Source: Arthrobacter sp. FW305-BF8
GTDB taxonomy: Bacteria > Actinomycetota > Actinomycetes > Actinomycetales > Micrococcaceae
Length of the DNA stretch: 32,000 nt
Reading direction: 5' to 3'
Assembly: GCF_021789315.1 (NCBI RefSeq)
Contig: NZ_CP084561.1
Coordinates: forward strand, 744,927-776,926
In this document: one piece after another, positions 1 to 32,000 of the stretch
Layout of the letters: each line of letters starts with the position of its first letter
How positions within the stretch are numbered: position 1 is the stretch's first letter
The notes under the pieces: generated by a model
Told to the model about the DNA's origin: nothing
Databases searched by the model: none
The model's input: only the letters and a program-made list of their open reading frames with translations
Program-made: the position numbers and the translations under genes

Positions 1-1521
1 AGCGGGACCCAGCCAGCCCAAAGCGACGCCCCGAAGTCGTTCAGCAGGCCGGAGGGCGCCTCGCAGTTCCGGCCTTCCTACCACCTCACCCCCGCCAAGG
101 AGTGGATGAACGATCCGCAGCGTCCGTTCCTGCTGGACGGGGTGTGGCACTACTACTACCTCTACAACGCGGACCACCCCGAGGGGAACGGCACCGAATG
201 GTTCCACGTCACCAGCACCGACCTGGTGCACTGGAAGGACGAAGGCGTCGCCATCGAGAAGTTCAAGAACGGGCTCGGGGACATTGAGACCGGCAGCGCC
301 GTGGTAGACCAGGACAACACCGCCGGCTTCGGCAAGGGGGCCGTCGTCGCCGTCGTGACCCAGCAGGACAAAGGCGTGCAGCGGCAGTCCCTGTTCTACT
401 CCACGGACAAGGGCTACACGTTCAAGGCCGCGGACGGGAACCCGGTCATGGAGAACCCCGGCGCCCAGCACTGGCGCGACCCCAAAATCATCCGTGACGA
501 GGCCCGCGGACAGTGGGTCATGGCGTTGGCCGAGGGGGAGAAGATCGGCCTCTACACCTCACAGGAGCTCAAGGACTGGCGCTACGTGTCCGGCTTCGAA
601 CGGAAGGGCCTCGGGATCCTCGAATGCCCCGACCTCTTCCAGTTGGACCTCGACGGCGACCCCGCCAAACGCACCTGGGTCCTGGCCGCCAGCGCGAACG
701 GCACCGCGGAAGGCCGGACCACCGGCGTGGCCTACTGGACCGGGACCTTTGACGGCACCCGGTTCACACCGTCCAATGACAAACACCAGTGGCTCGACGC
801 CGGCGCCGACTTCTATGCCGCCGTCACCTGGGACGATCCCCGGCTCCCGGAAAACGAACGGATGGCGTCCCGCCACGCGATCGGCTGGATGAACAACTGG
901 ACGTATGCCCGGCAGTTGCCCACTACCGACTGGCAGGGCGGCGCCGACTCGATCGTGCGGGACATCCGGCTGAAGACCGTGCAGGGCCGGCCTACGCTGG
1001 TCTCCACCCCCACTCCCGCCCTGTCCGCGCTGGACGGCGAAGCCAAGACGGCAGGCAGCCAGGCGCTCACCCCGGGGGGCGCCGGCGAGCTTCCCGCGCC
1101 CGCCGGCGGCGCCTACCGGCTGGACGTGACCCTCGAACGTGCACCGGGCGACGACGGCACGGAAGCCCTGCTGAAACTGGGCAGCGGCGGCGCGGACTAC
1201 GCCACGGTGGGCTACAACTTCGAGGAAAGCACGGCGTGGGTGAGCCGGGCGGCGGTGGTACCCGGCGCGGAGGCCCTGGGCCCGCTCTTTACCGAGCGGA
1301 GGAGCGCCCAGAGCCCGCCCCGCAGTGGCAGCGTGAACCTGACCGTCTTCGTGGACTACTCCTCAGTGGAGGTCTTCGTGAACGGCGGCGAGCAGACCCT
1401 GACGTCGGTGGTGCTGCCGCGGTCCGGGCAGCCGGCGGTCAGCGCCGCCAGCCCCGGCGGGAAGCTGACGCTGAAGTCGTTCAGGTACACCCCGCTGGCC
1501 ACGGTGCTGGCGGCCCGCTAG
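1..1521 (+). CDS. Glycoside hydrolase family 32 (beta-fructofuranosidase/levanase type), 5' end cut by window edge
   Basis: Frame 1 is open from nt 1. The translation ...RPSYHLTPAKEWMNDPQRPFLLDGVWHYYYLYN contains the GH32 catalytic WMNDP box with its usual YH.TP context, so the ATG at 106 is internal. The downstream GH32 blocks WRDPKII (RDP) and ILECPDLF (EC) are present. Confidence 0.85.
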   Translation, partial: SGTQPAQSDAPKSFSRPEGASQFRPSYHLTPAKEWMNDPQRPFLLDGVWHYYYLYNADHPEGNGTEWFHVTSTDLVHWKDEGVAIEKFKNGLGDIETGSAVVDQDNTAGFGKGAVVAVVTQQDKGVQRQSLFYSTDKGYTFKAADGNPVMENPGAQHWRDPKIIRDEARGQWVMALAEGEKIGLYTSQELKDWRYVSGFERKGLGILECPDLFQLDLDGDPAKRTWVLAASANGTAEGRTTGVAYWTGTFDGTRFTPSNDKHQWLDAGADFYAAVTWDDPRLPENERMASRHAIGWMNNWTYARQLPTTDWQGGADSIVRDIRLKTVQGRPTLVSTPTPALSALDGEAKTAGSQALTPGGAGELPAPAGGAYRLDVTLERAPGDDGTEALLKLGSGGADYATVGYNFEESTAWVSRAAVVPGAEALGPLFTERRSAQSPPRSGSVNLTVFVDYSSVEVFVNGGEQTLTSVVLPRSGQPAVSAASPGGKLTLKSFRYTPLATVLAAR

Positions 1522-1560
1522 ACACGCCGGGACGGACGAATTCAGGCGCGGCGGCGGGCC

Positions 1561-1594
1561 AGACCGGACGGTGCGCCAGACCGGACGGTGCGCC
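1561..1594. repeat. Perfect 17-bp tandem duplication (agaccggacggtgcgcc x2) in convergent intergenic spacer
   Basis: Read directly from the sequence. It lies between the GH32 stop (1521) and the ABC ATPase stop (1625). Confidence 0.8.
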
Positions 1595-1624
1595 AGGTGG
1601 CGCCGGTCCAGACTAAGCCCAACG

Positions 1625-2788
1625 TCAGGCGGACTCGAGCGGGAACGCCACGGCTTCGCCCACCACGCGCAGGCAGAGTTCGGTGCCGGGCTGGGCGATG
1701 GACGCGTTCCAGTGCCGGATGGTGATCACCTCACCGCCGCCGGGATAGCGGTGGTCGGGCATGGCGCCGGCCAGCTTGGGCGGCACGGCGAGCTTGAGCC
1801 GCACGGTGGTCTCGGGGCCGAAGTAGTCGGTATCCACCACCACGCCGCGGATGGGCCCGTCCTCGGCAATGCGAATCTGCTCCGGACGCAGCATGAGCTG
1901 GACGCGGCCCTGCGCCGGCGGTCGGCGGACGGGGATCCCGCCCAGCGAGCAGGTGGCCAGTGAGCCCTCCATCCACGCATCGAGGATCACGGCGTCGCCC
2001 AGGAATTCGGCCGTGGCGCGGTCCGCCGGCCGGGTGTACACCACGAACGGGTTGCCGATCTGAGCCAGCTTGCCGCCCCGCATGACCGCCACCTGGTCCG
2101 CGAAGGACAGCGCCTCGGCCTGGTCGTGGGTGACCAGGATGGTGGTCACCCCGGCCTCGTTGAGAACCTTGGCCACCGCCCGCCGGGTGGCCACCCGGAG
2201 TCCGGCGTCCAGGGCGGAGAACGGCTCGTCCAGCAGCATGAGCTCGGGTTCCCGGGCCAGCGCCCGCGCCAGGGCGACGCGCTGCTGCTGCCCGCCGGAG
2301 AGCTGGTGCGGGCGGCGCTTGGCCATGGCCGTGTCCAGAGACACCATCTCGAGGAGTTCGTTGACCCGCGTGTTAACCGCGCGCCGGCCGCCGTCGAGCT
2401 TTGCCGCACTGAGCCCGAACGCGATGTTCTGCCCCACGGTCAGGTGCGGGAACAGGGCGCCGTCCTGGGCCACGTAGCCGACGTGGCGCTTGTGCGCCGG
2501 CTTCCACACGCCGTCGCCCGCCACCGGGGAACCGTTCAGCGAGATGCTGCCGGTGCCCGGGTGTTCAAAGCCGGCGATCAGCCGGAGCAGGGTGGTCTTG
2601 CCCGAACCCGAGGGGCCCACGATCGCGGTGGTTCCGCCCTTGGCGACGGACAGGTTCACGCCCTTGAGGACGGCCTGCGAGCCGAAGTTCTTGGTGACGG
2701 CCTCGATCTCCAGGTGGCTGTTGGTGCTTGGCGCCACGGACCGTGAGATCCGCGGTTCCGGAAGCCTGGACGGGGATTGTTCGGTCAC
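1625..2788 (-). CDS. ABC transporter ATP-binding protein, FbpC/PotA-like (Fe3+-type importer)
   Basis: Walker A GPSGSGKTT, signature LSGGQQQRVALARAL and Walker B LMLLDEPFSALD are present, followed by a C-terminal regulatory/TOBE-like extension. The GTG start overlaps the permease stop (GTGA). Confidence 0.85.
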   Translation of the reverse strand: MTEQSPSRLPEPRISRSVAPSTNSHLEIEAVTKNFGSQAVLKGVNLSVAKGGTTAIVGPSGSGKTTLLRLIAGFEHPGTGSISLNGSPVAGDGVWKPAHKRHVGYVAQDGALFPHLTVGQNIAFGLSAAKLDGGRRAVNTRVNELLEMVSLDTAMAKRRPHQLSGGQQQRVALARALAREPELMLLDEPFSALDAGLRVATRRAVAKVLNEAGVTTILVTHDQAEALSFADQVAVMRGGKLAQIGNPFVVYTRPADRATAEFLGDAVILDAWMEGSLATCSLGGIPVRRPPAQGRVQLMLRPEQIRIAEDGPIRGVVVDTDYFGPETTVRLKLAVPPKLAGAMPDHRYPGGGEVITIRHWNASIAQPGTELCLRVVGEAVAFPLESA

Positions 2789-4377
2789 TGTCCCGCTACT
2801 TTCTTGGACTGCTGGAAGAGCAAATAGGTCATGGGCGCCGAAATCACGATCATGAGCAGGGCGTACGGCGCGGCGCCGGCGTAGTCGATTTCGCTGCTCT
2901 TGCTCCAGAACTCGGTGGCCAGGGTCCGGGTCCCGTTGGGGGAGAGCAGCAGCGTGGCGGTCAGCTCGTTCGCGATGCCGAGGAAGACGAGCGCCGCCCC
3001 GCCGGCCGCAGCGGGGGCGGTGAGCCGGAGCGTCACGCGGATGAAGGACAGCAGCGGAGGCGTGCCCAGGGCCTGGGCCGCCTCATCCAGCTCCTTGGGT
3101 GCCTGGGCCAGGCCGGCGCGGATGTTGACCAGCGCGCGCGGCAGGAACAGGAGGATGTAGGCGGCCACCAGGACGCCGGCCGTCTGGTAGACGCCGGGGA
3201 CCAGCCGGATGCTGACGGTGACGAAGGCCAGGGCCACCACGATGCCCGGCATGGAGCTGGTGACGTAGTTGGACAGTTCGAGGGCCTTGCTGAACCAGCT
3301 GGCATGCCGGACGGCCAGGTACGCCATGGGGAAGGCGACAACGGTGGTGGCCGCGGCCCCGGCCAGCCCGTACAGCAGGGTCTGCCACAGCGCCGGAACG
3401 AATTCGTCAGCCGCCCAGATGTCAGCACCGCCGGCAATGATCCAGCGCAGCACGAACAGCAGCGGCAGCCCGAAGGCAAGCAGGGTCAGGCCGAGCAGGG
3501 CCAGCTGGGCCGGTACCTGGTAGGTGTGCAGGGGCAGGCGCAGGGCCTTGGCCTGCGCGCCGGAGCCCACGCGGGCGTACCGGGCGGTGCCGCGGCTGCG
3601 CACCTCCACCAGCAGCAGGAGGAGGCAAAAGAACACGAGCACGCTGGCCAGCATGGTGCCTGCGGCGCCGTTGAACGTGGACTGGTACTGCACCATGATG
3701 GCCGTGGTGAACGTGTCGAAGCGGATCATCGCGAATGCGCCGTACTCGGCCAGCAGGTGGAGCGCCACCAGCAGCCCGCCGCCAGTCATCGCGATTCGGA
3801 GCTGCGGCAGGACCACACGGAAAAACGCCCGCCAGGCCCCCAGGCCGAGGGACGCAGCCGACTGCTCCACGGCGGGATCCAGCCGGCTCAGCGTCGCAGC
3901 GGCGGGAATGTAGACCAGCGGGAAGTAGGAGAGCGTGGCGATGAGCACGCCGGAAAACAGCCCGTGCAGGGACGGCACAGCGGAAACCCACGCATAGCTG
4001 TTGACGAAGGCAGGGATGGCCAGCGGCGCCGCGAGCAGCACGGCCCACACCTTCTGGCCCCGCAGCGTGGTGCGTTCCACGAGCCACGCACCGCCCACGC
4101 CCAGGATGAGGCAGAGCGGCACGGTGAGCACAATCAGGATCACGGTGTTGAGCAGCAGTTCGCCGACGCGCGGGCGAACGATCAGTTCAAGGGCGGTGTC
4201 CCAGCCCGTGGCCACGGTCATTACCGCGACGTAGCCGAGGGGGACGAGTGCGAACAGGGCGATCAGCACCGCCATGACGCCTACCGCGGAAACGCCGAAA
4301 GGCGGGCGGGGGCGCTTGCCCCGGCCCGCCGTCGTCGTGCTTCCGGATGTCTCCGGCGCCGATACTTGCGTGGTCAC
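2785..4377 (-). CDS. ABC transporter permease, fused double-domain (FbpB-like)
   Basis: 530 aa and highly hydrophobic, with two repeated binding-protein-dependent permease halves. It sits between the SBP and ATPase genes on the same strand. Confidence 0.8.
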   Translation of the reverse strand: MTTQVSAPETSGSTTTAGRGKRPRPPFGVSAVGVMAVLIALFALVPLGYVAVMTVATGWDTALELIVRPRVGELLLNTVILIVLTVPLCLILGVGGAWLVERTTLRGQKVWAVLLAAPLAIPAFVNSYAWVSAVPSLHGLFSGVLIATLSYFPLVYIPAAATLSRLDPAVEQSAASLGLGAWRAFFRVVLPQLRIAMTGGGLLVALHLLAEYGAFAMIRFDTFTTAIMVQYQSTFNGAAGTMLASVLVFFCLLLLLVEVRSRGTARYARVGSGAQAKALRLPLHTYQVPAQLALLGLTLLAFGLPLLFVLRWIIAGGADIWAADEFVPALWQTLLYGLAGAAATTVVAFPMAYLAVRHASWFSKALELSNYVTSSMPGIVVALAFVTVSIRLVPGVYQTAGVLVAAYILLFLPRALVNIRAGLAQAPKELDEAAQALGTPPLLSFIRVTLRLTAPAAAGGAALVFLGIANELTATLLLSPNGTRTLATEFWSKSSEIDYAGAAPYALLMIVISAPMTYLLFQQSKKVAGQ

Positions 4378-4381
4378 AGAA

Positions 4382-5428
4382 TTAGAGCAGTCCTGCCTTG
4401 GTCATCAGCTCCGTGACCTTCTCGGAGTTCAGCTTGGCGGGGTCCACGGTGGGAGCCTGAAGTTCCTTGATGGGAACCAGCTTCTCGCTGGCGGGGACGC
4501 CCGAGGCGATGGCGTATTCGAAGGACGTGCCCTTCTGCAGGACTTCCTGGCCCTTCTTGCCAGTGATGAACTTCAGGAAGGCCTGGGCGTTCTCGGCGTT
4601 CTTCGAGGACTTCAGCACGCCGCCTCCGGAGACGGACAGGAACGCGCCCGGGTCCTGGTTCTTGAAGTAGTACGGCGTGACGTTCTTGGAATTCTCGCCG
4701 GTCTTCGCCTGGTCGCCGTAGTAGTAGTAGTGGTAGATCAGCGCGGCATCAACCTCGCCGGCGTTCACTGCCTTCATGGCGGTGCTGTTGCCCTTGTAGG
4801 CGGTGAAGTTTTCCTTCATGCCCTTCAGCCAAGCCTCGGCAGCGGCCTCGCCCTTGAGCTCAACGAGGGCGGAGACAATGGCCTGGAAGTCGGCGCCGCT
4901 CGGGGAGGCTGCCCACTTGCCCTTCCACTCCGGCTTGGCCAGGTCCAGCATGGACTTCGGCAGCTTGTCCTCGGAGATCTTCTTCTTGTCATAAACCAGG
5001 ACGGTGGAGCGGGCGGCAATGCCGGTCCACTTGTTGGTGCTGGGGCGGAACTCCGCCGGAACCTGGGCAACCGTGTCCTTGGCAACGTCGGCGAACAGGC
5101 CGGCGTTCTCCACCTGCGCCATTGCGGGGGAGTTCTCGGTGAGGAAGACGTCCGCCGGCGAGGCTGCGCCTTCCTGGACGATCTGGTTGGACATCTCGGT
5201 GTCGTCACCCTGGCGGAGCGTCACCTTGATGCCGGTTTCCGCGGTGAAAGCGTCCGCCCATTCCTTGGTGAGGCTTTCGTGCTGGGCGTTGTAGACCGTG
5301 ATCTCGCCCTTTGAGGCGTCAGCCGAGGACGTGGCGGCGGGGGAGGTGCTGGAGCCGCAGGCCGAGAGGCCAAGGGCTGCGGTGGCGGCGATCGCGATGC
5401 CGGCCAGCGCGTTAATGCGGATCTTCAT
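4382..5428 (-). CDS. Extracellular solute-binding lipoprotein, Fe(III)-type (FbpA/AfuA-like)
   Basis: Has a signal peptide plus lipobox (MKIRINALAGIAIAATAALGLSAC). It shows a family-1 SBP architecture similar to iron(III) ABC binding proteins and is the first gene of a 3-gene operon preceded by an IdeR/DtxR box. Confidence 0.75.
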   Translation of the reverse strand: MKIRINALAGIAIAATAALGLSACGSSTSPAATSSADASKGEITVYNAQHESLTKEWADAFTAETGIKVTLRQGDDTEMSNQIVQEGAASPADVFLTENSPAMAQVENAGLFADVAKDTVAQVPAEFRPSTNKWTGIAARSTVLVYDKKKISEDKLPKSMLDLAKPEWKGKWAASPSGADFQAIVSALVELKGEAAAEAWLKGMKENFTAYKGNSTAMKAVNAGEVDAALIYHYYYYGDQAKTGENSKNVTPYYFKNQDPGAFLSVSGGGVLKSSKNAENAQAFLKFITGKKGQEVLQKGTSFEYAIASGVPASEKLVPIKELQAPTVDPAKLNSEKVTELMTKAGLL

Positions 5429-5510
5429 CGGGGTGCTTCTTTCTGCAAAAGTCTCGTGGGCCAGGCCCGCCGTGAGCTGGGGAAGTTAGGTGAAGCTCAC
5501 TCGAAAAACT

Positions 5511-5529
5511 GTAGGTTAGCCAAACCTAA
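5511..5529 (-). promoter_or_regulatory. DtxR/IdeR-type iron box upstream of the Fe(III) ABC operon
   Basis: The minus strand reads TTAGGTTTGGCTAACCTAC. This matches 17 of 19 positions of the IdeR consensus TTAGGTTAGGCTAACCTAA. It lies 83-101 nt upstream of the SBP start codon in a locally AT-rich spacer. Confidence 0.7.
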
Positions 5530-5591
5530 GCACCAAGCGACAAAGGCCTTAAGTGATGAGGATCACATCAATTACGACACTGTTGAGTGTC

Positions 5592-6854
5592 CTAATTGGC
5601 ACCTAACCCGGAGTCCGCTGTTGCTGACGCCGCTGCCACTGACGCCGCCGCCTCCAGGGCCATCCAGGCCTGTAGCTGGGTGGAAAGTTCGACGGCGGCG
5701 CCCGGCGGATATGTGTCGCCCGCCGGCCGTCGGGGGGGTTCGAAGGAGAACACCGGTTCACCGGCCCGGCCGTGCCGGGCCAGCCGTTCGCCTGCAGCGA
5801 TCGGCCGGCGGCCGGCCCAGAGCGCCATGGCAGTGTCGGTGACCATCCCTGCTGCGGTGGTCCGGACGTCCTGCGGCAGCCGCCGATCGTTGGCGGCCAG
5901 CGCCAGGTAGCGGGTGAGGATGCCGGTGAACAGTCCGCCATCGCCGGTGCCGTCGCACCGGAGGACCAGGCTTGGCGCGGGACTGCCGGTGGCGTTGCCG
6001 GTGGTGCCTGGCAGGGTCAGGTGCGCGGCCACGGCGAACACCACGGTGGAAGCGCGTTCCAGATGGGCGGCGCCGCCGAGTTCCAGCAGGGCGCCGAGGA
6101 CGGGCCCCTGGTTGTAGGTGTAGATCGCCTCCTCCAGCGTGGTCTCCCCGGTGCTGCGAATTCGGATGCCGTCCAGGTAGAGCCCGCGCGTGGGGTCGAA
6201 CAGCCGCGCGTCCAGCCAGTCGAGCAGCGCCTGCGCCTTGGCGGTGTTGCCCGTGCGGGCATAGTAGAGCGCCACCGGTGCCGTGGCCGGGGTGTTCTTG
6301 AAGTCCCGCTTGGTGCTCCAGAACGTGCCGCCGCCCAGGTCGTCGGTGGAGGCCGAGTCGAACTGCAGCGTCAGGCTCTTGCGGATCTTTTCCTGCCGCC
6401 GGGTGCTGGGCCGGCGGCTCTCCTCGGCGAGCCGCTCCAGGCGGAGTGTGGACAGGGCCAGCCAGGCCATGTCGTCGTAGTAATGGTTGACGAACGTCAG
6501 GAAATTCCGCAGCCGGATGCCGGTGACCAGCCGCGAGGCGAGCTGGCCGGCGCTGGGCCGGGTGCCGCCGTCGAACTTTTCCGGCGGCCGCCCTGCCCTC
6601 CCGAGTTCGCGAAAACCCGCGTCCACGAGGCAGTCCAGGTAATGCGCCTGCCACCAGTAGTGCCACGGGCGGCGGAGGTTTTCGATGCGGCCGGAGGGGC
6701 GGACGGTGGCTGCGATGTGCGTCCCAGGCAGGAAGAACAGCCGCTGGCCGAACAGATGGGTCACCGACCGTGCGGCCTCGTCGGCCCGCTCTGCCCAGGC
6801 CATTGCGGGAGCGGGGGTGGCATTCGGGGTGGCGTCGGCATCTGGCTGGATCAT
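5592..6854 (-). CDS. Glycoside hydrolase family 76-like protein (putative alpha-1,6-mannanase fold)
   Basis: GH76-type blocks are present: WHYWWQAHYLDCLVD, YYDDMAWLAL, GGGTFWS, KNTPATAPVALYYARTGN, GLYLDGI, YTYNQGPVLGALLEL and GGLFTGILTRYL. No signal peptide is obvious. Confidence 0.7.
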   Translation of the reverse strand: MIQPDADATPNATPAPAMAWAERADEAARSVTHLFGQRLFFLPGTHIAATVRPSGRIENLRRPWHYWWQAHYLDCLVDAGFRELGRAGRPPEKFDGGTRPSAGQLASRLVTGIRLRNFLTFVNHYYDDMAWLALSTLRLERLAEESRRPSTRRQEKIRKSLTLQFDSASTDDLGGGTFWSTKRDFKNTPATAPVALYYARTGNTAKAQALLDWLDARLFDPTRGLYLDGIRIRSTGETTLEEAIYTYNQGPVLGALLELGGAAHLERASTVVFAVAAHLTLPGTTGNATGSPAPSLVLRCDGTGDGGLFTGILTRYLALAANDRRLPQDVRTTAAGMVTDTAMALWAGRRPIAAGERLARHGRAGEPVFSFEPPRRPAGDTYPPGAAVELSTQLQAWMALEAAASVAAASATADSGLGAN

Positions 6855-7055
6855 TCGGCCAGCCTAGCGAACCGCCCTCCTGGCAATCCGCCAGTGTGGC
6901 AATCGGCCAGTGCGGCAAGCTGGGGGGACGAACCGGGCGGCGCGGGGTTGGTGGTGCGGGGTGCATACGGCGCCCATTTCAGTTAACATTCACTAACTAA
7001 CGTTCGCGGCCGGGATCCGGACCCGCATCGACCGGTTCCGCATCAAGGAGGATGT

Positions 7056-7886
7056 ATGGAAATCGAGGGTTCCGTCGCGCTCATCACGGGCGGTGCATCC
7101 GGCCTGGGCGCCGCCACGGCCCGGCGGCTGTTCGACGCCGGCGCCTCTGTGGTTCTCGCCGACCTCGGCACCTCGGCCGGCGCCGCATACGCCGACGAGC
7201 TGAATGCTGCCGGCCCGCAGAACCCTGCAGGCACCGTTTCAGGCCGCGAGGTGGCAGCCCCCAAAGCGGTTTTCGTTCCGGCGGATGTGACCAGCGAGGA
7301 CCAGGTGCAGGCCGCTGTGGACGCCGCCGTCGGGCTGGGGCCACTGCGGATCGTGGTGAACTGCGCCGGCATCGCCACGCCGGGCAAGGTCCTGGGGCGC
7401 GACGGCGTGCTGCCGCTGGAGACCTTCCACCGTGTCATCCAGATCAACCTGGTGGGGACCTTCAACGTGGTTCGGCTGGCCGCCGCTGCGATGGCCGCCA
7501 CCGAGCCTGCTGTCACCGAGCTCGGCGGAGAGGAACGCGGCGTGATCATCAACACCGCCTCGGTGGCCGCGTTCGACGGGCAGATCGGCCAGCCTGCCTA
7601 CGCTGCATCCAAGGGCGGAGTGGCCGCCATGACCCTGCCCCTGGCCCGCGAACTCGCCCGGTCCCTCATCCGCGTGGTGACCATTGCGCCCGGAATTTTC
7701 GAGACCCCGATGATGGCCGGACTGCCGCAGGAGGCGCAGGAGTCACTGGGCCGGCAGGTGCCGCACCCGTCCCGGCTGGGGCGGCCCGCCGAGTATGCAA
7801 ACCTCGCCGCGCACATCGTAGAGAACGCCATGCTCAACGGCGAAACAATCCGCCTCGACGGCGCCATCCGGATGGGCCCGAAGTGA
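7056..7886 (+). CDS. Short-chain dehydrogenase, 3-hydroxyacyl-CoA / 3-hydroxy-2-methylbutyryl-CoA dehydrogenase type (HSD10-like)
   Basis: Contains the Rossmann motif [20 protein letters not shown], the catalytic region [23 protein letters not shown] and [15 protein letters not shown] strong RBS (AAGGAGG) lies 5 nt upstream of the ATG. Confidence 0.85.
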
Positions 7887-9181
7887 CCGGAACTGGACTT
7901 CCCTCCACCGAAGTGACCGGAACCAAACCGGGCGGGGCCACCCGGGCGATATCCGCCGTCGACACCCTGCCCACCGCCGACTTTTTCGGCTACGAGTCCC
8001 TGCTCAGCGCCTCCGAACAGCGCAAGCTGGGCGAACTGCGGGAGTTCCTGGCCGCGGAGATCGCGCCGTTCGCGGGGGACTGGTGGAACAAGGCCGAATT
8101 TCCGGCGCACATCCTGCCCAAGCTGGCCGCCCTGGAGCTGAGCACCCCCGCCCAGCGCGGCTACAGCCACCTGTTCGCCGGGCTGGTGATCGCAGAGATG
8201 ACGCGCGTGGACACGTCGATCGCCACGTTTTTCCTGGTCCACCACGACCTCTTCGTCGAGTCGCTCTACCGGTTTGGCTCCGAGGACCAGCGGAACCGGT
8301 ACCTCAACGACGCCTCGAACCTGAGGACCACGGGCGCGTTTGCCCTGACCGAACCGGACCACGGCTCGGACGTCGCCGGCGGCATGGAGACGCGGGCGCG
8401 CCGGGTATCGGGCCGTACCGGCGAGGCCGACGGCGGCGGGGACTGTTGGGTGCTCAACGGCGCCAAGCGGTGGATCGGCAACGGGACGTTCTGCGACTAC
8501 ATGCTGGTGTGGGCGCGGGACGAGGCTGACGGCGCGGTCCGTGGCTTCATCGTGGACGCCAGCCTGCCCGGAGTGGGCCGCAGCCGGATTGAGAACAAAA
8601 TCGCGCTGCGCACCGTGCAGAACGCCGACATCGTTTTCGATAACGTGCGGGTTGCCGAGGCGGACCGATTTGCGGGCATCAGCAGTTTCGACGACACCAA
8701 CGAACTGCTCCGCGGATCACGCATTATGGTCGCGTGGCAGGCCGTGGGGCAGCAGCTGGCGGCGTTCGACGTCGCCCGGCAATACGCCGTCGAACGCCAG
8801 CAGTTCGGCCGGCCGCTGGCGAGGTTCCAGCTCATCCAGCAGCAGCTGGTGTCCATGCTGGGCAATGCCGTGGCGAGCATGGGCATGATGGCCCGGATCG
8901 CGCAGCTGCAGGAGGCCGGGCAGCTGCATGAGAGCGGGCAGCTGCAGGAGCAGGGCGTCGGCATGGCGCAGGTGGCGCTGGCCAAGTCGTACACGTCGGC
9001 GAGGATGCGCGAAACAGTGGCAATGGGAAGGTCCATTTTGGGCGGTAACGGCATCGTCACGGACTACCGGATGGCCAAGATCTTCGCCGACGCCGAGGCC
9101 ATCTACACCTACGAGGGCTCGTACGAGGTCAACACGCTGATCGTGGGCCGTGCAGTCACAGGGGTCTCCGCGATCGTCTAG
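7883..9181 (+). CDS. Acyl-CoA dehydrogenase (glutaryl-CoA dehydrogenase-like)
   Basis: ACAD blocks are present: [41 protein letters not shown] and [16 protein letters not shown]. The chosen GTG start at 7883 overlaps the SDR stop (GTGA). An equivalent GTG at 7913 lies in a duplicated 16-bp context, so the start is uncertain by 30 nt. The upstream part of ORF 7052..9181 is the SDR gene read out of frame. Confidence 0.8.
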
Positions 9182-9208
9182 GTGGCTTCATTCCCCGGCC
9201 CGGCTCCT

Positions 9209-9271
9209 GCGCGAACTGGCAGCTGATGACCTCAAATCTCCGTTTTGAGGGCATTACGTGCCAGTTCGCGC
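9209..9271. terminator. Nested hairpin between convergent genes (putative bidirectional terminator)
   Basis: A perfect 13-bp inverted repeat, gcgcgaactggca (9209-9221) and tgccagttcgcgc (9259-9271), encloses an inner 7-bp stem cctcaaa/tttgagg (9230-9236, 9244-9250). There is no U-tract. Confidence 0.45.
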
Positions 9272-9309
9272 TGGACGGGCGAGTTGAAGGTTCGCGCTAA
9301 AGGGGAGCC

Positions 9310-10128
9310 TCAGGAGGCGGGCTGCTTCTCCCCGGCCTCGATGCGGGCGTCCAGGCTGTTGTTTTTCACCGGCATGGGGCACGTTCCGTAGGGCGTGAAG
9401 GCGCTGGGGTAGTTGATGGCGCGGTTGAAGTCCAAAACTACGGAGCCGTCCGGCCGCGGGCGCGCCGTGGACACCTTGCGCCATTCGTCAGTCGTGTCGC
9501 CGTTCGTCTCGTCGTGGAACGTGACTGTCAGGGCGCCGAGCTTCTCCTCCTCCGCGTGGAGCCGGTACTCGTGGTCCTTGCCCGGCAGCCGGAACACCAG
9601 TTCGCCGACGGTGCGGTGCACCCCGTCCACCAGCGGATTGGCCGTGGAAATGGGCACGTCCACAGGTTCCGGGTAGGCCTCGAACCTGGCCTCAACTGCA
9701 AGGTCGGGCCGGTAATCGAAGGTGGGCACGCCGTCGAACTCGGTGAACACCGGCGACGCGGAGTCCCGGGTGCGGACCGCATACCTGTCCGCACGCTTCG
9801 CCAGCTCCACCACAACCTGCCGGCCGTCCGCGCCGCCGAACTGCACCCACATGAGCGAGTCCTCATTGGCGAGCCGCGCAGTGACTGTCCCGTCCACCGG
9901 ATTCCCGGTCTCCACGAGCGTCAGCCCGTCGGACGCCGCGGCGGTGAGCGTCGCCGTCGTGCCGTCCGCTGACCACAGCCCGGGGACGAGGTCGACGGCG
10001 GCGGGCTGGCTTTCCAGCCACTGGAACGACGTGAGCGTGAGCCAGCCGTGTTCGGCAGCGAGTGCGCTGTTGCGGCCTTTGCGGAAGCGGAGCCAGCGCT
10101 CCAGCTGGGCGTCTGCTGCGGTGCTCAT
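9310..10128 (-). CDS. DUF1684-like protein
   Basis: The start was moved to the internal ATG preceded by GGAGGA (..GGAGGACACATGAGCACC). The product begins MSTAADAQLERWLRFRKGRN..HGWLTLTSFQWL and ends ..INYPSAFTPYGTCPMP, which resembles the actinobacterial DUF1684 family from memory. The 78 residues upstream in the ORF track have off-frame-like composition. Confidence 0.65.
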   Translation of the reverse strand: MSTAADAQLERWLRFRKGRNSALAAEHGWLTLTSFQWLESQPAAVDLVPGLWSADGTTATLTAAASDGLTLVETGNPVDGTVTARLANEDSLMWVQFGGADGRQVVVELAKRADRYAVRTRDSASPVFTEFDGVPTFDYRPDLAVEARFEAYPEPVDVPISTANPLVDGVHRTVGELVFRLPGKDHEYRLHAEEEKLGALTVTFHDETNGDTTDEWRKVSTARPRPDGSVVLDFNRAINYPSAFTPYGTCPMPVKNNSLDARIEAGEKQPAS

Positions 10129-10204
10129 GTGTCCTCCAACGGTGTATGCCAATCTGGCCAGCTTAGGGGTCAACCCCGGGCGGCGGCAGGCGTAGCCTTG
10201 GGGT

Positions 10205-10537
10205 ATGGCCTTGGACATTGTTCTGACGGTGCTGGTTTGCGTTGCCATCGTGGCGGCGCTGACCCTCGCGGGGATGGCCGTACAGAAGCGCGGCGTCGAT
10301 CCGAAAGGCGCTGCGGGAACGCTGGGAAGCGCCCTGGCGGGGTTCGATCCGGCCACCGGCACCCCGACGCATTCGGAGGCGCTGGCGGCGCGGGAGGAAC
10401 AGAAACTAAAGCGGCATGAAGCGCCCAGCGCCGGTCCCGGACCGCAGGCGAACGGTCCGTATTCGGCCCGGATCCGGTTGCCCGCGGCCCCTCTACAGGC
10501 ACCGGCCGTTCCAGTTCAAGGTCCTGACAGCATCTGA
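10205..10537 (+). CDS. Hypothetical small membrane-anchored protein
   Basis: Has one N-terminal TM helix (LDIVLTVLVCVAIVAALTLAGMAV) followed by a Pro/Ala-rich tail. Codon third-position bias is coding-like. I recognise no homology. Confidence 0.4.
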   Translation: MALDIVLTVLVCVAIVAALTLAGMAVQKRGVDPKGAAGTLGSALAGFDPATGTPTHSEALAAREEQKLKRHEAPSAGPGPQANGPYSARIRLPAAPLQAPAVPVQGPDSI

Positions 10538-10652
10538 GACATATTCCCGGGCTCCGGCCGGCTGCGGGTAACATCCCATAGGAACAGTAACCGGGCTCAC
10601 AGTATCCAGCGCAGTGTACGAGCCAAAGTCGAACACTCGAAAGATAGTTTCC

Positions 10653-13463
10653 ATGGCTGACACTGCAATGAATTCAGAAACAGATCTCGCCGCCGAACTC
10701 CGCGCCGACGTGCGCCGGGTCTCCACCCTGCTGGGCGAATCCCTGGTCCGCCAGCACGGCCCCGAGCTCCTCGACCTGGTGGAGCAGGTGCGCCTGCTGA
10801 CCAAGGAATCCAAGGAGGCCGCCCGGGGCGGGGCGGAGGCCACCGGCCCGTGGAGCGCGCACGACGTCGTTGCCCAGGTCCGTGAGCTGCTCGCCTCCCT
10901 GCCGCTCGAGCAGGCGACCGACCTGGTCCGCGCCTTCGCCTTCTACTTCCACCTCGCCAACGCTGCCGAACAGGTCCACCGCGTCCGCGGGCTGCGCACC
11001 CGGCAGGAGAAGGACGGCTGGCTGGCCAAGGCCATCGAGGACATTGCGCGGCAGGCCGGTCCGGCGGTGCTGCAGGAAGTGGTCAACGAGCTGGATGTGC
11101 GCCCGATCTTCACCGCGCACCCCACGGAGGCGTCCCGCCGCTCCGTGCTGGACAAGATCCGCAAGCTCTCGGACGTGCTGGCCCAGCCCACCGAGGAGGG
11201 CACCAGCGCCCGGCGCCGGCAGGACCGGCAGCTGTCGGAGATGATCGACCAGATGTGGCAGACGGACGAACTGCGCCAGGTCCGGCCCACGCCGGTGGAC
11301 GAGGCCCGCAACGCCATCTACTACCTCGAGAGCATCCTGACGGATGCGCTGCCGGAGATGCTGACGGATTTCTCGGAACTCCTCGGCGAGCACGGCGTCG
11401 CGTTGCCGGCCCAGAACGCCCCGATCCGGTTCGGCTCCTGGATCGGCGGTGACCGTGACGGCAACCCCAACGTCACGGCCGCCGTCACGCACGAGATTTT
11501 GCAGCTGCAGAACCAGCATGCGGTCCGGATCAGCATTGCCATGATCGACGAGCTCATCTCCGTCCTGTCCAACTCCACGGCCCTCGCCGGCGCCGACCAG
11601 GCGCTCCTCAATTCGATCGACGCCGATCTCGCGAAGCTGCCCGGCCTGGACCGCCGCATCCTGGAACTCAATGCCCAGGAGCCCTACCGGCTGAAACTGA
11701 CCTGCATCAAGGCCAAGCTCATCAACACCGGCAAGCGTGTGTCCGCGGGCTCCAAGCACCAGCCCGGGCGTGACTACACCTCCACCGAGGAGCTCATCGC
11801 CGAACTCGAACTGCTGGAACTGTCCCTGCGCAACCACTCGGCGTCCCTTGCCGCGGACGGCGCGCTGGCACGTGTCCGCCGCGCCATCGCCTCCTTCGGC
11901 CTCCACCTGGCCACCCTCGACATCCGCGAGCACGCCGACCACCACCACGACGCGGTCGGCCAGCTCATGGACCGCCTCGGCGGTCCCGGCATCCGGTACG
12001 CCGAACTGACCCGGGACGAGCGCCTCGAGGTCCTCAGCGCAGAGCTCGCGTCCCGCCGTCCGCTGTCCGGCCACCCGATCAAGCTCGACGGCGCCGCTGA
12101 CGGCACGTACGACGTCTTCCGTGAGATCCGCCGCGCCCTGCGCACGTACGGCCCGGACGTCATCGAGACCTACATCATCTCCATGACCCGCGGCGCCGAC
12201 GACGTTCTGGCCGCTGCCGTCCTGGCACGCGAGGCCGGCCTGGTCAGCATCTTCGGCGACGCCCCGTACGCCAAGATTGGCTTCGCACCGCTGCTGGAGA
12301 CCGTCGAGGAGTTGCGTGCCTCTGCGGAGATCGTTGACCAGCTGCTGTCCGACCCGTCCTACCGCGAGCTGGTCCGGCTGCGCGGGGATGTCCAGGAAGT
12401 CATGCTCGGCTACTCGGACTCCAACAAGGAATCCGGCGTGATGACCAGCCAGTGGGAAATCCACAAGACCCAGCGGAAGCTGCGCGACATCGCCTCCAAG
12501 CACGGCGTCCGCGTGCGCCTGTTCCACGGCCGCGGTGGATCCGTGGGCCGCGGCGGCGGACCCACTTACGACGCCATCATGGCGCAGCCGAACGGCGTCC
12601 TCGAAGGTGAAATTAAGTTCACCGAACAGGGCGAGGTCATCTCGGACAAGTACTCCCTGCCGGAACTTGCCCGGGAAAACCTTGAGCTGTCCCTCGCCGC
12701 CGTACTCCAGGGCTCTGCGCTGCACCGCACGCCGCGCACCTCGGACGACCAGCGCGAGCGGTTCGGGCACGTCATGGAGACCATCTCCGACGCCGCGTTC
12801 GCCCGCTACCGCAGCCTCATCGATCACCCGGACCTGCCGGCCTACTTCCTGGCCTCGACGCCGGTGGAGCAGCTCGGTTCCCTGAACATCGGCTCCCGCC
12901 CGTCCAAGCGCCCGGATTCCGGTGCCGGGCTTGGTGGCCTGCGTGCCATCCCGTGGGTGTTCGGCTGGACCCAGTCCCGGCAGATCGTGCCGGGCTGGTT
13001 CGGCGTCGGCTCCGGGCTGAAGGCGGCACGGGAAGCGGGGAACTCCGCCCAGCTCGTCGAGATGATGCACGGCTGGCACTTCTTCCGCTCCGTGCTGTCC
13101 AACGTGGAAATGACCCTCGCCAAGACGGACATGGAGATCGCCGGATACTACGTGGACACCCTGGTCCCGGCGGAACTGCACCATCTTTTCCGCGCCATCC
13201 GCGAAGAGTACGAACTCACCGTCTCCGAGATCCAGAACCTTACCGGAGAGAACCTGCTGCTGGACGCCCAGCCCACGCTCAAGCGGTCCCTGGAAATCCG
13301 TGACCAGTACCTCGACCCGATCAGCTACCTGCAGGTGGAACTGCTCCGCCGCGTGCGGGCGGAAGGTGCCAGCATTTCCGCAGGGGAGATCGATGAGCGC
13401 CTGCAGCGGGCCATGCTCATCACCGTCAACGGTGTGGCAGCCGGCCTCCGCAACACCGGGTAG
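10653..13463 (+). CDS. ppc: Phosphoenolpyruvate carboxylase
   Basis: Full-length PEPC. Motifs include TAHPTE ([12 protein letters not shown]), [24 protein letters not shown] and the C-terminal ..[11 protein letters not shown]. The ATG at 10653 is preferred over the upstream GTG at 10614, so the start is uncertain by 39 nt. Confidence 0.95.
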
Positions 13464-13477
13464 CCCCTACCGCCGCG

Positions 13478-13602
13478 GACGCTTCCTCACCTTTCGTCGG
13501 TTCCTTCCTAACGCGTCCTCGCCCGATGCGGGAGGGTTTGGCCTGAAGCGACGGGAACTGAGGAAGCGTTGCTGGAATTGTTGCGAAAGGTGAGGACGCG
13601 TC
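13478..13602. repeat. 125-nt nested imperfect palindrome in convergent spacer
   Basis: The outer arms gacgcttcctcacctttcg (13478-13496) and cgaaaggtgaggacgcgtc (13584-13602) pair at 18/19 positions. The inner arms aacgcgtcctc (13510-13520) and tgaggaagcgtt (13559-13570) pair at 10/11. The left arm also pairs perfectly over 11 bp with the inner right arm, which allows alternative folds. The right end touches the ABC ATPase stop codon. Confidence 0.7.
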
Positions 13603-14359
13603 AGGGGCCGTAGTGCACCACGATGGTCCGGCAGGGCGTCGTGCTGGGGACGCCGTCGCCGTCGTCGGAGTACGCGACGGTGCTCACGCGCACGCCGTAG
13701 AGGGCGGACAGCTCGGCGTCGGTCAGGAGTTCCGCAGCGTGTCCGGTCCGGACGCCCGAGCGGCCCAGCAGGACCACCCGGTCGGCAAGGTGCAGGGCGT
13801 GGTCGGGATGGTGAGTGCTGAGGAGCAGTGCCATGCCGTCGGCCATCAGTTCGCGCAGCAGCGTCAGGACGCGTGCCTGGTTCTTCAGGTCCAGGCCGGT
13901 GGCGGGCTCGTCCAGCACCAGGATGGGCGAGCCGGCGGCGATCGCCCGGGCGATGAGGATGAGCTGCTGCTCGCCCCCGCTGAGGGTGGGGAAACGCCGG
14001 TCCCGCAGCCCGGCCGCGCCCACCCGCTCCATCGCCTCCAGGGCTGCGTTGTGGTCGGATGGCCCGGGTGTCCGGAACACGCCAACGTGCCGCGCCCGCC
14101 CCATCAGGACCATGTCCAGCGCCCGGTAGGCGAAGGCGCTGCCGTGGGCCTGCGGGACGTAGCCGGCGCTCTCACTCCGCCGGACCGTTCCCTCCTGCGG
14201 GTCCAGCAACCCGGCGGCACAGCGCACCAGCGTGGTCTTGCCGCTGCCGTTGGGACCCAGCACGGCGGTGGCGGTCCCCGGCGGCACGCGGAAGCTGACG
14301 CCGCGGAACACCCAGTCCCGGGGCGAGTAGCCGAAGCCCACGGCGTCGAGTTCAAGCAC
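13601..14359 (-). CDS. ABC transporter ATP-binding protein, FecE/BtuD-type (metal-chelate importer)
   Basis: Walker A GPNGSGKTT, signature LSGGEQQLILIARAI and Walker B ILVLDEPATGLD are present. At 252 aa it has the typical size for this class. Confidence 0.85.
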   Translation of the reverse strand: MLELDAVGFGYSPRDWVFRGVSFRVPPGTATAVLGPNGSGKTTLVRCAAGLLDPQEGTVRRSESAGYVPQAHGSAFAYRALDMVLMGRARHVGVFRTPGPSDHNAALEAMERVGAAGLRDRRFPTLSGGEQQLILIARAIAAGSPILVLDEPATGLDLKNQARVLTLLRELMADGMALLLSTHHPDHALHLADRVVLLGRSGVRTGHAAELLTDAELSALYGVRVSTVAYSDDGDGVPSTTPCRTIVVHYGP

Positions 14360-15539
14360 TGTCCCAGACCTTCTCGCGGTTCCGGCGCAGGAGCAGGAAG
14401 AACACGGGCGCGCCGATCAGGGCCGTGAGGACGCCGAGCGGGATCTCCCCGGCGGTGGCCGTGCGGGCGATGGTGTCCACCAGAACGATGTAGGCGCCGC
14501 CAAGCAGGAAAGAGACGGGCAGGAGGACACGGTGGTCCGGCCCCACCCACATGCGGGCCAAGTGCGGGATCACCAGGCCCACCCAGCTGACGGCCCCGCT
14601 GACTGCCACCGCGCCGGCCACGATGAGCGCCACCGCCACGAGCACCACCCAGCGGAGCGGGCGCGGGCGCACGCCCAGGGCGGCCGCGTCCTCGTCGCCG
14701 AGGGACAGCACGTTGATCCGCCAGCGCAGGGCCACGAGGACCGCGGCCCCGCCAAGGACGGGGATCAGGGCCACCGCTACTTTGGCAAAGGTTGCCGTGG
14801 ATACGCTGCCCAGGAGCCAGAAGACGATAGCGGGCAGCGTGGTGTTGGGGTCCGCAATGTAGGTCACCAGGGCCACCAGGGCTGAAAAGAAGGACCCGGT
14901 GACCACGCCGCCGAGCACGATCATGAGCATCGGCGTCCCGGCGCGGCCCGAGGTGATCAGGAACAGGGTCCCGAGTGCCAGCAGCCCGCACACGAAGGAG
15001 CCGCCCACCAGGAGGAGCGGACCCAGCCCGAGCAGCAGCGCCAGGGCTCCGCCGAAGGATGCGCCGGCAGACACACCGATGATCTCGGGGCTGACGAGGG
15101 GATTGCGGAAAATGGCCTGCAGCGCTGCGCCGCCAATCGCCAGGCCGCCGCCCACCAGCAAGGCGAGCAGGATCCGCGGCAGCCGGACCAGCAGCACAAC
15201 GTTCTGTTCGGTGCCGCTGGCCTGAACCGGGACCGGGGCGAGCTGTGCGGCCAGGATCTGGACCACGTGGTCCAGCGGCACGCTGTAGCGACCCACCGCC
15301 AGCGCCAGCACCGCCACGGCGATAAGGAAGCAGGCACTGAGGGCAACGGGAACGACGACGGCGGGTTCCCGCCGTCGTTCTCCCGCCTCCCGTTTCCCAA
15401 GCCTGTGTTCCAGTGCCTGCCGCTCTTCAGCGCCGCCCGGGCCGGCAGCCGGGCCCGCCCGTGGCAGTGCCGGCTGCGCCGGTGGCAGTGCCGGGCGCAG
15501 CCGCCTGCCCAGCCGCGGGGAGCCCGCCTCATCAAGCAT
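14352..15539 (-). CDS. FecCD-family metal-chelate ABC permease
   Basis: A polytopic FecCD/BtuC-like hydrophobic core. The ATG at 15539 overlaps the SBP stop (ATGCTTGA). The product still carries a roughly 55-aa Arg/Pro-rich N-terminal extension, so the true start may lie further downstream. Confidence 0.8.
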   Translation of the reverse strand: MLDEAGSPRLGRRLRPALPPAQPALPRAGPAAGPGGAEERQALEHRLGKREAGERRREPAVVVPVALSACFLIAVAVLALAVGRYSVPLDHVVQILAAQLAPVPVQASGTEQNVVLLVRLPRILLALLVGGGLAIGGAALQAIFRNPLVSPEIIGVSAGASFGGALALLLGLGPLLLVGGSFVCGLLALGTLFLITSGRAGTPMLMIVLGGVVTGSFFSALVALVTYIADPNTTLPAIVFWLLGSVSTATFAKVAVALIPVLGGAAVLVALRWRINVLSLGDEDAAALGVRPRPLRWVVLVAVALIVAGAVAVSGAVSWVGLVIPHLARMWVGPDHRVLLPVSFLLGGAYIVLVDTIARTATAGEIPLGVLTALIGAPVFFLLLRRNREKVWDSA

Positions 15540-16665
15540 TGAACTGCCGGTAGTTGGCGGACTGCCCGTTCTCTGCGGTCCGGAGAATCTTGTCCAGCTC
15601 ATCGCCGGTGAGTTCGTGGTTGTACAGGAACCTGAAGTATTCGGAGGCCTTGCTCCGCACGGCAGACCTCTGCTGCGGGAAGGCGATGTCGCCCAGCCAG
15701 TGCCACATCAGCGCCGACTCCTGCCCGGGCGGATCCCAGCGGTAGCCGCCCAGCGGTACCTTGTACACGCGCTTCGAGCGGACCGCGGCCACGTTCTGCC
15801 ACACCGGGTCCGAGTAGATGTCCTGCGCCATGGCGGCGTCGAAGTTACCCAGCAGGATGACCTCGGGGTCCCAGCGCAGGACCTGCTCGATGTCCACGCC
15901 CAGCATGCCGGAACCGGTCAGCGGGTCCTTGCCGGTGGCCGGGTTGGAGCCGCCCACCAGCTTGATGTAGAAGTCGTTGTAGCTGTTGGCACCGGCCACC
16001 TTGAGCCCGCCGGTGAAGCGGTTGAAGTACAGGATGCTCGGGCCCTTGGACGCGCGCCCGGCGGCGAGGGACTTGACCTCGGCAAGCTCCCGGTCGCTCC
16101 GGGTCTTGAGCTCGGCGGCACGCTCGGGCTTGCCGAGCATCGCGGCGAACATGGCAACCCAGGCGTCCACATCCTCCTGCGTGCCGGAGTTCTTCAGCCC
16201 CAGAACCTGAAGCCCCGCCTTCTCCAGGGGCTCGATGAGCTGCGCGTCCGACCACTGGACCACCACGTCCGGGTTGAGGGCCCGGATACTTTCAACGTTG
16301 GCGGTGAAGTCCTGGGTGGCGATGTCGTGCGGTAGGTCCAGTGCGCCGGGAAACATGGAGCCCATGATGCCGTCGCGCATGGCCGTCCAGGAGGCGTTGT
16401 GCATGGCCGCGAGATGGTCGGCGCTGCGGTCGACGGCGACCAGCAGGGACGCCGACGGCATCGGGATGGTCACCACCCGGGCCACCGGCCAGTCAAAGGA
16501 CAGGGTCTTGCCGCGCTGGTCCGTGAGGCTGATGCTGTTGGTGCTGTCGGGAGGGGACGACGGCGGGGCGGTGCCGGATGCGCCGCATCCGGCCAGCAGG
16601 GCGGCGGAGCCGCCTGCAACAAACACCTGTAGGGCGGCGCGGCGGTTTAGGTCTGCAGCTGTCAT
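15532..16665 (-). CDS. Periplasmic-binding-protein (BtuF/FhuD class) lipoprotein with Tat-type signal
   Basis: The N-terminus MTAADLNRRAALQVFVAGGSAALLAGC contains a twin-arginine motif and a lipobox. It has class III SBP features and is the first gene of a 3-gene importer operon. Confidence 0.8.
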   Translation of the reverse strand: MTAADLNRRAALQVFVAGGSAALLAGCGASGTAPPSSPPDSTNSISLTDQRGKTLSFDWPVARVVTIPMPSASLLVAVDRSADHLAAMHNASWTAMRDGIMGSMFPGALDLPHDIATQDFTANVESIRALNPDVVVQWSDAQLIEPLEKAGLQVLGLKNSGTQEDVDAWVAMFAAMLGKPERAAELKTRSDRELAEVKSLAAGRASKGPSILYFNRFTGGLKVAGANSYNDFYIKLVGGSNPATGKDPLTGSGMLGVDIEQVLRWDPEVILLGNFDAAMAQDIYSDPVWQNVAAVRSKRVYKVPLGGYRWDPPGQESALMWHWLGDIAFPQQRSAVRSKASEYFRFLYNHELTGDELDKILRTAENGQSANYRQFNA

Positions 16666-16866
16666 CGTTGACTCCCTGCGCGTGGGTCTTCACAGCATCC
16701 GCTTCAAGGGCAGGGCTGTCAACGCTTTCTCCTGCGTTCGAGGACGGGCCGGTCCAGCTGCCCGGACCTGCCGGCCCGCGCCGTTCCCTTGTCCGCGCCT
16801 CGTTCCCTTGTCGGCGTCAGGGCCCGGTGCTACTTTCAGAGGACCCTTGCAGAAGGTGGCCACGGG

Positions 16867-17640
16867 ATGGTTATCGATGGTGCCCAGTTGTTCGTCCGCT
16901 ATGCCTATCCGCCCAATTCACGTGGCAGCTGCGGCCCGCCGGACAGCGACGCCCTGCTGCACTACGGGCAGTCCGGCGTCACGGACCAGGGGCTCCGCGA
17001 ACTTGCCAAGGGCTTTGCCGGCGCCTGGCCCTACCTCGAACTGATCGCCGGATCGCATGGCATCGCCGATCCGCTGGACGCCCGCGTGGTGGAGGCCTAC
17101 TGGGTGGGCAACAGCCTCCTGGATACCGTCGGCATCACCAACCTCGGCAATTCCATGGAGGACAGGTTCCGGGCGCGCACCGGGCGGCAGTTCCCGCATC
17201 TGGTGGAAGGGGTGCTGGCGGGCGGGGTCCCACACCACAGTTTCCACGTGTTCGAGATCTACCCGTGGCTGGGCCTGCTCCGCGACGAACGCCGGCACGC
17301 CACCGCGCTGAACGTGCTGGACAGGTGCAGGATCCGCTGGGGGCAGGTGCTCGCGATCTCCGGGGACGACGCCGTCGTGCGGTCCCGGCCCCTGGTGTGG
17401 GACGGGACAGCCCTGGACATCGGCGAGCCCGTGGTGGAATCAGCCAAGTTCGCCGTGAACGGGACCGGCTTCGTGGCCGGGCTGGCCGTGGGCGACGTCG
17501 TCTCACTGCACTGGGACTGGGTGTGCGACCGACTCTCCACCCACCAGCTGCAGCAGCTCAAGCACTTTACGGCGCGGCACCTCCGGATTGCCAACAGCGG
17601 CGTCGCACACCGCGGCGCAGCCATAGCGCTCGAACACTAG
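16867..17640 (+). CDS. Conserved hypothetical protein (I recall the family as DUF6390) with a HypC-like C-terminal segment
   Basis: The internal ATG at 16867 is preceded by gaaggtgg. The product begins MVIDGAQLFVRYAYPPN.. and has coding-like GC3. The C-terminal segment CRIRWGQVLAISGDDAVV...GDVVSLHWDWVCDRL resembles the HypC pattern MCLGIPGxVV...GDWVLVHVGFA. Confidence 0.6.
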   Translation: MVIDGAQLFVRYAYPPNSRGSCGPPDSDALLHYGQSGVTDQGLRELAKGFAGAWPYLELIAGSHGIADPLDARVVEAYWVGNSLLDTVGITNLGNSMEDRFRARTGRQFPHLVEGVLAGGVPHHSFHVFEIYPWLGLLRDERRHATALNVLDRCRIRWGQVLAISGDDAVVRSRPLVWDGTALDIGEPVVESAKFAVNGTGFVAGLAVGDVVSLHWDWVCDRLSTHQLQQLKHFTARHLRIANSGVAHRGAAIALEH

Positions 17641-17706
17641 CGCTCGAACATCAGCGCCGGGCAGCAGCGCCCGGCCACAAACGCTGCGACCAGCGACGGC
17701 GGCCGG

Positions 17707-18093
17707 TTACGGTGACTGCGGCGCCGGACCGTCGGGATGCTCGGGGGTCTTGACGGCCGTCGCATCACGGGCGGACGACTCGCCGGCTGGCCGGCCGGCA
17801 GGCGAATCATCGGTTCCCGTGTGCTCGCGTCCCGGTTCGGTGCCCTCCTCCTTGATGACGTCCTCGCCCCGGCGGGTGGTGCTGACACCGACGTCAACCG
17901 GAGCCGGTGCCGCGTCTTCAGGGGTTTCGTCCGCTCCGGGCTGGGCGGGTTCCTTCAGCGGCGGTTCGCTGCCGAAGGCCCGGGCTGTCCCTGGTGCGGT
18001 GCCCTCTGCGGCGCCCGACGCGGTGCCCTGTTCTTCGCCCTTCCCGGCGACCGTTTCCTCGTCGGCGGGGTCAGGCTGGTTCGTGGGTGACAT
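17707..18093 (-). CDS. Acidic, intrinsically disordered hypothetical protein (last gene of hydrogenase operon)
   Basis: A strong RBS (AAGGAGAGCAGCATG) lies inside the hypC 3' end, giving a 23-nt overlap. The 128-aa product is Pro/Glu/Ala/Gly/Thr-rich with no hydrophobic core. GC3 is coding-like. Confidence 0.5.
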   Translation of the reverse strand: MSPTNQPDPADEETVAGKGEEQGTASGAAEGTAPGTARAFGSEPPLKEPAQPGADETPEDAAPAPVDVGVSTTRRGEDVIKEEGTEPGREHTGTDDSPAGRPAGESSARDATAVKTPEHPDGPAPQSP

Positions 18094-18376
18094 GCTGCTC
18101 TCCTTGTGGTGGTTGTGCGGGCTGGGATCCGGGACCGGTGTCCGCAGGGCGGCCCATCAGCTCCAGTCCTTCCATGGCCTGTTCTGCGCCCGCGGCGTCT
18201 ACGCGTTCCAGCGCGAAGCCCATGTGGATCAGGACCCAGGTGCCGGGTTCCAGGGGCCCCTCATCCAGCAGCCCGATGTTGATCTTCCGGTGCACTCCGG
18301 CCACATCGACGAGTGCCAGTTGGCCGCCGTACCCCTCGAGGAGTTCAACGACCCTGCCGGGTATTCCGAGGCACAT
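18071..18376 (-). CDS. hypC: Hydrogenase assembly chaperone HypC/HupF family
   Basis: Has the N-terminal MCLGIPGRVVEL motif with the essential Cys2, and WVLIHMGFALERVD. A roughly 25-aa Pro/Gln-rich C-terminal tail follows. Confidence 0.9.
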   Translation of the reverse strand: MCLGIPGRVVELLEGYGGQLALVDVAGVHRKINIGLLDEGPLEPGTWVLIHMGFALERVDAAGAEQAMEGLELMGRPADTGPGSQPAQPPQGEQHVTHEPA

Positions 18377-18390
18377 GTACGGACACCGCC

Positions 18391-18900
18391 TTACTTTGAA
18401 GTGGAAAACCGGCCTGGAGTGGAAGAGGCCCGGCCGAGCAGGGACTCGACGGCGGCGGCGGCCTTGGGCACCGCATCGGCCACCGCCGGCGAAAGGCCGA
18501 TGCCTTCGGACAGGTCTGCGGGGACACAGCCCACCACGTACGTCACCGGCAGGCTGCCGCCCATGGACCGAAGCCGGCCCAGCACGGCCGCCGGGTCCAT
18601 GCCGTGGGGATCGAGCATGGCCCTGCTGTCCAGGTCCGCCGCGCTGACCCGTAGCACGCGGATGCTGCCGGGAGCCCAGCTACCGTCCGCAGGCACCGTG
18701 TCCACGAGGACCAGGGTGCCGACGCCGGCCAAAAGATCGTAGGCCAGGTGCATGCCGCGGATGCCGTAGTCCACCACGCGGACGCCGGTAGCCAGCGGCT
18801 GCGGATGGTCGGCGAGGTGACGTGCCACCTCGGGGCCGAAGCCGTCGTCGTGCAGGAACATGTTCCCGACGCCGGCCACGAGGACGCCGCCGGCGGTCAC
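18391..18900 (-). CDS. hupD: [NiFe]-hydrogenase maturation endopeptidase (HyaD/HupD/HybD family)
   Basis: Contains VLVAGVGNMFLHDDGFGPEVARHL and later DPHGM, matching the metal-ligand Asp/His pattern of this family. The GTG start overlaps the stop of the 39-aa ORF (GTGA). Confidence 0.85.
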   Translation of the reverse strand: MTAGGVLVAGVGNMFLHDDGFGPEVARHLADHPQPLATGVRVVDYGIRGMHLAYDLLAGVGTLVLVDTVPADGSWAPGSIRVLRVSAADLDSRAMLDPHGMDPAAVLGRLRSMGGSLPVTYVVGCVPADLSEGIGLSPAVADAVPKAAAAVESLLGRASSTPGRFSTSK

Positions 18901-19016
18901 ATCCGCCGCACTTTCATGTACCGCCGGATGTCCGGAACTGCGCGGATTCCGACGTAGATGCCCCAGAGTGCCATCGCTGCAAGCACCGAAACCGTGGCCA
19001 TTCCTATTGCCTTCAT
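18897..19016 (-). CDS. 39-aa single-TM microprotein (not in ORF track; below size cut-off)
   Basis: Hand translation of the minus strand gives MKAIGMATVSVLAAMALWGIYVGIRAVPDIRRYMKVRRM*. The ATG overlaps the upstream gene stop (TAATG) and the stop overlaps the protease GTG (GTGA). A purine-rich GGAGGGAAAGGAA lies 7-8 nt upstream. The product is one hydrophobic helix plus a basic tail. Confidence 0.65.
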   Translation of the reverse strand: MKAIGMATVSVLAAMALWGIYVGIRAVPDIRRYMKVRRM

Positions 19017-20413
19017 TACGGGTTTTCCTTTCCCTCCAGCGGCTCCAGTTCGTCAGGGGCGTAGTAGAAGGACCGGCCGTAGCCCTCGTGAAGATCGGCC
19101 GCCGGATCCTGCTCGAGGACGAGCCCGACGTGGGTGCTGCCGTCGACGTCGAAATGCACGCTGGTGACCCGCCCGGTCTGCCCGCCGAAGAACAGGTCCT
19201 GGGCGTCGGCGCGCCGGTTCGGGTGCACGCGCACCCGGCTGCCGCGGGCCACCGCGACGCCGTTGATCACGACGGCGTCCTGGTCCGGCCGGACACGGGC
19301 CTCCGCCTCCGGATTCCACCACGGAACGTCCTGGCTGGCCGTGCTCCACGATTCCGCCGGGGCATAGTCACCGGGATCCGCGGCGAACGCGCGCGGGTTC
19401 CGCAGGGCGCCGTGCAGCTGCTGCAGGTCCTCCGGCGACATCGCCTCACAGCGGTCGATGACGGCGGCGGCCCGCGAGTCCGTCGCCCGCGCCTCGGCCT
19501 TTTCCTCGTCGGTCAGCGTCAGTACCCGCAGCGTGAGGATCTCGTCGATCTCGGTGGAGTCATACAGCGCCACCGAACTTTCCGGGGCGACCGCGGGATG
19601 ATCGTAAAGAATGATGGGCGAGATCAGCAGCACGTCGGTCTGGCCTTCGGGGCCGGCCAGCACGGGCCAGCAGCGGTGCTGGGAACACAGCCCGGCTGCA
19701 GGCTGTGCCCACCCGGGCGGGTCCAGCAGCGAGACGAAATCCCCGTCCCGCACGCCGAGCAGCACGTGGGCGCCGATGAAGGAGGCCGCGGCCGCGTCCT
19801 GCCGGTTCCCGGCCGGCAGGGGACCGGCCGGCAGCGGATGAGCCGTGTTGGCCGCGGTGATGCTGAGCCGCAGCAGCCCGCCGGAATCTTCGGCGGCATG
19901 CAGCCGCAGTTCTCCGCGGAGAGCACGACGGCGGCGCACCAGCCGGCCGGCCGGCCTCCCGGCGTCGTCCTTGAGTTCCTCGACGTCGAGTCCCTCGGGT
20001 ACCTCCACCGGCAGGACCTGTCCGGCCCGGAGCTGGGCCACGGAGAACGGCCCGAACCCCACTTCCTGTTCTACGGCCTCGTCCCAGCTCAGCCAGTTCG
20101 CACCGCCCACGGTGAGGCTGTCCACGGGAGTGAACCCGCCGCCATCGTCCGCTTTTTCTGCCGTGCGCGTCTGCAGCTGCAGGAAGCGGAAATGGATTTC
20201 AAGCCCGGCCTCGGCGCCGGGGGCAAGCAGGCAGTCGGCGGACATGGACGGTTCCTCCCCGCTGCCGTCCTCCGCGGCGCCGGGCGGACCCAGGATCCCG
20301 AACTGCCAGCGGACCTGGTTCTTCTGGGCGGAGGCCCGGTAGGGGTAGAGCAGGTAGCCCTCGTAGAGGACGGCGTCCGCGACGGCCCGGGCAAGGGCCA
20401 GACTGGTGTTCAT
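19016..20413 (-). CDS. Conserved hypothetical protein of group 1h hydrogenase clusters (465 aa)
   Basis: The internal ATG (residue 71 of the tracked ORF) overlaps the upstream stop as ATGA. The product begins MNTSLALARAVADAVLYEGYLLYPYRASAQKNQVRWQFG. I recognise no catalytic motif. It is co-oriented with, and translationally coupled to, hydrogenase genes on both sides. Confidence 0.7.
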   Translation of the reverse strand: MNTSLALARAVADAVLYEGYLLYPYRASAQKNQVRWQFGILGPPGAAEDGSGEEPSMSADCLLAPGAEAGLEIHFRFLQLQTRTAEKADDGGGFTPVDSLTVGGANWLSWDEAVEQEVGFGPFSVAQLRAGQVLPVEVPEGLDVEELKDDAGRPAGRLVRRRRALRGELRLHAAEDSGGLLRLSITAANTAHPLPAGPLPAGNRQDAAAASFIGAHVLLGVRDGDFVSLLDPPGWAQPAAGLCSQHRCWPVLAGPEGQTDVLLISPIILYDHPAVAPESSVALYDSTEIDEILTLRVLTLTDEEKAEARATDSRAAAVIDRCEAMSPEDLQQLHGALRNPRAFAADPGDYAPAESWSTASQDVPWWNPEAEARVRPDQDAVVINGVAVARGSRVRVHPNRRADAQDLFFGGQTGRVTSVHFDVDGSTHVGLVLEQDPAADLHEGYGRSFYYAPDELEPLEGKENP

Positions 20414-21063
20414 GGCCGTTCCCCGGAAACATCCGCGGTGGCCTGCGCGAGGAGTTTCTCCACCGCCGATTCCCACGACGTGAGGCCCTCGGCGGACTTG
20501 TACCGGGCGAGTGCTGCCAGGACGTCGCGGTCCAGGCGGATCCATCCGGCGTTCGGGAAGTACTGGTCCATGAGGCTGCGCCAAGCGGCGACGGGCAGTT
20601 TGTAGGACGCCTCGAGGTCCCACGGCACCTGTTCCACCGTGAACCCGGTCTGCCCTTTGGTGAACACGGTGCCGGAGAACAGCAGCTCCAGCGGTATCTC
20701 GCCGTCGCGCAGCGCATGCAGGTATTTGGCGGCGGCCACGTCGAAATCAAACGTGCAGGGCAGCGGGAGGTCCGCCTCGGTGCTGCCCGTGAAACCCTGC
20801 ACCATGGTGCTGCACTGCATCCAGATGAACGACTTGAGCGTGCTGGGCCAGCGTCCGCGGTCTCCGAATAGGTCCAGCAGGCCCGTCTCCTCCTCGGGCG
20901 CGTACCCGCGGCGCTGGGGCAGGATCCGGACCTGGCAGCGCAGCGCCACGGCGTGCACCACGGCCCCGGTGCCTTCCGTCAGCTGCAGCCTGGCCGTCAG
21001 CTGCGGGGCGGCGGCGTAGGGTTCGGGCCGGATCTCCATCACGGCGAAGGAAAGCTCGGTCAC
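20410..21063 (-). CDS. Conserved hypothetical protein (recalled as DUF6084-like), hydrogenase-associated
   Basis: 217 aa, beginning (V)TELSFAVMEIRPEPYAAAPQLTARLQL. The GTG start overlaps the upstream stop (GTGA). No motif is recognised. Confidence 0.7.
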   Translation of the reverse strand: MTELSFAVMEIRPEPYAAAPQLTARLQLTEGTGAVVHAVALRCQVRILPQRRGYAPEEETGLLDLFGDRGRWPSTLKSFIWMQCSTMVQGFTGSTEADLPLPCTFDFDVAAAKYLHALRDGEIPLELLFSGTVFTKGQTGFTVEQVPWDLEASYKLPVAAWRSLMDQYFPNAGWIRLDRDVLAALARYKSAEGLTSWESAVEKLLAQATADVSGERP

Positions 21064-21773
21064 CGGAAGCCTCCCGTGCCGGCGGAATCTGCCGGCGCCG
21101 GAACGCTGCGGCGGTTGATCCGGTCGAAGAAGGAGGCGAGCTCATCGCGTGCCTCCTGGCCGCCGTCGAACCCCCGCCAGAGGCGGCGCAGCCGGCCCAC
21201 AAGCTCGTAGCAGGCGTCCACCGGAACGAGGTGGCAGTCCGCGGCGGCCCTGCCCGGGCCCGGGCCGCGGATCAGCAGCGCCTCCGTGTCCGGCGCCGCG
21301 AGGCCGAGGGCCGGGTTGCGGGCCAGCACGCTGTCCCAGGCGGCAAGCGGCAGTTCCGATTCGGTGGCCCCGGCCGGGCCCGGGTAGAACGCCACCGTGC
21401 GCCCGAGCTTGGAACTGCGGAAGAAAAACGCCAGGCCCACCGGAATTTCCAGTTCGTCCCACTGCCCAGGGCCGAGATCGAAGCCGGGGAAGGAGAAGTA
21501 TCTGTCCGGCACCGAGCGGTAGCGCAGATGGGCGGTCGCATCGGTGAAGAGGAGGTAGCAGGGCCGGCAGGTGCACATCATGGCGTGGCTCCCCAAGTCC
21601 ACCACGTGCTGGTGTGCCTCGGAAATCGGTTCGCCGCACATTTCGCAGCATTCCCCGGCGGCAGGAGCGGGCCGGTTCGCGGAAATCCGCCGCAGCAAGG
21701 CCACCGGCAAGGTGCCGTTGGCCTGGCCGGTTCCCGGGCCGCGCCCTGTACCTCCTCCGTTCTCCATGTTCAT
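21060..21773 (-). CDS. Cys-rich conserved hypothetical protein (recalled as DUF5947-like), hydrogenase-associated
   Basis: The ATG at 21773 lies 1 nt after the hhyE stop. The N-terminal region carries CCEMC-x20-CTCRPC plus three His residues, a probable metal site. The remaining roughly 170 aa are uncharacterised. Confidence 0.7.
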   Translation of the reverse strand: MNMENGGGTGRGPGTGQANGTLPVALLRRISANRPAPAAGECCEMCGEPISEAHQHVVDLGSHAMMCTCRPCYLLFTDATAHLRYRSVPDRYFSFPGFDLGPGQWDELEIPVGLAFFFRSSKLGRTVAFYPGPAGATESELPLAAWDSVLARNPALGLAAPDTEALLIRGPGPGRAAADCHLVPVDACYELVGRLRRLWRGFDGGQEARDELASFFDRINRRSVPAPADSAGTGGFR

Positions 21774-21774
21774 C

Positions 21775-23013
21775 TCAGCGGTCCTGTCCGCCGGCTGCCT
21801 GCAGTTCCGGGGCAATGCCGGGCGCCGGCGTCGCGATGGGCACGGACACGCCGGCTGCAGGTGCCGGTCCACGTGCCGCCTGAACGGACACCGCCGCAGA
21901 CACCGGGGCCGGCTCCGCCGGGGCCGGCTCCGCCGGGGCCGGCTCCGCCGGTTCCGGTCCAGGCGCCGCCGGGACGGGTTCCAGCCCGGCCGGTGTCACC
22001 AGCGGGATTGCCTGCACCGGCGTCACGGCTGCCGGGGCTGCCGGTACCGGGGCAACCGCCAACGGCGCGGACTGCACGGACACCGTCGGGACCGCCACGG
22101 ACATCACTCCGTTCCGGACCAGCAGCGGAAGCGGCTCCAGGTGCAGGTCCTTGTCCTCGAGGCAGGTGCCCGCCCGCCGCACGTCAAAGTGGCCGCGGCA
22201 GGTAGGGCAGGTGAGCAGGCCGCCGCCAACCGGTGCCGCGAGGGCGCGCTGCAGCACGGCGCCGGCCATGGAACCGGTGCAGCGCGGGCAGTAGTCGCGG
22301 TAGGCGTAGATGTCCTGGCCTGTCCGGCAGGCCAGCACCGCGTAGCCGCCGACCAGGAAGCCTGCCACCTCGCCGGGTTCGAGCCCGGCGATCTCCGGAA
22401 CCGGTTCCCACGTGCCGCCGGACATGTCGTGCCAGGATTCGGCGGGCGTGCCGCCCGCCGGATTGTTCACCCGGACCAGCAACGAATCCACCGGAATCAG
22501 CGCCGGGGCGCCCGGCTGCTTTTCCGCTTCGACGACGTCGATGGCGGTCACCTCGGGGGCGGCGTTCTGGATGGCCTCCTCAACGGCGTACTTGAGCGTG
22601 ACGGACGATGACGGGCACCCTTGGCAGGTGCCGAGCAGCTTGAGCCGCACCACGCCGTCGGGACTGATGCCTTCGAGCTCCACGTCGCCGCCGTGGGAGC
22701 CGAGGTAGGGCCGCACACTGTCCAGCGCCGCGGCCACCCGCGCCTCCAGCGAATGGGGGTGCAGCCCGTGGATCACCAGGAGGCCGGCCACCAGGCTGTC
22801 AGCGGTCAGCGCTTCCAGAGTGACGTCGTCGAGCTTTCCATGGGCCTGCAGGATCTCCATGATCCGCTGCAGTCCCGCGCCGTAAAGGTCTGTCACCTGC
22901 CGGACCAGGTCCTCGGCACGGCCGCGGGCCACCGCCCCGCCGGCGCCGAGGGCGTCAAGGAGTGTGCCTATTTGGTCGCCGCTCTGCAGCGCCGGCCGGT
23001 CCCCGCCGAGCAT
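21775..23013 (-). CDS. hhyE: NifU-domain / Rieske-fold-like putative Fe-S protein of Hhy clusters with Pro/Ala-rich tail
   Basis: Contains a NifU C-terminal domain (VRPYLGSHGGDVEL...LLGTCQGCPSSSVTLK). This is followed by a Rieske-like beta segment whose ligands are CPRC...CPTC instead of CxH...CxxH. A roughly 110-aa P/A/V-rich tail follows, including (AEPAP)x3 encoded by three perfect 15-bp repeats at 21905-21949. The gene starts 3 nt after the hhyL stop. Confidence 0.75.
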   Translation of the reverse strand: MLGGDRPALQSGDQIGTLLDALGAGGAVARGRAEDLVRQVTDLYGAGLQRIMEILQAHGKLDDVTLEALTADSLVAGLLVIHGLHPHSLEARVAAALDSVRPYLGSHGGDVELEGISPDGVVRLKLLGTCQGCPSSSVTLKYAVEEAIQNAAPEVTAIDVVEAEKQPGAPALIPVDSLLVRVNNPAGGTPAESWHDMSGGTWEPVPEIAGLEPGEVAGFLVGGYAVLACRTGQDIYAYRDYCPRCTGSMAGAVLQRALAAPVGGGLLTCPTCRGHFDVRRAGTCLEDKDLHLEPLPLLVRNGVMSVAVPTVSVQSAPLAVAPVPAAPAAVTPVQAIPLVTPAGLEPVPAAPGPEPAEPAPAEPAPAEPAPVSAAVSVQAARGPAPAAGVSVPIATPAPGIAPELQAAGGQDR

Positions 23014-23016
23014 GGC

Positions 23017-24810
23017 CTACTCGCCGGTCAGGGTCTGGGTGGGGGAGTGGAGCATGTCCAGCGTCTGCCCGTTGCCCAGGTACATGTGGACACCGCAGGG
23101 CAGGCAGGGATCGAAGCTGCGGACGGTCCGCATGATGTCGATGCCCTTGAAGTGCTCGCGGTCGTTCTCCTCGAAGATCGGCTGCCCCTGGACCGCGTCC
23201 TCATAGGGGCCGGCCACACCGTTGGAGTCGGTGGGGCTGGCATTCCATGGAGTGGGCGGGTAGGGGTGGTAGTTGGCGATCTTGCCGTCGCGGATCACCA
23301 TGTGGTGGGACAGGACTCCGCGGACCGCCTCGGTGAAGCCGCAGCCGATGCCTTCATCCGGGACCTCGAAGGTTTCCCACGTCTTGGTGCGTCCGGCCCG
23401 GATCTCCTCGAGGGCCTTTTCCGCGAAGTGCAGCGCCGCAGCCGCGGCGTAGGCCTGGAAGTAGGTGCGGGCGCGGTTGCGTTCGAGCGTGTTGCTCCAC
23501 TGCGGGATGTTCCACTCGAACGTGACGGGCCCCTTCAGAGCGGTCTTGGGCAGGTTGATCTGGACGCTCCTGCCGGTGGCCTTGAGGTAGCCGATGTCCA
23601 CGAGTCCGGCGAGCGCCGTGGCCCAAAGCCGTGCGAGTGGGCCGCCGCCGGTGTCCAGGGCGAGGTTGTCCTGGCCGTCGAACCAGCGCGGGGACATGAC
23701 CCAGCTGTACTTGTCCGAGAGGTCGCGCTTCTGCGGCCGCGGGTTGGTGTGCTGGTTCCACGGATGCCTGCGGTCCACCGGGTTGCCCAGCGGATCGTGG
23801 GTAACGAACATTTCCTGGTCTTCCCAGTCCTCGTAGTACGAAGAGCCGAGCATGATTCGCAGGCCCAGGTTGATGCGCACCAGGTCGGTGGTGACCAGTT
23901 TGCCATCCACCACCACGCCCGGGGTGACGAACATCTTCCGGCCCCACTCGGTCATGTCCTTGTATTCGAAGTTGCAGTAGTCCGGGTCCTGCAGCGACCC
24001 CCAGCAGCCCAGCAGCGTCCGCCGCAGCCCCACCTGCTCATAGCCCGGCAGTGCCTCGTAGAAGAAATCGAACAGGTCGTCGTGCATCGGGACGACCTTC
24101 TTCATGAACTCCACGTAGCGCATGAGCCGCGTGAGGTAGTCCGTCATCAGCTGGATGGTGGCCACCGTCCCCACGCCGCCCGGATAAAGCGTGGAGGGGT
24201 GCACATGGCGGCCCTCCATGAGGCAGAACATCTCGCGGGTGGCGCGGCTGACCTGCAGGGCCTCCCGGTAGAACTCGCCGGTGAAGGGGTTCAGCGAGCG
24301 CATGATGTCGGCGATGGTCCGGTAACCGTGGTCCGCCTCATGCGGTGCCCGGGTGTTTTCGGCCTTGGCGAGGACGCCGGGGTTCGTTTCGGAGACCATC
24401 TTTTCGCAGTAGTCCACGCCAACGAGGTTTTCCTGGAAGATGTTGTGGTCGAACATGTACTCGGCGGCTTCGCCCAGGTTGACGATCCATTCGCCCAGGC
24501 TCGGGGGCTTGACGCCGTAAGCCATGTTTTGCGTATAGCAGGAGCAGGTGGCATGGTTGTCGCCGCAGATCCCGCAGATGCGGCTGGTGATGAAGTGGGC
24601 GTCCCTTGGGTCCTTGCCTTTCATGAAGAGGGAGTAGCCGCGGAAGATCGAGGAAGTGCTCTTGCATTCCACGACCTGGTTGTTCTCGAAATCGATCTTT
24701 GTGTAGATGCCGAGGCTGCCGACGATCCTGGTGATGGGATCCCAGTTCATTTCCACCAGGTTGCTGTTGCCCGCTCCGCTTCCGGAACCCATGGGAATTG
24801 TTGACGTCAT
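23017..24810 (-). CDS. hhyL: [NiFe]-hydrogenase large subunit, group 1h (formerly group 5)
   Basis: The L1 motif TSRICGICGDNH and the L2 motif SFDPCLPCGVH are present, and I recall these as the published group 5/1h signatures. A 22-aa extension after the terminal His (MYLGNGQTLDMLHSPTQTLTGE) is consistent with endopeptidase processing. Confidence 0.95.
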   Translation of the reverse strand: MTSTIPMGSGSGAGNSNLVEMNWDPITRIVGSLGIYTKIDFENNQVVECKSTSSIFRGYSLFMKGKDPRDAHFITSRICGICGDNHATCSCYTQNMAYGVKPPSLGEWIVNLGEAAEYMFDHNIFQENLVGVDYCEKMVSETNPGVLAKAENTRAPHEADHGYRTIADIMRSLNPFTGEFYREALQVSRATREMFCLMEGRHVHPSTLYPGGVGTVATIQLMTDYLTRLMRYVEFMKKVVPMHDDLFDFFYEALPGYEQVGLRRTLLGCWGSLQDPDYCNFEYKDMTEWGRKMFVTPGVVVDGKLVTTDLVRINLGLRIMLGSSYYEDWEDQEMFVTHDPLGNPVDRRHPWNQHTNPRPQKRDLSDKYSWVMSPRWFDGQDNLALDTGGGPLARLWATALAGLVDIGYLKATGRSVQINLPKTALKGPVTFEWNIPQWSNTLERNRARTYFQAYAAAAALHFAEKALEEIRAGRTKTWETFEVPDEGIGCGFTEAVRGVLSHHMVIRDGKIANYHPYPPTPWNASPTDSNGVAGPYEDAVQGQPIFEENDREHFKGIDIMRTVRSFDPCLPCGVHMYLGNGQTLDMLHSPTQTLTGE

Positions 24811-24840
24811 TGTCTTCTTCGCCTGTCTGGAATGGGGTGG

Positions 24841-25899
24841 TTACCAGGTGCGCCGGGCCCCGGTGAGGAGCTCGGGTCCGGGCCGGCGCCACTTGGGCTC
24901 CTGGTCCAGGGTGTGCGTCGTGATGCCCCTGAGCGTCCGGATGGCGGAGCCGTAGGGCCGGATGGTGCTGGTGGAAAGCTTGCCGCCGGGAGGCTCATCC
25001 ATGAAGGGCATGAACTTGTCCGGGAAGCCCGGCATGGTGCAGCCGATGCAGATGCCGCCGACGTTGGGGCAACCGCCGATGCCGTTCATCCACCCGCGCT
25101 TAGGCACGTTGCACTTCACCACGGGGCCCCAGCAGCCGAGCTTGACGATGCACTTGGGGGAGCCGTACTCGGTGGCGAAGTCGCCCTGCTCGTAGTAGCC
25201 GGCCCGGTCGCAGCCCTCGTGGACCGTCTTGCCGAACAGCCAGGTGGGTCGCAGTGCCTCATCCAGCGGAATCATCGGTGCCTGGCCGGTGGCCTGATAG
25301 AGCAGGTACGTCATGGTTTCGGAGAGGTTGTCAGGCTGGATCGGGCATCCGGGCACGCACACGATGGGGATGCCGGCCTTGGACTTCCAGTCGTAGCCGA
25401 GGTAGTCCGGCACACCCATGGCGCCGGTTGGGTTGCCGGCCATGGCGTGGATGCCGCCGTAGGTTGCGCAGGTTCCGGCGGCAATGATCGCGGTGGCCTT
25501 GGGTGCCAGGCGGTCCAGCCACTCACTGGTGGTGATGGGCTGGCCGGTCTCGAGGTCGTTGCCGAACCCGCACCAGTAGCCGCCGGGGTCATGGAGCTTC
25601 TCGTTGGGAATGGATCCCTCGACCACCAGCACGAACGGTTCAAGTTCGCCCCGGTCCGCCTTGCGGAACCATTCCAGGAAGTCGTCGGCCCCTTCCTGCG
25701 GGCCGCATTCAAAGTCGATCAGTGGCCAGTGCATGGCGATCTTCGGCAGGCCGGGCAGCGCCCCGAGGGCGATTTCCTCGACGCTCGGCTGGGTGGCCGC
25801 GGTCAGGGCCACCGAGTCGCCGTCACAACTGAGCCCTGCGTTGATCCACAGCACGTGGATAAGGGCTTCTTCGGCCTTGAGGGAAGTTTCCGTAGGCAT
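24841..25899 (-). CDS. hhyS: [NiFe]-hydrogenase small subunit, group 1h, no Tat signal
   Basis: Fe-S cluster Cys patterns are present (LSCDGDS, GTCATYGG, CVPGCP, CNVPKRGW, GGCPNVGGICIGCTMPGFPD). The N-terminus MPTETSLKAEEALIHVLW lacks a twin-arginine leader, as expected for cytosolic group 1h enzymes. Confidence 0.92.
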   Translation of the reverse strand: MPTETSLKAEEALIHVLWINAGLSCDGDSVALTAATQPSVEEIALGALPGLPKIAMHWPLIDFECGPQEGADDFLEWFRKADRGELEPFVLVVEGSIPNEKLHDPGGYWCGFGNDLETGQPITTSEWLDRLAPKATAIIAAGTCATYGGIHAMAGNPTGAMGVPDYLGYDWKSKAGIPIVCVPGCPIQPDNLSETMTYLLYQATGQAPMIPLDEALRPTWLFGKTVHEGCDRAGYYEQGDFATEYGSPKCIVKLGCWGPVVKCNVPKRGWMNGIGGCPNVGGICIGCTMPGFPDKFMPFMDEPPGGKLSTSTIRPYGSAIRTLRGITTHTLDQEPKWRRPGPELLTGARRTW

Positions 25900-25929
25900 C
25901 GTTGCCTCTTTCAGTGCCCCTGCTGGGGT

Positions 25930-26826
25930 TCAGTGTGCTTGTGTCAGGGTGCCGGTCAGGGGTTCTGACGCGGCTGTCCCGGAGGTTGGCGCCGCCGCTT
26001 GGGGGGTGGCGCCGTCGAGCCAGCCGTACCAGGCGGCGAGGCCTTCGCCGGTGGCGGCGGACAGCGTGAGGAATTCGGCCCGCGGATTGATCTGCCGGAT
26101 CCGGTGCAGGCATCGGTCGACGTCGAACTCGACGTAGGGGAGCAGGTCCGACTTGTTGACGATCACGAGGTCGGCTGCCATGAACATGTGCGGGTATTTC
26201 TGGGGTTTGTCATCACCTTCCGTTACCGAGACGATCACCACCTTGGCCGTTTCGCCGAGGTCAAACAGCGCGGGGCAGACGAGGTTGCCCACATTTTCAA
26301 TGAAGACCGTGGAGCCCGGCTCTGGCGACAGCGCGTCGAGGCCGTGCCGCAGCATGTCGGCGTCGAGATGGCAGCCGGCTCCCGTGTTGATCTGGATGAC
26401 CGGGCGCCCGGTGGCGCGGATGCGGTCAGCGTCGAGGGACGTCTCCTGGTCCCCTTCGATGACTCGCGCGTCCAGGCGCCTGCCCAGTTCGGTCAGCGTG
26501 CGGACCAGGAGGGTGGTCTTGCCGGCACCCGGTGAACTCATGACGTTGAAAGCCCGCACCCCCCGGCCGGCAAGCCAGCCGCGGTTCGTGGCGGCCAGCA
26601 GGTTGTTCTTGGCCAGCAGATTCTGCTCGAGCACGATGGTTTCTGGGCCCGCCGCCGCATGGTGGTGCCCGTCCGTGTGCCCTTGGGGGGAGTGGTCGTG
26701 GGTGTACGTGCGCCCGTGCTCATCGGTGTGGCTGTGCGGGTGCCCCTGCCCGGGTGTGTGCAGTTCGCCTGCGAGGTTTGAAATGCGGGTGCCGGCCTCG
26801 TCGCCGCAACCGCATGTTGTACACAT
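25930..26826 (-). CDS. hypB: Hydrogenase nickel-incorporation GTPase HypB (His-rich N-terminus)
   Basis: Has the N-terminal MCTTCGCG metal site, a His-rich stretch (GHPHSHTDEHGRTYTHDHSPQGHTDGHHH), the P-loop SSPGAGKTTLL and the G-domain motifs ENVGNLVCP and NKSDL. Confidence 0.92.
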   Translation of the reverse strand: MCTTCGCGDEAGTRISNLAGELHTPGQGHPHSHTDEHGRTYTHDHSPQGHTDGHHHAAAGPETIVLEQNLLAKNNLLAATNRGWLAGRGVRAFNVMSSPGAGKTTLLVRTLTELGRRLDARVIEGDQETSLDADRIRATGRPVIQINTGAGCHLDADMLRHGLDALSPEPGSTVFIENVGNLVCPALFDLGETAKVVIVSVTEGDDKPQKYPHMFMAADLVIVNKSDLLPYVEFDVDRCLHRIRQINPRAEFLTLSAATGEGLAAWYGWLDGATPQAAAPTSGTAASEPLTGTLTQAH

Positions 26827-26829
26827 GCC

Positions 26830-27159
26830 CTATGCCACCTCCACGGACATCAGCATCAGCTCGCGGCCGCTGAGGACTTCGACGTCCGCGCTTCCGCAAG
26901 GGCAAAGCAGAATGAGATCGCTCAGGGTGAATTCGTCCTGGCAGCTGCGGCACCGTCCGCGGCCCCGCGGTTCGTCGATCTGCAGCCGCGCGCCAGCCAG
27001 CGGGGTGCCGGCCGCTGCCACGTCAAAACAAAAACGCACGGCATCAGCCAGTACGCCGGAAAGGGGACCGATCCTAAGGTTGACCGCAGTGACCGTCCGT
27101 TCACCTGTGCGGTCCAGAACGGCGTCGACAAGGCCCTGCGTGATGGAGAGTTCGTGCAT
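26830..27159 (-). CDS. hypA: Hydrogenase nickel insertion protein HypA
   Basis: The internal ATG gives a 109-aa product beginning MHELSITQGLVDAVL, which is the canonical MHE Ni-binding N-terminus. Zn-site cysteines CRSC...CPCG are present. The upstream 97 codons of the tracked ORF look non-coding. Confidence 0.88.
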   Translation of the reverse strand: MHELSITQGLVDAVLDRTGERTVTAVNLRIGPLSGVLADAVRFCFDVAAAGTPLAGARLQIDEPRGRGRCRSCQDEFTLSDLILLCPCGSADVEVLSGRELMLMSVEVA

Positions 27160-27333
27160 GATCGCGCCCCTTTTTGCCAAGATAGGCTCGCGCCAGAGAA
27201 AACGCAACCGTCCGGATTTCCGCCCGCCGTTCGCCGGTTCGAACGGACAGCTACGGCCCTGCCGGAGCCGGATTTTGGGGCCACAGGTGTCCGTTCGCGC
27301 TGTGTCCTTCCCACCCTTCGCTAGGGTTGGAGG

Positions 27334-27639
27334 ATGCCGTCCTTTCAGACCAGACTCAAGATCACCGGGCTGAAGCCGGGCAACCCTCCCGAAGCCGTAA
27401 TGGACACCGCCGTGGAGGCGCTGGGGTCGCGGCATCATGTGGAGTCGCACCAGCTGGAACTGGCCGGGGGCGTGCCGCAGCTTAACCTGCGCTTCCTCGT
27501 GGAGCCCACCGAATACAACGGTGAGAACAGCGCGGCGCGGGAATCGGCAGCAGTGATGCGCGACGCCGTCGAACGCGTTGCGCTGACAGGCTCGCTTTCG
27601 GTACTCCGCCGCAGCCGCGGCCGCTGGGCGCCCGTCTAA
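27334..27639 (+). CDS. Hypothetical protein divergent from the hydrogenase operon
   Basis: 101-aa ORF with strongly coding-like GC3. GGAGG directly abuts the ATG, which is poor spacing, so the start is uncertain (alternative Met23 at 27400). No homology is recognised. Confidence 0.4.
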   Translation: MPSFQTRLKITGLKPGNPPEAVMDTAVEALGSRHHVESHQLELAGGVPQLNLRFLVEPTEYNGENSAARESAAVMRDAVERVALTGSLSVLRRSRGRWAPV

Positions 27640-27657
27640 CGCTTACGTGTTGAAAGC

Positions 27658-28302
27658 TTAGGCGCCCGGGGCCTGGGTGCCCGGCTCGGGGGCACCGCCC
27701 GGCTCGTCCACGGGGGAGCGGTCGCCCTGCCGGCGCGTGACGATCAGACCCACGACGGCGCCAATCACCAGGCCAACGGCCACACCGATCAGCGAACTCG
27801 CCCAAAAGGGCAGCCCCGTTGCGGAGCCCGTGAAGAAGCCGAGGCCCACGAGCCACGTCGCCCACAGCACCGCTCCCAGCCCGGCGCACAGGCTGAAGCC
27901 CCGGGTGGAGACGTCGGCGATGCCTGCGGCGGCCGATGTCGCGAGCCGCCCTCCCGGGATAAACCGAGCCCCGATGATGGTGCCGTAAGCGGAGGACCGG
28001 CCCGCCTTGGCGATGGCCTCGTGGATGCCGCGGTGGATCTTCCGGCCCCACGTCCAACGGTCCAGGATGTGGCTCAGCCGGCGCTTGAACAGCTGGAACA
28101 CCACAACGTCGCCCAGCCACGACGCGGAGGCGGACAGGAAGCCCACCAGGAACAGGTTTGCCCGTCCCTCGGCAGACAGGGCACCGCCCGTGATCAGGAC
28201 CATCTCGGACGGGATGGGCGGAAAAATGGCATCGCCCAGGACGGCCGGAATGATCCAGAAGTAGATCGCCGTGCTCCACGTGTCCGGATTGCCGAAGTCC
28301 AT
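27658..28302 (-). CDS. DedA/VTT-domain family membrane protein
   Basis: Contains a DedA-like core (LGDAIFPPIPSEMVLITGGAL...SWLGDVVVFQLFKR...ARFIPGGRL) with multiple TM segments. The ATG at 28302 is preferred over the GTG at 28320. Confidence 0.75.
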   Translation of the reverse strand: MDFGNPDTWSTAIYFWIIPAVLGDAIFPPIPSEMVLITGGALSAEGRANLFLVGFLSASASWLGDVVVFQLFKRRLSHILDRWTWGRKIHRGIHEAIAKAGRSSAYGTIIGARFIPGGRLATSAAAGIADVSTRGFSLCAGLGAVLWATWLVGLGFFTGSATGLPFWASSLIGVAVGLVIGAVVGLIVTRRQGDRSPVDEPGGAPEPGTQAPGA

Positions 28303-28353
28303 TTGCACAACGTACCCCACACGGAGCGGGAACGCGCGGGGCGGACAGTTGGC

Positions 28354-28426
28354 GGAACTCCTACACCCGACGGAACTCCTATGCGTGGCGGAACACCTAT
28401 GCGTGGCGGAGCCCTACGCCCTGGAC
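28354..28426. repeat. Four tandem 18-19 bp imperfect repeats in divergent promoter region
   Basis: The units are ggaactcctacacccgac, ggaactcctatgcgtggc, ggaacacctatgcgtggc and ggagccctacgccctggac. Units 2 and 3 match at 17/18 positions. The array ends 25 nt upstream of the macro-domain ATG. Confidence 0.8.
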
Positions 28427-28450
28427 GGTTCGCAATGCCACACTGGCTCC

Positions 28451-28990
28451 ATGCGGATAGAGATCGTTGAGGGTGACATCACCGGACGGCCGGTGGACGC
28501 TGTGGTAAATGCCGCCAACTCTTCGCTGCTGGGCGGCGGGGGCGTGGACGGGGCGATCCATCGGGCCGCCGGGCCGGAACTGCTGGCGGCCTGCCGCGAG
28601 CTGCGGGCAACGACCCTCCAGGACGGTCTGCCGGTGGGCGCTGCCGTGGCCACCCCGGGGTTCGGGCTGCCGGCCCGCTGGGTCATCCACACCGTCGGGC
28701 CCAACCGCCACGCCGGGCAGACCAACCCCGCGCTGCTCGCGTCCTGTTTTACCGAGAGCCTGCGGGTTGCCGAGGGCCTGGGTGTCCGGTCGCTGGCCTT
28801 TCCCGCGGTAGGCGCGGGGGTCTACGGCTGGGACGCCCGCCAGGTGGCGCGGGTGGCATTCGACGCCGTCCGATCGTACGCCGCACGCTACGAAGAAGGC
28901 GGAGAGCAGGGCGTGGAGTTGGTGGAGTTCGTGCTTTTTGGCCCGGAAACCGTGGCGGACTTTCGGTATGTCCTTGAACGTGCTCCCTAG
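28451..28990 (+). CDS. Macro-domain protein (O-acetyl-ADP-ribose deacetylase / ADP-ribose binding, YmdB-like)
   Basis: Begins MRIEIVEGDITGRPVDAVVNAANSSLLGGGGVDGAIHRAAGPELL, followed by IHTVGP and AFPAVGAGVYG, which are canonical macro-domain blocks. The tracked ORF begins 180 nt too early. Confidence 0.88.
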   Translation: MRIEIVEGDITGRPVDAVVNAANSSLLGGGGVDGAIHRAAGPELLAACRELRATTLQDGLPVGAAVATPGFGLPARWVIHTVGPNRHAGQTNPALLASCFTESLRVAEGLGVRSLAFPAVGAGVYGWDARQVARVAFDAVRSYAARYEEGGEQGVELVEFVLFGPETVADFRYVLERAP

Positions 28991-29021
28991 CGGATTAGGT
29001 TCGGCTGGGACGTCGGCCTGG

Positions 29022-29978
29022 CTAGCGGACTTCGCTGAGTTGGAGGCGGCTGCGGTACTCGACGGGTTCCTTAGTGATGGGGTCCACGAACCGGATGCCA
29101 CGTGCCAGCAGCTGGAGCGGCTTGGTGTAGTCGTCGGGCGCCTTGTCCAGCAGTTCGGGGTAGAACGAATCGTGCAGGATGCCCAGCCCCAGAGAAGCCA
29201 TGTGCACGCGTAGCTGGTGGGTTTTCCCGGAGTGCGGTTCGAGCCGGTAGAGGCCGCGGCGTCTTGCCCCGGCTGTCGGATGGCCAGCGCCATCAGCGCC
29301 GTCGAACGTCCGCAGCAGGTCAATTCGGGTCTCCGCGTTCGGCTCGCCGTCGATGACCTCCGCCAGAAGGTAGCTGCGGGACTTCGTCATGCGGTTGCGG
29401 ACCACCACCGGGAAGTCGACGGCGGGATGTCCGGCAGCCGGTTCAGCCGCGGACACGCACTCGTACTCCTTCTGGACCTGGCGCTTCTCGAAGAGAACCT
29501 GGTACTTACCCCGTGTCTCAGGGTTGGTGGAGAGCAGGAGGATGCCTGCCGTCATGCGGTCCAGGCGGTGCATCGGGATCAGGTCCGGGAGGTCCAGCTG
29601 GTTGCGGAGGCGGACCAGCGCCGATTCCTGGATGTACGTGCCGCCGGGGGTGGTGGGCAGGAAGTGCGGTTTGTCCACCACCAGGATGTGCTCGTCCTGG
29701 TGCAGGATGTTCAGCTCCACAGGCAGCCGGGTTTCCGGCGGGAGCGTGCGGTAGTACCAGATGAAGGTGTGGTCCTCGAGCCGGGTGCCGCGGTGCAGGG
29801 GGATGCCGCCCTCGCCCACGATCTCGCCGGCGTCGAACCGGTCCTCGATGCCTTGGGGGTCGATGTGCCCCCAGCGGTGCATCATGTAGTCCATTGCGGT
29901 GTCCCACGGGCCCTCGTCCGGGAGGCGCAGACGCGTCGCGTTCACGCCGTCGCGCACGGGAAGGGGGGATTGCATCAC
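29022..29978 (-). CDS. RluA-family pseudouridine synthase
   Basis: Has the catalytic motif HRLDRMTAGILLLS, plus VVDKPHFLPTTPGG, KEYECV and the C-terminal GKTHQLRVHMA. On the minus strand a TAGAAT hexamer lies 6-7 nt upstream of the GTG/ATG start, suggesting a leaderless mRNA. Confidence 0.85.
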   Translation of the reverse strand: MMQSPLPVRDGVNATRLRLPDEGPWDTAMDYMMHRWGHIDPQGIEDRFDAGEIVGEGGIPLHRGTRLEDHTFIWYYRTLPPETRLPVELNILHQDEHILVVDKPHFLPTTPGGTYIQESALVRLRNQLDLPDLIPMHRLDRMTAGILLLSTNPETRGKYQVLFEKRQVQKEYECVSAAEPAAGHPAVDFPVVVRNRMTKSRSYLLAEVIDGEPNAETRIDLLRTFDGADGAGHPTAGARRRGLYRLEPHSGKTHQLRVHMASLGLGILHDSFYPELLDKAPDDYTKPLQLLARGIRFVDPITKEPVEYRSRLQLSEVR

Positions 29979-30020
29979 CGGTCCATTCTACTTTGCGCGC
30001 GGTTCCTGCTCATTGCAGCC

Positions 30021-30088
30021 CCGTTTCGACGGTTCCCCGCGCACACGACGACCCCCGCCGTCGAACCTGCAGGGAACCGTCGAAACGG
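30021..30088. repeat. Perfect 17-bp inverted repeat with 34-nt spacer between divergent genes
   Basis: ccgtttcgacggttccc (30021-30037) and gggaaccgtcgaaacgg (30072-30088) are exact reverse complements. Confidence 0.85.
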
Positions 30089-30109
30089 CGACGGACGAGA
30101 AAAAAGTTC

Positions 30110-30139
30110 TTGACAAATAAATTTGTCGGTCACGATACT
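30110..30139 (+). promoter_or_regulatory. Putative promoter with embedded palindromic operator for the ArsR-SRPBCC operon (leaderless)
   Basis: TTGACA (30110-30115) is followed by an 18-nt spacer and GATACT (30134-30139), with the ATG 6 nt further on and no Shine-Dalgarno sequence. A perfect 7-2-7 palindrome GACAAATAAATTTGTC (30112-30127) sits between the hexamers in an AT-rich island. Confidence 0.55.
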
Positions 30140-30145
30140 TGAACC

Positions 30146-30775
30146 ATGCTGGACATCGAAGTGATCGAGGACCCGGCGGCGGCGGAGGCTTCGCTGGACC
30201 CCATCCGGACCCGCATCCTGCAGGAGCTGGCCGAGCCCGGCTCGGCCACGCAGCTCGCCGCGAAGGTTGGGCTGCCGCGGCAAAAGGTGAACTACCACCT
30301 CAAGGCACTCGAGCGGCACGGCCTCGTGGAGCTGGTGGAGGAGCGCCGCAAGGGCAACGTCACCGAGCGCGTACTGCGGGCAACCGCAGCCTCCTACCTC
30401 ATCTCCCCGGTGGCGCTGCAGTCGGTGGCGCCGGACCCGCGCCGTTTCGCGGACCGGTTCTCGGCCTTCTTGCTGCTGGCGCTCGCCGGCCGCATGGTCC
30501 AGGAAATGGGGAAGCTCATTGCCGGTGCTGCCGCCGCGCGGCAGACACTGGCCACGTTCGCTATCGACGGCGAAGTCACCTTCCGCAGCGCGGCCGACCG
30601 GGCTGCGTTCGCCGAGGATCTGGGCGTGGCGGTCACCCGGCTCGTGGACAAGTACCACCACGCCGGCGCCGGCGGACGGAAGCACAGGCTCGTCGTCGCG
30701 CTTCACCCGGCACTCAAGCCGGAAACACAGGACTCAACCAAAATCATTCCAGCTAAGGGGCAGGACAATGACTGA
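30146..30775 (+). CDS. ArsR-family winged-helix transcriptional regulator
   Basis: The N-terminal HTH region is LDPIRTRILQELAEPGSATQLAAKVGLPRQKVNYHLKALERHGLVELVEERRKGNVTERVL. It is followed by, and overlaps by 8 nt, an SRPBCC gene, which is a common pairing. Confidence 0.8.
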   Translation: MLDIEVIEDPAAAEASLDPIRTRILQELAEPGSATQLAAKVGLPRQKVNYHLKALERHGLVELVEERRKGNVTERVLRATAASYLISPVALQSVAPDPRRFADRFSAFLLLALAGRMVQEMGKLIAGAAAARQTLATFAIDGEVTFRSAADRAAFAEDLGVAVTRLVDKYHHAGAGGRKHRLVVALHPALKPETQDSTKIIPAKGQDND

Positions 30776-31460
30776 CGACCGGAAATTCGAAATTGTTTTT
30801 GACACCGAGCTGCCCGGCACCCCGGAGCGGGTCTGGGAAGCCGTCACCAAGGGCACGCCGGGCTGGATGTTCCCGACTGACCAGTGGCCGGACGTGAAGA
30901 CCGTGGAGGAGTATCCGCACCACCTGGTGTCGCGCATGGACGGTGCGGACGGCTGGTTCAACCAGCTCGAGCATGTACTGGAGCCGGTCGACGGCGGCCG
31001 GGCCAGGCTCCACTACGTCCACAGCGGCATCTTCGCGGACGACTGGGACCAGCAGTACGACGGCGCCAGAAAGCACACGGAGTTCTACCTCCACACCCTG
31101 GGCCAGTACCTGAAGCACTTCGACGGCCAGCCCGTGGTTTTCACGGATGTCCAGGCGCCCGCCGCTTCGCAGACGCCTGACGGCTTTGCGCAGCTCAAGA
31201 AGGCGCTCGGCGTGGACAGTGCGTCGCAGGGCGACAGTTTTGATGTGGAGGTCGACGGCGTTGGGCGGCTCACCGGGCAGGTGGACTTTTCCAACGCGAA
31301 CTTCCTAGGCCTCCGGACCGGGGACGCCCTCTACCGCTTCTTCGGCCGCAATGCGTTCGGCGCACCGGTGGGCATGACCGTGCACGACTTCAGCGACAGC
31401 GGCGATTCCGCAGCGACTGCCGAAGCCTGGGGCGGGTTCCTCGGGAAGGTCTACGCGTAG
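30768..31460 (+). CDS. SRPBCC/AHSA1-like domain protein
   Basis: The ATG is preceded by AAGGGGCAGGACA and overlaps the ArsR stop (ATGACTGA). The N-terminus FEIVFDTELPGTPERVWEAVTKG is typical of Aha1/START-like SRPBCC proteins encoded next to ArsR regulators. Confidence 0.65.
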   Translation: MTDDRKFEIVFDTELPGTPERVWEAVTKGTPGWMFPTDQWPDVKTVEEYPHHLVSRMDGADGWFNQLEHVLEPVDGGRARLHYVHSGIFADDWDQQYDGARKHTEFYLHTLGQYLKHFDGQPVVFTDVQAPAASQTPDGFAQLKKALGVDSASQGDSFDVEVDGVGRLTGQVDFSNANFLGLRTGDALYRFFGRNAFGAPVGMTVHDFSDSGDSAATAEAWGGFLGKVYA

Positions 31461-31478
31461 GCCGTTAGCCGCCCGAGG

Positions 31479-32000
31479 TTAGGCGATGGCGGCGGCGGGG
31501 GAGTCCCGGAGTGAGCGCCTCAGCTGCGGGGCGGCCTCGAGCCTGTCCTGGGCCGCACGCAGCGCGAGGACTGCCGTCTCCAGCTGCTCCGGCGGCAGCG
31601 TGAACGGAATGCGAAGGAAGTTCTCGAACACCCCGCCCACGCCGAAGCGCGGACCGGCAGCGAGGCGGATGCCGAGTTCCGGGGCGATGACGGTCAGGGC
31701 CGTGCTGCTGGGCGACGGCAGCCGGCACCAGACGGCCAGGCCGCCGTCGGGCCTCTCCGCCTCCCACCGCGGCAGGTGGACCTTGAGCAGGTCCAGCAGA
31801 GCGGAGCGGTTGTCCCGGAGTGCGGACAGTCGGGCCGGCAGCGGAGCGGCCAGGTTGCGCACCAGATGGGCCGCCGCAAGCTGCTCCACCACCGGGCCGC
31901 CCAGATCCATCGTGGTCCGGACGGCCGCGAACCGCTGTATCAGGCTCTCCGATGCGCGGATCCAGCCTGTGCGCATGCCAGCCCAATGCGATTTGCTCAG
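31479..32000 (-). CDS. PLP-dependent aminotransferase-fold protein (MocR/GntR-type C-terminal domain), 5' part outside window
   Basis: The frame stays open to the window edge and reads LSKSHWAGMRTGWIRA. This is the SxSK PLP-lysine block followed by G(L/M)RxGW, as in fold-type I aminotransferases. The C-terminus resembles MocR-family effector domains. Confidence 0.7.
   Translation of the reverse strand: MSKSHWAGMRTGWIRASESLIQRFAAVRTTMDLGGPVVEQLAAAHLVRNLAAPLPARLSALRDNRSALLDLLKVHLPRWEAERPDGGLAVWCRLPSPSSTALTVIAPELGIRLAAGPRFGVGGVFENFLRIPFTLPPEQLETAVLALRAAQDRLEAAPQLRRSLRDSPAAAIA

Follow-up and report, generated by a model that had tools for sequence, protein, structure and literature searches.

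A group 1h [NiFe]-hydrogenase island in Arthrobacter whose host genome lacks HypD, HypE and HypF

An Arthrobacter genome carries a hydrogenase island of the high-affinity (group 1h) class while HypD, HypE and HypF are missing from the genome and from the sampled family, and the ordinary high-affinity system that had originally been predicted for this DNA is therefore not borne out. We lean towards reading the locus as an hhy island that works without HypDEF, one that would encode an active enzyme whose cofactor arises by another route, with a DUF6390 paralogue and an ABC importer beside the operon as the foremost candidates for that route. The window referred to below is the whole stretch of DNA that was analysed, 32,000 nucleotides long.

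Results

A coupled twelve-gene operon

Twelve open reading frames run on the minus strand from hypA (27159) to a tail gene (17707), as predicted:

26830-27159, minus strand: hypA, Ni metallochaperone, 109 aa, starts MHE (PF01155, E 8e-30; TIGR00100)
25930-26826, minus strand: hypB, Ni-inserting GTPase, 298 aa (TIGR00073, 265 bits, above cut-off; PF02492)
24841-25899, minus strand: hhyS, small subunit, 352 aa, no Tat signal (PF14720, PF01058; 548 bits to HofK, 5AA5_A)
23017-24810, minus strand: hhyL, large subunit, 597 aa (1071 bits to HofG, 5AA5_C; both CxxC pairs)
21775-23013, minus strand: hhyE, NifU-like putative Fe-S electron-relay protein, 412 aa (PF01106, E 1e-22; weak Rieske_2 match)
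21060-21773, minus strand: DUF5947 protein, 237 aa (PF19372, E 5e-72; synteny, 80 loci)
20410-21063, minus strand: DUF6084 protein, 217 aa (PF19562, E 2e-96; synteny)
19016-20413, minus strand: 465-aa protein (homologues in 78 of 80 loci; dN/dS 0.18)
18897-19016, minus strand: 39-aa single-helix microprotein (its ATG overlaps the TAA of the upstream gene)
18391-18900, minus strand: HupD/HybD-type maturation endopeptidase, 169 aa (TIGR00072, 112 bits, above cut-off)
18071-18376, minus strand: hypC, HypC1/HupF-type chaperone, 101 aa, starts MCLGIPG (PF01455, TIGR00074)
17707-18093, minus strand: acidic low-complexity tail gene, 128 aa (23-nt overlap with hypC)

The junctions computed from the sequence reproduce those reported earlier (+3, +30, +30, +3 and +1 nt, then -4 (GTGA), -4 (ATGA), -1 (TAATG), -4 (GTGA), +14 and -23 nt), and these spacings support the tight gene coupling that had been proposed. 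Pattern scans for promoters and terminators returned nothing above shuffled expectation.

Pfam and NCBIfam together identify HypA, HypB, the NiFe small and large subunits, the NifU-like HhyE, DUF5947, DUF6084, the HupD-type protease and HypC. The 465-aa protein has no family above cut-off in either collection, neither the 39-aa gene nor the 128-aa acidic gene matches any family, and DUF6390, DUF5947, DUF6084 and the 465-aa protein are all left without a name by NCBIfam. By synteny, DUF5947 and DUF6084 are kept across all 1h clusters. Because the genes for these two proteins and for the 465-aa protein also occur in canonical clusters, they are not replacements specific to the variant described here. 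The microprotein is conserved within Arthrobacter and at a small number of other loci (dN/dS 0-0.3), and the acidic tail gene is restricted to part of the Micrococcaceae (found in G002, ISL-65, G018, NPDC058192, ISL-48 and G131, missing from others). HypC of the operon is 64-70% identical to HypC1 of genome G053, versus 35% to its HypC2, and by this comparison is the orthologue of the first of the two HypC genes in canonical clusters.

The enzyme is a cytosolic group 1h hydrogenase

Both signature motifs claimed for HhyL, TSRICGICGDNH (L1) and SFDPCLPCGVH (L2), are found in its translation, and the assignment to group 1h stands: HhyL scores 1071 bits against HofG of the Cupriavidus necator hydrogenase (5AA5), compared with at most 163 bits against other groups and 128 bits against Huc (group 2a). 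The large-subunit tree that the original prediction called for nests HhyL among actinobacterial HhyL, as sister to Rhodococcus/Prescottella. HhyL extends 22 residues past His575 at its C-terminus. HhyS has a CDGD motif at the proximal-cluster position and, as had been noted, no Tat leader (N-terminus MPTETSLK, no RR motif, alignment to HofK from residue 14). By these sequence features, HhyLS is a cytosolic, Tat-independent [NiFe] uptake hydrogenase of group 1h (Hhy, ‘actinobacterial type’). The NifU-domain protein encoded directly after hhyL is of the HhyE type, which is needed for Hhy activity and H2 oxidation in M. smegmatis (PMC6883350).

The nearest relatives are Arthrobacter genomes, in line with the earlier description of the surrounding proteins as Micrococcaceae-like, and the host is an Arthrobacter. 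No paper on hhyL or on uptake of H2 by Arthrobacter or other Micrococcaceae turned up in a literature search; the original prediction likewise named no characterised example in the family.

HypD, HypE and HypF are missing

All [NiFe]-hydrogenases that have been examined by experiment require HypC, HypD, HypE and HypF and, in the established view, no Fe(CN)2CO is made without HypDEF (PMC12134894). The canonical Hyp parts present here are HypA, HypB, one HypC and the specific endopeptidase. The genome searched is complete (100%, 3 contigs) and as a whole contains zero matches to HypD (PF01924); for HypE and HypF it yields nothing above cut-off, the sub-threshold matches being PurM-like and acylphosphatase-like. 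A tblastn search of the genome with HypD, HypE and HypF of a relative gave no match. Of the 401 Micrococcaceae genomes searched, none has HypD and 20 have HhyL, and the closed single-contig relatives G018 and Arthrobacter sp. A5 likewise have no HypD, HypE or HypF. Applied to 15 other 1h genomes, the same search detected HypD in 13; across the class, it did so in 123 of 401 genomes.

Several HypDEF-less genomes have weak HypE-like matches (42-62 bits) lying 9-17 kb from acylphosphatase-like matches. Such pairs were considered as a hidden HypEF and rejected, being judged housekeeping synteny of PurM-family and acylphosphatase genes.

A 13.8-kb island with a DUF6390 paralogue and an importer

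The twelve genes had been taken for the full unit, a claim that fails at the left-hand side: the island that is present or absent as a whole measures 13.8 kb and holds, besides the operon, a DUF6390 paralogue and a three-gene ABC importer. In hydrogenase-free Arthrobacter (n = 4 genomes), PEPC is joined straight to the gene right of hypA. The further features are:

27160-27333, no strand: hypA upstream region and right-hand island edge (the 27334-27639 ORF directly follows PEPC in hydrogenase-free Arthrobacter)
16867-17640, plus strand: DUF6390 paralogue (PF19927, E 1e-91), convergent on the operon
15532-16665, minus strand: substrate-binding protein of a BtuF/FhuD-class importer (PF01497, E 2e-25; 4OVK, 168 bits), in the indel island
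14352-15707, minus strand: FecCD/BtuC-type permease, start codon uncertain (PF01032, E 4e-79)
13601-14416, minus strand: importer ABC ATPase (PF00005), in the indel island

The canonical actinobacterial hhy order is hypA, hypB, hhyS, hhyL, hhyE, DUF5947, DUF6084, the gene for the 465-aa protein, the protease gene and hypC1, followed by hypF, hypC2, hypD, hypE and DUF6390. DUF6390 copies of HypDEF-less loci sit after hypC1, in place of hypF, and form one separate clade (SH-aLRT 99, stem 0.47) with a dN/dS of 0.09, versus 0.27-0.48 in canonical copies. In one metagenome-assembled genome, a single cluster contains the paralogue and the importer together with hypFCDE and a canonical DUF6390.

In alignment, the paralogue has a helical domain of ~150 residues with an invariant Cys and a His-His pair, for which a fold search gave no match. 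Its C-terminal third is predicted to form a HypC-like barrel plus helix that starts at an invariant Cys (AF2 pLDDT 78), and a GD-x-V-S-L-H-W motif resembles that of HypC. The likeness to HypC comes from the fold search, in which HypC 2z1c was the top but weak match (E 0.024), and from the motif; the Pfam HupF_HypC model finds nothing on DUF6390 even at E 10.

The importer (13601-16665) is of the BtuCDF/FecCD type; the best NCBIfam models for its permease are BtuC and an F420-0 permease, both below cut-offs. It is orthologous (49-71%) to a copy co-directional with the hydrogenase cluster in Aeromicrobium and in locus L069, where the permease behind the cluster is 69-71% identical. Nearly all variant loci have a FecCD-type or Fbp-type importer adjoining the DUF6390 paralogue; one (L117) has no importer nearby. 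Among ~65 canonical loci, none has the Fbp type, and the sole match to the FecCD type is weak (33%) and lies upstream of the cluster in L046. Judged by their types, the importers would carry iron or a chelate and not diatomic ligands, and may contribute metal supply only. A second, Fbp-like importer in the window (1628-5485) was considered as a counterpart of the variant-linked Fbp-type importers and rejected: it shares generic ATPase similarity with them, with no match between binding proteins or permeases.

Distribution and selection

The island occurs in only about a fifth of the Arthrobacter species sampled. In other actinobacterial families the HypDEF-less layout is found in at least 8 of 91 HhyL-positive genomes of an even sample, a count that excludes one genome that seemed HypD-less and has HypF (G576, probably an assembly gap) and two that are too fragmented (G729, G731). 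No account of HypDEF-less 1h hydrogenases emerged from a literature search. A single origin of HypDEF-less HhyL, as one clade, is rejected by the AU test (p 0.005), and the HhyL and DUF6390 trees disagree.

Every island gene is under strong purifying selection, and the island is not decaying. Median dN/dS within Arthrobacter is 0.046 for hhyL, 0.030 for hhyS and 0.09-0.25 for accessory genes (NG86 estimates, which are rough at dS near 1 in 70% GC DNA), at a dS of about 1 that equals that of flanking genes. Across species sharing the deletion layout, hhyL dN/dS ranges from 0.02 to 0.07 at dS up to 1.4; canonical clades give 0.063-0.109. At least eight species have all twelve ORFs intact, and in one genome of the same genus (G010) hhyL has two TAG stops. 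In the HhyL alignment 343 of 606 columns are invariant, and no column separates HypDEF-less from canonical sequences.

Discussion

The island probably encodes an active hydrogenase that is matured by a HypDEF-independent route. In such a scheme, the twelve genes would be expressed as one translationally coupled unit and the hydrogenase would be made and active in Arthrobacter, taking electrons from H2 and delivering them to the respiratory chain by way of HhyS and HhyE. HypA and HypB would insert nickel, after which the HupD-type endopeptidase should cleave HhyL behind His575; one HypC chaperone and four conserved uncharacterised proteins would complete the set. The Fe(CN)2CO centre would be made or acquired without HypD, HypE and HypF, and the DUF6390 paralogue and the metal-chelate importer are the prime candidates for this step. 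The wider proposal, that some aerobic Actinomycetota, including all sampled hydrogenase-bearing Micrococcaceae, produce Fe(CN)2CO without HypDEF by means of the paralogue and the importer, is one we put forward tentatively, as a possibility that has somewhat less than even chances.

Two other readings of a functional island are each rather unlikely in our judgement. The enzyme could be active and HypDEF-independent with the chemistry done by genes elsewhere, or by uncharacterised proteins shared with canonical clusters, and the paralogue and importer would then merely feed iron or nickel. The importers do belong to iron or metal-chelate classes, two non-homologous types suggest a generic metal supply, and one variant locus manages with none nearby. 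Against this, no candidate is seen elsewhere; the HypF and HypE profiles match nothing but acylphosphatase-like and PurM-like genes. The paralogue includes a HypC-like domain and shows a constraint threefold that of canonical DUF6390, and importer linkage is confined to variant loci, bar the weak FecCD-type match in L046. Alternatively, and with similarly modest odds, the island might be kept for a role that does without Fe(CN)2CO, HhyLS having a different or incomplete metal site and serving, for example, as a redox or metal-handling protein. This would respect the established knowledge that no HypDEF means no Fe(CN)2CO (PMC12134894), and selection on the island implies that some function exists. 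However, a different cofactor would be expected to relax the pocket or change its shape, so that a HhyL in which no position differs between the two kinds of locus counts against it, as do HypA, HypB, HypC and the Ni-dependent protease, all kept under selection.

That the operon is a decaying relic left by the loss of hypFCDE is very improbable. The interrupted hhyL of G010 and the patchy occurrence of the island among Arthrobacter species would fit decay, but the low hhyL dN/dS, the intact reading frames and a constraint equal to or above that of canonical clades do not, and the flank-like dS argues against a very recent exchange of the island among its carriers. Least probable of all is an ordinary, complete group 1h system whose hypD, hypE and hypF lie elsewhere or were missed by assembly or search. 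Loci of Streptomyces, Mycobacterium and Rhodococcus are usually complete in this way; here the completeness of the genome, the same absence in the closed relatives and the ready detection of HypDEF in other genomes by the same search all speak against it.

Most of the soil sink for atmospheric H2 is attributed to group 1h hydrogenases, and surveys take hhyL gene counts as evidence of atmospheric H2 oxidation. About one in ten hhyL-positive species (even class sample) has no copy of maturation genes that textbooks regard as indispensable, so either hhyL counts overstate H2 oxidisers or a HypDEF-independent route to the NiFe(CN)2CO site exists. Scavenging of atmospheric H2 by the Arthrobacter island is itself a hypothesis, one that homology does not simply grant because HypD, HypE and HypF are missing from the genome and the sampled family. 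The HypDEF-independent route, if true, would give [NiFe]-hydrogenases a second pathway of maturation or salvage, one not yet described; it would change the accepted maturation model and be relevant to producing O2-insensitive hydrogenases in heterologous hosts. A. bambusae DS999 and Arthrobacter sp. A5 are among the carriers in culture, and hydrogenase-free relatives exist as well, which makes the question directly testable.

Comparison with known systems

The closest characterised enzyme is the actinobacterial-type (group 1h/5) hydrogenase HofKG of Cupriavidus necator H16 (5AA5), to which HhyL aligns over residues 13-575 (1071 bits) and HhyS with 548 bits. Both active-site motifs, the lack of a Tat signal and CDGD at the proximal-cluster site are shared with it. 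The C. necator enzyme is presumably matured by a full Hyp set encoded on the pHG1 megaplasmid, whereas the Arthrobacter genome has no HypD, HypE or HypF. Compared with the canonical hhy cluster, including that of M. smegmatis Hhy, order and content are the same from hypA to hypC1, HhyE among them, but the hypF-hypC2-hypD-hypE-DUF6390 block is gone and the DUF6390 paralogue and ABC importer stand in its place. From the HypABCDEF pathway of E. coli and C. necator (PMC12134894) the island retains HypA (MHE), HypB, one HypC (MC) and the endopeptidase, and lacks HypF and HypE, which make the CN ligands, as well as the scaffold HypD. The predicted C-terminal barrel and helix of the DUF6390 paralogue, with its Cys start and motif, resemble T. 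kodakarensis HypC (2z1c), although in the paralogue, unlike in HypC/HupF, the Cys is internal, behind a helical domain.

A group 1h hydrogenase operon in Arthrobacter

Twelve ORFs run along the minus strand from 27159 to 17707 of the window. Pfam and NCBIfam name among them HypA, HypB, the [NiFe] small and large subunits (HhyS and HhyL), a NifU-domain protein, DUF5947, DUF6084, a HupD/HybD-type endopeptidase and HypC. The other three products fall in no family: a protein of 465 aa, a single-helix peptide of 39 aa and an acidic protein of low complexity (128 aa). The junction spacings read off the sequence (+3, +30, +30, +3, +1, -4, -4, -1, -4, +14 and -23 nt) agree exactly with those of the original prediction, which also correctly described HhyL as carrying the group 5/1h signature motifs (in translation TSRICGICGDNH and SFDPCLPCGVH, then a C-terminal extension of 22 residues) and HhyS as lacking a Tat leader, no twin-arginine leader being found on inspection of its N-terminus. 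HypA begins with MHE and HypC with MCLGIPG.

Small ORFs of the operon
18897-19016, minus strand: gene for the 39-aa single-helix peptide, flanked by the 465-aa gene and the protease gene, with TAATG and GTGA overlaps
17707-18093, minus strand: 128-aa acidic ORF rich in Pro, Glu, Ala and Gly, overlapping hypC by 23 nt; no family

The 39-aa peptide gene is kept across Arthrobacter and at a few Nocardia and MAG loci. The acidic ORF occurs only in some Micrococcaceae islands and is probably coding, because its dN/dS is 0.1-0.28.

HhyL matches HofG of the Cupriavidus necator actinobacterial-type hydrogenase (5AA5) at 1071 bits, against 163 bits for the next match, a NiFeSe enzyme, and 128 bits for Huc (group 2a); HhyS matches HofK at 548 bits and retains CDGD at the proximal-cluster site. 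In a large-subunit tree of 88 sequences, the window falls in a well-supported Arthrobacter clade adjoining Rhodococcus/Prescottella, and the closest public genomes are Arthrobacter sp. ISL-65 (98%), A. bambusae and Arthrobacter spp. NPDC058192, ISL-48 and A5. The NifU-domain gene is the counterpart of HhyE, which is needed for Hhy activity in M. smegmatis (PMC6883350). Therefore, the proposal is sound both in placing the enzyme in group 1h and in pointing to a Micrococcaceae host. For one compared locus (L034), the record title reads Rhodococcus sp. IEGM 1379 and the tree taxonomy Chroococcidiopsidaceae/Cyanobacteriota; the source table probably gives it a wrong lineage.

The genome lacks HypD, HypE and HypF

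Although its description and classification were otherwise right, the original prediction's assumption of an ordinary 1h system fails on the absence of HypD, HypE and HypF from the genome (5.11 Mb, three contigs, rated 100% complete), which encodes one [NiFe] large subunit. A profile search of this genome found no HypD and no HypE or HypF over curated cut-offs, the sole HypF- and HypE-profile matches being an acylphosphatase-like ORF and PurM-like ORFs, and a genome-wide tblastn with HypD, HypE and HypF of a related order member gave no match. All three were likewise absent from every HhyL-positive Arthrobacter tested, closed genomes included. Across 401 Micrococcaceae genomes, sampled evenly from 38 genera, HhyL was found in 20 genomes of 7 genera and HypD in none. 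The search is sensitive, since it detects HypD in 13 of 15 other 1h genomes and in 123/401 genomes of the class. A current review of the field holds HypA-F necessary for the cofactor, and its text mentions no exception (PMC12134894).

HypD is also absent outside the family, from Modestobacter marinus, from Blastococcus, Propionibacteriaceae and Aeromicrobium MAGs and from two further MAGs; those of these six genomes that were tested lack HypE and HypF too. Across an even class sample (401 genomes, all at least 90% complete), 91 encode HhyL, 11 of them without HypD: one has HypF (probably an assembly gap), two are too fragmented, and eight are confirmed to lack all three proteins. HypDEF-less lineages are scattered in the HhyL tree, and uniting them in a single clade was rejected by an AU test (p 0.005).

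Several HypDEF-less genomes outside Micrococcaceae (genome:contig G509:C4, G534:C13, G749:C5, G816:C10, G529:C54 and G061:C217) carry a PurM-family ORF with a weak HypE-profile match (42-62 bits) 9-17 kb from an acylphosphatase-like ORF, which we tentatively take for housekeeping synteny. Two of the HypDEF-less genomes deviate from the layout described below: at L117 (G816:C3:8160-28159) the DUF6390 paralogue has no importer within 10 kb, and at L118 (G529:C58) the cluster is rearranged, its HhyL is more distant (72%) and the stretch retrieved contains no DUF6390.

An island with a DUF6390 paralogue and an importer

The usual gene order at 80 actinobacterial loci (for example that of genome G053) is hypA, hypB, hhyS, hhyL, hhyE, DUF5947, DUF6084, 465-aa gene, protease, hypC1, hypF, hypC2, hypD, hypE, DUF6390. 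The window's hypC is the hypC1 orthologue (64-70% identical, vs 35% for hypC2), and downstream of it lie the acidic tail gene, a DUF6390 gene in inverted orientation (16867-17640) and a PBP-FecCD-ATPase importer (13601-16665). Other Arthrobacter species and four further Micrococcaceae genera have this order at the same site on the chromosome. In four closed hydrogenase-free Arthrobacter genomes, the PEP carboxylase gene is immediately next to the ORF right of hypA, so the unit gained or lost reaches from ~13.5 to 27.3 kb and takes in the importer and the DUF6390 gene.

Features at and beyond the island edges
27334-27639, plus strand: 101-aa ORF, no family, divergent from hypA; marks the right edge of the island
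1628-5485, minus strand: second ABC importer, Fbp-like, at 8 kb from the island: binding protein, double permease and TOBE-domain ATPase

The 101-aa ORF is 75-87% conserved in hydrogenase-free Arthrobacter, directly after PEP carboxylase. The second importer and the Fbp-type importers that accompany variant (HypDEF-less) clusters elsewhere are not orthologues.

Unlike the scattered HhyL, DUF6390 proteins of HypDEF-less loci group in a single clade (SH-aLRT 99; stem length 0.47 changes per site) with twelve diagnostic positions and three times tighter constraint (dN/dS 0.09 vs 0.27-0.48 for canonical copies). In nearly all variant loci an ABC importer adjoins this paralogue, either of FecCD type, as in the window, or an Fbp-type system. 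FecCD-type importers in Aeromicrobium and locus L069 are 49-71% identical to the window's, co-directional and behind the cluster; the only such match in a canonical locus (L046) is weak (33%) and upstream, and Fbp-type importers occur in 0 of about 65 canonical loci. On contig_9964 of MAG MFD02581.bin.3.121 (L100, L123), a single cluster holds hypC1, the paralogue and an Fbp-type importer, then hypF-hypC2-hypD-hypE and a canonical DUF6390. Because both DUF6390 types sit in this cluster, they are true paralogues; the cluster is possibly an evolutionary intermediate, and a history of insertion and then loss is plausible.

Cys48, His149-His150, Cys180-Arg181, His241 and Cys246 are invariant in the DUF6390 family alignment. 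The AlphaFold model (pLDDT 78, pTM 0.80) places a small barrel and a helix after a helical domain; the structure most similar to it is that of T. kodakarensis HypC (E 0.024, probability 1.0, TM 0.60 on target), with ribosomal OB-fold proteins next. The predicted fold would fit, without proving, a cofactor- or iron-carrying role.

Selection and alternative explanations

Between the window and eight Arthrobacter species, dN/dS is 0.017-0.066 for hhyL and 0-0.05 for hhyS (at dS 0.1-1.4) and 0.06-0.34 for all accessory genes; the hhyL and hhyS values match those of flanking genes, hence island and chromosome have diverged in step. Median values within Arthrobacter (hhyL 0.046, hhyS 0.030, hypC 0.14) equal or fall below those of HypDEF-bearing Streptomyces, Mycobacteriaceae, Nocardia and Micromonosporaceae (hhyL 0.063-0.109). 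One Arthrobacter hhyL (L011, G010:C10:7278-9068) has two in-frame TAG stops, which may mark a pseudogene of that species or, the assembly being in 420 contigs, a sequencing error.

The best-supported account, which we consider probable though far from assured, is an active group 1h hydrogenase whose iron ligands would be assembled without HypDEF, the DUF6390 paralogue and the ABC importer being candidate players. The same bypass might be performed by other genes, which is rather unlikely, and a non-hydrogenase role for the locus has a similarly small chance. No column of the HhyL alignment (606 columns, 88 sequences) distinguishes HypDEF-less from canonical enzymes, 343 columns are invariant, no Arthrobacter-private change falls at an otherwise conserved site, and nothing in the HypC1 alignment tells the two kinds of copy apart; judged from these sequences, the enzyme is unlikely to have a different active site. 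A decaying relic, very improbable, is excluded by the dN/dS values and these alignments together. That hypD, hypE and hypF are present but were missed is scarcely credible given the complete genome, the negative tblastn and the closed relatives that also lack them.

Among known systems, the proposed bypass would concern an enzyme whose two subunits are homologous to HofKG of C. necator. In the DUF6390 paralogue the predicted barrel starts at Cys180, just as HypC starts at its essential Cys. In contrast to the canonical actinobacterial hhy cluster, where hypF comes after hypC, here the tail gene, the inverted DUF6390 gene and the importer take that place.

Follow-up and report, generated by a model that had tools for sequence, protein, structure and literature searches.

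A large part of the biological sink for atmospheric H2 is attributed to group 1h [NiFe]-hydrogenases. In other group 1 enzymes, such as E. coli HyaA/HyaC and R. eutropha HoxK/HoxZ, a single C-terminal helix of the small subunit, together with a cytochrome b anchor, holds the hydrogenase near the quinone pool; the anchors themselves (HyaC, HoxZ and HupZ) are polytopic, four-helix, di-haem proteins with conserved histidine ligands. CydX/AppX, AcrZ and KdpF are membrane peptides of another kind, with fewer than 50 residues and one helix. They are encoded in the operon of the enzyme that they serve, are easily missed by length cut-offs, and pack against large polytopic membrane subunits. A third arrangement is seen in Huc, the group 2a hydrogenase of M. 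smegmatis, whose operon encodes an additional subunit without catalytic function, HucM, that links this oxidizer of atmospheric H2 to the membrane and to menaquinone; HucM is a peripheral protein of ~188-189 residues that forms a tetrameric, amphipathic coiled-coil tube (PMC10017518).

Several papers describe the group 1h enzyme, Hhy, as membrane-bound, with no known subunit that has a transmembrane segment. In M. smegmatis the enzyme was found solely in membranes and was not freed by 5% cholate, with no obvious transmembrane regions, and its electrons were reported to reach both terminal oxidases via menaquinone (bioRxiv 10.1101/769216). No cytochrome b is encoded, and HhyE has been proposed as the electron relay (PMC6883350). 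High affinity has been linked to membrane association, the anchor not being known; the membrane-associated enzyme of Methylacidiphilum has a higher affinity than the isolated enzyme, and the C. necator enzyme was reported to be cytoplasmic (PMC7174314). The only solved group 1h structure is that of a soluble HofKG dimer (5AA5), and C. necator HofG in this entry is also the closest solved structure to the HhyL described below.

The DNA analyzed here, referred to as the window, is a stretch of 32,000 nt from Arthrobacter sp. FW305-BF8 (NZ_CP084561.1, positions 744,927 to 776,926). On its minus strand the genes follow one another in the order hypA, hypB, hhyS, hhyL, hhyE, a DUF5947 gene, a DUF6084 gene, a gene for a conserved hypothetical protein of 465 aa (X465), a microprotein ORF, hupD and hypC. 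Judged by its gene content, this neighbourhood is a group 1h-type [NiFe]-hydrogenase cluster. The group 1h-type structural genes hhyS (24841-25899) and hhyL (23017-24810), both on the minus strand, have Pfam and NCBIfam matches and define the cluster. They are followed by the group 1h-specific accessory block, identified by Pfam and likewise on the minus strand: hhyE, encoding a protein with NifU and Rieske-like parts (21775-23013), the DUF5947 gene (21060-21872) and the DUF6084 gene (20410-21063), in an order common to all related loci. X465 (19016..20413, minus strand) matched no Pfam or NCBIfam family in profile searches, and the sole informative structural match of its predicted model was a PetP-like C-terminal barrel. 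The hupD gene, encoding a HupD/HycI-type hydrogenase maturation protease (18391..18900, minus strand; PF01750 and TIGR00072), is followed by hypC (18071-18376, minus strand). In contrast to the HyaA and HoxK systems, group 1h small subunits are without a C-terminal helix, group 1h clusters are without a cytochrome b, and Hhy faces the cytoplasm rather than the periplasm. We found no transmembrane helix in any protein of the Hhy cluster other than the product of the microprotein ORF.

This ORF, with 39 codons and a TGA, occupies 18897..19016 on the minus strand and translates to MKAIGMATVSVLAAMALWGIYVGIRAVPDIRRYMKVRRM*. Its ATG (19016-19014) shares the A with the TAA of X465 (19018-19016), and its TGA (18899-18897) overlaps the GTG start codon (18900-18898) of hupD. 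A putative Shine-Dalgarno region, GGAGGGAAAGGA (19026..19037, minus strand), was read from the sequence inside the last codons of X465; it comprises GGAGG at 19037-19033 and GAAAGGA at 19032-19026, leaving a spacer of 9 nt to the ATG. The first-pass annotation of this DNA had described an unannotated, single-pass membrane microprotein of 39 aa inside the hydrogenase operon, its start and stop codons overlapping those of its neighbours. Its coordinates, length, two codon overlaps and upstream Shine-Dalgarno region are all borne out by the sequence, as is the length of the upstream gene product, which is called at 465 aa in public assemblies too. Its size alone does not place the ORF above chance: in 14 kb of this GC-rich DNA, 134 ORFs reach 30 aa or more.

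The description of the gene as unannotated proved to be wrong. The peptide matches the Pfam family DUF6893 (PF21833) over residues 10-39, scoring 36.7 bits (E=4.2e-9) where the cut-off is 24.6, and precomputed public annotation of the identical protein also carries PF21833. RefSeq/PGAP names its relatives 'DUF6893 family small protein', as in WP_410555200.1 from Arthrobacter globiformis, and these are 92-97% identical to the window peptide. The gene for the identical peptide has itself been called, on contigs from 45 blocks of the public assembly collection that include Arthrobacter sp. ISL-65. Protein searches were queried with a 40-residue read-through and also with an alignment headed by a 40-aa member. 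The family-level search gave at least 918 clusters at 90% identity, the 120 matches listed being of 39-40 aa, and an exhaustive search of 1.84 billion representatives gave 78 clusters at 50% identity, nearly all of 39 aa. All DUF6893 members whose context was inspected sit at the same place in hhy clusters. The window peptide is an ordinary member of the family and differs from it in no respect: it has the same length of 39 aa, one hydrophobic helix followed by P-D-x-x-R-Y-x-x-R-x-M at the C-terminus, and the same context of a group 1h cluster, adjoining hupD and the 465-aa gene.

A literature search found no paper mentioning DUF6893, and searches on DUF6893, Hhy structures and accessory genes found no statement about the peptide. 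The published gene order of M. smegmatis has a 'hypothetical protein', MSMEG_2714, between the protease MSMEG_2713 and a 'conserved hypothetical', MSMEG_2715, and in a microarray table MSMEG_2714 is induced together with MSMEG_2713-2720 (PMC5445863). From this gene order, MSMEG_2714 is probably the M. smegmatis counterpart.

To follow the gene across related clusters, we assembled 80 loci from species-representative genomes, fetched with HhyL (84-98% identical to the window HhyL) and including Arthrobacter, Rhodococcus, Nocardia, Mycobacterium, Streptomyces, Actinoplanes, Modestobacter and uncultured Actinomycetota, and searched them in all six frames with a profile of the peptide. The microprotein was found on the hhy strand in all 78 actinobacterial loci with enough downstream DNA, and the two loci without a match end too early; the conserved ORF at the syntenic position that the first-pass annotation's proposal implied is therefore present in every informative locus. 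Exactly 39 aa are encoded by 74 of the 80 copies, with the start codon at the aligned position, and GAAAGGA or GAGAGGAG lies 6-10 nt 5' of the start in nearly all 80. X465 is the immediate upstream neighbour in 75 of the 80 actinobacterial copies, and in 54 the start codon overlaps with the stop codon of the gene before it. The GC content at codon positions 1, 2 and 3 is 0.63, 0.43 and 0.82 in the microprotein frame, GC3 exceeding GC2. Purifying selection, the other property that the proposal entailed, was likewise evident, and in this frame only: pN/pS was 0.60, compared with 1.10 and 1.22 in the two shifted frames. The gene is raised above chance by this synteny, by the kept length, start, stop and Shine-Dalgarno region, and by the frame-specific GC and substitution patterns. 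Together, these comparisons show the 39-codon frame to be a real, protein-coding gene under purifying selection, with a predicted bitopic membrane peptide as its product, and its reading as a translationally coupled single-pass microprotein gene inside the hhy cluster is supported by conservation, hydrophobicity and the start and stop overlaps.

The position of the gene within the cluster varies. In five actinobacterial loci it lies 3' rather than 5' of hupD, in ~15 another gene stands between the two, and one locus has two tandem copies; the microprotein is retained even where 240-640 nt separate its gene from hupD. Either hupD or X465 neighbours it in almost every locus examined. These shifts of position without loss argue for selection on the product and not on a coupling device. 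They bear directly on the alternative that the frame has no protein function and is either a chance ORF in GC-rich DNA or an ORF that acts in cis by delivering ribosomes to hupD. Chance ORFs of similar size are indeed abundant here, and the overlapping stop and start codons are what one would expect of a coupling ORF. However, neither version accounts for the conservation of amino-acid sequence, length and C-terminus across phyla, for the frame-specific substitution pattern and GC3, for retention of the gene when it follows hupD or lies at a distance from it, or for the absence of its C-terminal motif from shuffled controls (see below); nor did an Rfam scan of the region, on both strands, match any RNA family. 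We consider this explanation extremely improbable, and on the comparative data it is effectively refuted.

A membrane-damaging peptide of the type I toxin kind carried by the cluster was also considered. In size and composition the product does resemble Hok, TisB and Fst-type peptides. Type I toxins, however, are typically encoded by genes that stand alone, have a promoter to themselves and are overlapped by an antisense RNA, whereas the start and stop of the DUF6893 gene overlap flanking genes with which it is co-directional in a metabolic operon. Its position is syntenic across phyla, the Rfam scan gave no RNA family on either strand, and it is conserved vertically with the enzyme, unlike mobile toxin loci. 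A toxin function is accordingly given almost no weight, and a chance ORF, a pure coupling ORF and a toxin-like peptide are all essentially excluded.

The anatomy of the peptide was examined by hydropathy, structure prediction and column counts. Codons 6-24 (18945..19001, minus strand) encode a predicted transmembrane helix; the best 19-residue Kyte-Doolittle window scores 1.88 in the window peptide, where the family mean is 2.59 and the family minimum 1.87. An AF2 model built with 79 sequences has two helices, at residues 2-26 and 28-38, separated by a break at residue 27, with a mean pLDDT of 88.5 and block means of 86-98 over residues 1-30. Codons 25-39 (18900..18944, minus strand) encode a basic tail, R-[SA]-[IVL]-P-D-x-[RQK]-R-Y-x-x-x-R-x-M-COOH, delimited by column counts, charge and pN/pS. 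Across the family the tail has a mean net charge of +3.75 and the five N-terminal residues ~0, charges that indicate an N-out/C-in topology under the positive-inside rule. We therefore infer a five-residue N-terminus on the outside, one helix, a break at S/A-I-P-D and a 12-residue basic tail in the cytoplasm.

Constraint is strongest in the tail. Residues G5, D29, R32, Y33 and M39 are invariant and P28, R37, S26 and G23 nearly so; no copy in the family extends past Met39, so that the C-terminus is always Met-COOH. With a pN/pS ratio of 0.37, codons 26-39 change less freely than those of the helix (0.75). The hydrophobic moment of the tail (0.29-0.38) is no better than that of permuted tails, and the possibility that it forms an amphipathic interfacial helix was rejected on this ground; conservation of a non-amphipathic tail is better explained by a specific partner than by a position on the lipid surface. 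Within the helix, the fraction of G, A or S is 1.00, 0.82, 0.92 and 0.88 at positions 5, 13, 19 and 23, and this small-residue face (G5, A13, [GA]19-x-x-x-G23) is of the kind that suggests packing of helices against one another. A PDB-wide profile search returned only chance-level matches to unrelated hydrophobic helices (E >=0.2), with no chain matching the peptide.

These features set the peptide apart from each of the described membrane components. What it would share with the C-terminal helix of HyaA or HoxK is the proposed role alone; it is the product of a separate gene and carries no haem ligands. Compared with the cytochrome b anchors, it is a single helix in a product of 39 aa, with no histidine in the helix and no cytochrome b match in Pfam. 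It would resemble HucM in being an extra non-catalytic subunit from the operon of an atmospheric-H2 hydrogenase, but it has 39 residues, a true hydrophobic transmembrane helix and a non-amphipathic tail, and there is no sequence relation between the two. In length, single helix and operon position it resembles CydX/AppX, AcrZ and KdpF; however, the Hhy cluster encodes no other membrane protein against which it could pack as those peptides do, and we found no homology to a characterized CydX-like member, DUF6893 being the sole Pfam or NCBIfam family matched.

One alternative is that the peptide is a small modulatory subunit of some other integral membrane protein, such as a terminal oxidase, a quinone handler or a nickel transporter, and that, as a microprotein of the CydX, AcrZ or KdpF type, it would couple this protein to the expression of Hhy. 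The conserved small-xxx-small face suggests packing of the helix within the membrane, the cluster itself offers no other transmembrane helix as a partner, and the reported route of Hhy electrons to both terminal oxidases runs through menaquinone. On the other hand, no gene for a membrane protein was consistently linked in the loci examined, and the strongest constraint falls on the cytoplasmic tail and not on the helix. We regard a modulatory role of this kind as improbable.

We then considered the peptide outside Actinobacteria. The gene tables of C. necator pHG1 and Methylocystis parvus (PLSDB) list no gene between the 465-aa homologue and hupD, nor any behind them, and an absence of the gene that would match the soluble C. 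necator enzyme was entertained. This correlation is false, since the six-frame profile search found divergent copies after hupD. In C. necator H16 pHG1, MKGFLKYLVLPALVVALLANIKDIRRYIRIRSM is encoded directly after hupD, at about 66753-66854 of NC_005241.1, with AGGAGG 5 nt upstream (E=1e-6), and in Methylocystis the same search found MGLFEIILGLLILALIAFNFRDIVRYIKITMM, again directly after hupD. Like the 39-aa form, such relatives end in P-D-x-x-R-Y-x-x-x-x-x-M-stop, although they are shorter or, in some metagenomic loci, longer.

A further 80 loci, taken from metagenomes and nearest to C. necator HofG, extended this result. Among the 41 metagenomic and plasmid hupD genes with downstream sequence, an automatic tally found an ORF with the motif P-[DEG]-x-x-[RK]-Y-x-x-[ILM]-[RSK]-x-M-stop after 34, a count that rises to about 36 when two loci whose motif ORFs the tally missed (L130 and L154) are added. 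In the real loci 40 reading-frame segments terminate in the strict motif, whereas reversed and triplet-shuffled controls contain no such segment. Two forms occur in the metagenomic loci, a short single-helix form and a form of ~60-65 aa in which the N-terminus is polar, the helix is again single and P-x-x-[KR]-[KR]-Y is present twice in tandem (...LILSNPIAKRYLGQFGVGDLANAALPDLDRYLKLRSM). In three metagenomic loci with hupD (L115, L138 and L147) no copy was found. Some metagenomic loci have the microprotein gene directly upstream of hhyS, and 9 of 28 loci have an extra short copy, divergently oriented, upstream of an HhyS paralog with no protease nearby; genes for a PAS histidine kinase and a LuxR-type regulator come after this paralog. 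Two rare proteins (P0069 and P0044) read as HupD-DUF6893 or X465-DUF6893 fusions, which may be artefacts of gene calling or frameshifts. Separately, long frames that end in DUF6893 sequence (for example in L010 and L027) were considered as X465 fusions and rejected, as their frame differs from that of X465 and is merely open in GC-rich DNA.

Every instance examined sits in an hhy cluster. DUF6893 as seen with actinobacterial profiles is the 39-40-aa form, and the 32-33-aa proteobacterial and ~60-65-aa metagenomic forms are weakly detected or missed. The module appears to be a near-universal companion of group 1h enzymes in several phyla, in forms that the family profile barely sees, and it appears to be new with respect to the literature searched.

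The first-pass annotation had suggested a membrane tether or an assembly factor, and this idea is plausible; it fits the puzzle of an enzyme that is tightly membrane-bound with no known transmembrane segment. Our best guess, which we hold tentatively and at less than even confidence, is that the peptide is a membrane-docking subunit of Hhy supplied in trans. The helix would lie in the bilayer, probably packed against its own copies or another membrane protein, and the invariant tail (D29, R32, Y33 and the C-terminal M39) would plug into a soluble component of the cytoplasm-facing Hhy complex, which could be an accessory protein or lie on the HhyS side. Such docking would help to hold Hhy tightly at the membrane, a property for which HhyS, HhyL and HhyE themselves offer no explanation. 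The peptide would play the part of the small-subunit C-terminal helix of other group 1 hydrogenases, and how much of it is made would be determined by its translational coupling to the genes next to it. We favour docking because of the published gap concerning the anchor, the invariant epitope in the tail, and the copies that lie beside hhyS or HhyS paralogs in the absence of a protease gene. Several observations point the other way. The gene mostly stands among maturation-type genes (X465, hupD and hypC) and not with hhySL, a homologue is present in C. necator despite the reported cytoplasmic location of its enzyme, and the three metagenomic loci noted above have hupD but no copy. Mirror-tree covariation with eight cluster proteins gave r ~0.5-0.7 for all accessory proteins and singled out no partner. 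Finally, one helix and a 12-residue tail make a slender anchor for a complex of ~200 kDa unless the peptide is oligomeric.

The main rival to docking, which we consider possible but unlikely, is that the peptide is a membrane-localized maturation or assembly factor, absent from the finished enzyme, that recruits or regulates HupD or X465/DUF6084/DUF5947. Processing of the large subunit and assembly would then be completed at the enzyme's site of action. This explanation draws on the fact that the gene adjoins hupD, before or after it, in ~95% of loci from several phyla, including rearranged clusters, as well as on the shared stop and start codons with hupD in the window, the translational coupling to X465 in Actinobacteria and the rare fusion readings with HupD or X465. 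It would also explain why the purified C. necator and Methylacidiphilum enzymes have been described with no subunits other than the two structural ones. However, the HyaD/HybD/HycI-family proteases of other hydrogenase groups are not known to need such a partner, and the extra copies beside HhyS paralogs, or directly 5' of hhyS, have no protease with them. The fusions are rare and of questionable origin, and a maturation role by itself leaves the stable membrane binding of mature Hhy unexplained.

Carried further, the docking subunit leads to a bolder proposal, speculative and in its entirety doubtful, that DUF6893, with its divergent relatives, provides group 1h hydrogenases with their missing membrane subunit. 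In such a model, the helix would be supplied in trans and would oligomerize through its glycine-bearing face, and the P-D-x-x-R-Y...M-COOH tail would be plugged into the enzyme. Hhy would thereby be held at the membrane by its distal Fe-S end, its access to menaquinone might be shaped, and the high apparent affinity needed for living on atmospheric H2 would depend on the peptide. If this were true, the extra copies beside HhyS paralogs and a histidine kinase would tether a small-subunit-based sensor in the same way. That nearly all hhy clusters examined, whether from Actinomycetota, Proteobacteria or uncultured soil bacteria, retain a membrane peptide makes the question of the anchor readily testable. 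For heterologous production of these oxygen-insensitive enzymes, constructs without the 39-codon gene may give a soluble, low-affinity form. Even if the peptide should prove irrelevant to the localization of Hhy, it would clearly illustrate how a length cut-off of 60 aa can hide a conserved microprotein.

Short versions of DUF6893, the small one-helix membrane peptide encoded within the hydrogenase cluster, lie directly behind the maturation protease gene hupD in two plasmid loci, those of C. necator H16 pHG1 (L081 14657-14758, or NC_005241.1 about 66753-66854) and Methylocystis parvus pMpar-2 (L082, about 14329-14427). Each is an ORF of 32-33 codons with a Shine-Dalgarno sequence and the ending DIxRYIxIxxM-stop, and both are absent from the PLSDB gene tables. 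A long form of about 60-65 aa occurs in metagenome loci (L093 13760-14038; also L102, L105, L137, L163 and about 20 others); it consists of a polar N-terminus and one helix, carries the motif P-x-x-[KR]-[KR]-Y-[LM] twice in tandem and closes with the same RYLKLRSM-stop.

About 28 metagenomic hhy loci also encode a second HhyS-like small-subunit paralog ~3 kb upstream of the structural genes hhySL, with no adjoining large-subunit paralog. Genes for a PAS histidine kinase and a LuxR-type response regulator come after the paralog (L093 3048-6643, and likewise in loci within L094-L152), and the arrangement may be a small-subunit-based sensing module. Immediately upstream of the paralog, 9 of these ~28 loci have an additional gene for the small membrane peptide, in divergent orientation. 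RefSeq-derived tables for three plasmids tag HhyS itself, the small subunit of group 1h enzymes, as 'hydrogenase expression protein HypE' (L081 7866-8921, L082 7884-8963 and L083 5902-6957). This label is a recurrent misannotation, and the same mislabelling was pointed out for R. equi (PMC13332983).

In the window, the 465-aa gene upstream of the DUF6893 gene (19016-20413, minus strand) belongs to no Pfam or NCBIfam family; its homologues number in the thousands and, among the matches listed, all are named 'hypothetical'. AF2 modelling gives the protein a confident beta-sandwich core at residues about 45-265, plus a small C-terminal barrel that Foldseek pairs with PetP of cytochrome b6f (7r0w_V, TM 0.78 over the target). 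The C-terminal part of HhyE in the window (21775-22100, minus strand) is a long extension rich in Pro and Ala that contains PAEPA repeats. Its counterparts in C. necator and Methylocystis are short (about 175-190 aa), and the one in C. necator is annotated as a NifU family protein. Beside the cluster lie a DUF6390 gene (16789-17640, plus), kept at the same place in the closest relatives, a FecCD-type ABC importer comprising binding protein, permease and ATPase (13601-16665, minus), and PEP carboxylase (10614-13463, plus).

An additional gene separates DUF6893 from hupD in L010 (15460-16098), L168 (4142-4459), L173 (4394-4723) and about 15 actinobacterial loci. Its product is acidic and of low complexity, matches no Pfam family and keeps the pattern PPYEGR[RK]ESADV...GGATGPV...ADTPRGA.ASP.DEQPA...RGEDQ. 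One actinobacterial metagenome-assembled genome (L072) carries DUF6893 as a tandem pair (15474-15593 and 15607-15726) whose copies have diverged from each other. Two database proteins join the peptide to a neighbour in a single frame, HupD-DUF6893 in P0069 (181 aa) and the C-terminus of the 465-aa protein followed by DUF6893 in P0044 (141 aa). Such proteins are rare in the database, and these two are either real fusions or artefacts of frameshift or gene calling; if real, they would be informative about the peptide's partner.

Follow-up and report, generated by a model that had tools for sequence, protein, structure and literature searches.

Much of the soil sink for atmospheric H2 is due to group 1h [NiFe]-hydrogenases, enzymes that have to be assembled in air and to hand over their electrons to the respiratory chain. 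The group 1h operon of Arthrobacter sp. FW305-BF8 carries three adjacent genes, here ORF1, ORF2 and ORF3, between the gene for the NifU-type protein HhyE and that for the maturation protease HupD, which raises the question of what they contribute to the hydrogenase. As the most consistently linked uncharacterised gene set in group 1h operons, this trio is an obvious candidate for a role in one of these two processes. It was analysed within a 32,000-nucleotide stretch of genomic DNA (hereafter the window).

Three coupled genes already on record

The three ORFs of 237, 217 and 465 aa listed in the initial annotation are all present on the minus strand at the coordinates in Table 1, and the names it had given for them, DUF5947, DUF6084 and an unnamed protein of roughly 460 aa, are correct (Pfam PF19372, PF19562 and no family, respectively). 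The gene order on that strand is NifU-type hhyE, ORF1, ORF2, ORF3, a 39-aa peptide, hupD and hypC. ORF1-3 are real genes, as judged by their coding-type GC3 (0.82-0.88, as for coding frames in this window of 68% GC), their family matches and their homologues, which number in the thousands for each protein (6245 for ORF1, 3934 for ORF2 and, at E ≤ 1e-3 and counted as representatives of 50% clusters, 3886 for ORF3).

Table 1 Features of the group 1h hydrogenase operon, in the order of transcription
Feature	Position	Strand	Basis or remark
hypA, upstream of hhyS	26830-27450	(-)	HypA domain on ORF residues 98-205 only
hypB, upstream of hhyS	25930-26826	(-)	Pfam cobW/HypB E=8e-25
hhyS small subunit, without Tat signal peptide	24841..25899	(-)	Pfam; N-terminus inspected
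hhyL, group 1h [NiFe]-hydrogenase large subunit	23017..24810	(-)	Pfam; 78% identical to C. necator HofG
hhyE: NifU domain, Rieske-like/2xCxxC domain, Pro/Ala-rich tail	21775..23013	(-)	Pfam NifU E=1e-22
ORF1 (HhaA-like, DUF5947)	21060..21773	(-)	237 aa; soluble, acidic; orthologue of C. necator PHG067
ORF1 putative metal-binding motif, C43-E-x-C46-x7-H54-x-H56-x10-C67-x-C69-x2-C72	21558..21647	(-)	cross-phylum invariance
ORF2 (HhaB-like, DUF6084; PHG068)	20410..21063	(-)	217 aa; soluble, without cofactor motif
ORF3 (HhaC-like; PHG069)	19016..20413	(-)	465 aa; without Pfam or NCBIfam family
ORF3 N-terminal signature, residues 12-39, ADAVLYEGYLLYPYRxSxxKNxxRWQFG	20297..20380	(-)	55-sequence alignment
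ORF3 central beta-sandwich, residues ~40-260	19634..20296	(-)	predicted; AF2 model, pLDDT 84-96 over most
ORF3 most conserved segment, residues 263-340, LxSPIILYDHPxxAPES...DxTEIDEILxLRxxTLTxxEKxEARxTD	19394..19627	(-)	acidic, predicted helical
ORF3 C-terminal SH3-like beta-barrel, residues ~375-460	19034..19291	(-)	predicted; Foldseek
39-aa single-pass membrane peptide (DUF6893), between ORF3 and hupD	18897..19016	(-)	Pfam PF21833 E=4e-9
hupD-type large-subunit maturation endopeptidase	18391..18900	(-)	Pfam HycI E=3e-12; TIGR00072 E=2e-32
hypC/hupF chaperone	18071..18376	(-)	Pfam PF01455 E=9e-22

Each start had been described as overlapping or abutting the preceding stop, and the junction letters agree: TGA-g-ATG between hhyE and ORF1, GTGA between ORF1 and ORF2 (where the GTG start, with GGGAGG upstream, overlaps the ORF1 stop), an ATGA overlap between ORF2 and ORF3, TAATG between ORF3 and the peptide, and GTGA between the peptide and hupD. 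The 4-nt overlaps recur in related loci, in 49 of 78 for ORF1/ORF2 and in 62 of 80 for ORF2/ORF3. An alternative upstream start of ORF1, GTG 21872, is possible; ATG 21773, though, abuts the hhyE stop. The true start of hypA is probably further downstream than that of its ORF.

The trio is already on record as conserved hypotheticals that accompany group 1h hydrogenases in several phyla, and the window holds another orthologous copy. It corresponds to PHG067-PHG068-PHG069 in the 'actinobacterial' (group 1h/5) hydrogenase cluster of Cupriavidus necator H16 pHG1 and, by literature rather than alignment, to MSMEG_2717-2715 of the Mycobacterium smegmatis Hhy and to 'hhaABC' of Thermomicrobium roseum. 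The genes have reportedly been known since 2013-2015 under the names PHG066-069 and hhaABC (for Schäfer 2013 and the Greening 2015 papers, by way of papers that cite them), so the expectation of undescribed biology at this locus was too strong. The initial annotation knew of no established biochemical role for the trio, and none emerged from the literature searched, which contained no mention of DUF5947, DUF6084 only in a single unrelated paper, no Hhy complex structure, and no deletion or biochemical data on the three genes. What is added here is an invariant seven-residue putative metal motif in ORF1, natural fusions that tie ORF2 and ORF3 to each other and to the maturation protease, folds for which no solved structure is a confident relative (the SH3-like C-terminal domain of ORF3 excepted), and two natural 'knock-outs', Methylacidiphilum for the whole trio and S. 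cattleyicolor for DUF6084.

Dedication to group 1h hydrogenases

The order of the three genes is the same in 80 of 80 related genome loci and is kept on proteobacterial plasmids. Among 72,556 plasmids searched, ORF1 and ORF3 occur in exactly the 13 records that have a group 1h large subunit, and in 11 of these 13 ORF2 also co-occurs with HhyL. The window trio qualifies as a group 1h accessory gene set of the hhaABC type, as it directly follows hhyL/hhyE, precedes hupD and occurs with a group 1h large subunit. The co-occurrence with hhyL extends across phyla and is not confined to close relatives, and the view that the genes are dedicated to group 1h enzymes rather than passengers is borne out by the synteny and, for ORF1 and ORF3, by the exact co-occurrence on plasmids. 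The trio is nevertheless not universal among group 1h hydrogenases: an active 1h enzyme is made by Methylacidiphilum, which lacks the trio genes, and DUF6084 is missing from S. cattleyicolor.

C. necator pHG1 keeps this order, with genes for the small subunit, the large subunit, the NifU protein, DUF5947, DUF6084, a ~470-aa hypothetical and the protease in succession and with the overlaps intact. It differs in its HhyE, which is NifU-only (192 aa), and in having no DUF6893 peptide, with ORF3 and hupD overlapping by 4 nt. The Rieske_2 match of the window HhyE (E=9e-6) is just under the cut-off. The 39-aa peptide, with a maximum 19-residue hydropathy of 1.88 and a pI of 11.5, was detected in 44 of the 80 related loci, and the median gap of 130 nt between ORF3 and hupD leaves room for it in most of them. 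Between the window and C. necator, the trio proteins are 36-44% identical, as compared with 46, 43, 41 and 48% for HupD, HypC, HypA and HypB and 68-78% for the catalytic subunits.

Natural gene fusions link ORF2, ORF3 and the maturation protease. Among the 150 best ORF3-family representatives, seven are seamless fusions of ORF3 to the HupD protease and one is a DUF6084-ORF3 fusion (P0481); in addition, ORF1 and ORF2 form a single frame in one MAG. Fusions in metagenome gene calls may partly be artefacts.

A conserved Cys/His motif in ORF1

ORF1 matches DUF5947 over model positions 2-176 of 177 (E=3e-72; 242 bits, gathering cut-off 25), with no other Pfam match at E ≤ 10; it is 65-70% identical across Actinomycetota and shares 44% identity with the 'DUF5947 family protein' of pHG1. 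The initial annotation had pointed to a CCxxC-x20-CxCxxC cluster with three nearby His residues and suggested a metal or Fe-S site. The letters are present in the window (CCEMC-x20-CTCRPC, with His54, His56 and His64), and a conserved motif of metal-type supports a putative site of this kind; however, C42 (the first Cys of the 'CC') and His64, as well as C180, are unconserved across phyla, so that the motif narrows to CExC-x7-HxH-x10-CxCxxC. Its seven residues (C43, C46, H54, H56, C67, C69 and C72) are invariant in the window ORF1, C. necator PHG067, a Methylocystis homologue and five diverse Actinomycetota, and invariant or at least 90% conserved in 82 sequences; C188 is likewise invariant across phyla.

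The motif corresponds to neither ferredoxin nor Rieske patterns, with no canonical cluster-binding motif or fold, and hhalign gave a probability of 0.4% against the rubredoxin HoxR. In the AF2 model, the C-terminal domain (residues ~90-230) reaches a pLDDT of about 90 and the Cys-rich region is low; a rubredoxin-like pair of CxxC knuckles in this low-confidence region is possible. No confident fold match was obtained with the ORF1 model by Foldseek against the PDB (best E=0.23), and among the AF2 models of ORF1 and ORF3 only the SH3-like C-terminus of ORF3 gave one.

ORF2 and the possible binding surfaces of ORF3

ORF2 is DUF6084 over model positions 1-211 of 213 (E=2e-96; 322 bits, gathering cut-off 25) and 44% identical to its pHG1 counterpart. 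A profile search of the PDB with ORF2 gave no match, and phmmer and profile searches found no sequence relative there for any of ORF1-3. ORF3 matches no Pfam or NCBIfam family above threshold, and belongs to the HhaC/PHG069-like family by its end-to-end similarity to the ~470-aa protein that follows DUF6084; it is 36% identical to the pHG1 hypothetical protein (476 aa) over residues 10-463 (E=2e-79). Neither ORF2 nor ORF3 carries a cofactor motif, in agreement with the earlier observation that both are without a recognisable motif. A resemblance between ORF1 and ORF2 ('EIP...LP.AAW') was noticed, and paralogy among the three was rejected at an hhalign probability below 1% for all three pairs.

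The AF2 model of ORF3 has a pLDDT of 70. Its central beta-sandwich gave weak jelly-roll/lectin-like matches in Foldseek, and the predicted C-terminal barrel matched PetP (2n5u, 7r0w; Foldseek prob 1.0, TM(target) 0.63-0.75, rmsd 2.2-2.5), a likeness of fold class only that is uninformative on function. A BFVD search found similar small phage proteins for this barrel and added nothing further. A match of ORF3 to DrmA (Foldseek E=7e-6) had a TM of 0.22 and an rmsd of 21.7 and was given no interpretation. The N-terminal signature, in which E18, G19, L22, P24, Y25, N32, R35 and G39 are invariant in a diverse alignment of 55 sequences, is modelled with a pLDDT below 60, and residues 263-340, with L263, P266, D271, D285, E288, D290, L293, L295, E304, D312, H334 and G335 invariant in the 55-sequence alignment, with one of 29-62. 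Since the most conserved segments are those least confidently modelled in isolation, they may be partner-dependent binding motifs, and we infer that residues 263-340 are a binding surface that becomes ordered only with its partner. A relationship of this segment of ORF3 to a phage tail-assembly-chaperone family was set aside as noise, at most a hint, the Pfam match being sub-threshold (E=4e-4; 20.8 bits against a cut-off of 25).

Assembly factors as the favoured explanation

The coupling of the genes to those of the structural subunits had been taken to suggest a stoichiometric subcomplex. Translational coupling is no proof of this, and what is known of the enzymes speaks indirectly against it. 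The only group 1h structure in the PDB, 5AA5, has large and small subunits alone, and no ORF1-3 homologue is present in that database. For purified Hyd-1h from Methylacidiphilum, which is without the trio genes, only HhyL and HhyS are listed; they are also the only two given for the activity band of M. smegmatis Hhy, in a table of 'selected' proteins. HucM co-purifies with Huc, whereas the trio is unseen in purified 1h enzyme; purified Huc has three subunits, and HucE goes unmentioned in the Huc paper.

We lean towards a role in assembly over an electron-output or membrane-coupling module, and tentatively propose that ORF1-3, as soluble accessory proteins in the cytoplasm that serve group 1h enzymes specifically, act in assembly in air rather than as permanent subunits. 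The position of the trio between the NifU-domain protein and hupD-hypC, with hypA-hypB upstream, indicates that this is largely a maturation operon. An assembly role is further suggested by the ORF3-HupD and DUF6084-ORF3 fusions, as Rosetta-stone links, together with the presence on HhyL of the protease substrate, a 22-aa C-terminal extension past DPCLPCGVH (the 5AA5 chain ends at query residue 575); by the two subunits listed for mature enzyme; by the divergence of the trio at the rate of maturation proteins; and by the conserved but poorly modelled segments of ORF3, which would suit binding to a partner. It is also consistent with the M. smegmatis hhyE orthologue, which is essential for Hhy activity: its deletion leaves none even with the artificial acceptor nitroblue tetrazolium, a loss that the authors of that work found to fit an assembly role.

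In which direction the proteins act, on what partners and with what metal is a matter of inference, and we propose the following scheme. The invariant Cys5His2 motif of ORF1 would coordinate a metal or an Fe-S centre; beside the NifU-type HhyE, ORF1 would build, deliver or protect the Fe-S clusters of the small subunit, or pass on metal. ORF2 and ORF3 would form a scaffold or chaperone that grips an immature subunit, with the beta-sandwich and SH3-like domains of ORF3 as its body and the invariant, unmodelled N-terminal and acidic helical motifs as partner-binding surfaces. The scaffold might let go of the enzyme at about the time when HupD cuts the C-terminal tail off HhyL.

This explanation draws on analogy with the accessory proteins HoxL, HoxO, HoxQ, HoxR, HoxT and HoxV of the O2-tolerant group 1d MBH of C. 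necator, which are likewise additional soluble proteins, specific to one type of hydrogenase, whose genes accompany those for the subunits of an enzyme formed in air, and which include a rubredoxin-type metal protein and subunit chaperones. However, the MBH accessory genes come after the protease gene and the trio before it, and the 1h small subunit lacks the Tat signal that a HoxO/Q-type chaperone would guard. ORF1-3 showed no homology to the known maturation factors compared (HypA, HypC/HoxL, HoxO/HyaE, HoxQ/HupH, HoxT/HybE, HoxV/HupK, HypX and HoxM) and no matches to them in Pfam or NCBIfam. That they are divergent MBH accessory proteins or a cytochrome b was rejected with hhalign probabilities below 1% against HoxZ, HoxM, HoxL, HoxO, HoxQ, HoxR, HoxT, HoxV, HypA and HypX, in 27 profile-versus-sequence comparisons with nine maturation factors and three with HoxZ, whose sensitivity is limited by single-sequence targets. 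This lack of homology weighs against assembly factors, as do the absence of DUF6084 from S. cattleyicolor and the possibility of artefactual fusions.

Alternative explanations

The slot occupied by the trio between large subunit and protease, directly after the large-subunit gene, belongs in classical operons to the electron-accepting cytochrome b (HoxZ/HyaC), which argues against assembly and for a less likely alternative, a module for electron output or membrane coupling. A redox-active Fe-S centre in ORF1 would be reduced by the distal cluster of HhyS, either directly or through HhyE, with ORF2 and ORF3 as adaptor and, in Actinomycetota, the DUF6893 peptide as a membrane anchor where menaquinone is reduced; the module would fill the role of cytochrome b in group 1d and of HucM in Huc. 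The 1h enzyme needs a connection to the quinone pool. In the literature, the ORF1 family (PHG067/MSMEG_2717) has been put forward as the physiological acceptor of Hhy. The invariant Cys5His2 motif and the conserved single-pass membrane peptide after ORF3 fit such a module; however, the motif follows no standard ferredoxin or Rieske pattern, ORF1 has no redox-protein structural neighbour, ORF2 and ORF3 have neither cofactor motifs nor a hydrophobic segment, and the trio, unlike cytochrome b, is without a transmembrane segment. Group 1h enzymes associate with the membrane in the absence of an anchor, and their high affinity is lost on detachment, yet C. necator has the trio without the peptide and its enzyme is reported to be cytoplasmic and of low affinity. 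In T. roseum the trio genes are described on the structural operon, induced 5.5x as against 3.1x for the maturation operon, which also counts against assembly factors, and the Methylacidiphilum operon encodes, in place of the trio, two other membrane proteins, the lineage-specific swapping typical of electron-transfer partners. On the other hand, the trio is unreported in any purified or gel-resolved 1h enzyme, and fusion of a permanent electron-transfer subunit to a maturation protease would be odd. In its fullest form, in which HhyE, the trio and (in Actinomycetota) the peptide are an unrecognised module that wires a cytoplasmic 1h hydrogenase to menaquinone, with folds unrelated to cytochrome b or HucM and the ORF1 centre as the missing acceptor, we consider this explanation unlikely.

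More improbable is that the trio and HhyE protect or repair the assembled enzyme in air, so that its active site or Fe-S clusters continue to work in O2; reducing equivalents might be provided for reactivation, for instance, or damaged clusters exchanged in long dormancy, as presumed for the rubredoxin-type HoxR in the O2-tolerant MBH. The host enzyme is active in ambient air and through long starvation, and the rubredoxin-like CxxCG...CxxC arrangement within the ORF1 motif, the NifU domain encoded next door and the rubredoxin precedent in the literature are compatible with such a role, as are the absence of the trio from purified enzyme and its non-essentiality in some lineages. However, none of the MBH factors compared, HoxR included, showed homology to the trio, and this explanation alone does not account for the fusions to the protease.

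Finally, that the three are passenger genes or mis-called ORFs with no hydrogenase role, as could be imagined in high-GC DNA with its many spurious ORFs, is effectively refuted by the conservation data, namely synteny across loci and phyla and plasmid co-occurrence with group 1h HhyL, along with coding-type GC3, strong family matches and, in the literature, co-induction with the hydrogenase.

Organization of the gene chain

The three ORFs that the initial annotation had placed between hhyE and the maturation protease gene are present at those positions, are of coding type (GC3 0.82-0.88) and lie inside a single long minus-strand gene chain running from hypA to hypC. The family names it had given for ORF1 and ORF2 are right, while ORF3 matched no family in Pfam or NCBIfam. 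From hhyE to hupD the successive junctions read TGA-g-ATG, GTGA, ATGA, TAATG and GTGA, and the entire stretch is therefore translationally coupled, in agreement with that annotation. The dedicated subcomplex that it further suggested, from a stoichiometric coupling to the structural genes, is not demonstrated by translational coupling. The DNA is actinobacterial and of high GC content, with top protein matches in Arthrobacter and other Micrococcaceae (89-95% identity); when one genome per species was scanned, the nearest locus was that of Arthrobacter sp. ISL-65.

Features of the hydrogenase cluster and its flank (window positions)
Feature	Position	Strand	Remark
hypA	26830-27450	-	start uncertain
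hypB	25930-26826	-	
hhyS	24841-25899	-	
hhyL	23017-24810	-	
hhyE	21775-23013	-	NifU + Rieske-like domain
ORF1	21060-21773	-	DUF5947, E=3e-72
ORF2	20410-21063	-	DUF6084, E=2e-96
ORF3	19016-20413	-	no Pfam or NCBIfam family
39-aa peptide	18897-19016	-	DUF6893
hupD	18391-18900	-	protease
hypC	18071-18376	-	
128-aa ORF	17707-18093	-	after hypC; pI 4.2, very acidic, Pro/Ala/Glu/Gly-rich
DUF6390 gene	16789-17640	+	E=1e-91, adjoins cluster
ABC importer	13601-16665	-	FecCD / periplasmic-binding-protein type (ATPase, permease, binding protein), just past hydrogenase cluster

Conservation and co-occurrence

Each trio protein has thousands of homologues; the ORF3 family comprises 3886 representatives of 50%-identity clusters (E<=1e-3), and scanning one genome per species gave at least 594 loci with a gene for an ORF3 relative. 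In the best 80 of these loci (Arthrobacter, Mycobacterium, Rhodococcus, Nocardia, Nocardioides, Micromonosporaceae, Pseudonocardiales and one Sericytochromatia MAG) the order hypA-hypB-hhyS-hhyL-hhyE-ORF1-ORF2-ORF3-(peptide)-hupD-hypC-(hypC)-DUF6390 is kept as far as the contigs reach, with 4-nt overlaps between ORF1 and ORF2 in 49 of 78 loci and between ORF2 and ORF3 in 62 of 80. Among 72,556 plasmids, a group 1h large subunit (E<1e-30) occurs in 13 records, the same 13 that carry ORF1 and ORF3 homologues; ORF2 is found in 11 of them. Together, synteny and plasmid co-occurrence indicate that the trio is dedicated to the hydrogenase, and we regard the reading as passenger genes as excluded by this conservation.

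On C. necator pHG1 (PHG064-070), small subunit, large subunit, NifU protein, DUF5947, DUF6084, a 476-aa hypothetical protein and protease follow one another in the same order, an arrangement also annotated on a Methylocystis parvus plasmid. The trio proteins share 36-44% identity with those of C. necator, which places them in the band of the maturation proteins and NifU domain (HupD, HypC, HypA, HypB and NifU, 41-48%) and below the catalytic subunits (68-78%). C. necator lacks the DUF6893 peptide that lies here between ORF3 and hupD; these two genes overlap there. The NifU-only protein of C. necator (192 aa) also lacks the long, repetitive Pro/Ala-rich C-terminal tail of HhyE (residues ~310-412, PAEPAPAEPAPAEPAP...), which resembles a flexible linker or an extension of low complexity. 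The small subunit PHG064/HofK (4187-5242 of the pHG1 locus L081) is labelled 'hydrogenase expression protein HypE' in RefSeq, as is the Methylocystis group 1h small subunit; since PHG064/HofK is 68% identical to HhyS, the label appears to be a propagated mis-annotation.

The exception is Streptantibioticus cattleyicolor pSCAT, where the cluster is rearranged to hypA-hypB-ORF3-hhyS-hhyL-NifU-ORF1 (locus L083, 554000-576000), with ORF3 upstream of hhyS and ORF1 after a NifU-only hhyE. DUF6084 was found neither within 22 kb nor across the whole 1.8-Mb replicon, and pSCAT offers a natural test of whether such a cluster can do without ORF2. Nor does the trio accompany every 1h enzyme: Methylacidiphilum fumariolicum lacks the homologous genes in its genome, yet its 1h enzyme is active, membrane-associated and purifies as HhyL + HhyS (Schmitz et al.).

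The initial annotation considered this the likeliest site of undescribed biology in the window; however, the trio is already recognized in the literature, for example in Thermomicrobium roseum, where the 'conserved hypothetical proteins hhaABC' are encoded on the structural operon and induced 5.5-fold in stationary phase (Islam et al., ISME J 2019). The present genes are an ordinary orthologue of this known, uncharacterised set and not a new sighting. Our searches of the accessible literature found no assigned function for the trio and no structure of an Hhy complex. The earlier interpretation is partly supported, as regards a gene set dedicated to the hydrogenase and without assigned function; a stoichiometric subcomplex is not demonstrated, and the set was known before. 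The window matters for the importance of the question behind these genes rather than for anything unseen.

Properties of the trio proteins

An alignment of ORF1 with its counterparts from C. necator, Methylocystis and five diverse Actinomycetota revealed an invariant motif, C43-E-x-C46-x7-H54-x-H56-x10-C67-x-C69-x2-C72, plus C188. Of the Cys/His cluster noted earlier, the two CxxC knuckles (of the kind seen in rubredoxins and zinc ribbons) and the HxH pair are invariant, together with one further Cys, but C42 and H64 are not conserved; neither is C180. The pattern fits neither a ferredoxin nor a Rieske site. In the ORF1 model, confidence is high for an alpha/beta domain at the C-terminus (pLDDT about 90 over residues ~90-230) and poor for the Cys-rich region at the N-terminus. 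A Foldseek search of the PDB returned no neighbour (best E=0.23).

ORF2 carries no cofactor motif, and profile searches of the PDB gave no match for it. The ORF3 model (pLDDT 70 overall) contains a confident beta-sandwich (residues ~40-260) and a C-terminal SH3-like barrel matching PetP (Foldseek, prob 1.0, TM 0.63-0.75). Its most conserved stretches, an N-terminal YEGYLLYPYR signature and an acidic helical segment (residues 263-340), are both of low model confidence, and we infer that they may form partner-dependent binding surfaces. All three proteins are acidic, and none has a hydrophobic segment of membrane-helix length. Pairwise comparison rejected the families as paralogues of one another, and no relationship was detectable to HoxZ, HoxM, HoxL, HoxO, HoxQ, HoxR, HoxT, HoxV, HypA or HypX of the C. 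necator MBH system.

Assembly or electron output as possible roles

We tentatively favour a role in group-1h-specific assembly. The trio is embedded among maturation genes and is unreported in any purified or gel-resolved 1h enzyme; deletion of the adjacent hhyE is not bypassed by an artificial acceptor, and purified Huc consists of three subunits only, without HucE. ORF3 also occurs seamlessly fused to a HupD/HycI protease domain in 7 of the best 150 of the 3886 family representatives, forming seven 50%-identity clusters, and one of these 150 joins DUF6084 to an ORF3-like protein (fusion proteins P0386, P0399, P0411, P0428, P0444, P0449, P0455 and P0481). In a single MAG, ORF1 runs on into ORF2 in one frame (locus L068, 8334-9977), which may be an assembly indel artefact; with this caveat on the first link, the fusions may chain ORF1-ORF2-ORF3-HupD. 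The protease has a substrate in this cluster: HhyL extends 22 residues beyond DPCLPCGVH, where the crystallised C. necator large subunit stops. These fusions, the HhyL tail and the divergence of the trio from C. necator in the band of the maturation proteins are among the new leads from this analysis.

The main rival, an electron-output or membrane-coupling module, strikes us as less likely but has real support. Published work has put forward the ORF1 family as the physiological acceptor of Hhy. The trio occupies the cytochrome b position of classical operons and is directly followed by a membrane peptide, and 1h enzymes associate with the membrane but have no anchor, and they lose affinity on detachment. 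Methylacidiphilum has other membrane proteins in place of the trio, an exchange seen more typically with redox partners than with maturases. A hybrid of assembly and electron output, in which the trio would protect or repair the enzyme in air, seems quite improbable.

Neighbouring genes

The basic, single-pass DUF6893 peptide, whose gene is translationally coupled to ORF3 on one side and to hupD on the other, provides the sole membrane element of the operon, and the enzyme is membrane-associated in Actinomycetota. It was detected in 44 of the best 80 loci, with a gap of ~130 nt in most of the remainder. In most of these 80 loci hypC is followed by a DUF6390 homologue, co-directional in mycobacteria and nocardiae and divergent in Arthrobacter; this is a further uncharacterised family travelling with group 1h hydrogenases. 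The 128-aa ORF has no Pfam match, and its homologues were confined to the nearest Arthrobacter/Pseudarthrobacter loci; it may encode a disordered protein or be an open frame that is non-coding. The ABC importer could supply iron or another metal.
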